From positions 96,001-160,000 of the forward strand of contig JBBSXO010000003.1 of the NCBI GenBank assembly GCA_038045705.1: DNA of 64,000 bases, given 5' to 3'. How positions within the stretch are numbered: position 1 is the first letter of the stretch; every line of letters begins with the position of its first letter. The position numbers and the translations under genes are program-made. The notes beneath the pieces were generated by a model that searched no databases, was not told the origin of the DNA, and saw nothing but the letters and a program-made list of their open reading frames with translations. Origin of the DNA: Nanobdellota archaeon (GTDB taxonomy: Archaea > Nanobdellota > Nanobdellia > Pacearchaeales > GW2011-AR1). Shown piece by piece: positions 1 to 64,000 of this stretch.

Positions 1-1
1 T

Positions 2-97
2 CAAGAAAAAATGATGGATAACATGGTAAGACTATGCTTTGAAGACATGCACAAGCTAAGCCTAAGATTTGGACAAGAAAGGGAGGAAAATTGGTAA
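2..97 (+). CDS. 3' end of an unidentified ORF (truncated by window start)
   Basis: Open frame QEKMMDNMVRLCFEDMHKLSLRFGQEREENW*; its TAA directly abuts the cdc48 ATG. Confidence 0.45.
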   Translation, partial: QEKMMDNMVRLCFEDMHKLSLRFGQEREENW

Positions 98-2509
98 ATG
101 CCTGAACAACCAAAATTAATCAAATTAAAAGTTTTAGAAGCATTACAGGACGATGCCTATAAAGGAATTGCTAGAATAGACACTGAAGTAATGCGTGCTC
201 TTGGTTTAAACAGAGGAGACATAGTTTCAATTCAAGGTGAAAGAGAAACAGTTGCAATAATAGACCGTTCATATCCTGCAGATATAGGAGAAGGAATAAT
301 AAGAATAGACGGTCTAACAAGAAAAAACGCTAAAACGGGAATAGGTGAAAAAGTTTCTATAAAAAAAGCTAACATAAAGGTAGCTAAAAAAGTAACTATA
401 GCTCCTGCACAACAAGGTATAATGGTTCAAGGAGATCCAGAAGCATTCAAGTCAGGGCTTTTAGGAAGAGCAGTTGAAAAAGGAGATTTAGTTTCATTAG
501 GTGGGACTCAAAGAAGAAGAGATTTAATGCAAGATATGCAAGAAGCATTTGAAGATTTAAATGATTTATTTAACAGAGGTTTAGGTGGGATGGGTTTCCA
601 AAATATAAGATTTAAAATAGTGTCCACTAATCCAGCTCAAGCAGTAATAATAACTGAAGAAACAGAACTAGCAATACATCCAAAAGCAACAAATGTAGAA
701 GAAGAAACAATACCTGAAGTAAACTACGAAGACATTGGAGGCTTAAGTGAAGAAATAAGAAAAATAAGAGAGATGGTAGAACTCCCGCTAAAACATCCAG
801 AAGTATTTGATAGATTAGGGATAGAACCTCCAAAAGGAATTCTATTATATGGACCTCCTGGAACAGGTAAGACTCTTTTAGCAAAAGCAGTTGCAACCGA
901 GTCAGAAGCTAATTTTATTTTACTTAATGGTCCTGAAATCATGTCAAAGTTTTATGGAGAGTCAGAAAAGAAAATAAGAGATTTATTTGAAGAAGCGGAA
1001 AAGAATGCACCATCCATAATTTTCGTTGATGAAATAGATGCAATAGCTCCTAAAAGAGAAGAAACTCAAGGAGAGGTAGAACGCAGAGTTGTTTCACAAT
1101 TATTAACTATGATGGATGGTCTAAATTCAAGAGGCAAAGTAATAGTAATAGGTGCAACAAATAGAATTAACTCAATAGATCCTGCATTGAGACGTCCAGG
1201 AAGGTTTGACAGAGAATTAGAAATTTCAGTACCTGATAAAAAAGGTAGATTAAACATTCTAAAAATTCACACAAGAGCAATGCCTATGAAAAAAGATGTT
1301 AATTTAGAAGAACTAGCAGCAAAAACTCATGGATTTGTAGGCGCAGATTTGGAATCTTTGGCAAAAGAAGCTGCAATGTCAGTATTAAGAAAGGCTTTAC
1401 CAGATTTAAATTTAGATGAAGATAAAGAAATTCCTCAAGAAGCTCTTGAGAAAATGATTATAGGAAAAGAAGACTTTGAAGCAGCCCTGAAAGTCGTTCG
1501 TCCTAGTGCTATGAGAGAAGTTTTAGTAGAAACTCCAAATGTAAAATGGGATGATATAGGTGGATTAAATAATATAAAACAAGAATTGCGAGAAGCAGTT
1601 GAATGGCCACTAAAACATAGAGAAAGTTTTGAAAGACTCGGAATTAGTCCTCCAAGAGGAATTCTATTATATGGACCTCCTGGAACAGGTAAGACTCTTT
1701 TAGCAAAAGCAGTTGCAAAAGAATCAGAAGCAAACTTCATCAATATCAAAGGTCCAAGTCTTTTAAGCATGTGGGTCGGTAAATCGGAAGAAGGAGTAAG
1801 AAAAGTATTTGAAAGAGCCAGACAAGTTTCTCCATGCGTAATTTTCTTTGATGAAATAGATGCATTAGCAGGAAAAAGAGGAATGGAAATGGGTTCAAAA
1901 GTAACTGAAAGAGTTCTAAATCAAATGCTTGCAGAAATGGATGGTATTGAAGATTTGAAGAATGTTGTAGTGATTGGAGCAACCAATCGTCCAGATATGT
2001 TAGATGCAGCGCTAATGAGACCAGGTAGATTCGATAGAATCCTTCTAGTAGATATTCCAGATCAAAAAAGCCGTGAAAAAATATTAGATATTCATACACA
2101 AAAGATGCCTATAGTTCCTACAAAAGAAGAAATAAAAGAAATAGAAAAATATTTCGGAAAAGAAGCAAGCTTCAATCACATATCAAACCCTCAAGATAAC
2201 AAAAAAGATGAAATTGTAAATATACAAGACTTATCAGATAGAGATAAATTAATCCATTACTTAGTCAAAAAAACAGAAGGATTTGTTGGAGCAGACATTG
2301 AAAGTTTCGTAAGAGAAGCAGCAATAATAGCACTAAGGAAGAATATTCAAACAAAAATAGTAACAGTTACAGATTTTGATGAAGCTCTTGCAAAAGTAAA
2401 ACCTTCTGTATCTGAAGACACAGCAAAACGTTATAAAAAAATAGAAGAACATTATTTGAAGAAGGCAAAGATTGGAGGCCTAGACCTCGGGCCATTGTAT
2501 GCTAGTTAA
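98..2509 (+). CDS. cdc48: CDC48/VCP/p97 family AAA+ ATPase
   Basis: N-domain plus two AAA modules: GPPGTGKT x2, IIFVDEID and IFFDEID, arginine fingers RRPGRFD/MRPGRFD. Confidence 0.98.
835..896 (+). repeat. 62-bp exact direct repeat, copy 1 (cdc48 D1 Walker A)
   Basis: aggaattctattatatggacctcctggaacaggtaagactcttttagcaaaagcagttgcaa; identical to 1657-1718. Confidence 0.95.
1657..1718 (+). repeat. 62-bp exact direct repeat, copy 2 (cdc48 D2 Walker A)
   Basis: Identical to 835-896. Confidence 0.95.
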
Positions 2510-2558
2510 GAATGCAAATCTTTATATAAAATATAAATTAAGTAATATTATAGTTAAT

Positions 2559-2798
2559 ATGGCTCAAAGAACAAGATATTCATGTAGATGGGCACTAGCA
2601 CCTTTTCAACCGTTAGGATTAGATGAATGGAGAAATTCCCCTCCATCACAAAACCCAAGAGTTGAAAATGAACCAGAACGAAATGAAAGAGTACTACCTG
2701 TAGAAAAAATTAGATACGAAACAAGATTAATGACTTTTAAAGAACTTTTAATGATCCCATTTAGTGATACTTATGTTGATCCTAAGTATAGAAAATAA
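2559..2798 (+). CDS. Small hypothetical protein (79 aa)
   Basis: ATG at 2559 downstream of TATA-like tttatataa; fills the gap up to the convergent map stop. Confidence 0.55.
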   Translation: MAQRTRYSCRWALAPFQPLGLDEWRNSPPSQNPRVENEPERNERVLPVEKIRYETRLMTFKELLMIPFSDTYVDPKYRK

Positions 2799-2799
2799 T

Positions 2800-3693
2800 T
2801 TATTCCCTCGTAGTCACAAACTTCTCACCACTATCCAAAAGAAGAACTGTATGTTCAGCTTGTGCAACTTTTCCACCTGAAACTTCTACAAGTTGAGGAT
2901 ATTGATACAACACTCCTGCTTGTTCTAATTGTCTTAAAGCAAGCATACCACGGGTACCAAACTTTTTATGAACCCATCTAGAAGCAAATGGCAATGTTTT
3001 GTATTCATCTGCAATCCAATTCAAGACTTCACGAGCAAATCTGTCTCTAACAGGAACATCTGCATCTATTCTAAATATTCCTGACTTCCCACCATCACGA
3101 ACCCTACCATGCCCATTAGTAGCAAATGGTTCTGTAGCATAAAGTCCTTCCTCAAGTTCATCTGTCTGGCCAGAATCATAATTAGGGACAGTCCAACCAG
3201 CATGAACCACAAATCTTTCAATACTATGTCCAGACAAGTTTGCAATTGAAGTAAATCCAAACTTAGAAATTGCTTCACTAATTTTGCCACCAATTTCAGT
3301 TAACTTCCTACCAACAGCAAATTCTGAAACAGAAGTATTAACAGCACTCTCTGCAGCCTCAATTAGTTTTTTATTAATTTCAGAATTATCAAGGTCAACA
3401 CTAAAAGCTGTATCTGCAATATAGCCATCAACAGAAATTCCAATATCAACCTTCAAAAGACCGTGAGCAACAAAATCATCTCCAACAGAAGGAGTATAAT
3501 GAGCAGCAATTTCATTTATACTCAAATTAACAGGAAAAGCAGGTTTTGCACCAATAATATGAATCTTATCATCGATAAGAGTGGCTATCTCAAATAAACT
3601 CTTTCCCTTAACAACTATCTCTCTAGCATATCTTCTCAATTCTTGAGCAATTTTACCTGCCTTCAAGATTTTATCAATAACAGTTTTATCCAT
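2800..3693 (-). CDS. map: Type II methionine aminopeptidase
   Basis: AFPVNLSINEIAAHYTP, DIGISVDGYIADTA, NLSGHSI, EPFAT, QAEHTV motifs. Confidence 0.97.
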   Translation of the reverse strand: MDKTVIDKILKAGKIAQELRRYAREIVVKGKSLFEIATLIDDKIHIIGAKPAFPVNLSINEIAAHYTPSVGDDFVAHGLLKVDIGISVDGYIADTAFSVDLDNSEINKKLIEAAESAVNTSVSEFAVGRKLTEIGGKISEAISKFGFTSIANLSGHSIERFVVHAGWTVPNYDSGQTDELEEGLYATEPFATNGHGRVRDGGKSGIFRIDADVPVRDRFAREVLNWIADEYKTLPFASRWVHKKFGTRGMLALRQLEQAGVLYQYPQLVEVSGGKVAQAEHTVLLLDSGEKFVTTRE

Positions 3694-3759
3694 AATTCAA
3701 ATTAAAAATCGTCCTTTATAGAATTAACTCTTGCCAAGCCTTGCAAGTTAAAATAATAT

Positions 3760-4218
3760 TTAACTCCCTCTTCTAATTCTTCTTTCTTTTGGAACAAAAT
3801 TAATTAAATGTTTCCCATTCGAAATAGCACATCCAAAGGCATCATCTTCATGTTTAATAACATAAATTCCTCTTTCAACAGAAACATCTAAATTATGTCC
3901 AGTCATCCATTTTTCAAGTTGCTTTTCATCAATAGAAACAAAACCTTTAACAATTTGATCTTTCAAAAGCAAAGCACCATCAAAACCAAGACGCAAATAT
4001 CCAAGTTCATGTTTGAATAAATACAAACCAAGAAATTCAATATTAGTTAGTCTATCAAGCGTATACAATTCATCAATTGTTAAATCTCCAGAAAAACCTC
4101 TTATTTTTTCCCTACCAGTTTCAAAAAGAATTTTAGGAATTTCAGTAACTCCAAATTTTTCATTAAGCTTCACTAATAATTCTTTTCTTTGTTTGGTATT
4201 GTAAAATTCAACTTTCAT
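3760..4218 (-). CDS. NIP7/RsmF C-terminal PUA-like RNA-binding protein
   Basis: GLYLF..LRLGFDG, W..G..L and C-terminal NFVPKERR pattern; in operon with the m5C methyltransferase. Confidence 0.7.
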   Translation of the reverse strand: MKVEFYNTKQRKELLVKLNEKFGVTEIPKILFETGREKIRGFSGDLTIDELYTLDRLTNIEFLGLYLFKHELGYLRLGFDGALLLKDQIVKGFVSIDEKQLEKWMTGHNLDVSVERGIYVIKHEDDAFGCAISNGKHLINFVPKERRIRRGS

Positions 4219-4646
4219 TTTTCACCTTTAAACCTAAAGTATTTATTAACAATATCTTTATGCGTAAAAGCTAAATCCATTTTTGCAATCTCTTTTCGTG
4301 AAAACCATCCATGCTCTGTAACTTCCCAATTTGTTTTTATTTTACCTATTGCTTTAACTTCAAAAACAAAAACATTTGCATGCAAATTCAATCTCTCAAC
4401 AATTTCCTCATGAACAAAAAACAATTTAGTTTTCTCAGATTTTAGTCCAACTTCCTCCATTACCTCGCGTTTGACTGCATTTTCTGCTCTTTCCCATTTA
4501 TTAATACCTCCTCCAGGCAAACACCATTTACCACCCTCGGCAAGTAAACCAGACCTTTTAGTCAGAAGTATCTTATTATTCTTAATAATAATTGCAGCAA
4601 CAGCAGATTGAATTCCAAGTAAATGGATTATGAATCTTTTGATCAT
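4215..4646 (-). CDS. NUDIX hydrolase
   Basis: Nudix box PGGGINKWERAENAVKREVMEEVG. Confidence 0.92.
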   Translation of the reverse strand: MIKRFIIHLLGIQSAVAAIIIKNNKILLTKRSGLLAEGGKWCLPGGGINKWERAENAVKREVMEEVGLKSEKTKLFFVHEEIVERLNLHANVFVFEVKAIGKIKTNWEVTEHGWFSRKEIAKMDLAFTHKDIVNKYFRFKGEK

Positions 4647-5605
4647 TTCACTTCCTCTAACAACTTAATCTTTGAAACAAAGAAACCTTCACTATTATTA
4701 TCTTGCGGATAAATTCTGCAAGTCTTCTGCATCTCAGAACTATACTCTTGCCCTTCCCAAGAAACTACTCCAGATCTACATTTCAAAGGTAAATTAACAG
4801 TTTCAATTGAAACTGGAAAATTATTCAAAGCAAAATCCACAACTGATTCATTTTCTTCAGGAGAATGTGTACAAGTAGAATATACTAAAGTTCCTCCGAC
4901 TTTCAAACATTTAATTGCATTTGCAATCAACTTCTTCTGCTCCCTAGAAAGTTTGTCTACTACTTTTATATTCCACATTAAAAACGCTTTAGCAGAACTT
5001 CGTAAAGTTCCTTCTCCAGAACAAGGAGCATCAAGCAATATTTTATCAAATTTAAAACCTTCTTTACCAAGCCTAGAGCATAATCCAACTCCATCATTTC
5101 TAACAATAACTGAATTCATAACTCCACAACGTTCTAAATTAGCAGCAAGTATTCTAAGTCTATCAAGCTTAACATCATTTGCAACTAAAGTCCCTGTATT
5201 TTCCATCTTTGCAGCAATTTGAGTAGTCTTGCTTCCTGGAGAAGCACAAACATCTAAAACTCTCTCTCCAGGTTTAACATCTAAAGCAATTACACTCATC
5301 ATACTACAAACCTCTTGAATATAATAATATCCTAGTAAATGTTCTATCGCATTTCCAAGCTCTCCAGGTTTAAGTTCTTGATCAACAAGCATTATTTCAG
5401 GATATTTAGAGAACGGTCTAACAATTTTCCATCTTTTAGACAGTCTATCAAATAATTCATCGCAATTTATCTTCAAAGTGTTACATCTAATATAATTTAG
5501 AGGCTTCTCATGTATAATATTATTATATTTAGCAAAGTCTTCTGCATCAGTAAGCAGTTTTTTCATTCGCTCTTCAAAAAGAGCTTTCATTTCAGGTTTA
5601 GCCAT
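4643..5605 (-). CDS. NOL1/NOP2/Sun (RsmB/RsmF) family RNA m5C methyltransferase
   Basis: VLDVCASPGSKT, DKILLDAPCSGEG, YSTCT motifs. Confidence 0.96.
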   Translation of the reverse strand: MAKPEMKALFEERMKKLLTDAEDFAKYNNIIHEKPLNYIRCNTLKINCDELFDRLSKRWKIVRPFSKYPEIMLVDQELKPGELGNAIEHLLGYYYIQEVCSMMSVIALDVKPGERVLDVCASPGSKTTQIAAKMENTGTLVANDVKLDRLRILAANLERCGVMNSVIVRNDGVGLCSRLGKEGFKFDKILLDAPCSGEGTLRSSAKAFLMWNIKVVDKLSREQKKLIANAIKCLKVGGTLVYSTCTHSPEENESVVDFALNNFPVSIETVNLPLKCRSGVVSWEGQEYSSEMQKTCRIYPQDNNSEGFFVSKIKLLEEVK

Positions 5606-5636
5606 AATAAGTCAAGGAAAAAGAGAGTTTTAAAGT

Positions 5637-6029
5637 CTATTCAATACCCATAGACCTATTAACAATATCAAAACCATCTCTATCTAAAGGATGAAGAGTA
5701 TTACCGATTAAATTTCCTTGAACACGAGGATTAGTCATTAAAGGAATACTAGAATCAACTTCAATTTTAACAGATCCCTTAATAGTTTTATAGATCTCAT
5801 CAGCGAACTTTCTGCTCATTGGAGTAGCAACTCTAAGGACATCAACAATTGTACCTTGAATTGATTTAGCAACACCACCATAAATTCTATCTATATGATA
5901 AAGAATAACAATAGGGGGACTTTGGGATGGAATTGCTTTAGAACCATATAAAGAAAGGTAGAGTCTCTCCATGCCTTGAGCATAACTTCTAACTATTTCG
6001 TCCATGCTTATCAATGGTTGAGGAGACAC
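5637..6029 (-). CDS. Hypothetical protein
   Basis: 130-aa ORF, GTG start, no recognised motif. Confidence 0.6.
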   Translation of the reverse strand: MSPQPLISMDEIVRSYAQGMERLYLSLYGSKAIPSQSPPIVILYHIDRIYGGVAKSIQGTIVDVLRVATPMSRKFADEIYKTIKGSVKIEVDSSIPLMTNPRVQGNLIGNTLHPLDRDGFDIVNRSMGIE

Positions 6030-6118
6030 AACATAAATAGTATGGCTAGTATATATCTTTATCTAATTAAAGTAGAAAATCCTTTATTTCACTAACTTAC
6101 AAATATACATCTCAAATT

Positions 6119-6364
6119 TTATTCATTCAATGGGTTGTAACAACCTTCCCATCCTCTCTTCTCAAGTACAGCAGAATCAATACTACAAGAACAGCTACTA
6201 GGTCCCTCCCAACGCTCACCAGTTATAGAATTGCACATTAATCTAATATCATCTGTACAAACTTGGTTTAAACAAACCTGAAAATCACTTCTATAAAAAA
6301 ATAAAAAATATCCAGCAATTAAAATGAATATAACTACAATAGAGATAATGAGTTTTCTGTTCAT
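6119..6364 (-). CDS. Small membrane-anchored Cys-rich protein
   Basis: N-terminal hydrophobic helix followed by 6 Cys. Confidence 0.7.
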   Translation of the reverse strand: MNRKLIISIVVIFILIAGYFLFFYRSDFQVCLNQVCTDDIRLMCNSITGERWEGPSSCSCSIDSAVLEKRGWEGCYNPLNE

Positions 6365-6448
6365 CTAAATATAATAAGTTATATTCTTTAAAAATGTTAT
6401 CAAAATCAGCAGCCCTGTGTTATCCGATTAATATTTCCTTTCGATAGA

Positions 6449-6781
6449 TTAAATGATTCCTTCATTTTCAATAATATGCTTTCGTTCTTTTAAATTTAAA
6501 TTATTCAAAACACAATCATCTAATCTTGGATGAAAAAGACCCTTATCTTTAAAGTCAATAATATTATCTACATTTAATATTATCTAATTACATCTTTTAG
6601 CAAGCAAATATATAAGTTCATTTTTAGGTGGTTGTTGTATTTTAATCACTCTTACCAAACTCTTACCATCTAGATAAGCCACATGTTGAGTTAAACCTGC
6701 ATAAGTTTTCCCAAAGATAAAACCTAAATGCTATAGATCAATTAGAGAACTGACTGCCCTGGCAATGCAAATTATCAATAA
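6449..6781 (-). pseudogene. Possible decayed gene of unknown family
   Basis: ~110-codon protein-like frame (HLGFIFGKTYAGLTQHVAYLDGKSLVRV...) broken only by two in-frame TAG (6731-6733, 6584-6586). Confidence 0.4.
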
Positions 6782-6832
6782 TTAAAAAACATTAAAAGGA
6801 AAAGCTATTAAAACAAATAAATATATTCTTAC

Positions 6833-8047
6833 ATGAAAAAAGTAGCTCGGTTCTTAATAATTATAATTATAGTATCTATTTTTATTGCAATAATTTCTTA
6901 CAAGCAAATAACAATAGAATCTTCTAAAGTTCAATCAAGCCCAGAAAACATTATCTCTGAAGAGTCTAAAGAACAACCTATTGAAGAGAAAATATGGAAT
7001 CAAAGAATCGAGTCTGCGTTAGCAACAGAAAACTGCATAACTCCTGAAAATAGAAAATTTGGAGATTTATATTACAATGGCCAATTAATAGATACACATT
7101 TTCATATTGCAAATATTCCAGACAGCACGCCATCAGAACAAGAGCAAGATTATTCAAATGAAGAAATGCCATTATTAGGGGTAAACACGAAAATAACAGA
7201 CATCATATGCACATTAGAAAAAGAGGGAACTAAAAAAGTTTTTGCATTCTTCCCAGTATATAAAGAAGTCTCAGAACCAATGATTGAATTAGTAAAAAGA
7301 ACAATGAAAGAGTATCCCGATAATTTTGTCCCGTTTATTATGGCTCCCGATCATGACGATTCAGTCGATGGTTTTCCAACAGTAGAATCTCAAATATTAC
7401 AGAACATGCTTAATATAGAACAAGATCTTTTCAAAGGCTATGGAGAAATAGGTCTATATGCTCGCGGAGATCATGGAGGTCCTAAAGGATCACCAGAGCT
7501 TCCTCCAGACAGTCAAAGACTTCAAGAAATTTACCCAATAATTAGAGAGAATAATTTAATAATATATTTTCACCTAGGAGAAAATCAAGAAGATAGTTTT
7601 AAAAAAGTATTAGAACAAAATCCAGATATTAACTTTATTTGGCATGGAGATCAGTTAATCCCTTATGAAGATGGAAAACAAAATCTAAAATTAATTGATG
7701 AAATACTAACGAATTATCCAAATGCGTATTATGGTGTAGATGAATTATATGGAGATACTTGGATCCTAAAACCAGAAACAAAAAAAGAAGATTTTATCAA
7801 GCATTTTGATGATTATGAAATTCTTCTAAATGAAGATATTTCTACTTGGAAAGCATTTATAGAAAAACACCCCAACCAAGTCCTATGGGGAACAGATAGA
7901 GGCTGGAGTGCTCCATGGTCTGTTGATGAAGATGTTGGAATAATATTAACTAACTATGCAAGAGCATTCATAGCACGTTTAGATCCAGAAGTCCAAGAAA
8001 AATTTGCATATAAAAATGCAGAAAAACTGATTAATGGTAATATTTAA
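6833..8047 (+). CDS. Membrane-anchored amidohydrolase-family (TIM barrel) metalloenzyme
   Basis: N-terminal TM; IDTHFH, GYGEIG, YFH, IWHG, WGTD motifs; C-terminal YKNAEKL. Confidence 0.85.
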   Translation: MKKVARFLIIIIIVSIFIAIISYKQITIESSKVQSSPENIISEESKEQPIEEKIWNQRIESALATENCITPENRKFGDLYYNGQLIDTHFHIANIPDSTPSEQEQDYSNEEMPLLGVNTKITDIICTLEKEGTKKVFAFFPVYKEVSEPMIELVKRTMKEYPDNFVPFIMAPDHDDSVDGFPTVESQILQNMLNIEQDLFKGYGEIGLYARGDHGGPKGSPELPPDSQRLQEIYPIIRENNLIIYFHLGENQEDSFKKVLEQNPDINFIWHGDQLIPYEDGKQNLKLIDEILTNYPNAYYGVDELYGDTWILKPETKKEDFIKHFDDYEILLNEDISTWKAFIEKHPNQVLWGTDRGWSAPWSVDEDVGIILTNYARAFIARLDPEVQEKFAYKNAEKLINGNI

Positions 8048-8151
8048 TTATAATACTATTAAGAAATATTATCCAAAACTAGAAGAACTAGAGAACCCTT
8101 GAATAACCCAAACCCACAAATAGTTATATACCGTTATCTTATGAATTTTAT

Positions 8152-10374
8152 ATGGCAGTTGAAGCATTTCTTACACCATCAGAATCAAAAATAACAATAG
8201 AAAAACCGGTAAAACAAAAACCATCAACAAAAGAATTAACTAAAATAGAGAAACCAGGAAACATCCAAGATAAAGAAGAGCAAATACAAAAAGAAAAAAG
8301 ACCAAGAACAAAAAAACCAAAAGCTTCAGCAAAAATAGAATCTCCTAATAAAGACATAATTCTAATTGTAACAGAAAAACCACAGGCAGCTCTAAAGATC
8401 GCAAGCGCATTATCAAGTTCAGCAAGAAAATACAATGAAAACAACATTCCATATTATGAGTTAGAAAGAGACAATAAGAGAATAATAGTTGCTTCAGCAG
8501 TAGGTCATTTATTCAATCTAACTTACGTTAAAGGACAATCAGGCTGGCCAATATTCAATTTAGAATGGATACCCTCTTACGAAAACAAAACGGCTTCATT
8601 CACAAAAGGATACTACATGCTTCTAAAAAAGTTAGGAAAAAGAGCAAAAGAAGTAATAATTGCTACAGACTATGATGTAGAAGGCGAATTAATTGGTTGG
8701 AATGTCCTCCGTTTCATCATAGGACAAAAAGATGCCAAAAGAATGAAGTATTCTACACTTACAAAACCAGAGTTAGAAAAATCATATGAGAACCCAATGA
8801 AAACATTGGATTGGGGTCAAGCATATGCTGGAGAAACAAGACATAAAATCGATTGGTTGTATGGTATAAATCTTTCAAGAGCCTTAATGTCTGCAATAAA
8901 AAAAGCAGGTTCTTTCAAAATTTTATCAATAGGTAGAGTTCAAGGACCTACTCTAAAAATCATAGTAGATAGAGATAAAGAAATAGAAATTTTCAAATCT
9001 CAACCTTATTGGCAGGTTTTTGCTAAGGTAAAAGATACAAATCTAAAGCACGTAAAAGATATTTTCAAAAAAGAAGAATTAGAAGATTTCAAAAACATAA
9101 AAGATGGATTTGCAGAGACAACTGAAAAAGAGGAAAATTATCCACCCCCTCATCCATTTGATCTAACAACATTACAAAGAGAAGCTTATTCACAACTAAG
9201 AATAAGTCCATCAAGAACACTACAATTAGCTCAGTCTCTCTACCTTGATGGAATAATCTCATACCCAAGAACATCATCTCAAAAAATACCAAAGGAAATA
9301 GAGCCAAAAAAAATAATCTCAAAGTTATCAAAACATTTTCATGAAACCAAATTAGCAATTAGGGATAATCCAATAGAAGGTGAAAAATCAGATCCTGCAC
9401 ACCCTTCCATATACCCTACAGGAGAATTCAAGAAATTAAGTGAAGAAGAAGAAAGATTATACAATCTAATTGTAAAAAGATTTCTAGCTTGTTTTGCGCA
9501 AGATGCAAAAGTAATTTCAAAGAGGATTCAACTAATTTCAGATAATCAGAAGAAGTTCACGAAAAATGGATTAACAATACAAGAAGCAGGATGGACAAAA
9601 GTATATCCTGCATCATTGGAAGAAGAACAAATCAATACCATTAATGGTCAAGTTAATGTGGATAAAATATCTTTTGAAGAAAAAGAAACTCAACCTCCAA
9701 AAAGATATACTCCTGCTTCTTTAATCACATTACTAGAAAAAAAGAATTTAGGGACAAAAGCAACAAGATCTGCAATAGTAGACACTTTGTTTGACAGAGG
9801 TTATCTAGATGGAAAAAGCATTCAAGCAACTCCATTAGGAGTAAAACTAATAGAGTCGTTAGAAAAATATTCTCCAATAATAATAGACGAAAACCTAACT
9901 CGCGATGTTGAAGAAAAAACAGAAGAAATACTAGACTCAAAATCTGGATGGCAAGAAAAAGAAGACAAAACAATAGAGCAAGTAGAAAGGCTAATTACAG
10001 ATATCTCAAAAGAATTCAAAGCACATGAACAATCAATAGGAAATCAAATCTTATCAGGGGTAAAAGAATTAAGAGAACAACAAAAAGAACAAAACACAAT
10101 AATGCCATGCCCTAAATGCAAAATAGGAAACTTGCAGATAAGATTCTCAAAAAAGAGCATGAAATCATTTGTAGGTTGTTCAAACTACCCAAACTGCAAT
10201 GCAGTTTATCCTCTCCCTCAAGGATTAATAAAAAAGACAGATAAAAATTCAGAAAATGGTCTACCAATATTAATTGCATTAAGAAAAGGCAAGCGCCCAT
10301 GGGAATTTGAGTTTAACCCTAATTGGAAACCAGATCCTAACTACAAAAAAGATAAGGAAAAAGAACAATCATAA
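8152..10374 (+). CDS. topA: DNA topoisomerase I (type IA)
   Basis: TOPRIM TEKP, ATDYDVEGE, SIGRVQGPTL, catalytic ISYPRT, C-terminal Zn ribbon. Confidence 0.97.
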   Translation: MAVEAFLTPSESKITIEKPVKQKPSTKELTKIEKPGNIQDKEEQIQKEKRPRTKKPKASAKIESPNKDIILIVTEKPQAALKIASALSSSARKYNENNIPYYELERDNKRIIVASAVGHLFNLTYVKGQSGWPIFNLEWIPSYENKTASFTKGYYMLLKKLGKRAKEVIIATDYDVEGELIGWNVLRFIIGQKDAKRMKYSTLTKPELEKSYENPMKTLDWGQAYAGETRHKIDWLYGINLSRALMSAIKKAGSFKILSIGRVQGPTLKIIVDRDKEIEIFKSQPYWQVFAKVKDTNLKHVKDIFKKEELEDFKNIKDGFAETTEKEENYPPPHPFDLTTLQREAYSQLRISPSRTLQLAQSLYLDGIISYPRTSSQKIPKEIEPKKIISKLSKHFHETKLAIRDNPIEGEKSDPAHPSIYPTGEFKKLSEEEERLYNLIVKRFLACFAQDAKVISKRIQLISDNQKKFTKNGLTIQEAGWTKVYPASLEEEQINTINGQVNVDKISFEEKETQPPKRYTPASLITLLEKKNLGTKATRSAIVDTLFDRGYLDGKSIQATPLGVKLIESLEKYSPIIIDENLTRDVEEKTEEILDSKSGWQEKEDKTIEQVERLITDISKEFKAHEQSIGNQILSGVKELREQQKEQNTIMPCPKCKIGNLQIRFSKKSMKSFVGCSNYPNCNAVYPLPQGLIKKTDKNSENGLPILIALRKGKRPWEFEFNPNWKPDPNYKKDKEKEQS

Positions 10375-10542
10375 ATTCCTACCATTAGGTAGAAAAAAGT
10401 CTAAATAGTAAGTCTTACTCTAGAAAATATTAAAATAATAAAGCCAAATTCATATAGAATAACGAGAAAGACAGTTAATAAAAGTTTATTAGAAAACATC
10501 ATCTGTAGAAAAACTTAAAACACATTAAACAATATAGAGTAA

Positions 10543-12321
10543 ATGAAAAATAGTAAAGAGTTAGATGTCAAATACATTCTGAAAACTTATTGGAGTTTTG
10601 TTAAAAATTATAAATTGCTTATTTTAGGTGTAACAATTTCAGTATTATTAATTACCTTATCAAGCATAGGAGTGAGATATTTATTCAAGTACCTCTTAGA
10701 TAACGGAGAATTATTTTCTAACGGGGAAATAACAATATCTATTTTTACAAATCTTATTCTCTTAGTTGCAATTCTGTGGGCGGTAGCAGTATTCATAGCC
10801 TGTACAGCCAGATGGTTTAGATCGCATTTTATAAACATACTAGAAGCAAAGTCAGTATTTAACTTAAAAAATTATTATTACAACCACATATTAACTCTTT
10901 CATACAAATTTCACACTACTCATAAAACAGGTTCTCTAATCTCACGATTATTAAGGGGTTCAAGCGCAATGGAAAGAATCTCAAATTTCGCATTTTACCA
11001 AACATTAGCAATTATCTTTGAAGTGGCATTATCAGGTACCGCTCTAATTCTTGTAAGTTGGAAAATAGGCTTAGTTATTGTATTAACAGCTATAATTTTC
11101 ACAACATATAGCTATAATCTACAAAAAAGGCAAAGAGAATTAAAAGTAGTCGCGAATACTATAGAAGACATAGAAAAAGCATTTACCTCTGACACTTTAA
11201 CAAATATAGATTCAATAAAATATTATGGTAAAGAAAATGTGATTATGAACAAATATTATTCTGCAACAGAAAAAACAAAAAATGCCTGGTTTAAAGAATC
11301 TCAACTTGATCGTTGGAGAAGCTCTATTGAAAGCTTGATTATGAATATTGGAGGGTTAATAGTTATAATTATAGCAACAATATCTTTCATGAAAGGAGAT
11401 TCGACTATTGGTGTATTGTCATTCACTTGGATGTCCTATTGGGCCATAATAAGCAGTATGCAGACATTTATGGAAGGACTAAGAGGGTACAATAGAGCTG
11501 TTGCAGATTTCAAAGACTTATTTGAATATGGAAAAGTTCAAAACGACATCAAAGATAAAAAAGATGCAAAAGACTTAGAAATAAAAGAAGGAGTTATCGA
11601 ATTTGATAATGTCAACTTTCAATACCACCAATCAGGCTTGTTCAAAGACTTCAACCTTAAAGTTCAAAAAAATCAAAAAGTAGCATTAGTAGGGCACTCA
11701 GGTTCAGGTAAATCTACTCTAGTAAAATTACTTTATAGATTATATGATTTGGATAATGGTCAAATAAAAATAGACAATATGAATATAAAAGATGTTAAAC
11801 AAGAATCTTTACGTTCAGAATTAAGCATAGTTCCTCAAGAATGTGTTTTGTTTGATGATACAATATATAACAATATTTTATTTTCAAATCCAAAGGCATC
11901 TTACAAAGAAGTAATGCAGGCAATAAAATTTGCTCAATTAGATAAAGCAATAATAAATTTCCCTAATAAAGAGAAGACAATCGTAGGAGAGAGAGGAGTT
12001 AAACTTTCAGGTGGGGAGAAGCAAAGAGTATCTATAGCAAGAGCAATTTTAGCAAATAAGAAAGTCCTAGTATTAGATGAAGCAACTTCTTCATTGGATT
12101 CAAAAACAGAACATGAAATACAAAAGGATTTACAAAAACTAATGGAAGGAAGAACTTCAATAATTATAGCGCATAGATTATCAACAATAATGAATGCAGA
12201 TTTAATAGTTGTTCTAAGCAAAGGAAAAATAGTTCAACAAGGAACACATAAACAATTAATTAGTAAATTAGGGATTTACAAAGAACTATGGAGCCTTCAA
12301 AAAGGCGGATATATTGAGTAA
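10543..12321 (+). CDS. ABC exporter, fused permease/ATP-binding
   Basis: Multi-TM N-terminal domain; GHSGSGKS, LSGGEKQR, VLDEATS, AHRL. Confidence 0.95.
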   Translation: MKNSKELDVKYILKTYWSFVKNYKLLILGVTISVLLITLSSIGVRYLFKYLLDNGELFSNGEITISIFTNLILLVAILWAVAVFIACTARWFRSHFINILEAKSVFNLKNYYYNHILTLSYKFHTTHKTGSLISRLLRGSSAMERISNFAFYQTLAIIFEVALSGTALILVSWKIGLVIVLTAIIFTTYSYNLQKRQRELKVVANTIEDIEKAFTSDTLTNIDSIKYYGKENVIMNKYYSATEKTKNAWFKESQLDRWRSSIESLIMNIGGLIVIIIATISFMKGDSTIGVLSFTWMSYWAIISSMQTFMEGLRGYNRAVADFKDLFEYGKVQNDIKDKKDAKDLEIKEGVIEFDNVNFQYHQSGLFKDFNLKVQKNQKVALVGHSGSGKSTLVKLLYRLYDLDNGQIKIDNMNIKDVKQESLRSELSIVPQECVLFDDTIYNNILFSNPKASYKEVMQAIKFAQLDKAIINFPNKEKTIVGERGVKLSGGEKQRVSIARAILANKKVLVLDEATSSLDSKTEHEIQKDLQKLMEGRTSIIIAHRLSTIMNADLIVVLSKGKIVQQGTHKQLISKLGIYKELWSLQKGGYIE

Positions 12322-12327
12322 TAGGTT

Positions 12328-12564
12328 CTATTTATTATAAAAAGTGTGTACAAATTTGCTATAATCTCCTTTTCCTAAAGCACCAGGTGTCAGACTGGTA
12401 TCAGCAACATATACATTATATTTATCTACAAGTCCTTGAGCAATAAAATCCTTAAGTCTTCCAACTAAATTCAAAATATTCCCTTCTCTAATATTAACAT
12501 TTCCATCTCTATCACAAAAAACAAATGAGTCTCCATCTCTTTCAACAAAATTAGGTCTAGACAT
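12328..12564 (-). CDS. Small hypothetical protein
   Basis: ATG 1 nt after the rpl15e stop, same strand. Confidence 0.6.
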   Translation of the reverse strand: MSRPNFVERDGDSFVFCDRDGNVNIREGNILNLVGRLKDFIAQGLVDKYNVYVADTSLTPGALGKGDYSKFVHTFYNK

Positions 12565-12565
12565 T

Positions 12566-13150
12566 TTACTTCCCGCGTCTATTCCAAGCTCTTAGAGAAG
12601 GTCTAACTTTCAAAGCAGGACTATGTCCTCTTCTTGTTATCAATCCACGAGATTGCTTACCCGCAGATGTCAGACCGCGCTCAACTCTACCTCTGTGGTG
12701 TCCAGAGTAAATCCAACTCATAGTCTTATCATTTTTAATTTCAGGCATATGAGGATCAACCAAAATTACTTCAAAAAAATAATGTTTCCCATCCTTTCCA
12801 ATCCAATAAGAATTCAAAACTTCAAGATTGTTAAAAAACTTAGTAGCCCTCATTTCCGCAACCCATCTATAACTCATCTTCAAGGTCTTCCTAATAGTTT
12901 GTTTTCTAGTTTTACGACCCTTAACACCATGTCTCTTCCTTGTTCTTCCACCCCTCATAACACGTATACGAGCAACAACAAAACCTTTTTTTGCCTTATA
13001 TCCAAGAGATCTAGCTCTATCTAGTCTTAAAGGTTTATCAACAACCACTACTGCTTCTCCAGCACGCCAAGCAATCATTCTTTCACGCATAATTGCAGTA
13101 TCAGGTTTCTTCCACGCCTCACGCATATAATGATACATACTTTGTGCCAT
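12566..13150 (-). CDS. rpl15e: 50S ribosomal protein L15e
   Basis: RLDRARSLGYKAKKG, NLEVLNSYW, FEVILVDP, RGLTSAG motifs. Confidence 0.98.
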   Translation of the reverse strand: MAQSMYHYMREAWKKPDTAIMRERMIAWRAGEAVVVVDKPLRLDRARSLGYKAKKGFVVARIRVMRGGRTRKRHGVKGRKTRKQTIRKTLKMSYRWVAEMRATKFFNNLEVLNSYWIGKDGKHYFFEVILVDPHMPEIKNDKTMSWIYSGHHRGRVERGLTSAGKQSRGLITRRGHSPALKVRPSLRAWNRRGK

Positions 13151-13151
13151 G

Positions 13152-13227
13152 TTCAGAATTCTCTAATATTGCATGAGAAGTCATGCCAGTTTAATTCTGA
13201 ATCATAAACAAACTTTGTTTGTGCCAT
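13152..13227 (-). promoter_or_regulatory. Candidate rpl15e 5' leader: nested hairpin plus 24-aa uORF
   Basis: ttcagaatt/aattctgaa (13152-13160/13193-13201) encloses gcatga/tcatgc (13171-13186); uORF 13227->13153. Confidence 0.55.
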
Positions 13228-13265
13228 TCTAGATTTTGTAAATCACCGTTTAAAAAGGCTTCTAT

Positions 13266-13664
13266 TCAGTTCAAAAAAACAGATCCATTTACATTATAAA
13301 TAAAGTTATTACCTATTATAATATCTCCTATAACATTAGAAATAGGAAGCGCAACAGCATGTTTTCCATCCAGTGTTCTGACATAAACCGAATTCTCTAG
13401 AATATTAGCTTGATATTCCAGTCCATTCAAATTACTAGGAAGACTAAATTGCCTTGAATAACCATTGGCAGATCCATGTGCCAAAACTATCTCATCCTGT
13501 ACTGTAAGAGCAACTTCTTTAACTAGAGCAGAAAGAGCCTCTCGCTGAGTATCAGCTATCTTATTTTGAACAAAATAAAGCATACCCACAAATAGAAAAA
13601 GAACAGCAATAACGAGAATCACAAACTCAATAGCAGACTGACCTCTGTTTTTTTTAAAATTCAC
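13266..13664 (-). CDS. Type IV pilin-like protein (class III signal peptide)
   Basis: KKNRG|QSAIEF followed by a hydrophobic helix. Confidence 0.88.
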   Translation of the reverse strand: MNFKKNRGQSAIEFVILVIAVLFLFVGMLYFVQNKIADTQREALSALVKEVALTVQDEIVLAHGSANGYSRQFSLPSNLNGLEYQANILENSVYVRTLDGKHAVALPISNVIGDIIIGNNFIYNVNGSVFLN

Positions 13665-14064
13665 TGATTAATACCTCATTCTGTTGTGCTAAAATCTCTA
13701 TTCTTTTTACACCATCAGTATGAGATACATTTCCAGATAATGGAACATTACTTGTAAAAGACATAGTAGTTATTCCAGAACTTGTAGATATGCTCACAAC
13801 TATTTCATCAGGTGCTATTTCAAAACGAGTTATTCCAATAGGCAAATAGCCTGTAATTGTCAGTTTTGAAGGTTCGCCAGCATAAAAAACAGATTCTGCG
13901 CTAGAAATTATTTTGTTAGCAAGGTTAGAAACTTGAGAAACCTTTATCTGATCATTAGTTATTGAAGTATAAAAAAAAGCAACACCCAAAATTCCCAATA
14001 CAAGAAAAACAACAAATCCAACAACTATCAAGTATTCAGTACTTATCTGTCCATTCTTTAACAT
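13654..14064 (-). CDS. Type IV pilin-like protein (class III signal peptide)
   Basis: KNG|QISTEY followed by a hydrophobic helix. Confidence 0.88.
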   Translation of the reverse strand: MLKNGQISTEYLIVVGFVVFLVLGILGVAFFYTSITNDQIKVSQVSNLANKIISSAESVFYAGEPSKLTITGYLPIGITRFEIAPDEIVVSISTSSGITTMSFTSNVPLSGNVSHTDGVKRIEILAQQNEVLISEF

Positions 14065-14114
14065 AAAAGAAGAAAGCAGACAAGGTTTATAAAATAAGTG
14101 ACCTATATCCAGAT

Positions 14115-14660
14115 ATGAGTAATAAAAGAGGAAGAGGCTTAAACATAGTTATATCTTTAATTATCTTGTTTGCTGTAATTCACGGAACAACACATATCAT
14201 TCTTTTTGGAACAAGTTTGTCTTTAGTCAAAACTATCGGATTATCTGGTTTAGCAATAGGAGATACAAACACAGAAAATATTGAAAACTCAATAAAACAA
14301 AATGAAAAAATAACATTGCCATCAATTATGATAATAATAGCTGAATGGGTCTTAATTTTTTCACTTCTAACATTATCTTCTATAAAAAAACATGTAGCAG
14401 AATCTATGCAAAAATCAACACATATAGAATTAATCAAAAAAAAGAATAAGTCTGACACAGAAATAGATGTTTTATATGAAATGCTTAAGAAAAATAAAAG
14501 AATCGCTCTGTCAAGACTAGCAGAACTATTCAAAGTAGATAAAAAAGTGGTTGAAGAATGGGGAAAAATATTGGAAGAAAATGGTTACGTAGTAGTAGAT
14601 TATCCAAGATTCGGAGAAATAGAACTAAGACTAAAAGATGAAGAAACACCTAAAGTATAA
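14115..14660 (+). CDS. Pilus-locus membrane protein with C-terminal winged-HTH-like domain
   Basis: Two or three TM segments; LSRLAELFKVDKKVVEEWGKILEENG. Confidence 0.75.
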   Translation: MSNKRGRGLNIVISLIILFAVIHGTTHIILFGTSLSLVKTIGLSGLAIGDTNTENIENSIKQNEKITLPSIMIIIAEWVLIFSLLTLSSIKKHVAESMQKSTHIELIKKKNKSDTEIDVLYEMLKKNKRIALSRLAELFKVDKKVVEEWGKILEENGYVVVDYPRFGEIELRLKDEETPKV

Positions 14661-16311
14661 ATCAAAAAGAAAGCCAGTTAGCAAACACAAACATAGCAAG
14701 AGCATTGTAAAAAGGATTAAAAATCATAGCAATAACTTTAAGATAAATAAAGAACATGATGAAAAAAAAGAAATTCATAAACCTCAGAAGCATGTTTTAT
14801 TATTAAAAAGTAAATCCAAAAAAGAATCAAGCAATGAAACAAACTATGTTATAGAAGTAGATGGAGCAGAAGTTACTATAGATATAAAAAAACAAGATGA
14901 TAATTATATTTACAGCATAAATTTACCAAAGTTTAACATTGGCACAGAATCACTTATAAAATATGTAAAAAATGAACTAATAACTAGCGCCACCATTAAT
15001 CTTCAAGAAATGTCAGAACAAGAATCTTTTGTAAAAATGAAACAAAGATTCCTAGGAGAAATAAATTCTTTATTGAAAGAAAAGCTACCAAATATAGAAC
15101 CAGAAACAGAAAAGACAATTGCAGGAATGCTTATGCAAGATATGTTGGGTCTTGGAGAAATAGAATTCTTAATTAACGACCCAAACTTAGAAGAGATAGT
15201 AATTCAATCTTCTAAAGAACCAATAAGAGTTTATTCTAAAAAATATGGTTGGTTAAAAACAAATATTTTCATACCAACAGAAGATAGCATAATTAACTAT
15301 GCGAATATCATAGCTAGAAGAGTCGGTAGGCAAATCACAGTACTAGACCCTTTATTAGATGCTCACCTCTTAACTGGAGATCGTATAAATGCCGTTCTCT
15401 ATCCCATAAACTCAAAAGGAAGCACAATAATAATAAGAAAATTTTCAAGAGATCCATATACAATAATAGATTTAATAAAAAATAAGACTTGCAATTTAGA
15501 CATAGCTTCCCTTTTATGGCTCGCAGTAGAATATGAGATGAACATACTTGTTTCTGGGGGAACTGCGTCAGGAAAGACTTCTTTCTTAAATGCTTTTATG
15601 CCATTCATACCACCAAACCATAGAATAATTAGTATAGAAGATACAAGAGAATTAGTCTTACCAGACTTTCTTTATTGGAATCCATTAGTAACTAGGACTT
15701 CAAATTCTGAAGGAAAAGGAAAAGTAACGATGCTAGATTTATTAATTAACTCATTACGTATGAGGCCAGATAGAATTATCTTAGGAGAAATGAGAAAACA
15801 TGAAGAAGCAATGGTTCTTTTTGAAGCAATGCACACAGGACACTCTGTTTATGCAACACTTCATGCAGACTCTGCTCCAGAGACAATATCTAGATTAACA
15901 AATCCTCCAATTGATATTCCAGCAAACTTACTCAAAGCAGTTAACCTCAATGTAGTAATGTTTAGAGATAGAAAAAAAGGAATAAGAAGAATATTACAAG
16001 TAGCAGAGTTTGATACAGAAGGAGATAGAGCAACAGCAAACATAATATACAGATGGGTCCCTGAAAAAGATCAAATAATTGAACATAGAGAGAGTATGAG
16101 ATTTTTTGAAGACTTGAGTAGACATACAGGCCTCTCAGAAATAGAGATAAAGAAAGAGTTAGAAGAAAGAAAGAAGATATTAGATTGGTTAATAAAAAAT
16201 AATTTGCGTTCAATTAAAGAAGTTGGAAATACTATAGAATTATTCTATCAAGACAAACCAAGTTTAACTGAAATAATGCGTAAAAATGATATTACCAAAA
16301 TCAAAGAATGA
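14638..16311 (+). CDS. Type II/IV secretion/pilus assembly ATPase (TadA/ArlI/VirB11 family)
   Basis: GGTASGKT, SIEDTREL, LRMRPDRIILGEMR, TGHSVYATLHA. Confidence 0.96.
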   Translation: MKKHLKYKSKRKPVSKHKHSKSIVKRIKNHSNNFKINKEHDEKKEIHKPQKHVLLLKSKSKKESSNETNYVIEVDGAEVTIDIKKQDDNYIYSINLPKFNIGTESLIKYVKNELITSATINLQEMSEQESFVKMKQRFLGEINSLLKEKLPNIEPETEKTIAGMLMQDMLGLGEIEFLINDPNLEEIVIQSSKEPIRVYSKKYGWLKTNIFIPTEDSIINYANIIARRVGRQITVLDPLLDAHLLTGDRINAVLYPINSKGSTIIIRKFSRDPYTIIDLIKNKTCNLDIASLLWLAVEYEMNILVSGGTASGKTSFLNAFMPFIPPNHRIISIEDTRELVLPDFLYWNPLVTRTSNSEGKGKVTMLDLLINSLRMRPDRIILGEMRKHEEAMVLFEAMHTGHSVYATLHADSAPETISRLTNPPIDIPANLLKAVNLNVVMFRDRKKGIRRILQVAEFDTEGDRATANIIYRWVPEKDQIIEHRESMRFFEDLSRHTGLSEIEIKKELEERKKILDWLIKNNLRSIKEVGNTIELFYQDKPSLTEIMRKNDITKIKE

Positions 16312-17189
16312 CATTTCATATACCTTTTACAATAGCATCATTGAATAGACTTAAAATAAAGTCTAAAAAATATTCAAAGATATTTTCAGTCAAAAAAGAT
16401 TCAAAACTTAAAGATTATATCGATAAAGCAGAAGTGGAAATATCAAGAGAAGAATATCTTGGAATAGTGGTCAGAAGTTCATTAATGTTTTTCACAATAA
16501 CTTACGTTTTTTTAAGTACTATAATCGCTTTATTAAATCAAGGAAATCCGTTTCTAGTACCTCTAATTCCAGCTTTATCAGTAGGAATATTTACATCTTT
16601 TAGTCAGATAAATTACCCAAAAATACTAGCTGATAAACAACAAAAAGGAATAGAAAGAAATCTTCTTCCTGCAATGGAAGATATATTGATACAATTAAGC
16701 TCGGGAGTGCCATTATTTACAATTTTGGTAAATGTTTCGTCATCTGGTTATGGTCAATTAAGCATAGAATTCAAAAAGGCAGTAAAAAAAATTAATGCAG
16801 GTTTACCTCAAATAGAAGTAATAGATGAAATGGGTAAAAAAAATCATTCTATACTATTTAGAAAAGCATTATGGCAAATAAGCAATGGAATGAAAGCAGG
16901 AAGCAATATAACTGAAGTAGTTAGAGATATTATTCACTCCCTAAACGAAGAACAATATTTGCAATTGCAAACATATGGAAATAAACTAAATCCATTAATA
17001 ATGTTTTACATGCTGACTTCAATAATTTTACCTGCACTCGCCATAACGTTCCTTACAATAATCTCTTCAGTTGTAAATTTACCTGAAGCGACTACAATAG
17101 GTATGTTCGTAGGATTATATATAATGTCTGTGCTAGTACAAATAATGTTCCTTGGAGCAATAAGAACAGCTAAACCAAGTCTAATATAA
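16308..17189 (+). CDS. Pilus platform membrane protein (TadB/TadC/T2SS-F family)
   Basis: LSSGVPL, YGQLSIEF; T2SS-F topology; follows the ATPase. Confidence 0.9.
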   Translation: MTFHIPFTIASLNRLKIKSKKYSKIFSVKKDSKLKDYIDKAEVEISREEYLGIVVRSSLMFFTITYVFLSTIIALLNQGNPFLVPLIPALSVGIFTSFSQINYPKILADKQQKGIERNLLPAMEDILIQLSSGVPLFTILVNVSSSGYGQLSIEFKKAVKKINAGLPQIEVIDEMGKKNHSILFRKALWQISNGMKAGSNITEVVRDIIHSLNEEQYLQLQTYGNKLNPLIMFYMLTSIILPALAITFLTIISSVVNLPEATTIGMFVGLYIMSVLVQIMFLGAIRTAKPSLI

Positions 17190-18073
17190 TGAAACCAAAA
17201 AAAAGAATAAACATTACTACAATACTTATCATTTCATTAGTCTTATCTCTATTAACATATTACCTAACTAATAGTGTCTTAAAATCTATAATAGTCTTAA
17301 TTTCTACAGCAGTTATAATTTTCACATATATATCTACAAGGAAAAAATTAATAGAATCTCAAAAGATAAGAATGATGGAAATTGTTTTTCCAGATTTTTT
17401 ACAACTAATTTCAAGTAACCTCAAAGCTGGAATCACTATAGATAAAGCAATAGTAATTAGCTCAAGAAAAGAGTTCTCTCCACTAGATGAGCAAATTAAC
17501 CAGTTTGGTAGAGATATAGTAACTGGAAAACCTGTAGAGATAGCCATGAAAGAAATGTCTATAAGAATAAATTCAGAAAAAATAAGTAAAACAATAAACT
17601 TAATTATAACTGGTATGCGTTCAGGAGGAAATCTAGCTACATTACTTGAGCAAACATCTGCTAATTTAAAGGAAAGACAATATGTAGAAAAAAGAGCTGC
17701 TTCAAACATAATAATGTACATAATACTTATTTTATTTGCAGTAGGAATAGGAGCCCCAATATTATTTAGTCTTTCAACTGTTCTAGTAAGCGTACTAACT
17801 AAAATACTAGGAAATATTCCAGAAATTCAAACTTCTGTGGCAACACCATTTGCATTTACAAGCATAAATCTATCTTCAGCATTTATAACATATTTTGCAG
17901 TATTTTTTATAATAACAATAGATGTTCTTGGATCAATGGTAATCGGACTTGTTCAAAAAGGAGAAGAGAGAGAAGGACTAAAATATGCTATACCTCTGAT
18001 AGCACTAAGTCTTACAATGTTCTTTTTATTGAAGATAGTATTAGCAAGTTATTTCTCAAGAATACTAGGCTAA
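17189..18073 (+). CDS. Second pilus platform membrane protein (TadC/T2SS-F family)
   Basis: FPDFLQLISSNLKAG, RSGGNLATLL. Confidence 0.9.
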   Translation: MKPKKRINITTILIISLVLSLLTYYLTNSVLKSIIVLISTAVIIFTYISTRKKLIESQKIRMMEIVFPDFLQLISSNLKAGITIDKAIVISSRKEFSPLDEQINQFGRDIVTGKPVEIAMKEMSIRINSEKISKTINLIITGMRSGGNLATLLEQTSANLKERQYVEKRAASNIIMYIILILFAVGIGAPILFSLSTVLVSVLTKILGNIPEIQTSVATPFAFTSINLSSAFITYFAVFFIITIDVLGSMVIGLVQKGEEREGLKYAIPLIALSLTMFFLLKIVLASYFSRILG

Positions 18074-18103
18074 GTTAAGTTTTTATAATCAAATCAACAA
18101 TTC

Positions 18104-18889
18104 ATGTATATGAAAAAGAGTGTGAAAAAAGAGATAAAGAAAAAGATCAAAAAACCAACTAAAAAAGTAAATAGAAAAGGTAAATATGACTGTATAAGAA
18201 TATCAACTGGAATAAATGGATTTGATAAACTTATTGAAGGAGGACTTGAAAAAAATTCAACAAATCTAGTCGTAGGTGGACCAGGAAGTGGAAAAACAAT
18301 TCTTGCCACACAATTTATAGTTGATGGTCTAAAAAATGGAGAAAGTTGTTTATATATAACATTTGAAGAAAGTAAACAATCTTTTTACCATAATATGAAA
18401 AGATTTTCATGGCAGTTAGAAGAATATGAAAAAAAAGGGCTTTTCACGTTTCTTAATTACACTCCTGGAAAAGTAAAAAGCATGTTAGAGGAAGGCGGAG
18501 GAATAATTGAAAGTATTATTATAAACAATAAAATATCAAGACTAGCCATAGATAGTATGACTTCTTTTACATTATTATTTGAAGATGAATTAGAAAAAAG
18601 GGAAGCTTCTTTAGATTTATTTAATATGATAAAGAAATGGAACTGCACATCATTAATTACATTTGAAGGTACTCCAGAAGGAGAACATAAAGTGTATAGA
18701 GCATTAGAATTTGAATCAGATTCAATAATCTTAATGCAGTTCATAAGAAAAATTGTTTCAAGAGAAAGATATATAGAAATTTTGAAGATGCGTGGAACAA
18801 ATCACTCAAAAGGACTTTATAGATTCTCAATAACAAAAAAAGGAATAGAACTAAGCACAAATCCGATAAAGTCAATAAAAGAGGCTTAA
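18104..18889 (+). CDS. KaiC/RAD55/ArlH-like ATPase
   Basis: ISTGINGFD, GGPGSGKT, YITFEE, IDS, ILKMRGT. Confidence 0.93.
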   Translation: MYMKKSVKKEIKKKIKKPTKKVNRKGKYDCIRISTGINGFDKLIEGGLEKNSTNLVVGGPGSGKTILATQFIVDGLKNGESCLYITFEESKQSFYHNMKRFSWQLEEYEKKGLFTFLNYTPGKVKSMLEEGGGIIESIIINNKISRLAIDSMTSFTLLFEDELEKREASLDLFNMIKKWNCTSLITFEGTPEGEHKVYRALEFESDSIILMQFIRKIVSRERYIEILKMRGTNHSKGLYRFSITKKGIELSTNPIKSIKEA

Positions 18890-19372
18890 ATGAAAAGTAA
18901 AAAAGCCCAAGCATGGGGTTTTGATATGATAGTTGGTACTGGAATATTTATACTAGGAATAACAGCTTTTTTCCTATATACTGTAAATTATCCAACAGGG
19001 GAACAAGAAAAGCTAGATGACTTAATTTATGAAGGAAATATTATAGGGTCTAATCTATTATCTGAAGGCTTTCCAGCAGATTGGACAGTTTCAACAGTAT
19101 CGAAAATAGGTTTGTTATCTGATAAGATAATAAATCAAAGTAAACTTGAAGAATTTAATACTTTAGCATCATCAGAATATGGAAGAACAAAAGCGATATT
19201 TGGAATAAAATACAATTATTTTATTAATTTTTCAGAACCAATACAAATATCTGGGTCAAACATAGAAGGCATAGGACTTACTTCAGAAAATAAGAACAAC
19301 AACATAAAAGTATCAAGAGTTTCAATATATCAAAATAAACCAATCACTATAGATATACAAATATGGGACTAA
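18890..19372 (+). CDS. Minor pilin-like protein
   Basis: KKA|QAWGFD class III-like signal; LLSEGFPADW motif. Confidence 0.8.
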   Translation: MKSKKAQAWGFDMIVGTGIFILGITAFFLYTVNYPTGEQEKLDDLIYEGNIIGSNLLSEGFPADWTVSTVSKIGLLSDKIINQSKLEEFNTLASSEYGRTKAIFGIKYNYFINFSEPIQISGSNIEGIGLTSENKNNNIKVSRVSIYQNKPITIDIQIWD

Positions 19373-22300
19373 AAAGCAAGAAAGGGATTTTTTTCAGCAT
19401 AGATGCACTAATAGCATTAATGATAATTTTTATAGTAATTTTAGTAGCTATACCCAACATAAAACAAAACAAAATAGAATCAAAAATTGATGAAGATATT
19501 CTGATAGGGTTGTCATCAATAAGCGCAGAAGAATTTGATAATAATTATGTACGATCACTTATAACTTTAGGAATAATAACTGATCCAAACAAATCATTAT
19601 TAGAACAAATAGGCAACTTTTATGTAACAAATAGAACAATAGCTTCAAATATAGCAGATGAATTCCTCTCAACAATAAAAACAAAAGATAATGTAGGAAT
19701 ATGGCTAGAAAATAATTTAGTATCTTCAAAAAACGCAACATCTATAGAAAGTGCAAGACAAATAGAAACATCAAGACAGATAATAAGTGGAGTTATGTTA
19801 GGTCAAAACATAACTGGTTACTCTGCAAGAGCTTTTCTATCAAGCAATATAAGAAACGCGTATAGCTATTTTGGAGGATATGTAGGTGATGGAAACATAA
19901 CCCTTGTTTTAGATTATAATGGTACTATAAATGACGCTGAACTTGAACTTGCTTCAAACAAAGATTTTCAGTTATATATTAATGGAATATATGCTGGAAA
20001 TCATACAAAATCTCCATCAGTAACAAGTCCATCAACTTATGATTTATCGAACCACCTAAATAAATTTGGAAGTGGAACAAATAATTTAGAATTCATTGCA
20101 AAAGATTTATACATTGCAGGAGGATTTCTAAAGGTAAAATATGAATCAATACCAACAACAACTCAAAAAAGGCAATATTTTCAAGGAATACAAGGTCTAA
20201 TTAATTTATATGACGGTCTATTCATACCTGGAACGCCAACATCTATAGATGTAAATCTTGACTTGCAAAGCAATTTTACAACATTTCTAAACATTGGAAA
20301 TGTAACTATATTCAATGGAACAACAAATGGTAGGCAGACTATAACCGTTCCAAATTCTCAATTATCCACTACTTTAAATTATAATCAACTTGCAAATAAA
20401 ACTACTCCGATAAGATTAGGATTAAAAAATGTCTCTTTAATTTACTCAGGTCAAAGATTTGATATAATTTCAGTAGTTGATTTATCCGGAAGTATGGAAA
20501 ATAACTGCCCAGGTGGGAGTGCAAATCCAGGAGAGACTCCTTGTAAAATAAATGACGCAAAAAATTCTACAGACGAATTAATAAATACAATTCTTAACAT
20601 TTCAGGAAATAGAGTTGCTTTAGTTGGATTTGAAGATTATTCAAAAAAAGCAGACTTTCATAATTTATCAAATAATAGTCAAACACTAAGAAACATAGCA
20701 AATAATGTGTGGAATGCTGGCGGATCTACTTGTATTTGTTGTGGAATTCTAAAAGCAAATAGTTGTTTTGATGAGAAAATATTTTATGATGGATTCAATA
20801 ATCAAACAGCTGGTACTGATCCAATAGGCTGGACAGTAAACCAAGGATCATCAATAATAGATATAACAACTCAAAGTTTAGAAGGAAATAGAGGATTAAT
20901 GGTAGCAAGAACCACTTCTACTAATCCAGCATTACTGCACACATTTAATCCTCAACAAGATAAGATAAAAGTAGAATTTCTAGCTAGACACGATACAGGT
21001 ACTGGTCGCCTTAGATTTGAATTGGAAGGATTAGATAATGCTCTAAATTACCAAGATTATGTTATAATTAAAATGTATGGAGGATTTATTAGAAACAATG
21101 ACAATCAAGTGACTCCTTATATATTAAATAGAACATATAAAATTGGGATAGAAATAACACCTAATAGCAATTCTTATAGTTTATATATAAATGACACTCT
21201 TGTCAACTCTAACCTTCCCGTAATTTCAACATACAGCAATATAGCAAGATTAAGATTTTCTACAGAAAGCGCAACGATAAATTACAAGTTAGATGGAATC
21301 AACATATCATTAACAAAAAAACTTTGTGATAGTTCAATAAATCGCACACGAGAAATGATAGTTATGAGTGATGGAGAGCCAAACAGAGCGTGCGGTTTAG
21401 ACCCATCCCCTGATTGGGATGGAGATGGCACAACCATAGGGGACCCTCAAGACCAAGCAATTCAAGCAGCTTGCATCGCAAAGACAAACTATAACATTAC
21501 AGTTCATTCAATAGCTCTTGATATTAATAATGGTAGTTTAGCAGAACAAACAATGCAAGGAATTGCAGCGTGTGGAAATGGAGGATTTTATGCAAGTAAT
21601 GTAACTCAATTAACTCAAATTTACAATCAGATAACTAGAAGCATATTAGCAGGTTACAGTGCACAAACATTTAACACAACAAACCCTCAACAATCAAGAC
21701 TTTATCCAAATTCTTACATTTCTTTAAATTATCAAGAAACACAAGATTTATTTGGAATACCAATCACCATAGAAATCCCATTTTCTAATTCAATGAATGT
21801 TAATTTCAGTATTCCATCTGAATCAACACCCATATATATGACAGCAATATCTTATTCAGGAGACAAATGGACGAATAAAGTAGTATTAAACAACGAGACA
21901 GTCTACAATTTGAGTTTTTACGGTACAAACTACATAGAATTAGGAGATCCTTATGCAATAAGAATAGATCCTAATAAACTAAGAGAAAACAATTCACTAT
22001 CAATTACAACTGCAACAAGTTCAGGAGGCAATGAAACATATTCTGCGAACAACAAAATAATTTACACTGTGCTCAAAAACATATCTGCATATTCTCCGAT
22101 AAGTGCAAATAGAGACGGATGCAATTGGGAAGTTTATTTCGAGGATAATACAAACATAAGCATATTAATACCCCAAAACTATACGGGTGTTAACTCCTGC
22201 ATATATTCTCCCATATCTATAATTTATGATTCTAATGATGCTATGCAAACAGCAGTATATAATTTATTTAGACAACTAGATTTAGATTTAGATGGAAGAA

Positions 22301-22404
22301 TAGACTTCTTATTCCGTCAAAATGAAGTAACAATAGACACAACAGATATTCAAGGAATCCCATTCCCATGGTCAACGGAGATACAAATAAGAAGATGGGT
22401 ATAA
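19363..22404 (+). CDS. Large pilin-like adhesin with von Willebrand A domain
   Basis: KKG|IFFSID signal; MIDAS DLSGS...T...MSDGEPN; many N-x-S/T sequons. Confidence 0.85.
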   Translation: MGLKSKKGIFFSIDALIALMIIFIVILVAIPNIKQNKIESKIDEDILIGLSSISAEEFDNNYVRSLITLGIITDPNKSLLEQIGNFYVTNRTIASNIADEFLSTIKTKDNVGIWLENNLVSSKNATSIESARQIETSRQIISGVMLGQNITGYSARAFLSSNIRNAYSYFGGYVGDGNITLVLDYNGTINDAELELASNKDFQLYINGIYAGNHTKSPSVTSPSTYDLSNHLNKFGSGTNNLEFIAKDLYIAGGFLKVKYESIPTTTQKRQYFQGIQGLINLYDGLFIPGTPTSIDVNLDLQSNFTTFLNIGNVTIFNGTTNGRQTITVPNSQLSTTLNYNQLANKTTPIRLGLKNVSLIYSGQRFDIISVVDLSGSMENNCPGGSANPGETPCKINDAKNSTDELINTILNISGNRVALVGFEDYSKKADFHNLSNNSQTLRNIANNVWNAGGSTCICCGILKANSCFDEKIFYDGFNNQTAGTDPIGWTVNQGSSIIDITTQSLEGNRGLMVARTTSTNPALLHTFNPQQDKIKVEFLARHDTGTGRLRFELEGLDNALNYQDYVIIKMYGGFIRNNDNQVTPYILNRTYKIGIEITPNSNSYSLYINDTLVNSNLPVISTYSNIARLRFSTESATINYKLDGINISLTKKLCDSSINRTREMIVMSDGEPNRACGLDPSPDWDGDGTTIGDPQDQAIQAACIAKTNYNITVHSIALDINNGSLAEQTMQGIAACGNGGFYASNVTQLTQIYNQITRSILAGYSAQTFNTTNPQQSRLYPNSYISLNYQETQDLFGIPITIEIPFSNSMNVNFSIPSESTPIYMTAISYSGDKWTNKVVLNNETVYNLSFYGTNYIELGDPYAIRIDPNKLRENNSLSITTATSSGGNETYSANNKIIYTVLKNISAYSPISANRDGCNWEVYFEDNTNISILIPQNYTGVNSCIYSPISIIYDSNDAMQTAVYNLFRQLDLDLDGRIDFLFRQNEVTIDTTDIQGIPFPWSTEIQIRRWV

Positions 22405-23330
22405 AAAACAGAAAAGGAATATTTTTCACCTTAATAGTTATAGCTGCAATATCGCTCTTTTTAATAAGTTATACATTCTACAGCAATTATGGTGAAAGAG
22501 GTAAAACTCATGATAGAATTAATACACTAAACACCTTTATATTTTCAATCGAAGAAAATTTAGAAAGGCAGATATTTATTTCAGGGTTCAGGTCACTTTT
22601 CGTAATGCAAACAGAATCAATTGAGCAAGGAGCCTATATTCAAAACGCAACATATTCATTAAATGAATTATTTTTCAATGGAAGTTACAACAATGTCGAA
22701 CAACCTATAATGATTGGTGCAACTTTCTCAGATATACAAGATGAAATACAACAAAAAGCAAACAAGGTAAATGCATATATCACTTTAAACAATCCATCTA
22801 TATCTCTAACTCAATCAGATCCATGGAACATAGATATTATTTTTAATGTCAACCTTGATGCACAAGATCAAGGAAGATTAGTAACATGGAATAAGACTCA
22901 AAGCTATATTTCAAAGATACCAATAAAAGATTTTGAAGATCCATTATATTTATTAAGCACTGGAGGGACAGTTACTAATAGGATAGAAAAGACCCCATTT
23001 GCAAATTTCTCAAATGGTTCTAGTTTAACAAATCTAAACAGTCACATAACAAACAGATATTATAAATCAAACAGTCAGGCTCCAAGTTATCTAAATAGAT
23101 TACAAGGTTCTAACGCAGCTAGTGAATTTGGAATAGAATCATTAATACATATCCCACAATTATCTAATCAAGGAATAAATATTCAAGATAAAACTGTAGT
23201 GGACTACATTTATTTTTCAATATCTACCCCAATTTCATGTAGGATAACTGGAATGCCGTCATGGTTCAAAATAGATCAAGCACATTTAACAGATTACCAA
23301 TTAAACGGTCTGGAACACAGCTGTAATTAA
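22395..23330 (+). CDS. Minor pilin-like protein
   Basis: RKG|IFFTL signal from the ATG at 22395; EDPLY motif. Confidence 0.8.
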   Translation: MGIKNRKGIFFTLIVIAAISLFLISYTFYSNYGERGKTHDRINTLNTFIFSIEENLERQIFISGFRSLFVMQTESIEQGAYIQNATYSLNELFFNGSYNNVEQPIMIGATFSDIQDEIQQKANKVNAYITLNNPSISLTQSDPWNIDIIFNVNLDAQDQGRLVTWNKTQSYISKIPIKDFEDPLYLLSTGGTVTNRIEKTPFANFSNGSSLTNLNSHITNRYYKSNSQAPSYLNRLQGSNAASEFGIESLIHIPQLSNQGINIQDKTVVDYIYFSISTPISCRITGMPSWFKIDQAHLTDYQLNGLEHSCN

Positions 23331-26191
23331 TTGTTTGCTATTCTAGATAATTCGTCAAATCTTCCTTTTCTTTTTAATATCTTAAAAATCAAAATTGTAA
23401 TTACTAATATTCCCAAGACAATTAAAACAATTATGCTCCAAAATACAAATCTTATTTCAAGATTAAATCCCTTGTCTATAGGTGTCTGTTGATTCTGCCC
23501 AGGACTAGAGTTTTTAGGAGGTGTAGACCCAGCATCAAGTTCATTATTGTCATTTCTATTACTACATCCCAAATCACCAGGATAATCTATTTCTAGATCA
23601 TCATCATTGTCTATTCCATCAGAACACTCTGTAACCTCTACAAATCCTACACCAACTCCACCTCCACCACCGCCCCCTCCGTTTCCACCAGTATTTGTAG
23701 AACCCCCGCTTAAAGACTGGTTTAAAGACAAACTAATTACATAAAGACTTGCTGCAGGAACATTTAAACTATAATTAAAGTCACCAGAATATCGACCTAA
23801 AAGTTGAGGATTAACCTCATCCATTTTAGTTAAATAATAATTTGAGCCATAGTTTAAACCATAATCCATGAAGTTTATGGTAAAGTTCACTTGTTCTGTT
23901 TCATTCCACCAATTAACTAAAAGTAAACCAAAAGTTCCATCGTTAGCTTTCCACATAGAAGGCATAACCTTAGGTGCACCTGGATAATAATCATCAAAGA
24001 AAATGCTTGGAGAAGGAAAGCCATAATAACTATCTGTGCTAAATTCAGGAACTCTCATTCTTTCACCATATAATAAATATTTTTTAGCGAAAGAATAACT
24101 TCTAACATATTGTTTTATAAATGAAAAGAATTCGTAATCTCCTTCTAAAAGAGGGAATGTTAATAGCTCATTTATTTTTCCATTACTTACGCCAGGAAAA
24201 ACTCCATAAGACATATACATTGCCTGAAAAAATCTATTAAAGTTTTGATTTGGATATATTGCAGAAACCTTAGGCCAAGTTTCAATAATTGAAGAAATTC
24301 CTACATAATCATGAAAAAGTGTAGAATATATCGGAATGTCATATATCGGTGGAGAAGATCCAGGAAAATTCCACTGAACAAACTCTAAATCGTCTATATA
24401 AAGCTCACTTGCATGTTCGCTTTCTAAAATCCATTTAGGATTTAATTCTGAAGCTCTCTGCCTAGACAAGTCAACTAGATTTTCTTCTCCACCATGCCAC
24501 CAATTTCCTCCACCCTTTGGATGATCCCTCCTATTTGAGTAATCCAAAATAGGCTCAACAGCGCTCCAAACATCCCAATAAGCCCCATCAAAACCAACAC
24601 CACTATAAGTTAGGTTATCGTCTCCAAAATCCAAATGATCTACCATTATATTTGCGACATAATTCTGCCAAAAGGTAGTATTTGGATCTATAGATGTAAT
24701 AAGACGATCAGGAGAGTACACATTAACATTCTTGACCACATTCCCATTTTCATCAACTACAGCATAATATTCGATAGTTTGATTATATGAGGAGCTATTA
24801 ACATCAAAGTTTACTTGAATGGTATATGGAATCACAATATCTCCATTCTCATGTGATTGTTTAACTAGTTCCATTACAGAAGAATGTATTGGCTTATAAT
24901 CTGCAGGCCATCCTTCTTGAATACTAAAAGTAGTACCATTCTGCCATTCATAAATCTCAATCGTAGCATTTTCAAATTTAAACTCAGAGTTACACGAATA
25001 AAGAGGCATGTAAGGATCAGGACATTCATTAAAATAATTCTTAAAGTCTCTAGATTCATTTACACCATTAATATAATTCTGCCTAACTGCATTAGTAGAA
25101 TTAGGCATAGAAAGAGAAAGTTTAAAATCCAAATCATGAAATACTGAAGAAATTCCCTCAGCATTCTCTAGTTTCCCCCTTTTTGCAAAGTTCTCAACAG
25201 ACCATGACCTATAATATTTTGTAGCGTCATACCAATCCCCCTTAAGCATACCCATAACAACCGGGTAAGGAGAAGAGTAATCTATATCCGGAGTTAAATG
25301 ATTTTCAGGAAATTGAACAACTGAAAATCCAGTACCCTGAGTTGAAATGTTCCATACAACATTTTTATAATATTCATAAGGATCTTTTGTTCCAAAATAA
25401 AATAAGTCTAGTGTGTCCATATCATAATATGCAGAGAACTGATAAGAATAGTAAAAGCTATTTGTAACCCCGGCATATAAAATTTCATTTAGGTCATTGT
25501 TTGAGGTAATTTCTCTAATTTTAGCGATTAAATCAACCCTGGGATTAACTACAAGACTACCCATTAACCAAGGTAAAATTACTGCTTCTCTAGATGGATC
25601 TGCAAAACCTAAAATATTGACCACCGGGTAAGTAACTTTGTAAATCGAATATTCGTCCATCTTAGTAGTCATATTTATCCAAAATTCAGCAATATTTTCT
25701 TCCATGCCCAAAACAATAGAAGCGGAAATATTCATCACTTGTGAAGAATCAAGACCTCTAACAGTAGCATTATCCCAATTCAAGATTAAGGTTGCTTTTC
25801 CAGGCTCTGGAGTTTCTGGCAACGCATAATAAGAAAACTGATAATTTAAATCGCTTAGCAAATATTCTCCTTTTACTAAATCCTTTTGTAAAGAAATCCT
25901 AATAAGCTCATCATTATTTGTTTGAAAAACTCTACCTGTTTCTAAATTTTTTAATTGGGATATAGAAACATTTCCACTGTTTGTCCCGTTAAAAGTAAAC
26001 TCAACTTTAGAGTTACCTAAAACAACATAATCAAGTCCTTCTAAATAATATAATGAACTACCTAAATCTCCCCATTCGCCAGGAGACAGACTAGTAAAAT
26101 TATTTAAATAATAAAACAAAATCCCAGCTGTAAAGATTATAAAAACCAAAATCATAATAAAAATAATCTCGAAATAACTCTTTTTTTTCAT
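23327..26191 (-). CDS. Large surface protein with putative glycoside-hydrolase-like (DUF6259-like) domain and C-terminal anchor
   Basis: N-terminal signal/TM; GDWYDATKYYR, DGAYWD, HPKGGG, WKANDG; Gly linker, CxDxxDND repeat, C-terminal TM. Confidence 0.7.
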   Translation of the reverse strand: MKKKSYFEIIFIMILVFIIFTAGILFYYLNNFTSLSPGEWGDLGSSLYYLEGLDYVVLGNSKVEFTFNGTNSGNVSISQLKNLETGRVFQTNNDELIRISLQKDLVKGEYLLSDLNYQFSYYALPETPEPGKATLILNWDNATVRGLDSSQVMNISASIVLGMEENIAEFWINMTTKMDEYSIYKVTYPVVNILGFADPSREAVILPWLMGSLVVNPRVDLIAKIREITSNNDLNEILYAGVTNSFYYSYQFSAYYDMDTLDLFYFGTKDPYEYYKNVVWNISTQGTGFSVVQFPENHLTPDIDYSSPYPVVMGMLKGDWYDATKYYRSWSVENFAKRGKLENAEGISSVFHDLDFKLSLSMPNSTNAVRQNYINGVNESRDFKNYFNECPDPYMPLYSCNSEFKFENATIEIYEWQNGTTFSIQEGWPADYKPIHSSVMELVKQSHENGDIVIPYTIQVNFDVNSSSYNQTIEYYAVVDENGNVVKNVNVYSPDRLITSIDPNTTFWQNYVANIMVDHLDFGDDNLTYSGVGFDGAYWDVWSAVEPILDYSNRRDHPKGGGNWWHGGEENLVDLSRQRASELNPKWILESEHASELYIDDLEFVQWNFPGSSPPIYDIPIYSTLFHDYVGISSIIETWPKVSAIYPNQNFNRFFQAMYMSYGVFPGVSNGKINELLTFPLLEGDYEFFSFIKQYVRSYSFAKKYLLYGERMRVPEFSTDSYYGFPSPSIFFDDYYPGAPKVMPSMWKANDGTFGLLLVNWWNETEQVNFTINFMDYGLNYGSNYYLTKMDEVNPQLLGRYSGDFNYSLNVPAASLYVISLSLNQSLSGGSTNTGGNGGGGGGGGVGVGFVEVTECSDGIDNDDDLEIDYPGDLGCSNRNDNNELDAGSTPPKNSSPGQNQQTPIDKGFNLEIRFVFWSIIVLIVLGILVITILIFKILKRKGRFDELSRIANN

Positions 26192-26280
26192 GAAATATCA
26201 AGACAATTATCTTTTATAAATATATTTTAAATAACATAAGAATGTTTATATAGTAATAGAAAGTTATACGAATGTAAAAA

Positions 26281-26286
26281 GGAGGT
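26281..26286 (+). promoter_or_regulatory. Shine-Dalgarno site of the pilin gene
   Basis: GGAGGT 5 nt upstream of the ATG at 26292. Confidence 0.75.
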
Positions 26287-26291
26287 TTATC

Positions 26292-26756
26292 ATGAGAAGA
26301 AAAGGACAAGCAGCTGTTGAATTCCTTATGACTTATGGATGGGCTATTTTAGCAGCAGTTATTGCTATTGGAGTTCTCGCATACTTTGGAGTTTTCAGCC
26401 CTGGTAAATATGTAACAGATTCTGCAATTGTTACCGCACCTTTCTACATAAACGCTCAAAACATTCAAGCGGATGTTAATGGAAGTTCCGGAATAGTAAT
26501 GGAATTAAGGAATAACGGTGGAGAAGATCTCACAGTTACAAGCATTACAGTGGATGGAGCTACAGTAGATTGTACAACTGGAACAATTAGTACAGCAGTA
26601 CTTCCAAGTACACCACAATCATTTACAATAGATTGTACGCCCGCATTAGTAACAGGTCAGACCTATAAGGGAGATATAACTATAAGTTATGTAAAATTTG
26701 GTAGCACAGTTGCATTAGCTTCAACAGGAACAATAGCTGGGAAAATAGTAGCTTAA
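26292..26756 (+). CDS. Probable major type IV pilin
   Basis: RRKG|QAAVEFLMTYGWAIL; strong SD; T-rich tract downstream. Confidence 0.92.
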   Translation: MRRKGQAAVEFLMTYGWAILAAVIAIGVLAYFGVFSPGKYVTDSAIVTAPFYINAQNIQADVNGSSGIVMELRNNGGEDLTVTSITVDGATVDCTTGTISTAVLPSTPQSFTIDCTPALVTGQTYKGDITISYVKFGSTVALASTGTIAGKIVA

Positions 26757-26763
26757 ACAAACA

Positions 26764-26795
26764 TTTTATTTAATTTTATTTTTTATTTAATTTTA
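26764..26795 (+). terminator. Oligo-T archaeal terminator candidate
   Basis: Long T-rich tract directly after the pilin stop. Confidence 0.5.
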
Positions 26796-26855
26796 GAATG
26801 AGGAAAGTAATCCTCAATTAATCAGTTTTATAAACCTTTATTTTGTTCTGTTCTT

Positions 26856-26929
26856 GATCGTGTAGCTCAGCCCGGTAGAGCACTGCTCTGATACGGCAGG
26901 GGTCCCAGGTTCAAATCCTGGCACGATCA
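26856..26929 (+). tRNA. tRNA-Ile(GAT)
   Basis: Acceptor gatcgtg/cacgatc; anticodon arm ctgct-ctGATac-ggcag; T-loop ggttcaaatcc. Confidence 0.95.
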
Positions 26930-26974
26930 TATAGACCATAATAATCTTTATATAATTAAAAAAGATCAATTAAT

Positions 26975-27211
26975 ATGAATGAAAGAGAAAGAACTGGCTG
27001 GGAAACAACAAAAAAAAGGACAGATGCAATAGGAGCATTATTGTTAGTTTCAGTCCTTACATTTGGCGATTCTGAAAGAGGAAACCATTATACACCTCCT
27101 AAAATAATTGAAAATAAAAAACCACAGGTAAGTCAAAAAGTAATAATAGAGCCTTCAGAACCCTACAGAGTAAGATTCACAGAAGATTACCCATTACCAT
27201 TTTATAGATAA
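26975..27211 (+). CDS. Small hypothetical protein
   Basis: ATG ~20 nt after tttatataa; one short hydrophobic stretch. Confidence 0.55.
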   Translation: MNERERTGWETTKKRTDAIGALLLVSVLTFGDSERGNHYTPPKIIENKKPQVSQKVIIEPSEPYRVRFTEDYPLPFYR

Positions 27212-27268
27212 TAATTAAACGAATTGAACAGTCATCTTTTTAAACGCATTTTCTCTCCCTCTTTCCCA

Positions 27269-27820
27269 ATGAAACAAAAATCATTCAACCCCTGGCACGA
27301 TGTATCTGTAGGAGATAAATCTCCTCAAATAGTTAATGCAATAATAGAAATTCCAAAAGATTCAAAACACAAATTTGAAATAGACAAAGAAACAGGAATG
27401 CTTAAACTAGATAGATTTCTTTTTAGTGCAGTTCATTATCCAGGAGACTACGGATTCCTTCCTCAAACTCTTTGGTATGATAATGATCCAATAGACATAA
27501 TAATACTCACGCAAAGACCAGTGTATCCAATGACATTAGTAAGCGCCAGAATAATAGGTGTATTAAGAATGTTTGATGGAGATGAAAAAGATGACAAACT
27601 AATAGCGGTATATAATTCCGATCCAAGATATGAAGAAATTAAAGATGTAAAAGACATTCCAAAACATACAATAGCTGAATTGAAACATTTCTTTGAAACT
27701 TATAAAGAACTTCAAGGGAAAAAATGTAAAGTCTTAGAAATTCTAGGTAATGAAGACGCTTACAAAGATGTAGAAATAGCAAAAATAATGTATCAAGAAA
27801 AGTTCAGTAAATACAATTAA
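27269..27820 (+). CDS. ppa: Inorganic pyrophosphatase (family I)
   Basis: PWHD, EIPK, YPGDYGF, DNDPID, DEKDDK, FFETYK. Confidence 0.97.
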   Translation: MKQKSFNPWHDVSVGDKSPQIVNAIIEIPKDSKHKFEIDKETGMLKLDRFLFSAVHYPGDYGFLPQTLWYDNDPIDIIILTQRPVYPMTLVSARIIGVLRMFDGDEKDDKLIAVYNSDPRYEEIKDVKDIPKHTIAELKHFFETYKELQGKKCKVLEILGNEDAYKDVEIAKIMYQEKFSKYN

Positions 27821-27866
27821 TCGCAAATCAAAACCTTTAAAGAGCATCTATTTATTAAATGAATAC

Positions 27867-27951
27867 GCGGGGATGCCGGAGTGGTCAAACGGGCTGGATT
27901 TAGGCTCCAGTGTGCTTAGTGCCTACCTAGGTTCGAATCCTAGTTCCCGCA
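27867..27951 (+). tRNA. tRNA-Leu(TAG)
   Basis: Acceptor gcgggga/ttcccgc; ctgga-ttTAGgc-tccag; long variable arm. Confidence 0.95.
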
Positions 27952-28108
27952 TATTTATTTCTATAATAAAGAATAAATAATATTGCTATTGGATAGAAAA
28001 ACTCTTTCTCCCGTTGAATTAGCTACGGGTAAATGCAAGGTGATTTCCAACAAACCCATAGTAATTATAAGGAAAAAGATATTTAATCCATAGAATGTTA
28101 TTTCGATT

Positions 28109-28912
28109 ATGAAAAAGAACAATATGCTAGGAATTATAGGATTACTTCTCTTAATATTTTCTCAAATAAATGTTTTTTTAGATATACAACCATTTGAAAG
28201 ATTTCATTTCATAATAATATGGATAGGTTATATTTTATTTGCAGATTATTTAGTCTTCAAAATAAAAGGAAAATCTTGGATCAATAATAGTTCTCTTGCA
28301 ATTATAGGAATGTTTATTATTTCAATGCCTTTCTGGAAAATATTTGAGTATATCAATATTAGAGTTCACAATTGGGAATATATAGGGCTAGAATATTTTG
28401 GGGCATACCATGATCTATTTGCAGTCTTAGCTTTCTCAACAGTTATTCCTGCATTTTTCATTACTCTTTCATTTTTCACAAAAGATTTCAGTTCAAGTTT
28501 ACCAAAAAACAAGATGAGTAAAGGAGCATTTGTATTCACAATTCTTTCAGGAATATTGATGTTCATAGGAATGACTCTTTTACCAAAATATCTTTTCGCA
28601 TTAGAATGGATTTTCATTTTCTTAATAATAGACGGGATTAACTTCAGAAACAAAAAAGAAAGTGTACTTTACATGTTTAAAACAAAACAATGGAAACTAA
28701 TAAACCAAATAATATTCTCTTCCTTAATAATGGGATTTCTATGGGAATTCTGGAATTACTGGGCAACAGTCAAATGGATATATATTATACCATTCTTTGA
28801 TTTTGCATATATATTTGAAATGCCGATCCTAGGATATATAGGCTATATTCCATTTGGGTTTAGTATATTTGCATATTATCATTTCATAAAATCTGCATTC
28901 AGTAAAAATTAA
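28109..28912 (+). CDS. Integral membrane protein of unknown function
   Basis: ~8 TM; GFLWEFWNYW...FEMPILGY motif. Confidence 0.8.
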   Translation: MKKNNMLGIIGLLLLIFSQINVFLDIQPFERFHFIIIWIGYILFADYLVFKIKGKSWINNSSLAIIGMFIISMPFWKIFEYINIRVHNWEYIGLEYFGAYHDLFAVLAFSTVIPAFFITLSFFTKDFSSSLPKNKMSKGAFVFTILSGILMFIGMTLLPKYLFALEWIFIFLIIDGINFRNKKESVLYMFKTKQWKLINQIIFSSLIMGFLWEFWNYWATVKWIYIIPFFDFAYIFEMPILGYIGYIPFGFSIFAYYHFIKSAFSKN

Positions 28913-29022
28913 AAATTCTTCCAATTACATTCAGAGATAACTTATATTTTTCCATTTACAACTTGAATACAACTTTAATCATCAATTGCATAGGGATCAT
29001 TATCTAATTTCTTTGCATCTAA
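28909..29022 (-). pseudogene. Remnant resembling the peptidase S51 (dipeptidase E-like) C-terminus
   Basis: PYAIDD*SCIQVVNGKI*VISECNWKNF resembles the family ending YAIDDQTAIKVVDG.VEVISEG.WK.F; two in-frame TAA. Confidence 0.6.
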
Positions 29023-29040
29023 TCAATTATAAAAATAAGT

Positions 29041-29682
29041 CTATTCTAACCCAAATTCCATAGTTAGCTTGTTATCTTTTATAGAATATTTCTTCAAAGG
29101 TAAACTAACTTGCAAGCTATTAAAATAAATCTTTTTTTTCCCTAACGCTTTTATTTCATAACCAGATTCAACCTTTGAAACAAAAATATCTTCAACAGTA
29201 TCAACACCAGGAGTAGCTAACTCATAAACAACTTTATCACTTAATCTTCTGACTTCAGATTTAGCTTGTCCTCTAGGAAGATTAGCCATTCTATCTCGTT
29301 GTTCATCACTAATAACACGAGGCTTAGATTCTTGTTTATGAGTATGATTCTTAGGACCAATCTTAATTTGAATTCCATTAGGCAATTGAGTTATTTCCGG
29401 CTTTGAATCTCCAAAACCAACTTTATCAAGACTCAGATTTTTCATCTGACCCTCCATCATTTTCATCACATTGCTCAAAATAGAATTAAAAACAGAATCA
29501 TTTAACCCCATTCCACCTCCACCAATTAAAGGAGCTCCAAAAACAGAATCATTCTTTCCAAGCATCCCAAATTCAGCCATATCTGAATCAGGATTACGTA
29601 AATCTAATCTACAATAAGGACAAAAACTATAATCTTCTTTTAGTTTACCCTCACATCTCTTACATTTACTTGACGAAAACAT
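29041..29682 (-). CDS. Zinc-ribbon plus HSP20-like domain protein
   Basis: CKRC..CPYC; C-terminal alpha-crystallin-like segment (ELATPGV...DNKLTMEF). Confidence 0.75.
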   Translation of the reverse strand: MFSSSKCKRCEGKLKEDYSFCPYCRLDLRNPDSDMAEFGMLGKNDSVFGAPLIGGGGMGLNDSVFNSILSNVMKMMEGQMKNLSLDKVGFGDSKPEITQLPNGIQIKIGPKNHTHKQESKPRVISDEQRDRMANLPRGQAKSEVRRLSDKVVYELATPGVDTVEDIFVSKVESGYEIKALGKKKIYFNSLQVSLPLKKYSIKDNKLTMEFGLE

Positions 29683-29763
29683 GTAAATAACAGTACTTCA
29701 AACCTTTTAAAAATGTTGGTATGTGAAAATCATTGTAAAGCAAGACCATTAGATATCCAAATT

Positions 29764-31158
29764 TTACTTCTTTCCAGCTTTATTAATTAAATGAGGTTGC
29801 CAATGAGCAAAACTCTTAAGCCATACAACTGTGGAGTTAATAGTCTTGCCAGGCTTTGTCGTATCGAGATGAAAAGCCTCAAATTTAGTCCTATAGCCTT
29901 CAGTCAATTTAGGCAAAAAGAACAATGCAGTAATTATCATAAGTATTGAAGAAATTATAAAAGTGAAAAACATAGAACTAATAAAATCAACAGAAATATA
30001 TTGAACTATAATTCCACCAATAAAACTACCAAATAAAGTTCCCAAACCAATAAGCAAAGCACTATATGCAAAACAAAAACCTCTTTTTTGAGGTGAAGAA
30101 GCATTATAAGAAAAAGAAGTAGTACCTATTACAAATCCAGCATTAGCAAGTCCAGATACAATTCCAGGTATTAATATCAGAGCAATAGGGTTCTCAAAAA
30201 ACATCCAAAGCAATGGGACAATAGGAAATAGAAAAGCTCCAAAATAAATCAATTTTAAATTACCATATTTATCAGAGAATTTTCCGGCAATAGGAGCAAA
30301 AAACAAATAAAATACAGTAGAACTTATCGAAACAATAGTATAAGTAAGGTAATTAAAATTCAAGTCCTCTAGCATTCTAACTGCAAAAAAAGGAGCAGAC
30401 ATCATCATCGCAAAATAAAAAAATGCCTGAAAAACTGCAAATTTTCCATAATTATCATATCTCTTTAAAAAAGAGATAAAAGAAAAATAAGATTGCTTTT
30501 TAACTCTAAAATAAGGATTGAATATCTTATTAGTATAATGAACCGAAGCAATTCTAAAAATCATAGCGAATGCAAATAGAAAAGCAAATCCAAGCAAAAC
30601 ATATCCTTTAGTTTTAAACAAATCAAGTAAAAATCCAGAAATAACTAATGTTACTAAACCAACAATTCCAATCAATCTATTCCTAGAAGCAAAAAACTTT
30701 CCTTTTTTTTCTTCAGGAACTAAATCACCAAGCCAAGAAAGCCATGAGACATAACCAGCTCCATAAATAAATGGAATAAGAATTCCCCATAAAGCAATCA
30801 TTATCCAAGGTAAAACTAATGTAAGAGTTCCTTTCCACGCAAAATAAATTAAAGCTAAAACAGGAATTTGCAAGAATACTATCCATAATTTAGCATGCAT
30901 CCAAAGTTTTTTACGAGAATGATTTTCCATAAGCTTGCTTCCCACAATTTCGCCATAAGGATCAAATAATCCATTAAGTGAAGTCATAAGTCCAATATGA
31001 AAACTATTTCCACCAGTAGCTAGAATAAGAGGTGTAAGAAAACCGCTAGACATATTCACACCAATAGATTGTGTATATCCTTCTTTTAGGCTAGCACGTA
31101 AAGCGTGTTCTTTAGAGTGTTTCAAATAGTCAGATTCATCTATAATCTCCTCACCCAT
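29764..31158 (-). CDS. MFS transporter
   Basis: ~12 TM; GKFSDKYG motif A. Confidence 0.9.
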   Translation of the reverse strand: MGEEIIDESDYLKHSKEHALRASLKEGYTQSIGVNMSSGFLTPLILATGGNSFHIGLMTSLNGLFDPYGEIVGSKLMENHSRKKLWMHAKLWIVFLQIPVLALIYFAWKGTLTLVLPWIMIALWGILIPFIYGAGYVSWLSWLGDLVPEEKKGKFFASRNRLIGIVGLVTLVISGFLLDLFKTKGYVLLGFAFLFAFAMIFRIASVHYTNKIFNPYFRVKKQSYFSFISFLKRYDNYGKFAVFQAFFYFAMMMSAPFFAVRMLEDLNFNYLTYTIVSISSTVFYLFFAPIAGKFSDKYGNLKLIYFGAFLFPIVPLLWMFFENPIALILIPGIVSGLANAGFVIGTTSFSYNASSPQKRGFCFAYSALLIGLGTLFGSFIGGIIVQYISVDFISSMFFTFIISSILMIITALFFLPKLTEGYRTKFEAFHLDTTKPGKTINSTVVWLKSFAHWQPHLINKAGKK

Positions 31159-31199
31159 AATATACCTTAGCAAAAAACATTAATAAACATTGTTAGTTC

Positions 31200-31760
31200 T
31201 TAACAAAATTCCGGACACTTTTCTCTAGCTCTTATTTTAAGGCGCTCCATTGTTCTATGCAATATATTCTTTACATTAGACAGAGAACATCTATACATTT
31301 GCGCTATTTTATTCCTATCAACACCATCAACTAAATGAAGACTAGTAATTTGTAAATGTTCTTCATTTACTGAAAAACCATTAAATATTACCTCGACAAG
31401 ATCCCTATTATCTACATCTGAAAAATGATCTACTGAATCAGGAGGATGTTCAAAAAGATCATCCAATCCAAAATGATCTGGCCTATTAAAGTATCGACCT
31501 TTAGTTTTTTTAAGCAACCTCCAACCAGTTTGCCTTAGAGAAAGAGGTATTAAATTAGGATAAACGGGAATTTTTCTTTCAATTTGACCATATAAATTCA
31601 AGAAAGCTTCCTGTATGACATCTTCTGCAGTGTTGTAGTCTACACCTCTCCGAGCCAAGTAACCTATGAACCTTGCACGAGATTCATCAAAATGATCAGT
31701 CAATTCCTGAAGAGTTAAACTCTTCCCAGAATGTTCTTTCAAAGCAGAACAACCATTCAT
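31200..31760 (-). CDS. ECF-type sigma-70 family protein
   Basis: Region 2 AEDVIQEAFL; region 4.2 HTH IAQMYRCSLSNVKNILHRTMERLK; ~186 aa. Confidence 0.8.
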   Translation of the reverse strand: MNGCSALKEHSGKSLTLQELTDHFDESRARFIGYLARRGVDYNTAEDVIQEAFLNLYGQIERKIPVYPNLIPLSLRQTGWRLLKKTKGRYFNRPDHFGLDDLFEHPPDSVDHFSDVDNRDLVEVIFNGFSVNEEHLQITSLHLVDGVDRNKIAQMYRCSLSNVKNILHRTMERLKIRAREKCPEFC

Positions 31761-31859
31761 AGTAGGTAAAAATGACAAATGTATAAAAACATATGTGTTC
31801 AAATGAAAAATAGAAATTGCTTCCATCAACATATAATAAAACTAATTTCTATTGATTTA

Positions 31860-32318
31860 CTAACCGAGTACATCTTGATATTTAGGTTCAGCAGAGACAA
31901 CTCGAATTTCGTTTTCTAAAACTCTTTTAGCATACTCTTTTTCTTCCCCAACAGGAACTTTTACTGTTGCGATTTTAACAAATTCTACCCAATCACTTAC
32001 AGTTCTGCAAGCTCCAGCTGGTGCTGGTTGCGTTTCAGGCCCTACATTATCAGTACAAAGTTGCCTCTCTTCTATTTCTAATCTATATTTGTCAAGGATT
32101 ACTTCTGCTTGTTCCTTAGTACTATCTTCTGTAAATGAAAAAACAATATACCCTTGCTGAATATTAGGATTATCAAAGGTTTCTAACATTGTATTAATAG
32201 TTCCAGATCTTTCGCTTGATTCATCTTCTTGAGTAGAATAATTAATTGATAAAAGCGTAATTAATGCAACCAATGCAATTACTAAAATCCCTAAACCTAT
32301 TTTTAGAAGTTTACTCAT
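31860..32318 (-). CDS. Membrane-anchored secreted protein (I9/S8 propeptide-like fold possible)
   Basis: N-terminal TM; YIVFSF...VKVPVGEE...VVSAEP. Confidence 0.65.
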   Translation of the reverse strand: MSKLLKIGLGILVIALVALITLLSINYSTQEDESSERSGTINTMLETFDNPNIQQGYIVFSFTEDSTKEQAEVILDKYRLEIEERQLCTDNVGPETQPAPAGACRTVSDWVEFVKIATVKVPVGEEKEYAKRVLENEIRVVSAEPKYQDVLG

Positions 32319-32591
32319 TTTATTATTAATTTTGATTTATTTATATATTCATCTAATATTAAAAATCTAAGATAAACTATAGATATAGTTTGGTGCGCAT
32401 GAAATTAGTCAAAATTTATTTCTTCTTCAGTTTTTGGGATATTCTCTTCATGTTCTCTTACAATTTTATAGAGTGCAACTATCTCCTTATCTGTAAAAAT
32501 CATATTAGTGATAGATTCGTTTAATATAAAATTCTTTTGGTTTTACATTTTACTAGAAATTTTGTACTTAATTTTTTCATATTCTATCTCA

Positions 32592-32657
32592 CTATAATCC
32601 ACTTTTTAACCAAATGTCAATTATCTTTTCTCTTGTTTCAACTTCGCTTAAACCCAC
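32592..32657 (-). pseudogene. Possible remnant of a type I restriction HsdR N-terminus
   Basis: VGLSEVETREKIIDIWLKSG resembles the LSEAETRxxxIDxxLxxAGW start of HsdR; truncated after ~21 codons. Confidence 0.35.
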
Positions 32658-32757
32658 ATCTTAAAGAAGCTTAGAAACTATTTAAAACTAGTCCCAGAGA
32701 GCATAATTCGCGAGTCGCACTGAGAAGGCTACAAGAGCATTTTCCAGGGAGACTAAT

Positions 32758-33234
32758 TTATTCAGGAACTACTATCTTGTCTACAAAGAATTCTGCTGGA
32801 CCGTAGATTAAGTGTCCTGCTTTCTTGCAAGCGTCAGCATACTTTCTCCACTCAAACGGTCCTTTTCCATCTACCGCATCTTTTGCAGATCTATTTACAT
32901 CAACTGCTAAGTCATCTATACTTTTAACGACTTCAAATCTTAGTCCTCTTTTAACTAAATCTCCAAGTTTATCTTCAAATTCAGCTTTTGTTATTGTTTG
33001 TAAGTCAATCCCATGATCTCCCAAATAAGATCTTATAATTAAACCAAAAAGAGGTGTTTTACTTTTGACATATTGTGGCTCTAAAGTCATTTTTCTTATC
33101 CAATCTTCTGTTTCCCTTATTACCAAAGGGTTACCTTTAAACATCATATAAGTACTATGAATGTAATTAGCTAACGGAAACCAATCATTCCATCTATGTT
33201 TGCTTTCTCCAAATTCATATTCGCTGTCTAACAT
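32758..33234 (-). CDS. Hypothetical protein
   Basis: 158-aa ORF with upstream TATA-like tttaaat. Confidence 0.7.
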   Translation of the reverse strand: MLDSEYEFGESKHRWNDWFPLANYIHSTYMMFKGNPLVIRETEDWIRKMTLEPQYVKSKTPLFGLIIRSYLGDHGIDLQTITKAEFEDKLGDLVKRGLRFEVVKSIDDLAVDVNRSAKDAVDGKGPFEWRKYADACKKAGHLIYGPAEFFVDKIVVPE

Positions 33235-33365
33235 AGTTCTCCCACAAAATAAGGCTATTTAAATTTAACTAATAAGTAGTTACATGTGCTTCCTCAAGAC
33301 ATTTGTCACCCCCTATCAAAATGATGAGTAACCAATTTATTCATAGGCTGTAAAAACAATTATTA

Positions 33366-34436
33366 TTACCTTTTTGCTTCAGCCAATAATTCATCCATTA
33401 ATCCATCACAAAGTTGAGTATAATAGTACTGATCAAAATGAACAACTGAATCATGAGAATGTATAACATCCCAAAATTTCTCTTTAATACTTATTAAAAA
33501 GTCTCTAAGATCTTTAGCATTTGTAAAGAACATCATAAGTGATAAATCCCATGTACCTATTTGTTCTATTAAAGAGTAAAAGCGTTCATCATTGTAGAGA
33601 TATGTCAAAAAGTCTTCTTTTCTTTTATGAGATATATTTCTAAATTTTATCATTACGGTAGTGTATTGGTAATCAAGTAGATGGTAATTTAGACGAAGAA
33701 TAAATTCTTTAATAATTCCAGCTTTAATTAGGTTTTTTATCCTATAGTTTACTGCATCTCTGGAAAGATTTAATTTTTTTCCTAGATCTGTAAGGGAGAT
33801 GCGTGAATCTTCGTGTAGGTTTTTTAGTAGGATAATATCCTTTTCATCCAATTCAACTTCTTTCTTTTGTTTTGCATTAAATTCAGAGGTATAAGGGAAA
33901 TTTAATTTAGATCCATATTCACTTTTCTTTTTCATATTTCTAATATATTTTTGGCTTTTATGTATAAAGTTTTTTACTGTAGCTACCATAAAATCATTAA
34001 GATATTCTTTAATTGGAGAAAGAATGCTCTCTAAGATTGAGTCGTAGTTTTCTTCATATAATGTTTCAAACATCAAAATTATCTCCCATTTCCCACCTGT
34101 TTCTATGACCCAATTAACATATTTGTTTTTTAAAAAGTCCTCGATAATTAGTTTCATTTTATCTTGAGATAAAGAATGAAATTGGAGGTATAGAACATAT
34201 CTATGTGCTCCTAAAAGTTTTGGATCTATAACTGTGAAAACATCAGTTATTATCTTATTTTTCCTAAGATTATTATATCTATAATTGATTACCTCTGTAC
34301 TGGTTCTTAATAAGTCAGCTATTTGAGATAAAGGAGTTCTACTATTAACTGTTAAGATATTAACAATTTCCCTATCTTTATTAGTTAACTCTATTTTTTT
34401 ATGTTCTTCAGCAATTATTTCGCCAGTTTTCCTCAT
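33366..34436 (-). CDS. Tandem Lrp/AsnC family transcriptional regulator
   Basis: Two HTH+RAM units (NSRTPLSQIA...; DSRISLTDLGKKL...). Confidence 0.92.
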   Translation of the reverse strand: MRKTGEIIAEEHKKIELTNKDREIVNILTVNSRTPLSQIADLLRTSTEVINYRYNNLRKNKIITDVFTVIDPKLLGAHRYVLYLQFHSLSQDKMKLIIEDFLKNKYVNWVIETGGKWEIILMFETLYEENYDSILESILSPIKEYLNDFMVATVKNFIHKSQKYIRNMKKKSEYGSKLNFPYTSEFNAKQKKEVELDEKDIILLKNLHEDSRISLTDLGKKLNLSRDAVNYRIKNLIKAGIIKEFILRLNYHLLDYQYTTVMIKFRNISHKRKEDFLTYLYNDERFYSLIEQIGTWDLSLMMFFTNAKDLRDFLISIKEKFWDVIHSHDSVVHFDQYYYTQLCDGLMDELLAEAKR

Positions 34437-34529
34437 ATATTATATAGTGCTAAATTAGCTTATATATTTTACGCATATTTCAAGAAAGTCTATAACTAAT
34501 TTTAAATATAGCTAATTATCTCTAAATTT

Positions 34530-36083
34530 ATGAGTAAAGGTAATTTTGACCAAGCATTAGAGTCAGCAAGGCAAGAGTTAGCAACTTTTGATCTAAATGC
34601 AGTTCATGCTTTAGGGTTATCGAAAGTTCATACAGATTTACTTGGGAGTCATACAGTTGTCACTTACCCTCCCTTAGACTCTTTATCCAAAGACATTGAT
34701 TCAGACAGATTACTTCAAAAAGTTAAATTTGGACAAACAGTTAACGGCTATGCTCACGTTCCATGGTGTGAGTATCCATGCAAGTTTTGTCCGTATACCA
34801 CATTAGGAATTAAAGGACAGGGTATAGAAAGAATGCCTGAGTATTTCCAAGCATTACAAAAAGAAGTTAAAATGTGGGCAGAAAAAATGAAAAGAGATTC
34901 ATCTCAAATGGAATCTTTATATATTGGTGGAGGAACACCATTTGCAATTCCTACAAGTAAACTTGAATGGTTAGTTTCTATGCTTAGAACAGAAATTCCA
35001 TTTACAAGTAATCCTGCAATATCAGTTGAAACAACACCATTTGCAGCATTGCAACCAGATGCAAGAGATAAGTTTGGAATATTAAGAGCAAATGGCGTTA
35101 ACAGAATGAGTATGGGTGTCCAATCTTTTGATTTTCCAACTCTAAAAGATACTGCTAGAACATTTCAAGGGCATAAAGATGGAGACGAAGAAAAAGCAGT
35201 AAGAGTTCTTCTAGACTCGGAAATACCTCATATTAATATAGATATGATTCAAGATTTGCCAGAACAAGCTGGTTCTCCACTCGATCGTCTTCGTAATGAT
35301 TTGGAAACAGTAGTAAGATTACAACCACATCATATTACATGGTACAATATGCGTCTGAGACCTGAAACAACTTATGCCAGAAGAGGCACTTCATTTAAAT
35401 CTCCCGAAGAAGAAAGCTTACTCCACCGTCTAACAATTTGGAACTTTATGGAAGTAGCTGGATATCAGGTATTAGAAGGAGATAGATTCGCTAAAGGAAA
35501 AGAATACGAAGATAAATTTAGGAAAGCAAGAGGATCAGTAACGAAAGATCTTCTAGGAATGGGTGTATCTGCTTATTCGCATGTTAATGAAGTATTCTTC
35601 CAAAATCCAAGAGTAACTGGCAATAATGTTAGGTCAGATTCTAAATTAGCTACAGAACAATATGTTGAACGTCTAAGAAATGGAAATCATGCAATTACAT
35701 TTGGTTTTCCAATAGATGCTTCTGAAAGGCTAGCAGCACTTTTTGCTCTAGGATTAAAGGCAGGAGTGGATCTTGAAGAAATTGAAAACGTAGCATTTGG
35801 TCAACCTGATTGTGGAGCATATATAAGACACGTAATTAATCCAAGCGCAGATAGGTATGTTCCAGCAGGATTGTTAGAAGTAAAAGATGGAAGAATAAGA
35901 TTTACAAGATTAGGAAGGTTATTTGAGAATGAGATTTGTGCTTCATTTTATTCTCCAACAGTTGTTGCTGAAGCGAAAGCAAGAAGAGGAGAATTAGCTC
36001 CAGAACTAATGAGATTATATCAAAACTATGAAGGAACCAAGGCAATAGATAGAATGGTTATGGAACAAAAACCAACTTTATAG
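34530..36083 (+). CDS. HemN/HemW-like radical SAM enzyme
   Basis: YPP, YAHVPWCEYPCKFCPY, YIGGGTP, RMSMGVQSFD, GMGVSAYS. Confidence 0.9.
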   Translation: MSKGNFDQALESARQELATFDLNAVHALGLSKVHTDLLGSHTVVTYPPLDSLSKDIDSDRLLQKVKFGQTVNGYAHVPWCEYPCKFCPYTTLGIKGQGIERMPEYFQALQKEVKMWAEKMKRDSSQMESLYIGGGTPFAIPTSKLEWLVSMLRTEIPFTSNPAISVETTPFAALQPDARDKFGILRANGVNRMSMGVQSFDFPTLKDTARTFQGHKDGDEEKAVRVLLDSEIPHINIDMIQDLPEQAGSPLDRLRNDLETVVRLQPHHITWYNMRLRPETTYARRGTSFKSPEEESLLHRLTIWNFMEVAGYQVLEGDRFAKGKEYEDKFRKARGSVTKDLLGMGVSAYSHVNEVFFQNPRVTGNNVRSDSKLATEQYVERLRNGNHAITFGFPIDASERLAALFALGLKAGVDLEEIENVAFGQPDCGAYIRHVINPSADRYVPAGLLEVKDGRIRFTRLGRLFENEICASFYSPTVVAEAKARRGELAPELMRLYQNYEGTKAIDRMVMEQKPTL

Positions 36084-36133
36084 TAATTTTATTAAAATAA
36101 TCAGTTACGCATGAAAGGATACGAAGAGGGGTA

Positions 36134-36205
36134 TGCGCCGGTCGGGAATCGAACCCGACTCTTCGACTTGGGAAGCCGAAATCTTAACCGATGGACCACC
36201 GGCGC
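36134..36205 (-). tRNA. tRNA-Gly(CCC)
   Basis: Reverse complement gcgccgg...tcggc-ttCCCaa-gtcga...gggttcgattccc...ccggcgca. Confidence 0.95.
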
Positions 36206-36255
36206 CTAAAGTTAGCAATGACAAGTCTTTTAAAAAGCTAATTACAAATTACAAT

Positions 36256-37068
36256 ATGAAAAAGAGCACAAAGAAAAATTGGAAAAGGTTCTTCAAATAT
36301 CTTTGGCTTGTAATCTGGAACATAATAAAAATCCCTTATTACATAGTAAAATTAATTTCAAAAACTCAAGATAAATTAGAACAAAAAGAAATTAAACAGA
36401 TAGTAGAAAAAAAGAGGGATTCAGTAAAAGCCATTTACCAAGATTTCAAAATATTAAATACACAGAACGGAAATTACAAAGAATATGAAAAATATATCTC
36501 GAGTGATAAAAGCAAGATAGGAATAATTCTAGGTGCTAGAGGCACAGGTAAAACAGCAATTGGAATTAAAATATTAGAAAACATTTACGCAAAGAGCAAA
36601 AGAAAGTTATATGCTATAGGTTTCAAAAAAGAAGACATGCCTTCATGGATTGAAGTAATAGAAAGCATAGAAGAAATAAATAATAATTCAACAGTCCTAA
36701 TTGATGAAGGAGGAGTTTTATTCAGTTCAAGAAATGCAATGACTAAACCCAACAAACTTCTTAGCCAGTTAATTCTCATTGCAAGGCATAAAAATCTTAA
36801 CATCTTATTTATTTCTCAAAACTCATCAAACTTAGATGTAAACATACTAAGACAAGCAGACCATTTGATACTAAAGCCAACTTCCTTACTACAGGAAGAC
36901 TTTGAAAGAAAAAAAATAAAAGAGATATATGAAGAACAACAAGAAAACTTCAAAAAATATCAAAATATTAAAGGATACACATATATCTATTCAGAAGAGT
37001 TCAGAGGATTCATAGCCAACCCATTACCATCATTTTGGAGTACAAATATCAGCAAGAGCTTCAGATAA
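36256..37068 (+). CDS. Zot/pI-like (FtsK-HerA superfamily) P-loop ATPase with N-terminal hydrophobic helix
   Basis: GARGTGKT, VLIDEG, ARHKNLNILFISQ; start moved to 36256 because the longer ORF overlaps tRNA-Gly. Confidence 0.75.
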   Translation: MKKSTKKNWKRFFKYLWLVIWNIIKIPYYIVKLISKTQDKLEQKEIKQIVEKKRDSVKAIYQDFKILNTQNGNYKEYEKYISSDKSKIGIILGARGTGKTAIGIKILENIYAKSKRKLYAIGFKKEDMPSWIEVIESIEEINNNSTVLIDEGGVLFSSRNAMTKPNKLLSQLILIARHKNLNILFISQNSSNLDVNILRQADHLILKPTSLLQEDFERKKIKEIYEEQQENFKKYQNIKGYTYIYSEEFRGFIANPLPSFWSTNISKSFR

Positions 37069-37099
37069 GGTTTTAATATCAAATAATTATTCTATAATT

Positions 37100-38542
37100 A
37101 TGACAAAAGAAACATTCTATATTACAACCCCTATATACTATCCAAATGATATTCCACATTTGGGTCATGCATACACAACTATAGCAGCAGATGTAATGGC
37201 CAGATGGAATAAACTTCTTGGAAAAAATGTATTCTTTCTAACAGGTACAGATGAACACGGTAAAAAATTAGCAGACACAGCTACAAAAAATAAACAGAAA
37301 CCAAAAGAATTTATAGATAAATTAATACCAGAATTCAAAAAAGATTGGAAAAGCCTAAACATAGAATATGATAGATTCATAAGAACAACAGACAAAGATC
37401 ATGAGGATACAGTTCAGAAAATATTGCAAAAACTAGATGACAACGGAGATATTTACTTAGGAGAATATGAAGGGTTTTACTGTACTTCTTGTGAAGCCTA
37501 TTACACTGAAAAAGACGCCCCTAATCTAAATTGCCCTATACACGAAAAACAATTAGATAAATTAAAAGAACCGTCCTATTTCTTTAAATTATCAAAATAT
37601 GAAAAATTTTTGTTAGACCATTATAAAAAAAATCCAAATTTCATCCTGCCACAAAAAAGAGCAAATGAAGTAATAAACAGAGTAAAAGAAGGTCTAAAGG
37701 ATCTAAGTATATCAAGAACTTCTTTTGATTGGGGGATTCCTTTACCATTCAATAAAAAACACGTCACTTTCGTTTGGGTAGACGCCCTATTCAATTATTA
37801 CTCTGCAACTCAAAGTGAAAAAAAATTAAACAAATTCTGGCCAGCAGATCTTCACTTAATTGGAAAGGATATTTTATGGTTTCACACAGTTTATTGGCCA
37901 GCACTTCTAAAAGCAGTAGATTTACCCTTGCCAAAGACAGTATTTGCTCATGGATGGTGGACAGTTAATAGTAAAAAGATGGGCAAGTCTACAGGTAATG
38001 CAGTAAAAATAAATGAGCTAATTAGTATTGTAGGTGTAGATTCTGCTAGATATTTCTTACTTCGTGAAACTCCTCTAGGAGATGACGGAGATTTTTCTGA
38101 AAGCATGCTAATCGAACGTCACAACAACGAACTAGCAAACAAACTAGGTAATCTAGTAAGCAGAGTCTCAGCTCTAGCTGAAAAATATGGAATTGAAAAA
38201 ACAAAAAATAGTTTAGAAATAAAAGAAACTCTAAAACAAATAGAAGAACATTTCAATAATTACGAATTGCATAAAGTCCTAGAGAGTATTTTCACATATA
38301 TAGATAAAACAAATGAATACATACAAGAAAAGAAACCATGGGAAACAAAAGATAAAAAAGTATTATATGAGCTAGTTTTAGCAATAAAAAATATTGCAAT
38401 TCTAGTCAGTCCATTCATGCCAGACACAGCAGAGAAGATAGCTAAAACATTTAATTTCAAAATCTCTTTAGATGAGTTAGATAAAACTCTAAAGGAAAGC
38501 AAGATAGTTAAATCAGAAATTTTATTCCAAAAAATAACATGA
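37100..38542 (+). CDS. metG: Methionine--tRNA ligase (bacterial MetRS1-like, no fused C-terminal OB domain)
   Basis: YITTPIYYPND.PHLGH, TGTDEHG, CTSC..CPIH, KMGKS. Confidence 0.96.
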   Translation: MTKETFYITTPIYYPNDIPHLGHAYTTIAADVMARWNKLLGKNVFFLTGTDEHGKKLADTATKNKQKPKEFIDKLIPEFKKDWKSLNIEYDRFIRTTDKDHEDTVQKILQKLDDNGDIYLGEYEGFYCTSCEAYYTEKDAPNLNCPIHEKQLDKLKEPSYFFKLSKYEKFLLDHYKKNPNFILPQKRANEVINRVKEGLKDLSISRTSFDWGIPLPFNKKHVTFVWVDALFNYYSATQSEKKLNKFWPADLHLIGKDILWFHTVYWPALLKAVDLPLPKTVFAHGWWTVNSKKMGKSTGNAVKINELISIVGVDSARYFLLRETPLGDDGDFSESMLIERHNNELANKLGNLVSRVSALAEKYGIEKTKNSLEIKETLKQIEEHFNNYELHKVLESIFTYIDKTNEYIQEKKPWETKDKKVLYELVLAIKNIAILVSPFMPDTAEKIAKTFNFKISLDELDKTLKESKIVKSEILFQKIT

Positions 38543-38877
38543 CTGATAAAATACCCTTCACAGACTTTGAGAAAGTAGACTTGCGAGTTGGAACAATACT
38601 CGAAGTTGAGAATCATCCTAAAGCAGATAAACTTTATGTCTTAAAAGTAGATTTAGGAGAAGATAGTCCAAGAACAATAGTAGCAGGTCTAAGACCACAC
38701 TATACTCACGAAAACCTAAAAGGAAAACAAGCCATATTCGTAGTTAATCTTGAACCAGTAAATCTCAGAGGAATAGAAAGCAATGGCATGATTCTAGCAG
38801 CCTCAAACCAAGAAAAAACTAATGTCTTTTTCTTAAAACCAGATAAACAAATAGCACCAGGAAGTAAAATACACTAA
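38539..38877 (+). CDS. Stand-alone tRNA-binding OB protein (MetRS C-terminal/Trbp111/CsaA)
   Basis: DLRVG, HPKADKLY, NLEP..LRGIESNGMIL; ATGA overlap with metG. Confidence 0.92.
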   Translation: MTDKIPFTDFEKVDLRVGTILEVENHPKADKLYVLKVDLGEDSPRTIVAGLRPHYTHENLKGKQAIFVVNLEPVNLRGIESNGMILAASNQEKTNVFFLKPDKQIAPGSKIH

Positions 38878-38881
38878 ATTT

Positions 38882-39625
38882 TTAACCAATCAACTTCTTC
38901 CAAAACCCTGGTTCTTTATAACTAACTCCTGCAATCTTAGCAGCAATTCTTTTGTAAGCTAAAGCAGATTTTGTATATGGATACATATGAATAACAGCAT
39001 CTTTATGTCTCAAAGAAGCTAATATCTTTTTATCTTCAGGAATAACACCTAATATCGGCAAATCAAGCATTTCCTTAATATTAGAAATAGACATCTCATG
39101 AGTATTTCCAGAGACTCTAGTAACTATAACTCCCCTCACTTTTTTTCCCAACTCTTGAGCTAACCTAGCAGTTTTCAAAGCATCTGTAACAGCAGTAATT
39201 TCCGGGTTAGTAACTATAACAAGTTCATCAGCAGCTTCTATCGAAGCAACAGCCTCATCTCCCAAACCAGCAGCTGAATCAAGTAAAACAAAATCAGCCA
39301 TTCCTCTAAGTTTTTTAGCAACATCAGTCAATTTACTATGATTAATTTTTCTAAGTTCTTTAACAGAAAGTGAAGAAGGAATAACCTTAGTTCCAGAATC
39401 ATGCTCATAAATAGCATCTCCTACTTTAGCTTTTCCTTGCATAACATGATTTAAATTAACAGGAACAATTGGAGCCCCAAGATGCAATCCAACATTAGGA
39501 GTAGTCAAATTAGCATCAACAATTATGACTTCTTTATTTAAAGCATTTAAAGCGGCGCCTAAATTTATAGTAGTAGTCGTCTTACCAACGCCACCTTTTC
39601 CAGATGTAACTGTTATTACTGCCAT
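38882..39625 (-). CDS. minD: MinD/ParA family ATPase
   Basis: SGKGGVGKTT, DANL, LLDSAAGLG; C-terminal amphipathic GFWKKLIG. Confidence 0.9.
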   Translation of the reverse strand: MAVITVTSGKGGVGKTTTTINLGAALNALNKEVIIVDANLTTPNVGLHLGAPIVPVNLNHVMQGKAKVGDAIYEHDSGTKVIPSSLSVKELRKINHSKLTDVAKKLRGMADFVLLDSAAGLGDEAVASIEAADELVIVTNPEITAVTDALKTARLAQELGKKVRGVIVTRVSGNTHEMSISNIKEMLDLPILGVIPEDKKILASLRHKDAVIHMYPYTKSALAYKRIAAKIAGVSYKEPGFWKKLIG

Positions 39626-39656
39626 TTGAATTTAAAATCACTTTAATAAAAGACAA

Positions 39657-40082
39657 TTACTTGAGATAGCTTATAAACCTTTCTAGAATTTGCGAATATA
39701 TTGCAAGTTGTTCGAGGTTAATATTAACAATTTTAGTTTTGTAAGTAACTCTTAAATTAACTCCTTTTCGAAATTCACTTTCTCTCATTTTCTCAAGGTT
39801 TTCAATGTCTCTAAAAAATTCATACAAATCAAGTGCTTCAATGATAACTGGTTCGTTAGCATAAATTTTCCTCAACTGAATAACCTTGGCTCTAGGCGCA
39901 TCAGGTACCGGTTTCCAAGACTTCCCAGCCTTTTTAATTAAAAAACCAAAAGAAGTATCAACCATAATTTTCCATCTGGAAAGTAAATTCAAAATAACAT
40001 CACAAGTCTTTGTATATTTTAAGCTAACATAAAGTAAATGGTCTGCGCTAATTTTCTCCTTAATAATATCTTCAATCAACAT
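39657..40082 (-). CDS. Hypothetical protein
   Basis: ADHLLYVSLKYTKT; lies in the minD-NAC gene run. Confidence 0.7.
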   Translation of the reverse strand: MLIEDIIKEKISADHLLYVSLKYTKTCDVILNLLSRWKIMVDTSFGFLIKKAGKSWKPVPDAPRAKVIQLRKIYANEPVIIEALDLYEFFRDIENLEKMRESEFRKGVNLRVTYKTKIVNINLEQLAIYSQILERFISYLK

Positions 40083-40162
40083 AAATAGCAATTCCTAAGG
40101 ACAAGACTATGTTAAAAGTTCTTTTTATACCTTTCTACTTATAAACTTTATAAAGGGATATA

Positions 40163-40495
40163 TCACTCAGAAGAAAGTTCAATTATTGTTTGAGCTATAT
40201 CCCCCTCATTCCTTTCAAGAGCACTCTTTGATCCATCATAATCTTTTCCAGTTTTTTCCATAATTAAACGAATATCTTCTTCGGAAATACCTATCTCCTC
40301 TTCATTAGCCTCTCCAGATATTTGCCATGTTTGTTGACCTTGCATAGTTACTTTAACAACAGAAGGATTTTCAATCACAATCTTAGATCCATCATTTTTC
40401 TCAATAACAACACGAGAAGCATCAACTTCATCTTGTTTAATACCCATCTGCTTCATCATAGCTTGCATCTTCTTAGGGTCAATTCCGCCAAACAT
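40163..40495 (-). CDS. nac: Nascent polypeptide-associated complex protein
   Basis: DPKKMQAMMKQMGI; C-terminal UBA-like domain (GDIAQTIIEL). Confidence 0.95.
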   Translation of the reverse strand: MFGGIDPKKMQAMMKQMGIKQDEVDASRVVIEKNDGSKIVIENPSVVKVTMQGQQTWQISGEANEEEIGISEEDIRLIMEKTGKDYDGSKSALERNEGDIAQTIIELSSE

Positions 40496-40516
40496 GTTCC
40501 AAAATCACAAACAAAC

Positions 40517-41119
40517 CTATTTATAGGTTTCTAAAAAATCAGCAAGAGCATTCCCAATCAATGTGGGGGGAAATGAAGGAGCATCAATTCCAAGAGTATT
40601 AACTTCTTTAGGAGAAAGAGGCACATGAACAAAAACAGTTTTAGAATTTAGATTTTTATCAGAAACTAATTTTAAACATCTAAAATAAGCATTATTACAG
40701 ATATAAGTTCCAGCAAAAAAAGATAAATCGCAAGGTATATCCAATTTCTTCAAATGGTTTACTAACATTTCACAATTAAATTTGGTTTTAATAGCGTCAG
40801 CTCCAGAGATTATTTTTTTATTAGTAAAAATCTTTCCCTTCTCATCACCCCTAGGTTCATGAATTACATTTAAAGCAATACTTTCAACAGTAATTTTGTT
40901 TCTTTTAGAAGCACCTAAACCTAATATAAAATAAGGTTCAAATTCTAAAATCACTTTTTCTAAATTTCTCTCAAATCCATAATCAACTGAAAAGATCTCA
41001 AGTCTTATATTGATTCCATTTTTGCCTTTAAGAGAGTCATAAATAATTTTTCCAACTTCAGCAGATGGATTAGTATTCAGTTTATCAAATTTCTTGAAAG
41101 CATAAACTAAAATCTTCAT
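40517..41119 (-). CDS. pcp: Pyroglutamyl peptidase I (C15)
   Basis: NPS, VESIALN, AGTYICN, FVHVP (catalytic E/C/H). Confidence 0.9.
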   Translation of the reverse strand: MKILVYAFKKFDKLNTNPSAEVGKIIYDSLKGKNGINIRLEIFSVDYGFERNLEKVILEFEPYFILGLGASKRNKITVESIALNVIHEPRGDEKGKIFTNKKIISGADAIKTKFNCEMLVNHLKKLDIPCDLSFFAGTYICNNAYFRCLKLVSDKNLNSKTVFVHVPLSPKEVNTLGIDAPSFPPTLIGNALADFLETYK

Positions 41120-41163
41120 AAATTCCAACAAAAAGTTATATTAATATAACTTCCTATTACCCT

Positions 41164-41376
41164 TCACTTCTTCATAGGTAAAATAACCTTAGTCCCACAC
41201 TCTGAACAAAACTTAACATTATCTTGCAAAACTATTTGACATCCAGAACATCTAACAGGTTCAACCTTTCTTTCAATTACTGTCTTATAGCCTTTCTTTC
41301 CAGATAGTAAAAAACCAAAAGCCTCTGCAACAGCATCACTATTCATCTGATCACGCAAATCTCTTCCACTAGTCAT
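41164..41376 (-). CDS. Small zinc-ribbon protein
   Basis: CSGC...KFCSECG; SD AGGTGA upstream. Confidence 0.8.
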   Translation of the reverse strand: MTSGRDLRDQMNSDAVAEAFGFLLSGKKGYKTVIERKVEPVRCSGCQIVLQDNVKFCSECGTKVILPMKK

Positions 41377-41504
41377 TATAAATCACCTGCACAACGAAAA
41401 AACAATTCATTATTTAAACTTTGTTCAAGAATTATACAAAGTTTATGCTTGACAACATCAGTTGGCATTGTTTAAACTTTATTCCAAATTATCATCGAGC
41501 TCAA

Positions 41505-41672
41505 TTAAACAATCGGCCAAAAGACTTTTAAAACAATTACAAAAGAAATAACTGCAACTAGAAAAGCAACAACTGCTCTTGGAGAGATCATAAACTTACT
41601 AGAATACTCAGAATCATAGCGCATTATTCCACCAAATGCTCCAGGCATTTGTATTTGATTTTGTTGAGCCAT
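41505..41672 (-). CDS. Preprotein translocase subunit Sec61-beta (absent from the ORF track)
   Basis: MAQQNQIQMPGAFGGIMRYDSEYSSKFMISPRAVVAFLVAVISFVIVLKVFWPIV; GxxRY..I.P plus TM pattern. Confidence 0.88.
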   Translation of the reverse strand: MAQQNQIQMPGAFGGIMRYDSEYSSKFMISPRAVVAFLVAVISFVIVLKVFWPIV

Positions 41673-41745
41673 AAAAAATAAAGCAAAAAACAGTATAAAA
41701 ACCTTATTAAGATAGTTATTTAAACAAAATAAGGTAAATTACATC

Positions 41746-41928
41746 ATGACTAAAAATAAACCAAAAGATACAAATAGTTACAAGGGATGGTTAAACTCAG
41801 ACAGTTTTCTTAAGAGGGCATTTGCAATATCTGGATATAGTTTTATCCCAGTTTTAATATTCTATGGAATAATCATAATTTTATTTATTATTATATTTTT
41901 GATATTTTTAGCATTCAATATTAATTAG
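41746..41928 (+). CDS. Small membrane protein
   Basis: GWLNSDSFLKRAFA plus C-terminal TM. Confidence 0.7.
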   Translation: MTKNKPKDTNSYKGWLNSDSFLKRAFAISGYSFIPVLIFYGIIIILFIIIFLIFLAFNIN

Positions 41929-42533
41929 ATTTTCTTTATATTTTCAAGCAACTCATTCTTCTTTTTTCTTGAAGTATATTTCTTACCAAACCTAACAAGA
42001 GTAGGATTCACTTGAGACCAATATTTAGGAGGAAATAGTTTCTTCAGATCAGCTTCAACTTTATGAGGATTATTTGCCTTGCTCCAACCAAGTTTTCTCG
42101 CCAAGTAAAACACATGAGTATCAACAGCAAGCCCATATTTACCATGTTCAGACAAAAACACATTAGCGGTCTTTCTACCAACACCAGGCAACTCAATTAA
42201 CTTATCCAAATCATGAGGAATTTTACCATTATAATTTTTAATCAATTCATTAGAACAAGAAATAACATTTTTTGCTTTTCCCTTATTTAAGTTTAGTCTT
42301 CTAAAAATATACAAGACATCCTTATATCTAGATTTAGAAAGTTTCTCAAGTGAATCATATGTATTAAACAAAGTCTGAGCAATAGGAATTGTAGTCTCAT
42401 CCCTAGACTGTGCACTCATAATAGTAGCAATCAGGCATTTCCACTCACTACCCCATCCTTCAGCAGCAAGCCTCATGCTTCCGCCAAGTCTTTCTAGTTC
42501 ACTTAATTGCCTTAAAGCACGTTTTAAATCCAT
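41925..42533 (-). CDS. nth: Endonuclease III (HhH-GPD), lacking Fe-S cluster motif
   Basis: LIATIMSAQ, LPGVGRKTANV, AVDTHV. Confidence 0.92.
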   Translation of the reverse strand: MDLKRALRQLSELERLGGSMRLAAEGWGSEWKCLIATIMSAQSRDETTIPIAQTLFNTYDSLEKLSKSRYKDVLYIFRRLNLNKGKAKNVISCSNELIKNYNGKIPHDLDKLIELPGVGRKTANVFLSEHGKYGLAVDTHVFYLARKLGWSKANNPHKVEADLKKLFPPKYWSQVNPTLVRFGKKYTSRKKKNELLENIKKI

Positions 42534-42582
42534 AAGAATTGAAAGCACAAAACCTTAAAATACGTTTCTCCTTGCTCAATAT

Positions 42583-44955
42583 ATGGAACCAAAGCTATCA
42601 GAAATTAAGAATTGGTCAATAGAATTAGAAGATAAAATAACTACATTATGGAAAAATAAAGAATTATTTACATTTAATCCTGACACAAAAAAGAAGATCT
42701 ACTCAATAGACACTCCTCCTCCATATGTTAATACTCCAATTCATATTGGTCATGCAACAACTTATACTTACATGGACTTTTTTGCAAGATACAAAAGAAT
42801 GAAGGGTTTTGAAGTTCTTTTCCCCCTAGGACTAGATAGAAATGGTCTTCCAATAGAATTAGCGACAGAAAAGAAATTCAATGTATCTCCTTTCAAAATA
42901 GGCAGGGAACAATTTATAGAATATTGCAAAAAACTATTACAAGAAGCATCAGAAGAATCAATTCATTCTTTTGCAAAGCTTGGACACTCATATTCATCAT
43001 ATAAAAAAGGCAATAAACTAGGGGAAATTTATTATACAGATTCTCCAGAATATAGAAAAATAACACAAGATACATTTATTGACCTGTTCCATAAAGGTCT
43101 GATCTATGAAGATGAGAGAATAAATAATTGGGACATAAAACTTCAAACAACAGTAGCCGATTCAGAGATAGAATATAAAGAAATTCCGTCTAAATTTAAT
43201 CATATAGAATGGAAAGTAGAAAAATCAAAAGAAAAAATAGTAGTTGCCACGACAAGACCAGAATTACTATGCACTTGTGCAATGGTTATCTATAATCCAG
43301 AAGATAAAAGATATAGCCATCTAAAAGGAAAAAAAGCAATAGTTCCTATATTTGGTCATGTTGTTCCAATACAAGAACATCCATTTGCTCAAATGGATAA
43401 AGGAACAGGATTAGTAATGATGTGTTCTACAGGAGATGTTACAGACATCCAATTCTTTAGAGAAATGAAAATAAAACCAAAAATAGCAATTACAAAAGAA
43501 GGAAGAATGAATGAACATGCTTCTCAATTTAGCGGATTAAAAGTCAAGGAAGCAAGAGAAAAGACAATAGAAGAATTACAAAAACAAGACTTAATAGTAA
43601 AACAAGAAAACATCATTCATAGAACTCCGACTTCAGAAAGGTCAAGTGCAGAGATAGAATTCATACAAATGCCTGAGTATTATCTTAAGCAATTAGAAAC
43701 ATTACCGAAACTAAAAAAAGAAATTAATAAGATAAAATTCTACCCTAAACAATCAAAAGAAATTTTAACTAAATGGATAGATTCTATTTCTATTGATTGG
43801 CCAATATCTAGAAGAAGGTTTTACGCTACTCCTATTCCATTGTGGAGATCAGGCAACTTAATAGCTGTTCCTCCAAAAGGAAAATATTATGAGCCTACAA
43901 AAGAAAATGTTCCAAAAGATGCAACAGTATATGAAAAAGATAAAAAAATAGGTAATGTAAGCGATTTCAAAAACAAAATTTGGATCGGTGAAGAAAAGGT
44001 ATTTGATACATGGTTTGATTCTTCAATTTCAGAACTAAATATCATTCAATATCCTTCAGAATTTGCAAAGAAAGCATATCCAATTTCATTAAGACCACAA
44101 GGTAAAGAGATAGTTAGAACTTGGCTTTATTATTCTTTACTTAGGGGTTATTTGGAAACCAGTAAACTACCTTTTGAGAGTGTTTGGATACATCAACATA
44201 TAGTAGATACCCAAGGAAGAAAAATGTCTAAATCTGTAGGAAATGTAATAGATCCTAAAGAAATACTAAAACTTCATGGATCTGAAAGTTTCAGGTTCTG
44301 GGCAGCACTAGAAGGAAACCTTGCAGAGCAGGATCTAAAATGTTCAATGGATAGAATAGGCGCAGAAACAAAAACAATAAACAAATTACTCAATTTAGCA
44401 AGATTTGTTACGCAATTCAAAAAACCGTCCAAAATAAATTTAACTAAAACAGATGATAATTTCATAAATTATATAGACGCAGAAACAATAAAGGTAGATG
44501 AAAATTATGAAGAATATGAATTTCATGCACCTGTTGAAAAATTAAGAAAGTTCCTTTGGGACACTTTTGCTTCACATTATGTGGAAATGATAAAGAACAG
44601 AGTTTATAATGAAAATTCTAATTTTAGTAAAGAAGAAAGCGATTCAGCAAAATACACTTTACACTATTTATTGGAAAGAATAATAACTCTATTATATCCA
44701 ATAATTCCACAAGTAACTTCAGTTATAGGAAATGAATTAGGGTTAACATTGCATAAAATAGAATTTCCAAAAGTTATAAAGCAAAAAGAAAATTCTGAAA
44801 AAATAATAGAAGAAATAATGAAGTTCAATAGTGAAGTTTGGAAACAAAAGAAAGAACAAAGTATTTCACTAAAAGAACCAATCTCAAATATCAAAATACC
44901 TTCAAACCTGAAGGACTTTGAAAAGGATCTAATAGCATGTCATAATTTAAAATGA
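42583..44955 (+). CDS. valS: Valine--tRNA ligase
   Basis: IDTPPP, HIGH, ATTRPE, DWPISR, DTWFDS, KMSKS. Confidence 0.96.
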   Translation: MEPKLSEIKNWSIELEDKITTLWKNKELFTFNPDTKKKIYSIDTPPPYVNTPIHIGHATTYTYMDFFARYKRMKGFEVLFPLGLDRNGLPIELATEKKFNVSPFKIGREQFIEYCKKLLQEASEESIHSFAKLGHSYSSYKKGNKLGEIYYTDSPEYRKITQDTFIDLFHKGLIYEDERINNWDIKLQTTVADSEIEYKEIPSKFNHIEWKVEKSKEKIVVATTRPELLCTCAMVIYNPEDKRYSHLKGKKAIVPIFGHVVPIQEHPFAQMDKGTGLVMMCSTGDVTDIQFFREMKIKPKIAITKEGRMNEHASQFSGLKVKEAREKTIEELQKQDLIVKQENIIHRTPTSERSSAEIEFIQMPEYYLKQLETLPKLKKEINKIKFYPKQSKEILTKWIDSISIDWPISRRRFYATPIPLWRSGNLIAVPPKGKYYEPTKENVPKDATVYEKDKKIGNVSDFKNKIWIGEEKVFDTWFDSSISELNIIQYPSEFAKKAYPISLRPQGKEIVRTWLYYSLLRGYLETSKLPFESVWIHQHIVDTQGRKMSKSVGNVIDPKEILKLHGSESFRFWAALEGNLAEQDLKCSMDRIGAETKTINKLLNLARFVTQFKKPSKINLTKTDDNFINYIDAETIKVDENYEEYEFHAPVEKLRKFLWDTFASHYVEMIKNRVYNENSNFSKEESDSAKYTLHYLLERIITLLYPIIPQVTSVIGNELGLTLHKIEFPKVIKQKENSEKIIEEIMKFNSEVWKQKKEQSISLKEPISNIKIPSNLKDFEKDLIACHNLK

Positions 44956-45011
44956 AAACAAAACATTTAAATATAACTTGATGTTATATTTTATTATACT
45001 CAATGTATAAC

Positions 45012-45221
45012 ATGGAAACCGAATTAAAAACTTTGGCAAGAACAAGGAGAATAGGGGGATCTCTAGTTATAACAATACCTATGGAAATAGTAAAAGAAGA
45101 ACAGCTAGAAGAAAATCAAGTAGTAGAAATTTCTGTAAAAAAATCAAGAAAAAGTTACTTTGGAGCACTCAAAGGAATAGGTCCTTTCACAAGAAAAGAT
45201 AGAATGGAAGATAGATTTTAA
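45012..45221 (+). CDS. vapB: AbrB/MazE-type antitoxin (VapB)
   Basis: RRIGGSLVITIP; translationally coupled to a PIN gene. Confidence 0.88.
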   Translation: METELKTLARTRRIGGSLVITIPMEIVKEEQLEENQVVEISVKKSRKSYFGALKGIGPFTRKDRMEDRF

Positions 45222-45604
45222 TGAAATACTTTGTTGACTCCTCCGCGTGGATAGAATATTTTAATGGAAGTTCAGCAGGCGAAAAAGTAAATGACATTAT
45301 GTTAAATGAGGAAAGCGAAATATTTATCATTAACATTAATATAGGAGAAGTCGTTAGTTTTCTAAAAAGAGAAAGCAAAAACATTGAAACCGCTTATGAA
45401 TCTATGATAAAAAGAGCAAAAATATTTGAGATAACTCCAAGGATTGCCAAAGAAGCTGGAATATTGCACGCGGAAAAAAGAATGAACAAATCAACTATTT
45501 CTTTGGCAGACACTTTAATCATTAGTGCTGCAAAATCAATAAATGCAAAAATAGTAGCTAAAGATCCTCATTTTAAAGATGTAAAAGAAGCAATTCTACT
45601 CTAA
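45221..45604 (+). CDS. vapC: PIN-domain toxin (VapC)
   Basis: VDSSAWIEY, E, SLADTLI, KDPHF. Confidence 0.92.
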   Translation: MKYFVDSSAWIEYFNGSSAGEKVNDIMLNEESEIFIININIGEVVSFLKRESKNIETAYESMIKRAKIFEITPRIAKEAGILHAEKRMNKSTISLADTLIISAAKSINAKIVAKDPHFKDVKEAILL

Positions 45605-45697
45605 TCCACAACCTTTAAAATTATCTCAAAAGTTATAATTTTAAACCTGTTAATCTCAATTAACAATGTTTAAAACACAATTTTAACACTTAATAAC

Positions 45698-46792
45698 ATG
45701 AACGACAAACAAAAACTCCAATTAGAAGAACAAATTGAAGAATTAGAATCTGTAAGAGGAAGACATACAGAATTAGTTACAGTATTAATTCCTGTTGATT
45801 TTAATATTCATAGTGTAACAAAACAACTAGAAGCAGAGCGTTCAACAGCAGATAACATTAAATCAAAAGCAACTCGTTCAGCTGTTACCGACGCTATTGA
45901 TATGATTGTACGTTTCCTTAAAGGTACAAAACAAACTCCTCCAAATGGTTTAGCTTTGTATGCAGGAAATGTTTCACAAAAAGAAGGAGTTCAAGACATG
46001 AAATTATGGTCTATTGAACCTCCTAAGCCATTAAAAGTTAGAATGTACCGCTGTGATCAAGTATTTGTAACAGAACCATTAAGAAACATGTTACAAACAG
46101 ATGAAGTCTATGGTCTTATTGTAATAGATAGGCAAGAAGCAACATTGGGATTATTAGAAGGAAAGCAGATTAAAGTTTTAAGACATCTAACTTCAGGAGT
46201 TCCAAGCAAAGTAAGAGCAGGTGGACAGAGCGCACAAAGGTTTCACAGAATTACAGAAGGTCTGGCTAAGGAATTCTTTAGACGTACAGCTGAAGCAGCA
46301 AAAGAATTGTTTTTTGAGTTACCAAGATTAAAAGGATTACTTGTTGGAGGACCAATACCTACCAAGGAAGAATTTTTAGAAGATGGGAATTTAGTTACAA
46401 AGTTGAAAGAAAAAGTAATTGCCGTAAAAGATATAGGTTACGTCGATGAACATGGATTAAAATTATTAGTGGAAGCATCTCAAGAAGACATAGCCGAACA
46501 AGAAATAATAAAAGAAAAGAAAATAATAGAAGAATTTTTCATGACATTAGGGAAATATCCTGAAAAAACAACTTATGGAGAAGAAAAAACAAAAGTTGCA
46601 TTCGAGAGAGGAGCAGTCTACAAGTTGATTTTATCAAATAAATTAGAGAAAAGTAAAATAGCAGAGTTTGAAAAATTAGCTTTAAACATAGGATCTGAAG
46701 TAAGTCTAGTTTCAGATGAAACTCCTGAAGGAGAACAATTTTTTAATATTACAAAAGGAATTGGAGCTATTTTAAGATTTCAAATAGAATAA
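45698..46792 (+). CDS. prf1: Peptide chain release factor aRF1
   Basis: NIKS, YRCDQVF, GGQSAQRF. Confidence 0.97.
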   Translation: MNDKQKLQLEEQIEELESVRGRHTELVTVLIPVDFNIHSVTKQLEAERSTADNIKSKATRSAVTDAIDMIVRFLKGTKQTPPNGLALYAGNVSQKEGVQDMKLWSIEPPKPLKVRMYRCDQVFVTEPLRNMLQTDEVYGLIVIDRQEATLGLLEGKQIKVLRHLTSGVPSKVRAGGQSAQRFHRITEGLAKEFFRRTAEAAKELFFELPRLKGLLVGGPIPTKEEFLEDGNLVTKLKEKVIAVKDIGYVDEHGLKLLVEASQEDIAEQEIIKEKKIIEEFFMTLGKYPEKTTYGEEKTKVAFERGAVYKLILSNKLEKSKIAEFEKLALNIGSEVSLVSDETPEGEQFFNITKGIGAILRFQIE

Positions 46793-46810
46793 TCTAAAAG
46801 ATAAAAACCT

Positions 46811-49800
46811 TCAATTGTAACCTGTCTTCCTAATTAATCTGTTTCCCATCAAACTCTTAAATCTCCTATGCTTTCTCACAGAATGAACTATTACTATCAT
46901 TACAATAATTATCCCAACAATAAGAGTACTCATTATTATCCAGAATACTAATCTTATTTGAGAATCAATAGGACTATCTTCAGTCAATGTTTCAGTTTCC
47001 TCCAAATCTTCATCGACTAACTGAGTTTCATCAAGCTCAATATTATCATTATCATTAGAACATCCTGTATCAGATGGATAGTCAACTAATCCATCACCAT
47101 CATTATCAACTTCATCATTACATTGAGTAACTAAAGTATTAGTTCTTCTAGGAGGACCACCAGTCCCACTTCCAGAACTACTTCCACTTCCAGATCCAGA
47201 ACTACTAGAACCAGATCCAGTCCCACACGTTCCACAATCAGAAGCACAAGAAGAACAAGTCTCACTTAATACATGACAATAATTATCTCCACAAGTAGAG
47301 TTTAGAGTACTGTAATTACTAAACCCTACAGCAGTCATCACAAATTCACCATTAGAGTAAGATAAAGGAGTACACTTTGTAGAAGGACAAGTAACATTCC
47401 CAGATGAAGTCTGAATTATAGGAACAGGAGCTTGAGTATAACTCAAGTTATAGAAAGTAACTCTAGCAGTTTGATTCAATTCAACATAACTTTCACTATA
47501 TACTCCAACTATATTACTTGCAATAGCAATAGCATTATTCAAGTTCAAAGCCTGATAAACTCCAGAAACAGATCTCCACAATGAAACCTGTTGTCCTAAG
47601 TACTGTATTCTTCCAAGTCCTGGAATTCCAATAGAAAAGTCAACAACTCTAGTCAAATCAGTAATATTAGAAATATTAGTAGTCAGATTATTATTAAATC
47701 TAGAGTAAAGAGGAATAGGACATCCACTATCTCCTACTAAATCACGAGTTCCATCACAATCATTATCCAGTCCATCTCTACACAATTCAACCCCAGTTTC
47801 AACAGTAGCATATCCTGAAATAGAATTGTAATTACATCCAGGCCAGTTATTATTAGTACAAGTCTCAAATGAATTCAGACAAACTCCTCTCTGTTCTCCA
47901 CAGTTTCTAACCTGTCCGTTAGTACAAACAGGTAAACTCAAAACAGTTAAGTTATAATTTACATTTCTAACAACTGTTCCACTTGTTCCAGTAATTATAA
48001 TACTTTGATTAGAAACCAAAGTAGCACTAGAAGAAGCAGATAAAGTAAGAGTTGAAGAGCAAGAATTTCCACTAGAAGGAGTACAACTTGTTGGATTAAA
48101 TAACGCAGAAATTCCAGCAGATAAGTTAGTAGCAGTAAATGTCACAGCAGATGAAGTTCCAGAAGTATGAGTCGCAGTAACTGTAGTAGAAACAGTGTTA
48201 CCTCTTTGTACAGATCCAGATGTAGGACTTCTAGAAATTGTAAAGTCTAATGGAGCACTTTGATTTGTAGTATTACTAGCAAGATTAGACCAACCTGAAA
48301 CACCAACACTATTATTCGCTAAAACTCTATATTCAAATGAAGTACTTGTAGGCAAACCATTATCAGTAAATGTAATTGTATTTGCAGGCAAGTTAGAAGC
48401 AGTAGACAATACATTAAAGCTACCAGAAGGTAATTGTCTTCTCTCAACTCTGAAGTTCATTTCATTATCGCTATTGTCTTTCCAATTAAGTCTCAACTGT
48501 ATAGAACTTACTGGAGTAACGTTTAAGTCAGAAGGGGAGTTAGGCAAACTCCCAGGTACACATCCCTCATCAACCTGACCATCACAGTCATTATCTAATC
48601 CATCACAAGTGCTTTCAATTACTTGATAATTAGAATTATGAGTTACATATGTAGTAGGTGAATAAGTAGGGGCACTGCATCCCCACCAATTCTTAAACTT
48701 ACAAGTCTCTCTTGATCCAGCACAAACTCCTCTCTGTTCTTGACAATTTCTTTGCGTGTTTTCAGTACAGAGATCATTAGGGTTCCATTGCCGACCATAA
48801 TCAGACCTATGAGTAACCCATAATTGGTCAAGCCATCTTCGCCAATCAGGAAATTGGGTAACACCTTCAATTTGCATATAACGATCCATATATGGGAAAT
48901 AAACATCATGATTCCAAAGATCAGTAATGCCCATAATATGAGCGGCTAAAGCATAACCAACCCATGAACTAGCAGTACAACAAATACGATAACCATTTCC
49001 AGTCCAAATAACATTATCACCTCTAGGATCGTCCCAATGATTCCAACCCCAATCAGGAAGTCCTATATCAGCAGAAGTATACCCTCCATAACCACAATTC
49101 ACACCTCCTGCAGAACATTCAGGAATAACAGAAGGAGGTGTATTTACAGGATAATTAGTTACAGCAAAAGTCTGTCCAGTATCTCCAAAATAGCCTGGAT
49201 CAGTATTATCAAAACGAATCCTAGACATACCTTGATCATTAAGCAAAGCTCCCGCAAAAAGAATTGGGAACAACCGACCGGAGCCATGGCCCCCATTAGG
49301 AAACCAAGAATCATTAACATTAACACGATTGTTAAAAGCACCATAGAAATCAATACCTAATTGAGTAAGCATAACAACTAATCTTTCTTTTTCCGCATTA
49401 GTATAATTAAGATTAACTAAAATAGCTATATAAGAAACATCTAAAGCAAAAGCTCCACCATATCCAGAGGCACCTAAAGAAGGTTGAACCCCTTCAGTTC
49501 TCCAATAATTAGTCTGAACATTAACACGTTCAAATGTTTTTTCTATCTGTGATATGTTTAAAGGAGAAGGTGGAGCGCTAGAGGGAGTTAATCTTCCCAG
49601 ACGATTATAATCTAATTGATTTTTATTAAAACGAATAGTTTTATCTGTTCCAAAATAAGTCGGTCTAAAACTATTTGCTGGAGGTACTTGAGTAAGAATA
49701 GTTAATACTGCAGCATCTCTAACAAAACCTCTTGTACATGAGAATGTAATGCTGTTAACTGCATCCCAGCCATATGTAGCTCCGCAAGTAGAAGGAGTAG

Positions 49801-50686
49801 TCTGACTTTCTGTAGATAAAAGAGATGCAGAAGCAGTAATAGTTAAAGGGAAAGTTGGCCGTAATGTAGCATCATAAGAAGGCCCATCATTATTACTAAG
49901 ACGATCATCATAAGGTTGACCGCTTAGACCACTACGAAAACTTGGATTCAACCATGAACCATGCCTTCCAGGTATTTGTAAAGGAGAAGTACTAGTAATT
50001 GTTACAGGACCAATAACCCACCAATCTCCATTAGCAAATTGCCCGCATTCAACAGGTGTTTGAAAATTCCAAGTAATTCCATAACGAGTAATTGAAGAAC
50101 ACAAAGCACTTTCAGGTCCAGACCCACCAGAAGGAGATAAAGAAGAATCATCGCCATAAAAAAGATAAATTTTTTCAGAAACCAAATTCTTAGAATAACT
50201 AGGAGAAGAGCTAAGACTAACAATAGAATAAATTTCAAGTCTAGAATCTTCTGAAGATTCATCCGCCAAAATTAAAACTCCATCGGTAATTTTCCAGTCA
50301 AATGAAGCAACACCATTTTCAAAAACGCTTTGAAGATTAATTATATGGTCATCAAACAGGATATCTTTTTCAAAAATCTCAAAATCAACTTTATAACCAT
50401 CACAATTTTTTCCAAAAACTTCAAAGTGAACAACATCTCCAATTTTAACAGAATTAACACTCGATGAAACTCTTTCAATTATACACGAAGAACCAATATC
50501 TACATTAGGAAAAGTTCTAAGATCTGAAATATTAAGAAGAGAATCTTCTTCAGAAATAACTTTGCCTGTAATTGTCCCATCAATATCAAAAAAACTATAA
50601 GTCTTATTTACGTCAAAAAATAAAACAAAAGAAAAAAAAGCAATAAAAAAAACAAATATAATAAAAAAATCAACACTCCACTTCAT
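46811..50686 (-). CDS. Large modular surface protein (uncharacterised catalytic-like domain, FN3, Ig-like, Cys/Asp-rich repeats, C-terminal TM)
   Basis: N-terminal TM with ITGKVI; FN3 WKDNSDNE; CDGLDNDCDG repeats; Ser/Gly linker; C-terminal TM. Confidence 0.85.
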   Translation of the reverse strand: MKWSVDFFIIFVFFIAFFSFVLFFDVNKTYSFFDIDGTITGKVISEEDSLLNISDLRTFPNVDIGSSCIIERVSSSVNSVKIGDVVHFEVFGKNCDGYKVDFEIFEKDILFDDHIINLQSVFENGVASFDWKITDGVLILADESSEDSRLEIYSIVSLSSSPSYSKNLVSEKIYLFYGDDSSLSPSGGSGPESALCSSITRYGITWNFQTPVECGQFANGDWWVIGPVTITSTSPLQIPGRHGSWLNPSFRSGLSGQPYDDRLSNNDGPSYDATLRPTFPLTITASASLLSTESQTTPSTCGATYGWDAVNSITFSCTRGFVRDAAVLTILTQVPPANSFRPTYFGTDKTIRFNKNQLDYNRLGRLTPSSAPPSPLNISQIEKTFERVNVQTNYWRTEGVQPSLGASGYGGAFALDVSYIAILVNLNYTNAEKERLVVMLTQLGIDFYGAFNNRVNVNDSWFPNGGHGSGRLFPILFAGALLNDQGMSRIRFDNTDPGYFGDTGQTFAVTNYPVNTPPSVIPECSAGGVNCGYGGYTSADIGLPDWGWNHWDDPRGDNVIWTGNGYRICCTASSWVGYALAAHIMGITDLWNHDVYFPYMDRYMQIEGVTQFPDWRRWLDQLWVTHRSDYGRQWNPNDLCTENTQRNCQEQRGVCAGSRETCKFKNWWGCSAPTYSPTTYVTHNSNYQVIESTCDGLDNDCDGQVDEGCVPGSLPNSPSDLNVTPVSSIQLRLNWKDNSDNEMNFRVERRQLPSGSFNVLSTASNLPANTITFTDNGLPTSTSFEYRVLANNSVGVSGWSNLASNTTNQSAPLDFTISRSPTSGSVQRGNTVSTTVTATHTSGTSSAVTFTATNLSAGISALFNPTSCTPSSGNSCSSTLTLSASSSATLVSNQSIIITGTSGTVVRNVNYNLTVLSLPVCTNGQVRNCGEQRGVCLNSFETCTNNNWPGCNYNSISGYATVETGVELCRDGLDNDCDGTRDLVGDSGCPIPLYSRFNNNLTTNISNITDLTRVVDFSIGIPGLGRIQYLGQQVSLWRSVSGVYQALNLNNAIAIASNIVGVYSESYVELNQTARVTFYNLSYTQAPVPIIQTSSGNVTCPSTKCTPLSYSNGEFVMTAVGFSNYSTLNSTCGDNYCHVLSETCSSCASDCGTCGTGSGSSSSGSGSGSSSGSGTGGPPRRTNTLVTQCNDEVDNDGDGLVDYPSDTGCSNDNDNIELDETQLVDEDLEETETLTEDSPIDSQIRLVFWIIMSTLIVGIIIVMIVIVHSVRKHRRFKSLMGNRLIRKTGYN
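47140..47176 (+). repeat. 37-bp exact repeat shared by the two tandem surface-protein genes, copy 1
   Basis: tagttcttctaggaggaccaccagtcccacttccaga; identical to 51083-51119. Confidence 0.9.
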
Positions 50687-50744
50687 AAAGAAAAAAGAAT
50701 AAGGCTATTTATAAGGTTTATTATAGCTCTATCTCGACTACAAA

Positions 50745-53700
50745 TCAAATCCCTAGAGGAGGCGAATTACTTGAACTTGAAGCAACTTTTGCAAGATTAT
50801 TAAATCTATTTTTTCCAATCAAATATCTAAGGATGATCATAGAAGCAATAACAATTCCACCAATAAGCGCAACAATAACTATCCAAAAGATAATCTTTAT
50901 CTCAAAGACTCTTTCAAGAGGAGTAGGTAAGCTTTGGTCTTCACCTTCTGATTCATCAATCAAAGAGTCTACATTCAATTCAACATTATCTTGGGCATTG
51001 CTACAACCAGCATCTCTAGGATAATCAACTAGTCCATCACCATCATTGTCAACTCTATCATTACATTGAGTAACTAAAGGAGTAGTTCTTCTAGGAGGAC
51101 CACCAGTCCCACTTCCAGATCCAGAACCTGAGCCAGATCCACTTCCACTAGAAGAAGGGCATGCCCCACAATCAGAACTACAAGAAGAACAAGTCTCACT
51201 CAGGCTGCAGTAAGTGTCTCCACAACTAGAGTTTCTAGTACTATAATTACTAAATCCAGCAACATTCATACTAAATACACCATTAAGATAAGCCAAACTT
51301 TGACATGATGTAGAAGGACAAATAACATATCCAGTAGAACTTGAAACAACAGGAGTAGGTGCTTCCGAATAAGACAAACCTTCAAATGTTAAAACAGCAG
51401 TTTGATCAAGTTCAGGATTACTTAGAGCATCAACACCAATCAAATTATTTTCTATAGTTACAGCATCATCCAAATTCAAGGCCTGATGAATTCCAGAAGC
51501 ATTTCTCAAAACAGAAACTCTCTGTCCTAAGTATTGTATTCTTCCAGCTCCAGAAACTGCTAGAGACATATCTTGAACATTGCTTAAATCAGGAACAGCA
51601 AAGAAATTAGTAGTCAATGGAGAAATAAATCCAGTAACAGAAGGAACAGGACACCCATTCAAAGTACTAACAACTGTAGATATAGACGTATTAAGACATA
51701 AATCTAAATTATTTGGAACTGGTCCATCTGGAATACTGTCTCCATCATTATCAAAACTACAGATATTATTATAACACAATCCAGTAGTATATGTAGAACC
51801 AGCAATAACGCAATCAGAGCCAGAGCTTAATAGACAAGACTCTCCAAAATCACACAACAAACCAGCAGGTGTGCAAATAGGGCCACCGCCATCTCTACAG
51901 GTTTCATGAGAATCCTGAATACCATTACTACATTCAGCAAGAGTTCCTGTCTCTCCTTGCAAAGTCAATGTAACCCGACGGACAACGTTAGTAGTTTGAG
52001 ATGTTGCAGTAATAACTATGGGATAATTTTGTTCAACAACATTTCCAACATCTACATCAAGAGTTACATTACAAGTAGGATTAGGGTTTCCAGCACTAGG
52101 AGTACATCTATCTGATCCAACAAAACTAACAGAAGCTTCAGGAATAGATTGAGCAGACACAACAACTTCTTCTTGAGTCATTTCAACAAGACTCTCTAAT
52201 TTAACTTCGACATTAAATGAAGATCCAGAAACAACAGGAACTGTAGAAGGATTCAAAGTAGATAGATAACTAAATGGATAATTCACTCTAAGATTTTGCG
52301 GAGAAGAAGAAACAATACCATCTCCACTTATAACTCTTATTGCAAAATCACCTACTAATGTCCCTAATATTCCAGGAGGTAAAGACAATTGTATTAAGTT
52401 AGAATTAGCAACAGTTGTTAAAGGAGTTATATCTATTCCATTTGCAGTAACAAAAGCCAAAGGATCAAAATCATTTCCAACTAGATTAATAATATTATTA
52501 ACATTGTTAACAATAATATTAGGAGAAATAGAATTTATCACAGGACTAGATCTCAAAGTAAAAGTGAAAGAGTTAGAATTCAGTCCAGGAGCAGGAGTCG
52601 GATTTACAACACTAATGGAGTGAGTTCCAACTCTAAATGTTTCAGCCTCAATATTAAAAGAGATACTATTTCCAGTAATAACTAAGTTCTGACATTGCGT
52701 AGAACAAGGAACTCCATCAATTCTTAATTCAGCATTAGACGCAAAATATTGCCCATTAATAGTTAAAGCATTATCAGATCCCCACAAAAATATAGGGCTA
52801 GGAAGATTATTTATGTTATTTATAACTGGGCTCTGATCAACACAACCGCAAGAATTAGCATTACAACTTTGTGATTGAGAACAACCACTACTAGAATCAC
52901 ATGTAGCACCACACTGATTGATCCTACATTGATAAGAACCAGCACAAGTACCTGCATCTACACATCTATCTGGACTACCACTAGATTTAGTTCCACTAGT
53001 ACCAGCACATTCAACACACCATTGACAAAGATTACCAGGTGCAGTATTACAAGATGTACTTGTACTGTATCCAGAACAAGAACCAGCAGTTATTTGCACG
53101 TTAGAAGTCAAAGCATTTCCGCTTCTATAAGATATAGAAGAATCAATATCACATCTTGCAATTTGAGTTATTCCAGGAGTAGAAGAACTTAAACAATTAA
53201 AAGTAGCTGTACTTCCACTAGAACTAGATAAAGCACAAGTAGAGGAACCAATAAATCCATCTAATGCAACGGCAACATTTGCAGGATTTGAAGTACAAAC
53301 TAAATTAAAATTAGTATTTGCATTAACACTAGAAGGCGCATTTATGTTTGTAATCTGAATAGAACATCCACTATCTCCTTTAATTAAACCATCTCCACTT
53401 CCAATATAATCTCTTCCACCAGTAGCAATATTGAGTTCATCACAGTCATTATCCATACCATCAGAACACAAAGCAGAACCAGTTTCAACAGAAGCATAAT
53501 TGGGACTATGAGATGAATATGTCCCAGAAGTGCAAGCCTCAAACTCTCCATCAACACATCTAGCAACAGAACCTTGACAAACACCCTGTTGATTGCTACA
53601 AGGAATAGTATCAACACCATCAAGACAAGTAGTAGCTTCTATAGTCAAAGGTAACCAATTAGCAGAATACTGCAAGAAAGGATTGCCAGTAGGATCAAAT

Positions 53701-54800
53701 ACATTAGCATATTGATATTCTAAAGATGCAGGATCCTGTCCTTGAGGAATTACAAAAGTAAATGTATTGCTATCAACCCAATTACAATTATAATTACTTC
53801 CAACAAGGTAATTACAAACATCTATAGTCGTTTGAGTAAGTGTATCTCTTACAAAAATTGAATACTCTGGCATCAAATTAGTCCCGGTAATTGTAATTGG
53901 TCTTGCAATATTATGTCTTACAGTCCCGGGAGTTAATGTATTAATTACAGGAACAGGTGCATTCCTAATAGTAAGCTGCTGAGGTTGAGATTCTCGAAAA
54001 TTATCTAAATTAACAACCTTAATATCGTAAACATCTGCAATAGCATTTCTCTGTACAGGAAATCTAATTTCATTAACACTAACTCTAGAACAACCAAGAG
54101 TCGCAAAAGAACAATAAGGATCATAATTAGATTGTTCTTGAGGTTTATAAAAAATAGCAAAATTAACTGGAAGGTTATCTCCTAGCATAGAAACATCAGT
54201 TAAAACATGATTGTAAACAGGGTTAGGATTAAACGAATTAATAATAGGAGCATCAGATAAAGTAACTCCAGTAGCTGTATTTGACCAAGGAGATGATAAA
54301 ATTATATTATAAGCAAGAACTCTATAATCGTAAGAAGTGCTTGGCATAAGATTATTATGTATAAATGATTCTGTATTTGGAGGTAAACCATTAGCTCCCT
54401 GAACATCTGCCCAAGCAGACTCTGGAGCAGAAGATAATTTATATTGTAAAATAAATCCATCTTCACTATTACTTGGACTATTACTATTGTCAGTCCAATC
54501 CAGCCTTATAGAAGAAAAACTTAAAGGTGTAGCAGTTAAATCACTAGGTGGTAAAGGTGGTTCAGTTGGATCATCAGTAGGCTGTAAAAGAATGCCATCG
54601 ACAGGATTAACAAAAGGATAAATAATTTTAGACAAAACAGAATCTCCCAATTCATATTCGGAAGGTGAAGCCTCTCCAGTAGAAATATATTCTGCAACAC
54701 AAGGAAGAGAACCACAATTATTAGCATAATCTAAGTAAAGCACAAAAGCAGATAAAAAACTAAAAATAACAACTACAAATAAAAAACCATCTCTTTTCAT
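50745..54800 (-). CDS. Large modular surface protein (FN3, several IPT/TIG-like domains, Cys-rich repeats, C-terminal TM)
   Basis: Likely start MKRDGFLF at 54800; FN3 WTDNS; repeated PxINS/TxxP IPT starts; paralogous C-terminus to 46811-50686. Confidence 0.85.
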   Translation of the reverse strand: MKRDGFLFVVVIFSFLSAFVLYLDYANNCGSLPCVAEYISTGEASPSEYELGDSVLSKIIYPFVNPVDGILLQPTDDPTEPPLPPSDLTATPLSFSSIRLDWTDNSNSPSNSEDGFILQYKLSSAPESAWADVQGANGLPPNTESFIHNNLMPSTSYDYRVLAYNIILSSPWSNTATGVTLSDAPIINSFNPNPVYNHVLTDVSMLGDNLPVNFAIFYKPQEQSNYDPYCSFATLGCSRVSVNEIRFPVQRNAIADVYDIKVVNLDNFRESQPQQLTIRNAPVPVINTLTPGTVRHNIARPITITGTNLMPEYSIFVRDTLTQTTIDVCNYLVGSNYNCNWVDSNTFTFVIPQGQDPASLEYQYANVFDPTGNPFLQYSANWLPLTIEATTCLDGVDTIPCSNQQGVCQGSVARCVDGEFEACTSGTYSSHSPNYASVETGSALCSDGMDNDCDELNIATGGRDYIGSGDGLIKGDSGCSIQITNINAPSSVNANTNFNLVCTSNPANVAVALDGFIGSSTCALSSSSGSTATFNCLSSSTPGITQIARCDIDSSISYRSGNALTSNVQITAGSCSGYSTSTSCNTAPGNLCQWCVECAGTSGTKSSGSPDRCVDAGTCAGSYQCRINQCGATCDSSSGCSQSQSCNANSCGCVDQSPVINNINNLPSPIFLWGSDNALTINGQYFASNAELRIDGVPCSTQCQNLVITGNSISFNIEAETFRVGTHSISVVNPTPAPGLNSNSFTFTLRSSPVINSISPNIIVNNVNNIINLVGNDFDPLAFVTANGIDITPLTTVANSNLIQLSLPPGILGTLVGDFAIRVISGDGIVSSSPQNLRVNYPFSYLSTLNPSTVPVVSGSSFNVEVKLESLVEMTQEEVVVSAQSIPEASVSFVGSDRCTPSAGNPNPTCNVTLDVDVGNVVEQNYPIVITATSQTTNVVRRVTLTLQGETGTLAECSNGIQDSHETCRDGGGPICTPAGLLCDFGESCLLSSGSDCVIAGSTYTTGLCYNNICSFDNDGDSIPDGPVPNNLDLCLNTSISTVVSTLNGCPVPSVTGFISPLTTNFFAVPDLSNVQDMSLAVSGAGRIQYLGQRVSVLRNASGIHQALNLDDAVTIENNLIGVDALSNPELDQTAVLTFEGLSYSEAPTPVVSSSTGYVICPSTSCQSLAYLNGVFSMNVAGFSNYSTRNSSCGDTYCSLSETCSSCSSDCGACPSSSGSGSGSGSGSGSGTGGPPRRTTPLVTQCNDRVDNDGDGLVDYPRDAGCSNAQDNVELNVDSLIDESEGEDQSLPTPLERVFEIKIIFWIVIVALIGGIVIASMIILRYLIGKNRFNNLAKVASSSSNSPPLGI
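51083..51119 (+). repeat. 37-bp exact repeat, copy 2
   Basis: Identical to 47140-47176. Confidence 0.9.
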
Positions 54801-54914
54801 TACAATAGATATAACTAAGTCATTTATAAAGTTTATTCTAAAAATTACTAGATTATTAATAACTATATCTTTAATGGTAACAAACAATATAAAGCAAAAT
54901 CCATCTGCAACACA

Positions 54915-56927
54915 ATGGAGCTTGGAAAGAAACAAGAATTGGAACTAGAAGCAAAAAGATTCTTTGAAAGCTATAAGAAAGAAATATTTCAATCAATAAG
55001 AGGAGGAGGTCAAGTTGTAATTTTAGAATTCGATATGTTATCTAGATTTTCTCCAATGCTTTCTGAAAAGCTCTTAGAAATTCCAGAAGAAATAACTGCA
55101 CTATTAGAAATCTCATTGGATGAGACTGGTCTCATAAAAAATCCAAGAATCAGATTCAAAACACTTCCAGATTCGGTAAAAATAAAAATAAAAGAAATTC
55201 GTGCAAAACACCTAGATCAATTTATTGCAATTGAAGGAATAGTAAGACAAGCTTCAGATGTTAGACCACAAGTTGTAAACGCAAGATTCGAGTGTCCTAC
55301 ATGTGGTGCAATTTTATCAGTTCTTCAAATAGACAGAAAGTTTCGTGAGCCTTCAAGATGTTCCTGTGGGAGAAAAGGTCTATTCAAATTATTATCAAAA
55401 GAAATGGTTGATGCTCAGCGTCTAGTGATTGAGGAATCTCCCGACTCACTAGATGGAGGTGAACAACCAAGAAGAATGAATGTTTTTCTGAAAGAAGACT
55501 TAGTAGATCCTAAAATGGAAGAGAGAACAACTCCAGGAAGCAAGGTAAAAATAATTGGAGTTCTAAAAGAAGTCCCTGTTCCACTACCACAAGGCTCTAT
55601 TTCAACAAGATTTGATTTAGCAATTGAAGCCAATAATGCAATCCCTTTAGAAGAAACATTCGATGATTTAGAAGTTAATGAAAAAGATGAAGAAGAGATA
55701 AGGAAAATAGCATCGGATCCAAAAGCTTTTGAAAAGTTAGCATCAAGTATAGCTCCTAGTGTATATGGTTTCAAAGAAGTGAAAGAAGCAATTCTATTAC
55801 AATTATTTTCAGGAGTAAAAAAGAAGCGTTCTGACGGGGGAAATACGAGGGGAGATATTCATATTTTATTAGTAGGAGATCCAGGAGTAGCAAAATCAGT
55901 TACTTTAAAATTTGTATCAAGTATTGCTCCAAAGGGACGTTATGTTTCAGGTAAAGCTACAACTGGAGCTGGGTTGACTGCAAGTGTAATAAAAGATGAG
56001 TTTCTAAAGGGCTGGTCTTTAGAAGCAGGAGCAATGGTGTTAGCAAATAAAGGTTTAATAGCCATTGATGAAATTGAAAAAATGGACGAACATGATCGTT
56101 CAACTATGCATGAAGCGATGGAACAACAAAGCGTAACAATATCTAAAGCTAATATTCAGGCAACATTAAGATCTGAAACATCTGTTCTAGCTGCAGGAAA
56201 TCCAAAACTAGGAAGATTTGACCCAATAATTCCAATTCCTCAACAAATTAACATTTCTCCAGCGCTTTTAAGCCGTTTTGACGTAATTTTTGTTTTGAGA
56301 GACTTGCCCAATAGAGTGCAAGATGAAGCAATCGCATCACATGTTTTAGAAGAACATAAGCAAGAAGTAGAGAGAGATGTAATTAATCCAAAAATGTTAC
56401 GTAAATATATTGCATACGCTAGAAAAAAAGTAAAACCCAAGTTAACAGATGAGGCAGCCGATGAAATAAAAGAATTCTATATATCCATACGTAATAAAGC
56501 AATCACTTCAAATTCAGAAGTAAAAGCAATCCCTATTACTGCAAGACAGTTAGAAGCAATAGTAAGATTATCAGAAGCATGTGCAAAAATTAGATTAAGC
56601 AATTACGTTGCTTTAGAAGATGCAAGAAGAGCCATAGCACTCTTAAAATATTCAATGATGCAAGTAGGTTTTGACCAAGAAACCCAATCATTTGATATTG
56701 ATAGAGTCACAACAGGAATACCCGCATCAAAGAGGAATAAAATTATAGTAGTTCGAGACACAATAGCAAAGTTAGAATCAAGTCTAGGAAAACTAATACC
56801 TACAATAGAATTAGAAAAAGAAATAGGGGAAAAACTATCAAAAGAAGAAATAGAAGATGCATTAAATCAACTTTCAAAATCAGGAGATATCTTTAAACCC
56901 AAAGCAGGTTATATTCAGAAACTTTAA
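54915..56927 (+). CDS. mcm: MCM replicative helicase
   Basis: Zn finger CPTC..CSC, GDPGVAKS, IDEIEKM, LLSRFD, ITARQLE. Confidence 0.98.
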   Translation: MELGKKQELELEAKRFFESYKKEIFQSIRGGGQVVILEFDMLSRFSPMLSEKLLEIPEEITALLEISLDETGLIKNPRIRFKTLPDSVKIKIKEIRAKHLDQFIAIEGIVRQASDVRPQVVNARFECPTCGAILSVLQIDRKFREPSRCSCGRKGLFKLLSKEMVDAQRLVIEESPDSLDGGEQPRRMNVFLKEDLVDPKMEERTTPGSKVKIIGVLKEVPVPLPQGSISTRFDLAIEANNAIPLEETFDDLEVNEKDEEEIRKIASDPKAFEKLASSIAPSVYGFKEVKEAILLQLFSGVKKKRSDGGNTRGDIHILLVGDPGVAKSVTLKFVSSIAPKGRYVSGKATTGAGLTASVIKDEFLKGWSLEAGAMVLANKGLIAIDEIEKMDEHDRSTMHEAMEQQSVTISKANIQATLRSETSVLAAGNPKLGRFDPIIPIPQQINISPALLSRFDVIFVLRDLPNRVQDEAIASHVLEEHKQEVERDVINPKMLRKYIAYARKKVKPKLTDEAADEIKEFYISIRNKAITSNSEVKAIPITARQLEAIVRLSEACAKIRLSNYVALEDARRAIALLKYSMMQVGFDQETQSFDIDRVTTGIPASKRNKIIVVRDTIAKLESSLGKLIPTIELEKEIGEKLSKEEIEDALNQLSKSGDIFKPKAGYIQKL

Positions 56928-57008
56928 CAAAGCACATATTACTCATAAAAAGTAACCACAACTCAAAGAAACGAACATTTATATATTAGTTATACAATAT
57001 AGTTATAC

Positions 57009-57239
57009 ATGGCAATTGAAGTAAAAACGAAAAAATGGGGAAATTCAATAGGAATAATTATCCCTAGTGAAACAATAGATAAACTAAATATAAAACCAGA
57101 AGAAAGAATAATAATACAAATTGAAAGAAAGACAAACGTATTGAAAGAAATGTTTGGAAAGGCTAAATTCAAAAAATCTGCTAAAGAAATGATAGAAGAA
57201 TTTAGAAGGGGAGCTGAAAGTAAATGGATGAGGAAATAA
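57009..57239 (+). CDS. vapB: AbrB/MazE-type antitoxin (VapB)
   Basis: KKWGNSIGIIIP; overlaps a PIN gene. Confidence 0.9.
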   Translation: MAIEVKTKKWGNSIGIIIPSETIDKLNIKPEERIIIQIERKTNVLKEMFGKAKFKKSAKEMIEEFRRGAESKWMRK

Positions 57240-57598
57240 AGTTCCTCGATACCTATGTATTAATAGAAATCTACTTAGGAAATGAGAAATTTACAAGTTA
57301 CTCTAATAAAGATTTTATTATTAATGACTTGATTTTAGCAGAATTTTATGGAGTTATGTTAAAAGATTATGGAAAAAGTGAGGCAGATATATGGTTTAAC
57401 AAGTTAGAAGAGTATTCTGTTCCAGTAAATAAAGAAATCTTAAAAGAAGCAGTAAAATTCAGACAAGAGAATAAAAAGAAAGATTTATCATTCTTTGATG
57501 CAGTAGGATACATCTTTGCACTAAGGAATAACTACAAATTTGTTACAGGAGACAAAGAGTTTGAACATCTAATAAATGTAGAATTCAAGAAAAAATAG
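57224..57598 (+). CDS. vapC: PIN-domain toxin (VapC)
   Basis: LDTYVLIE, LAEF, SFFDAVGY, TGDKEF. Confidence 0.92.
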   Translation: MDEEIKFLDTYVLIEIYLGNEKFTSYSNKDFIINDLILAEFYGVMLKDYGKSEADIWFNKLEEYSVPVNKEILKEAVKFRQENKKKDLSFFDAVGYIFALRNNYKFVTGDKEFEHLINVEFKKK

Positions 57599-57602
57599 AG
57601 AG

Positions 57603-57851
57603 TTATAATCTAATATCTTCGCAACCATCAGGTCTAGGAAGACCATATTCGCCAGCAGTATAAACTGCACATCCTCTTCTAAAAACTTCAATTGGGAGTC
57701 TCTCAATAGCTTTTGACATATCAACATCATATAATTTTCCCAATCTTTGTAACAATTCAGGATGCCACCAACATCTATTATGTCCTGTTAATTCAACCCA
57801 CTCTCTTAATATTCTTTCAGTTTCTCTTGCCTTATCTTCAAGTTCATTCAT
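57603..57851 (-). CDS. Small hypothetical protein
   Basis: 82-aa ORF containing GHNRCWW. Confidence 0.6.
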   Translation of the reverse strand: MNELEDKARETERILREWVELTGHNRCWWHPELLQRLGKLYDVDMSKAIERLPIEVFRRGCAVYTAGEYGLPRPDGCEDIRL

Positions 57852-57933
57852 AAAAGTAATTTAAAAGAATTAGTTATAAGTTTTATTATTCAGAACAACA
57901 ATAATTATAAACTAAACCTTGTAAAAAACAAAA

Positions 57934-58545
57934 ATGGCAGAAGAATTCAAGAGGCACACAGCATACAAACTAAAAATTGGAGATATATTAGTGGGAAACC
58001 AAATAACTGATGGAGAACGTTTAAAATTTATAGAAACAAACGGAAAAAATGTAGCTAGAGTTAATTTAATAGCGAACGTAGTTGATAAATTCATCCAAGA
58101 TGATGAAAAGAAATTTGCATCTATAACCTTAGATGATGCATCAGGTCAAATAAAACTAAAGACATTTGGTGAAGATATAGAAAAATTAAAAGCATTTGAA
58201 CAAGGAGATACCATCTTAGCAATTGGAATGGTTAGAGAATGGAATAAAGAGATTTATGTAACTCCTGAAATAATAAAGAAAAAACAACCAGAGTATCTTC
58301 TTTTGAGAAAATTAGAAAATGATAAAATGAAACCTTCAGAAACAGATAGAAAAGAAATTACAGAACTAAAAGACAAATTGATCGTTATAATAAAACGTGA
58401 AGATCAAAATGGTGGAGCAGATATAAAGAAACTAACAGAAGAGTTACAATCAAAACCAGAAACAATAAACCAGGAAATCCGCAAGTTGTTAGAAGAAGGT
58501 GCGATTTATGAACCTCGCCCTGGTAAGGTAAGATATCTGGGATAA
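57934..58545 (+). CDS. RPA32-like OB-fold/winged-helix ssDNA-binding protein
   Basis: RVNLIANVV, LDDASG; C-terminal GAIYEPRPG. Confidence 0.9.
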   Translation: MAEEFKRHTAYKLKIGDILVGNQITDGERLKFIETNGKNVARVNLIANVVDKFIQDDEKKFASITLDDASGQIKLKTFGEDIEKLKAFEQGDTILAIGMVREWNKEIYVTPEIIKKKQPEYLLLRKLENDKMKPSETDRKEITELKDKLIVIIKREDQNGGADIKKLTEELQSKPETINQEIRKLLEEGAIYEPRPGKVRYLG

Positions 58546-58546
58546 T

Positions 58547-59026
58547 ATGAATATTATTTCAGATAATGAAGATGCAAATCAATTTATAGAACAAGCAGTA
58601 AAAGTAGCTCTAAAAGCAACATGTCAAAGATCAAAATGCGGATCAGTAATAGTCAAAGACAAGATTATAATTGGAGAAGGCTTTAACTCTCCACCAAACG
58701 GCTTAGAGTCACAAAGAAGATGCATAAATAATAAAGAGTCCTATCACAAAAAGATCACTGACAAAACATGTTGCATTCATGCAGAACAAAGAGCAATAAT
58801 GGATGCACTAAAAAGAAATCCAACAAAAATAAGTGGTTCAAAGCTATATTTCATAAGACTAAATGAAGAAAATAAAAAATCTTTTGCAGGTAATCCATAT
58901 TGCACAATCTGTAGTAAAATGGCATTAGATGCAGGAATAAAAGAATTCATTTTGATGCACGAAGATGGAATCAAAATATACAACACGGAAGAATACAATT
59001 CACTATCTTATAATTTCAAATGGTAA
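58547..59026 (+). CDS. dCMP deaminase-like zinc deaminase
   Basis: ATC.R, HAEQRA, PYCTIC. Confidence 0.88.
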   Translation: MNIISDNEDANQFIEQAVKVALKATCQRSKCGSVIVKDKIIIGEGFNSPPNGLESQRRCINNKESYHKKITDKTCCIHAEQRAIMDALKRNPTKISGSKLYFIRLNEENKKSFAGNPYCTICSKMALDAGIKEFILMHEDGIKIYNTEEYNSLSYNFKW

Positions 59027-59605
59027 TTATCTTCTAAACTTTCCCTTTATCTTCGAAAGTGTAGAATCATGTTTCTTATTGAACCTAAGAGCCACCCAAA
59101 TCAAAACAATCAACAAAACAAATAGTAAAAGGAATCTCCAACTATCTGTGAAGTTTCTCCAATTCTTAACAACACCATAAAATACAGACCAAATTCCAGA
59201 AGCCATTAAAGCGCTTCCGACAGGTTCAGTTGAAAGTAAAAATAACCCAGCTACAAAAACTAAAATACCTACCAATATAGCAATGATAAAAACTCTCTGT
59301 GAATGCTTATCAAGAGCATTTTCATAATCTATACTGCAACCATCACAATATCCATCAATAGCACAGCCATTAGAGTCATATTCATAAACAAATTGTCCCT
59401 TAGACTCCCAACACTGCTCAGCCTTAGTTTGCAAATCAGGAAGATTAGAACATGAAGTAGGTTCTTTGATTCCTATAGGACCAGCATGATTCGTACAAAA
59501 ATCATCCCATTGAGGAGTAGGATAAAAAGTCTCTAGACCCTGAAAAAGGGAAAGAGCAAACACAATAAATATACCCAATCCTAAAATAAACTTCTTGAAT
59601 TTCAC
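59027..59605 (-). CDS. Membrane protein with Cys-rich extracellular loop
   Basis: Four TM segments with a Cys-rich loop after TM1. Confidence 0.75.
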   Translation of the reverse strand: MKFKKFILGLGIFIVFALSLFQGLETFYPTPQWDDFCTNHAGPIGIKEPTSCSNLPDLQTKAEQCWESKGQFVYEYDSNGCAIDGYCDGCSIDYENALDKHSQRVFIIAILVGILVFVAGLFLLSTEPVGSALMASGIWSVFYGVVKNWRNFTDSWRFLLLFVLLIVLIWVALRFNKKHDSTLSKIKGKFRR

Positions 59606-59656
59606 AAGATACTAAGATAAATCAAATTTATAAACCTTCATAAGCCTTCAAATTAA

Positions 59657-60067
59657 ATGGAATCATATGAACAAATGTTAGAATCTGCATATAAAAAAAT
59701 AAAAGTAGTTCAAACTTCAGGAGACAGATTTGAAATTCCTAAAGTCCAAGGAAAAGTCCAAGGTAAAAATACATTCATCACAAACATTAACGAAATAGCT
59801 TCTTATATAAGAAGACCTGTAGAGCATTTAGCAAAATTCCTTCAAAAAGAGCTTGCAGTTTCAGGATTATTAGAAAAAGACAGATTGATGCTAAAAACAA
59901 TGTTAAATTCAACAAAAGTAAATGAAAAGGTAGAAGTTTATGTAAAAGAGTTTGTAACTTGTACTGAATGTAAGAAACCAGACACTGAAGTAATAACTGA
60001 AAAGGGTATAAAGTTCAAACACTGTTTGGCCTGTGGAGCTAAATCTCCAATCAGATATAATTTGTAA
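59657..60067 (+). CDS. eif2b: Translation initiation factor aIF2 beta subunit
   Basis: RFEIP, CTECKKPDT, CLACGA. Confidence 0.96.
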   Translation: MESYEQMLESAYKKIKVVQTSGDRFEIPKVQGKVQGKNTFITNINEIASYIRRPVEHLAKFLQKELAVSGLLEKDRLMLKTMLNSTKVNEKVEVYVKEFVTCTECKKPDTEVITEKGIKFKHCLACGAKSPIRYNL

Positions 60068-60181
60068 ATGAAAATTGAAAAGAGAAGACATAGAAAACAA
60101 AGGATTTCAGATAATTTCTCTCAAATAACGCAGAAGAAACATTTAAAACAGCCCTAAATTTATGAGATACGGAGGTTAAAC

Positions 60182-60355
60182 ATGGCTAAACCAAAACAGG
60201 AGTTCTATGATGTTAAGACTAAAAACAAATTTAGTACTGATAATTATAAGCTCGTAGAAAGAAGTGGAAGATTCTTTATTGTTGCAAAATCCCCTACTGG
60301 AACCCACGAATGCTGGAGAGTAGTAGGAAAAGATGCAGCAGCAAAGCTAAAATAA
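60182..60355 (+). CDS. Small basic CC1-like chromatin protein (absent from the ORF track)
   Basis: MAKPKQEFYDVKTKNKFSTDNYKLVERSGRFFIVAKSPTGTHECWRVVGKDAAAKLK; SD GGAGGT; T-tract downstream. Confidence 0.75.
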   Translation: MAKPKQEFYDVKTKNKFSTDNYKLVERSGRFFIVAKSPTGTHECWRVVGKDAAAKLK

Positions 60356-60397
60356 TCAAATAAATTTTAATTTTTTTATATTTTATAATTAATTAAC

Positions 60398-60694
60398 ATG
60401 TGGGTAAAAATCCATTCATCCACAAGAAAAGTAATCGCTATATGTGATGAAGACTTATTAGGAAAGAAATTCGAACAAGGAATAAAACAATTAGATGTTA
60501 AAGAATCTTTCTTTAAAGGGGAAAAGATTCAAAAAGAAGACCTAATTCCATTAATGAAACATGAATTCAAAGAAGGTTCAACTTTTAACATTGTAGGAAA
60601 AGAATCAATTAAAACAGCTATAGAAGCTGGAATAATTGAAAAAAATAGTTCATTAAAAGTCAAGAATATACCTTTTATTTTAATAATCAACTGA
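60398..60694 (+). CDS. DUF424 family protein
   Basis: VIAICDEDLLGKKF, FFKG, NIVG. Confidence 0.88.
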   Translation: MWVKIHSSTRKVIAICDEDLLGKKFEQGIKQLDVKESFFKGEKIQKEDLIPLMKHEFKEGSTFNIVGKESIKTAIEAGIIEKNSSLKVKNIPFILIIN

Positions 60695-60786
60695 TTAGAT
60701 AAATTTTAAACATGGAGCAGGTGACTACGAAGGTTCAAAAAATTCTGACAGGAAGCTTTTAAAACCCTGTTCTTCCTAGAAAAAAT

Positions 60787-61167
60787 ATGCAAGAAGAAGA
60801 AGATAATGAGTTTGGAGATTTTGAAGAAATTCTAGATGACTCTCAAGAAGAGCAAGAAGAAACACCTGTAGAACAGGAAGGCTTCGTAAGAGCTCGCTGG
60901 CCAAAAAATGGTGAGATCATAGGAACCATAATTCAAAGATATGGTGGAAACAGGATGGAAGTTCTTACAACTGATGGAAAAACAAGAAATTGCAGAGTCC
61001 CAGGAAAATACAAAAGGCAATTATGGTTGAGACCAAAAGATATTATCTTGGTAAAGCTATGGGAATTTGATAAAGAAAAAGGAGATATAATATACAAATA
61101 CAAACCCAATGAAGTCACCCAACTAAAGAAAAAGGGACTTCTAAACGCCCTAACAACAGAATTCTAA
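60787..61167 (+). CDS. eif1a: Translation initiation factor aIF1A
   Basis: GGNRMEV..DGKTRNCRVPGK..LW, KGDIIYKY. Confidence 0.95.
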   Translation: MQEEEDNEFGDFEEILDDSQEEQEETPVEQEGFVRARWPKNGEIIGTIIQRYGGNRMEVLTTDGKTRNCRVPGKYKRQLWLRPKDIILVKLWEFDKEKGDIIYKYKPNEVTQLKKKGLLNALTTEF

Positions 61168-61661
61168 TGATTCTAATAGAAATATCTAGGAGAAAAGAAG
61201 TTTTAAAAAACAAAGACAAACTAGAAAAAAAATTAAACTGTAAGATACAAATAAAAGATAAAACTCTTTCAATAGATACAGATCCATTCAATGAATATGA
61301 AGCTCAAAGAGTTTTTGACGCAATAAATTTAGGGTTTTCTGTAGAAAAAGCGCTAAAAGTTCTAGATGAAGAGACAGGTTTCATAAAGATAAACGTAAAA
61401 GATTACGCAAATACAAAAAATTTAGAAGTTGTAAGAGGCAGATTAATAGGAACTCATGGTAAAACAAAAAAAACAATTGAAGAAATAACAAAATCCAACA
61501 TTTCAATTCATGATAATAATGTAGGGATAATTGGTCCAGCAGAAGTAACTGAAATGGCACTCACTGCAGTAACAAACATAATCAAAGGAACAAAACAGGC
61601 AAATGCCTATAAATATCTAGAAAAAATAAACACTCAAAAAAAGAAAATAAAAATTAAATAA
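61167..61661 (+). CDS. KH-domain pre-rRNA processing protein (Dim2/Pno1/Krr1-like)
   Basis: AINLGFS, RGRLIGTHGKT; typical position after aIF1A. Confidence 0.9.
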   Translation: MILIEISRRKEVLKNKDKLEKKLNCKIQIKDKTLSIDTDPFNEYEAQRVFDAINLGFSVEKALKVLDEETGFIKINVKDYANTKNLEVVRGRLIGTHGKTKKTIEEITKSNISIHDNNVGIIGPAEVTEMALTAVTNIIKGTKQANAYKYLEKINTQKKKIKIK

Positions 61662-61677
61662 AATTAAAGCTCAGATG

Positions 61678-61755
61678 TTATCTGCGTTTAGCTTTACTTC
61701 TGGAAGATTTCTTCGCAGAAGATCTGCTTGCAGATTTCTTAGCCTTTTTCTTCAT
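61678..61755 (-). CDS. 25-aa Lys/Ser/Ala/Arg micro-protein (absent from the ORF track)
   Basis: MKKKAKKSASRSSAKKSSRSKAKRR*; GAGGT upstream of GTG-ATG; TATA-like site further upstream. Confidence 0.6.
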   Translation of the reverse strand: MKKKAKKSASRSSAKKSSRSKAKRR

Positions 61756-61911
61756 CACTAGATCATATACCTCTTTCACAAGAAAAAGCACAACTTATAT
61801 TTAAAAGTATGCCAAATTTTTTGAAAAAAATAATTTTTATTTTTTAGACAAAATATTTACCGTCGAGAAAAAATTTAATAAATTTTTATAAGAGTTCTTA
61901 AAAAAATAAAA

Positions 61912-62982
61912 TCAAGCAACTTCTGCTACAACAAGATCAACAAAAAGATTTTCTCTACCTTGACCAACAGTTACTGGATGCCAAGGCATTCTTTCATAGC
62001 GATCAACTATATTAGCACCATCAATTTTTTTTACAGCATCCTTTAAAGAATAAACTCTTCTCTTTTCAGGAAGACAACTCATAGTAGTCTTACCTACTTT
62101 AAAATCATACTGAAATGGCATACATTGTCCTAAAACAACTGTACCCTCCTTCTTAACAACCCTACTAATCTCAGCTAAAACCTAGTCAGGATCGCGAACT
62201 CTATCTAAAGCATTAAACATCAAGACTAAATCGAAAAATTTATCTCTCAAAGGAACATTGTGAGCATCTGCAATTGCATAAAATGTAGAAGAGTATTGAT
62301 CATGTTCCATAGCAGCACGAACCATTCCATAAGAATAATCAAATCCAACAGATCTTTCAAAATTTCCTTCTCTAACTAACTGCTGAAGATTAGCACCATT
62401 ACCCATGGCAAGTTCTACAATATTTCCTTTCTTTGGAAGAACTTTTCTTACTTTAAGTGGCAACTCAAAGTTTCCAGCATAATCTCTCATAGATTCTAAT
62501 TCAGCCTCATATCGAGCTTGGTGTAAAGCTCCAGTTAATTGACCTAAGAAGTGATCATCACTATTATTTTTGCATTTCTGAACGATTTTATTAAACAGAC
62601 TGGAAACAAGCTTAACTCCTTGAGCAGTTATTCTTCTATCAGACTCATAACATTCATTAGGAAGTCCACTTTCAATAATCTTTCTAATATGAGATAGAAT
62701 TCCTCTACTCATTCCAAAAGTAGCGTTAAGAAGAAAAGAATTTAAATCATCAGCGCTAATTCCAATAGATAATCCATCTAAATTTACATCTAATCCTTTT
62801 TTTGCAATTCTTTTAAAGGGGGCTGAAGATGAATTTCTTGTCTGCAAGGGCAAAAGATTAGTAATTCCATTTGTTGGAGAATATTCCTGATCTCGACAAA
62901 AATAAGTGCCTGAAGAGTTGCCTGAAAAAGGATTTTTACAATCAGGACATGCTAAAATTTCAAGAGCAGAATCAGATTTCAT
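61912..62982 (-). pseudogene. Class I SAM-dependent methyltransferase interrupted by one in-frame TAG (62182-62184)
   Basis: N-terminal LACPDC; VELAMGNG, ADAHNVPL..FDLV, LDRVRDPD*VLAEISRVVKKEG continuing in frame. Confidence 0.8.
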
Positions 62983-63081
62983 AACTACTTTATTTTTAAT
63001 TAGTTTAAAAGAATTTCTATATTTTCAGTTAAAAGTCAATTAAAAAACATTTAAATAACATAAAATGGCTCTTAATTTCAA

Positions 63082-63179
63082 GTCCCGGTAGCTCAGCAGG
63101 TACGAGCGCGCGGCTGTTACAAGTTCGTAAAGATCTTGAAGAAACCGTGAGGTCGGAGGTTCGAGCCCTCCCCGGGACG
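63082..63179 (+). tRNA. tRNA-Asn(GTT) with 24-nt intron at position 37/38 (63120-63143)
   Basis: Acceptor gtcccgg/ccgggac; cgcgg-ctGTTa[intron]a-ccgtg; relaxed bulge-helix-bulge. Confidence 0.9.
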
Positions 63180-63232
63180 TACCATTTTAAGGATACAACA
63201 AATATATTTTAATTAGATAACTGTAAAAATAA

Positions 63233-63547
63233 GTGAAAGAAAAAAGAACATATGCTGATAGAAGAAAATATATGATTCAAGCAGTAACAAAAAGAAGAAA
63301 ATTAATGCGTTTGAAAGCAATTGAACACGCAGGAGGGAAATGTATTCGCTGTGGCTACAACAAATATCCAGAAGTCCTAGAATTTCATCATCGAAACCCT
63401 GCTGAAAAATTATTTAATATATCTCTAAAAGGACATTGTAGAAGTTGGGAAAGAATAAAAGCAGAAATAGAAAAATGTAATTTGGTCTGTGCAAATTGCC
63501 ATAGAGAGACCCATGTTGAAGAAAAATTAAAGAAAGTCATATCTTAA
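63233..63547 (+). CDS. Free-standing HNH endonuclease
   Basis: CIRCG, LEFHH, KCNLVCANCH. Confidence 0.88.
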   Translation: MKEKRTYADRRKYMIQAVTKRRKLMRLKAIEHAGGKCIRCGYNKYPEVLEFHHRNPAEKLFNISLKGHCRSWERIKAEIEKCNLVCANCHRETHVEEKLKKVIS

Positions 63548-63577
63548 AAGGCATTTATCTGAATAATTACTATAAAT

Positions 63578-64000
63578 ATGAAAAAACGCGTTCTTCTCGG
63601 GTTATCAGGAGGAGTAGATTCAGCAGTCGCAGCACTATTGTTGAAAAGACAAGGCTTCGAAGTAATAGGAGCATTTCTTAAATGCTTTTCAGAAGAAAAA
63701 AACAAAATAACTGGAGAATGTAATTATCTAGAAGATAAAAAAGAAGCACAAAAAATAGCCACAATACTAAATATTAAATTAATAGAACTAAACTATGAAA
63801 AAGAATACTCTAGACTTGTCATAAAACCTATGTTTAAGTCTTACGCTAAAGGCCTAACACCTAATCCAGACTCATTATGTAATACTATAATAAAATTCCC
63901 TTATCTTTGGAAAGAAGCAAAAAAGCATAACTGTAATTTCATAGCAACAGGACATTATATAAAGAAAATAAAAATGAAAGATAAATTTAATTTAAAAATC
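63578..64000 (+). CDS. mnmA: tRNA 2-thiouridylase MnmA (5' part, truncated by window end)
   Basis: LSGGVDS, TPNPDSLCN..IKF, IATGHY. Confidence 0.93.
   Translation, partial: MKKRVLLGLSGGVDSAVAALLLKRQGFEVIGAFLKCFSEEKNKITGECNYLEDKKEAQKIATILNIKLIELNYEKEYSRLVIKPMFKSYAKGLTPNPDSLCNTIIKFPYLWKEAKKHNCNFIATGHYIKKIKMKDKFNLKI

Follow-up and report, generated by a model that had tools for sequence, protein, structure and literature searches.

A fast-evolving ECF-type sigma-70 homolog in a DPANN archaeon and its possible repurposing as a transcription regulator

The main finding of this work is the presence, in a DPANN archaeon, of an intact gene for a 186-aa divergent protein of the ECF-type sigma-70 family, located at 31200..31760 on the minus strand (stop codon TAA at 31202-31200) of the window, as we call the whole stretch of 64,000 nucleotides analysed here. 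In the textbook view, sigma factors belong to Bacteria and TBP/TFB to Archaea. The gene is a fast-evolving, native member of its family. Judging from the sequence, we propose with moderate confidence that it has been repurposed as a gene-specific transcription regulator and that its product has probably lost the function of a bacterial sigma factor.

The homology to ECF sigma factors is clearly real, although every curated HMM cut-off was missed. The match to sigma region 2, named as decisive in the preliminary description, was found below threshold with Pfam Sigma70_r2 (E 5.2e-4, 20.2 bits against a curated cut-off of 24), and the same holds for Sigma70_r4 (E 6.8e-5, 22.7 bits against 24.1) and for the NCBIfam sigma70-ECF model TIGR02937 (E 4.8e-8, 32.8 bits against 42.9), which aligned residues 55-200, counted in a longer form of 210 aa, to model positions 14-163 of 165. 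We accept the homology despite these sub-threshold bit scores because of the E-values and of a Foldseek comparison with the PDB, in which all 11 matches at E<=1e-3 were ECF sigmas (SigH, SigL, SigE, AlgU), with a probability of 1.00. In the AlphaFold2 model (mean pLDDT 68.5), three helices are separated by a disordered linker from four others, so that it presents the two-domain, sigma-2 plus sigma-4, ECF fold; the whole-chain TM to the Foldseek PDB matches is low (0.31-0.35) because the domain arrangement differs from that of the PDB ECF sigmas. Profile, fold comparison and model together bear out the first reading of an intact ORF of ~186 aa with region 2 and an HTH. The remote relatives that a search of 1.84 billion representatives yielded are bona fide ECFs, matching both r2 and r4_2 strongly.

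The sigma-2-like domain (residues 17-91; 31488..31712, minus strand) comprises the modelled helices 17-36, 42-60 and 70-91 and carries the Sigma70_r2 match. Its region 2.2 motif AEDVIQEAFL (residues 45-54; 31599-31628, minus strand) aligns with region 2 of E. coli SigE (1or7), and D47, V48, Q50, E51, A52, F53 and L54 are invariant across three orthologs. Region 2.3/2.4, which in bacteria serves melting and -10 recognition, is degenerate when set against canonical ECFs or the remaining paralogs of the genome. A short linker follows (about residues 89-117, pLDDT <50), of which the acidic, His- and aromatic-rich part (residues 92-112; 31425..31487, minus strand) is predicted to be disordered; regions 1.1 and 3 are absent, no Sigma70_r3 or r1 match having been obtained. 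The sigma-4-like HTH domain (residues 113-181; 31218..31424, minus strand), with the modelled helices 113-126, 133-143, 149-155 and 160-181, carries the Sigma70_r4 match, and at rank 44 of the Foldseek search stood the complex of SigE region 4 with -35 DNA (2h27), at a TM(target) of 0.73. The ortholog alignment revealed a conserved C-terminal C-P-x-F-C (residues 182-186; 31203-31217, minus strand), and all four Cys residues of the protein (C4, C158, C182 and C186) are invariant in three orthologs.

In sequence and fold, the best PDB matches are bacterial ECF (group 4) sigmas, represented in our comparison by E. coli SigE (1or7, 6jbq), M. tuberculosis SigH/SigL and P. aeruginosa AlgU, which have in common with the archaeal protein the two-domain plan, the short linker, the length of ~186 aa, the region 2.2 signature D-V-x-Q-E-A-F-L and the C-terminal HTH. 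However, the archaeal protein differs from them in its degenerate region 2.3/2.4 and its failure to reach the curated family cut-offs, and its linker is the best-conserved segment, whereas in ECFs it is the most variable. Its gene, unlike theirs, resides in a host without bacterial core, has no anti-sigma partner that we could find and appears to be driven from an archaeal TATA/BRE promoter instead of a -35/-10 pair.

The reading frame is uninterrupted over 31200..31832 (minus strand) and counts 210 aa from its first ATG; translation most likely begins at M25 (31760), which leaves 186 aa. This start is favoured by a TTTTTATA box at -29, by a conserved block upstream and by the ortholog P0002, which was called from the Met equivalent to M25. 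The box (31789-31782, minus strand) begins 29 nt upstream of ATG 31760, where TATA-like octamers peak genome-wide (611 genes; 103 octamers start at -32..-29, against 1-25 per other 4-nt bin), so that its placement is that of a canonical archaeal promoter. The 50 nt upstream of the ATG (31761..31810, minus strand, with the box at 31782-31789) are identical in 48/50 positions at the ortholog locus L013, and farther upstream the two loci are unalignable. A BRE-like A(A/G)nAA consensus was also seen, and the transcript is probably leaderless, starting at or near ATG 31760. A 210-aa form acting as a lipoprotein-like precursor was also considered and rejected, since the additional 24 codons are better read as promoter. 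Among relatives, most of the sigma-like genes inspected, by eye and uncounted, have a TATA-like box ~24-33 nt upstream of the start.

A promoter of the ECF type would be autoregulated and contain -35 (AAC) and -10 (CGT/GTC) elements. No such -35/-10 pair was conserved upstream of the sigma-like genes. In the promoter of the gene studied here, the TATA box has a GAAC 7 nt before it and a GTC downstream, at a non-canonical spacing of 20 nt, and GAAC stands 7-8 nt upstream of the TATA boxes of both this gene and the adjacent MFS transporter gene. Since this was noticed post hoc, occurs at that place in 4/159 promoters and is not conserved in L013, where it reads TAAC, we keep it as a weak lead only. 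A genome-wide search for a regulon motif, using the promoter block, its halves and GAAC-N19-21-TTGTC, returned only the own site and scattered near-matches with 3-4 mismatches, and revealed no recurrent motif by which a regulon could be recognized. Furthermore, the sigma-4 recognition helix differs from that of the ortholog P0003 of locus L013 (21/33 identical) while the promoter block is near-identical, which argues against simple autoregulation.

The surrounding genome is archaeal, as had been described. The window encodes CDC48, L15e, MCM, aRF1, aIF2-beta, aIF1A, NAC, KaiC and a type IV pilus/archaellum ATPase, and the genome (844 kb, 91.5% complete, contamination estimate 0.45%), which has same-genus records under the names Nanoarchaeota, Pacearchaeota and Woesearchaeota, encodes TBP, TFB and TFE. 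Its single Rpo1 locus scored 708+269 bits with the archaeal model and 168 bits with bacterial rpoC (cut-off 963.5); no bacterial beta' subunit was found in the genome, the best rpoC score falling on the archaeal Rpo1 gene. As no bacterial core was found, the canonical role of an ECF, i.e., core binding and promoter-specific initiation, would be impossible within the own cell. A cognate anti-sigma factor encoded beside the gene is typical for ECFs, though not universal. The earlier observation that none is evident here stands, as no anti-sigma domain was detected among the neighbours and zf-HC2 had no match at E<=1 in the 91.5%-complete genome; an upstream 152-aa membrane protein was considered for this role and discarded, being absent from the ortholog locus and without family match.

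Foreign or chimeric DNA does exist in this assembly, since a 57%-GC block at the end of C5/start of C6 carries two other sigma-like matches, and one might suspect that an error of assembly or binning had joined a bacterial fragment to the archaeal contig. We regard this as extremely improbable for the gene studied here, given that it lies ~127 kb inside a contig of 214,948 bp with GC of 0.29-0.37 in every 5-kb window, that its own GC of 31-32% matches the surroundings, that the independent assembly L013 preserves both flanks and that P0002 comes from a 514-kb contig. The arrangement of the sigma gene beside the MFS gene was found again in L013, which shows that this junction is no assembly artefact and speaks against the chimera considered in the preliminary description.

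Five low-GC ECF-like paralogs, this gene among them, are encoded in the 844 kb. The other paralogs have orthologs in relatives that retain their gene neighbourhood, next to archaeal ThrRS, proteasome alpha and EF-1alpha, and the RNAP/EF gene cluster of the own genome terminates, directly behind EF-1alpha, in a tandem sigma-like pair. In a genome of the same genus, a 357-aa sigma gene is found 406 nt upstream of archaeal rpo2, on the same strand, and rpo1 then follows on that contig. Sigma-70-family genes above the curated cut-off were present in 131/301 high-quality genomes of the phylum and in 17/41 of the order, and other members of the class possess full sigma proteins with regions 1.1/1.2, 2, 3 and 4 (60-90 bits per domain); in all five genomes with full sigma proteins that were tested, archaeal Rpo1 alone was found. 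In control archaea (Methanocaldococcus, Haloferax, Sulfolobus, Methanosarcina), TIGR02937 was never above cut-off and Sigma70_r2 gave one sub-threshold match, in Haloferax. Our counts for the order and the phylum agree with those in a passage by Castelle et al. (2021, Front Microbiol; PMC8204110), who reported sigma-70 genes in DPANN as the family fam00359, prevalent in Woesearchaeota. That passage describes scaffolds shown to be archaeal, the presence of TBP, TFB and TFE, a failure to find anti-sigma factors and an unknown mechanism (PMC8204110), all of which resembles our case. The gene described here differs in being a near-orphan ECF-type paralog, whereas long forms with regions 1.2-4 are common elsewhere in the class, and the sigma passage of that paper (PMC8204110) is silent on promoter architecture, paralog synteny, the variable slot and selection estimates. 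In our search of the literature on what DPANN sigma-70-family proteins do, no paper was found beyond one paragraph noting their existence.

It could be argued from these data that the protein is a true alternative initiation or specificity factor, with sigma-2 seated on the Rpo1 clamp coiled-coil and the linker entering the cleft, and that it would guide or redirect the polymerase to certain promoters, with or replacing TBP/TFB. The genomic arrangements before rpo2-rpo1 and after EF-1alpha and the occurrence of full-length sigmas beside archaeal Rpo1 only (5/5) speak for this, as do the invariant region 2.2 motif aligned with SigE, the constraint on the linker and the Rpo1 clamp coiled-coil (Rpo1 residues 216-266), which is nearly invariant across the order and is the putative homolog of the bacterial beta' clamp helices. 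Nevertheless, we consider it rather unlikely, since region 2.3/2.4 is degenerate, the gene is driven by a normal TATA promoter, no ECF -35/-10 is conserved upstream of the sigma-like genes and, according to a passage in PMC7289017, there is no known case of sigma-factor use by an archaeal RNA polymerase. A complex prediction of the sigma-like protein with the own Rpo1 residues 1-330, run without controls, scored 0.00 against a mark of 0.32 and is counted neither for nor against the idea. For the family as a whole, including the present paralog, we judge it unlikely that DPANN sigma-70 proteins dock on the clamp coiled-coil of the archaeal RNAP as promoter-specificity or initiation-modulating subunits atop TBP, TFB and TFE.

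The gene studied here is accessory, narrowly distributed and nearly orphan, its accessory status being indicated by its position in a variable slot between tRNA-Gly (36134-36205, minus strand) and a conserved MFS transporter gene (29764..31158, minus strand; Pfam MFS_1 E 4e-28). In close relatives this slot is either empty or filled by a sigma-like gene, by an unrelated gene of 173 aa or by a different one of 211 aa. Here, ~4.2 kb between tRNA-Gly and the sigma gene (31860..36083, by locus comparison) are absent from L013, whose slot contains the sigma ortholog alone, and hold the 152-aa membrane protein, a 158-aa protein, a double AsnC-HTH regulator and a radical-SAM/HemN-like gene. The MFS gene, located downstream, is found in 14/16 same-genus genomes and has its own TATA-like box TTTATTAA at 31180-31187, 29 nt upstream of ATG 31158; at 11 MFS loci fetched from other genomes, a search for sigma-like genes was negative. 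Since the MFS gene is kept where the slot is empty or occupied by the unrelated 173-aa gene, it does not depend on the sigma protein, and the idea of a sigma-MFS operon is weakened by its own TATA box at -29 and by its persistence in relatives without the sigma gene.

A slot of varying content next to a tRNA gene could be an insertion hot spot, and the gene would then be mobile or viral cargo, or a recent transfer, serving genes of the element or having no role in the host. The identity to the orthologs is mosaic, as the residues examined within 92-186 are all identical to P0002 and the segments before residue 92 reach 56-85%, while the N-terminal segments are mostly 82-90% identical to P0003 and the HTH 21/33. 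Together with a dS of 0.50 for the sigma gene, against 0.88-1.40 for the flanking genes, and with the nearest feature clusters of the ESM-Atlas, divergent ECF-like sigma clusters labelled viral (a lead only), this would fit a mobile origin. We find it quite unlikely, however, because the GC is native, no integrase was found among the neighbours and no att-like repeat around the slot, and L013 holds just this gene there. A phage origin in particular was rejected: tblastn against 50,697 phage records gave nothing at E<=1e-3, the match to a PHROG family (E 3.9e-6) was to a generic sigma family and no stronger than the bacterial models, and the single, weak IMG/VR match was an ordinary phage ECF sigma with only the region 2 motif in common.

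Three orthologs are known, P0002 being 85% and P0003 (L013) 73% identical to the protein, and a weak match was obtained in only 4/400 other genomes of the class. The reading frame is intact in all three lineages. For the whole gene, dN/dS was 0.29 against the 73%-identical ortholog (Nd 58.5/441.5 sites, Sd 42.5/116.5 sites, Fisher p 9e-8), with 0.24 for the sigma-2 half, 0.45 for sigma-4 and 0.10, from few sites, for the linker, which is identical in 21/21 residues to P0002 and in 15/21 to P0003. The gene is under purifying selection and is not decaying, and the linker is the most constrained segment of the protein though predicted to be disordered. The suspicion of a singleton under neutral decay was dispelled by this value, the three orthologs and the five paralogs. 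Four flanking genes showed dN/dS of 0.09-0.14, so that the value of the sigma gene is 2-3 times theirs, and MetRS, which is only 57% identical, reached 0.27; the sigma gene is the highest among the locus genes compared. This rank, the nearly orphan distribution, the missed curated cut-offs and the degenerate region 2.3/2.4 could also be explained by a relic of bacterial gene transfer that drifts under weak constraint without specific function. Such a relic is improbable, given a dN/dS well below 1 (p about 1e-7), the intact frame in three lineages, the conserved promoter and the strong conservation of the linker and of region 2.2.

Phage sigma factors hijack bacterial core RNA polymerase. The preliminary description had considered, besides repurposing inside the archaeon, an effector of this kind, delivered to a bacterial host or partner and directed at its core RNA polymerase. 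The retained ECF fold with its core-binding motif in a genome without bacterial core, the viral labels of the nearest Atlas look-alikes and the view, expressed in a passage of PMC8204110, that DPANN archaea are symbionts would be compatible with it. Our data disfavour this proposal, and we consider it very improbable: on reading of the sequence, neither a hydrophobic N-terminal segment nor any other secretion signal is apparent in the 186-aa form, and the 24 additional codons at the start of the longer ORF make better sense as promoter; no secretion genes are adjacent, the paralogs are syntenic with housekeeping genes and the sigma-like genes stand on ordinary archaeal promoters. Of the other genes then cited in favour of contact with bacteria, mnmA was confirmed (from window position 63584 onward), and metG (37100-38542) and two giant fn3 proteins (46811-54935) were located; none of them bears on the sigma gene.

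Repurposing within the archaeon, the more general idea of that description, fits the results, since the gene is a genuine ECF homolog in an archaeal genome and, with its dN/dS, orthologs and paralogs, neither decaying nor a singleton. We hypothesize that, within the archaeal cell, the protein regulates the transcription of specific genes. Its sigma-4 HTH is predicted to bind DNA near promoters served by TBP/TFB, and the conserved region 2.2 surface together with the constrained acidic linker would contact a protein partner, most plausibly a component of the archaeal transcription machinery. The own promoter and that of the adjacent MFS gene would be weak candidate targets only. Archaeal one-component regulators with an HTH of sigma-4/LuxR type, as treated in a passage of PMC5413776, are similar in being small and cytoplasmic, with a C-terminal HTH scored by Sigma70_r4/GerE, and they act with the archaeal basal machinery; they lack a sigma-2 domain, however, which the present protein has. 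Regarding its control, the absence of an anti-sigma gene and the conserved Cys at the ends and in the HTH might recall CorE-like factors, and with only four Cys this likeness can be no more than an analogy. Anti-sigma-independent ECFs of the CorE type are regulated through their own extensions or Cys-rich tails.

Within its family, the gene is a peripheral, fast-evolving member. The existence of DPANN sigma-70 genes is already in print, in the passage of Castelle et al. (PMC8204110), to which this gene adds a member, and the wider implication is that an entire archaeal class retains sigma-70-family genes by selection, with archaeal RNA polymerase only beside them. As the protein is small, soluble-looking and easy to express, it offers a practical test case for binding assays. 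If docking on the clamp were true, it would be the first use of sigma factors outside Bacteria and organelles, and contact with the archaeal polymerase would bear on the interchangeability of initiation factors across domains and on the proposed relationship between sigma and TFB.

The 186-aa protein encoded at 31200-31760 (-) is a very divergent sigma factor homolog. The preliminary description had proposed homology to sigma regions 2 and 4, and this was borne out, although the scores stay below the curated cut-offs: the matches to Pfam Sigma70_r2 (E 5.2e-4, 20.2 bits) and Sigma70_r4 (E 6.8e-5, 22.7 bits) fall slightly below the gathering scores, and the NCBIfam sigma70-ECF model TIGR02937, aligned from its position 14 to 163 of 165, gives E 4.8e-8 and 32.8 bits vs a cut-off of 42.9. 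A phmmer search of the PDB returned E. coli SigE as the sole match, a weak one, aligned at the DV.QEAF motif of region 2 and at the C-terminal HTH. AlphaFold2, run on an alignment of 16 rows (mean pLDDT 68.5), predicted helices at residues 17-36, 42-60, 70-91, 113-126, 133-143, 149-155 and 160-181, with residues 89-117 disordered, and all 11 Foldseek matches in the PDB at E<=1e-3 were ECF sigma factors. When 1.84 billion representative proteins were scanned with HMMER, 16 matched at E<=1e-3, with P0003, from an independent assembly (locus L013), as the sole close relative; among the others checked with Pfam, most were ordinary ECFs in which both r2 and r4_2 are strong, P0004 was an HTH-repeat protein and P0007 had no sigma domain.

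The reading frame is intact over 31200..31832 (-), 210 aa, and its true start is most likely the second in-frame Met, at 31760, as judged from the TATA position, the upstream conservation in L013 and the start call of the second ortholog, P0002. This start yields the 186 aa of the product first described. The octamer TTTTTATA, at 31789-31782, begins 29 nt 5' of ATG 31760; the 50 nt 5' of this ATG are identical to L013 at 48 positions, and farther 5' the two sequences are unalignable; P0002 is called from the equivalent Met. The promoter layout of the genome is very regular, with a TATA-like octamer that begins 29-32 nt 5' of the ATG and A(A/G)nAA before it. Among the octamers upstream of 611 long ORFs, 103 begin at -32..-29, vs 1-25 in each other 4-nt bin, and in a set of 159 such promoters the BRE-like A(A/G)nAA stands immediately 5' of the TATA. 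Therefore, leaderless transcripts with a TATA at about -29 are the norm in this genome, which implies that most of its mRNAs are leaderless.

The known orthologs number only three: the cluster to which the window gene itself belongs, P0002 (514-kb contig, 85% identity) and P0003 (73% identity). A protein query of 60 other genomes of the order found no ortholog and a single weak match (25% identity), and 400 other genomes of the class gave four weak matches at 26-39%. The dN/dS comparison suggested in the preliminary description gave 0.29 for the whole gene against L013 (dN 0.146, dS 0.50, Fisher p 9e-8), with 0.24 for the sigma-2 half (dN 0.100, dS 0.421, p 4e-5), 0.10 for the linker, where sites are few (dN 0.152, dS 1.57, p 5e-4), and 0.45 for sigma-4 (dN 0.204, dS 0.456, p 0.025). 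Four flanking genes gave 0.09-0.14 (dS 0.88-1.40), and MetRS 0.27 at only 57% identity. Identity is distributed as a mosaic that differs between the orthologs: P0002 is identical over residues 92-186 wherever examined, including 21/21 linker residues at 92-112, and 56-85% identical in the segments before 92; P0003 is mostly 82-90% identical in the N-terminal segments and matches 21/33 positions of the sigma-4 HTH. The gene is under selection, and its being a drifting relic is quite unlikely.

The surroundings are archaeal, as had been asserted from the sequence. The window, C3:96001-160000 of a genome of 844,273 bp in 10 contigs (estimated 91.5% complete, 0.45% contaminated), encodes CDC48, ribosomal protein L15e, MCM, aRF1, aIF2-beta, aIF1A, NAC and KaiC, together with a type IV pilus/archaellum ATPase set, and GC is 0.29-0.37 in every 5-kb window of the 215-kb contig. 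L013 shares the order tRNA-Gly, sigma gene, MFS transporter gene and, farther on, a zinc-ribbon protein. These archaeal neighbours, the uniform GC and the same arrangement in an independent assembly are indirect evidence for continuity of the contig at the gene, and an artefact is hardly credible. The genome has TBP, TFE and TFB (locus L008) and a single, archaeal Rpo1 locus, to which the archaeal model gives 708+269 bits and the bacterial rpoC model 168 bits vs a cut-off of 963.5. In this Rpo1 (C2:11070-14513) A' and A'' are fused into a single frame 1147 aa long, and frames 1133-1203 aa in length are found repeatedly in the order; in five other genomes of the class the gene is split (~870 + ~390 aa), and the fusion may mark this order.

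Within the genus, the MFS gene (29764-31158 (-), directly downstream) is present in 14/16 genomes, and the slot between it and tRNA-Gly is variable. At MFS loci fetched from other genomes it holds an unrelated 173-aa gene in three, a different 211-aa gene in one and nothing in two; here an extra 4.2 kb (31860-36083), absent from L013, separates tRNA-Gly from the sigma gene. The sigma gene is therefore accessory, a peripheral, near-orphan member of its family in a variable tRNA-adjacent slot. Such a position raises the reading that it is cargo, mobile or accessory, whose role centres on an element, which we regard as unlikely; no att-like repeats were seen around the slot.

Several neighbouring features were also recorded. 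The 311-aa ORF listed at 36133-37068 (+) overlaps tRNA-Gly (36134-36205 (-)) and starts inside it, and its real start is probably near 36250; the product is a P-loop ATPase anchored in the membrane, whose Zot-like and DnaA-like matches are weak, and it is kept beside tRNA-Gly in same-genus genomes. At 37100-38877 (+), MetRS (480 aa) is followed with a 4-nt overlap by a separate 112-aa tRNA_bind ORF, so the C-terminal tRNA-binding module is a gene of its own; it is likewise separate in L013, where it is set off from MetRS by other small genes. Two adjacent giant ORFs (1291 and 1396 aa; 46811-54935 (-)), with fn3 as their only matches, are probably the surface proteins described earlier as passengers. 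A 98-nt tRNA at 63082-63179 (+) (Rfam 50.5 bits), absent from the ARAGORN output, may be an intron-containing archaeal tRNA.

The gene has company in its own genome, where TIGR02937 gives eight matches at E<=1. Five, the window gene included, are low-GC, full-length ECF-like paralogs: a tandem pair (C2:2128-2637 and C2:2707-3258; 183 and 169 aa) immediately behind EF-1alpha, closing the gene cluster that runs from rpo2-rpo1 to EF-2/EF-1alpha, one beside ThrRS (C2:41357-41893) and one beside proteasome alpha (C5:25688-26290). The match at L008 is the TFB, and that at L007 spans region 4 only. Two matches (163 and 108 aa) fall within a block of ~57% GC made up of the end of C5 (~70000-85135) and the start of C6 (1 to ~13000), contigs otherwise at 31% GC; the block also has Arg/Ala-rich ORFs and looks like foreign or chimeric DNA. 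The sigma-4 HTH of the tandem pair looks shortened in the alignment, and an orthologous arrangement was found in two same-genus genomes. Near the ThrRS-adjacent gene, a small-protein family (81-102 aa, no Pfam match) occurs at 5/5 same-genus loci (L001 1155-1400, which is C2:41050-41289 of this genome, where it is single-copy, and L018, L019, L020 and L029), directly adjoining the sigma-like gene in three and separated from it by a 392-404-aa ORF in L019 and L020; it is a candidate partner of that paralog, not of the window gene.

Across the order, 17/41 genomes, this one counted, exceed the TIGR02937 cut-off. In 20 loci fetched from them the neighbours are archaeal, for example ThrRS with the archaea-specific editing domain, proteasome alpha, EF-1alpha, PolB, CDC48, aIF2-gamma, aIF5B and TFS. 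The positions beside ThrRS, proteasome and EF-1alpha recur, and therefore the other paralogs of this genome have syntenic orthologs, whose identity within the genus has fallen to 15-25%. The same-genus locus L017 has a sigma gene (2198-3271; 357 aa, r2 and r4 present) 406 nt upstream of rpo2 (3678-6926) on the same strand, with rpo1 following on the contig. Among 301 genomes of the phylum, each at least 90% complete, 131 exceed the cut-off, and E<=1e-8 is reached by 136; without two unpublished genomes (G303 and G304), on which nothing else stated here depends, the counts are 129-130 and 134 of 299. In 20 high-scoring loci on long contigs, a chosen and not a random sample, Sigma70_r2 was found in 20, region 3 in 14 and region 1.2 in 13, beside L34e/SecY, L15e, exosome subunits, aIF2-alpha, ATP-dependent DNA ligase and FttA, among others. 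One of them carries four tandem sigma genes, two with region 1.1: L087, from another genus of the class, encodes 287, 297, 371 and 684 aa at 4061-9196 beside deoxyhypusine synthase, the two longest with regions 1.1, 1.2, 2, 3 and 4 (68-91 bits for each of regions 2, 3 and 4, only 26-29 for region 1.1). In the 5/5 sigma-bearing phylum genomes tested, bacterial rpoC was far below its cut-off (best 242-295 bits vs 963.5), the matches being split archaeal A'/A''-sized frames. In the upstream regions of relatives' sigma-like genes inspected by eye and uncounted, most have a TATA-like box ~24-33 nt before the start, and no common ECF-type -35/-10 pair was seen.

Striking as it is, the phenomenon is already on record. 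In their passages on fam00359, Castelle et al. (2021; PMC8204110) report sigma-70 genes in DPANN, especially prevalent in Woesearchaeota, exclude mis-binning, and state that anti-sigma factors were not found and that the mechanism is unclear. Public records of the genus studied here are titled Nanoarchaeota, Candidatus Pacearchaeota or Candidatus Woesearchaeota archaeon. The sigma annotations treated in a survey of archaeal LuxR-type proteins are region 4 only (PMC5413776), and our full-text literature search found no study on what archaeal sigma homologs do.

The window gene is thus an ECF homolog that is under selection and looks natively expressed, in a cell without the bacterial core enzyme, and we infer that its product plausibly serves as a transcription regulator inside the archaeon. 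The sigma-4 HTH would be its obvious DNA-binding module. Two further elements have the look of surfaces for protein contacts: the region 2.2 motif, which is invariant, and the acidic linker, whose constraint shows in its complete identity to P0002 over residues 92-112 and its low dN/dS. The most attractive candidate partner would be the clamp coiled-coil of Rpo1 (residues ~216-266), which is nearly invariant across the order and which we take to be homologous to the site where sigma-2 docks in bacteria. That the protein is a true specificity factor of this polymerase is doubtful; in the standard view, as a review puts it, TBP, TFB and TFE serve the archaeal enzyme (PMC7289017). An effector directed against a bacterial polymerase is very improbable. 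Simple autoregulation is argued against, since the recognition helix differs between orthologs and the promoter does not, as is control of the MFS gene, which is served by a separate TATA box at -29 and is present without the sigma gene in relatives. The interest of the gene lies in what sigma factors do in archaea, a matter that its small product makes approachable by simple binding assays.
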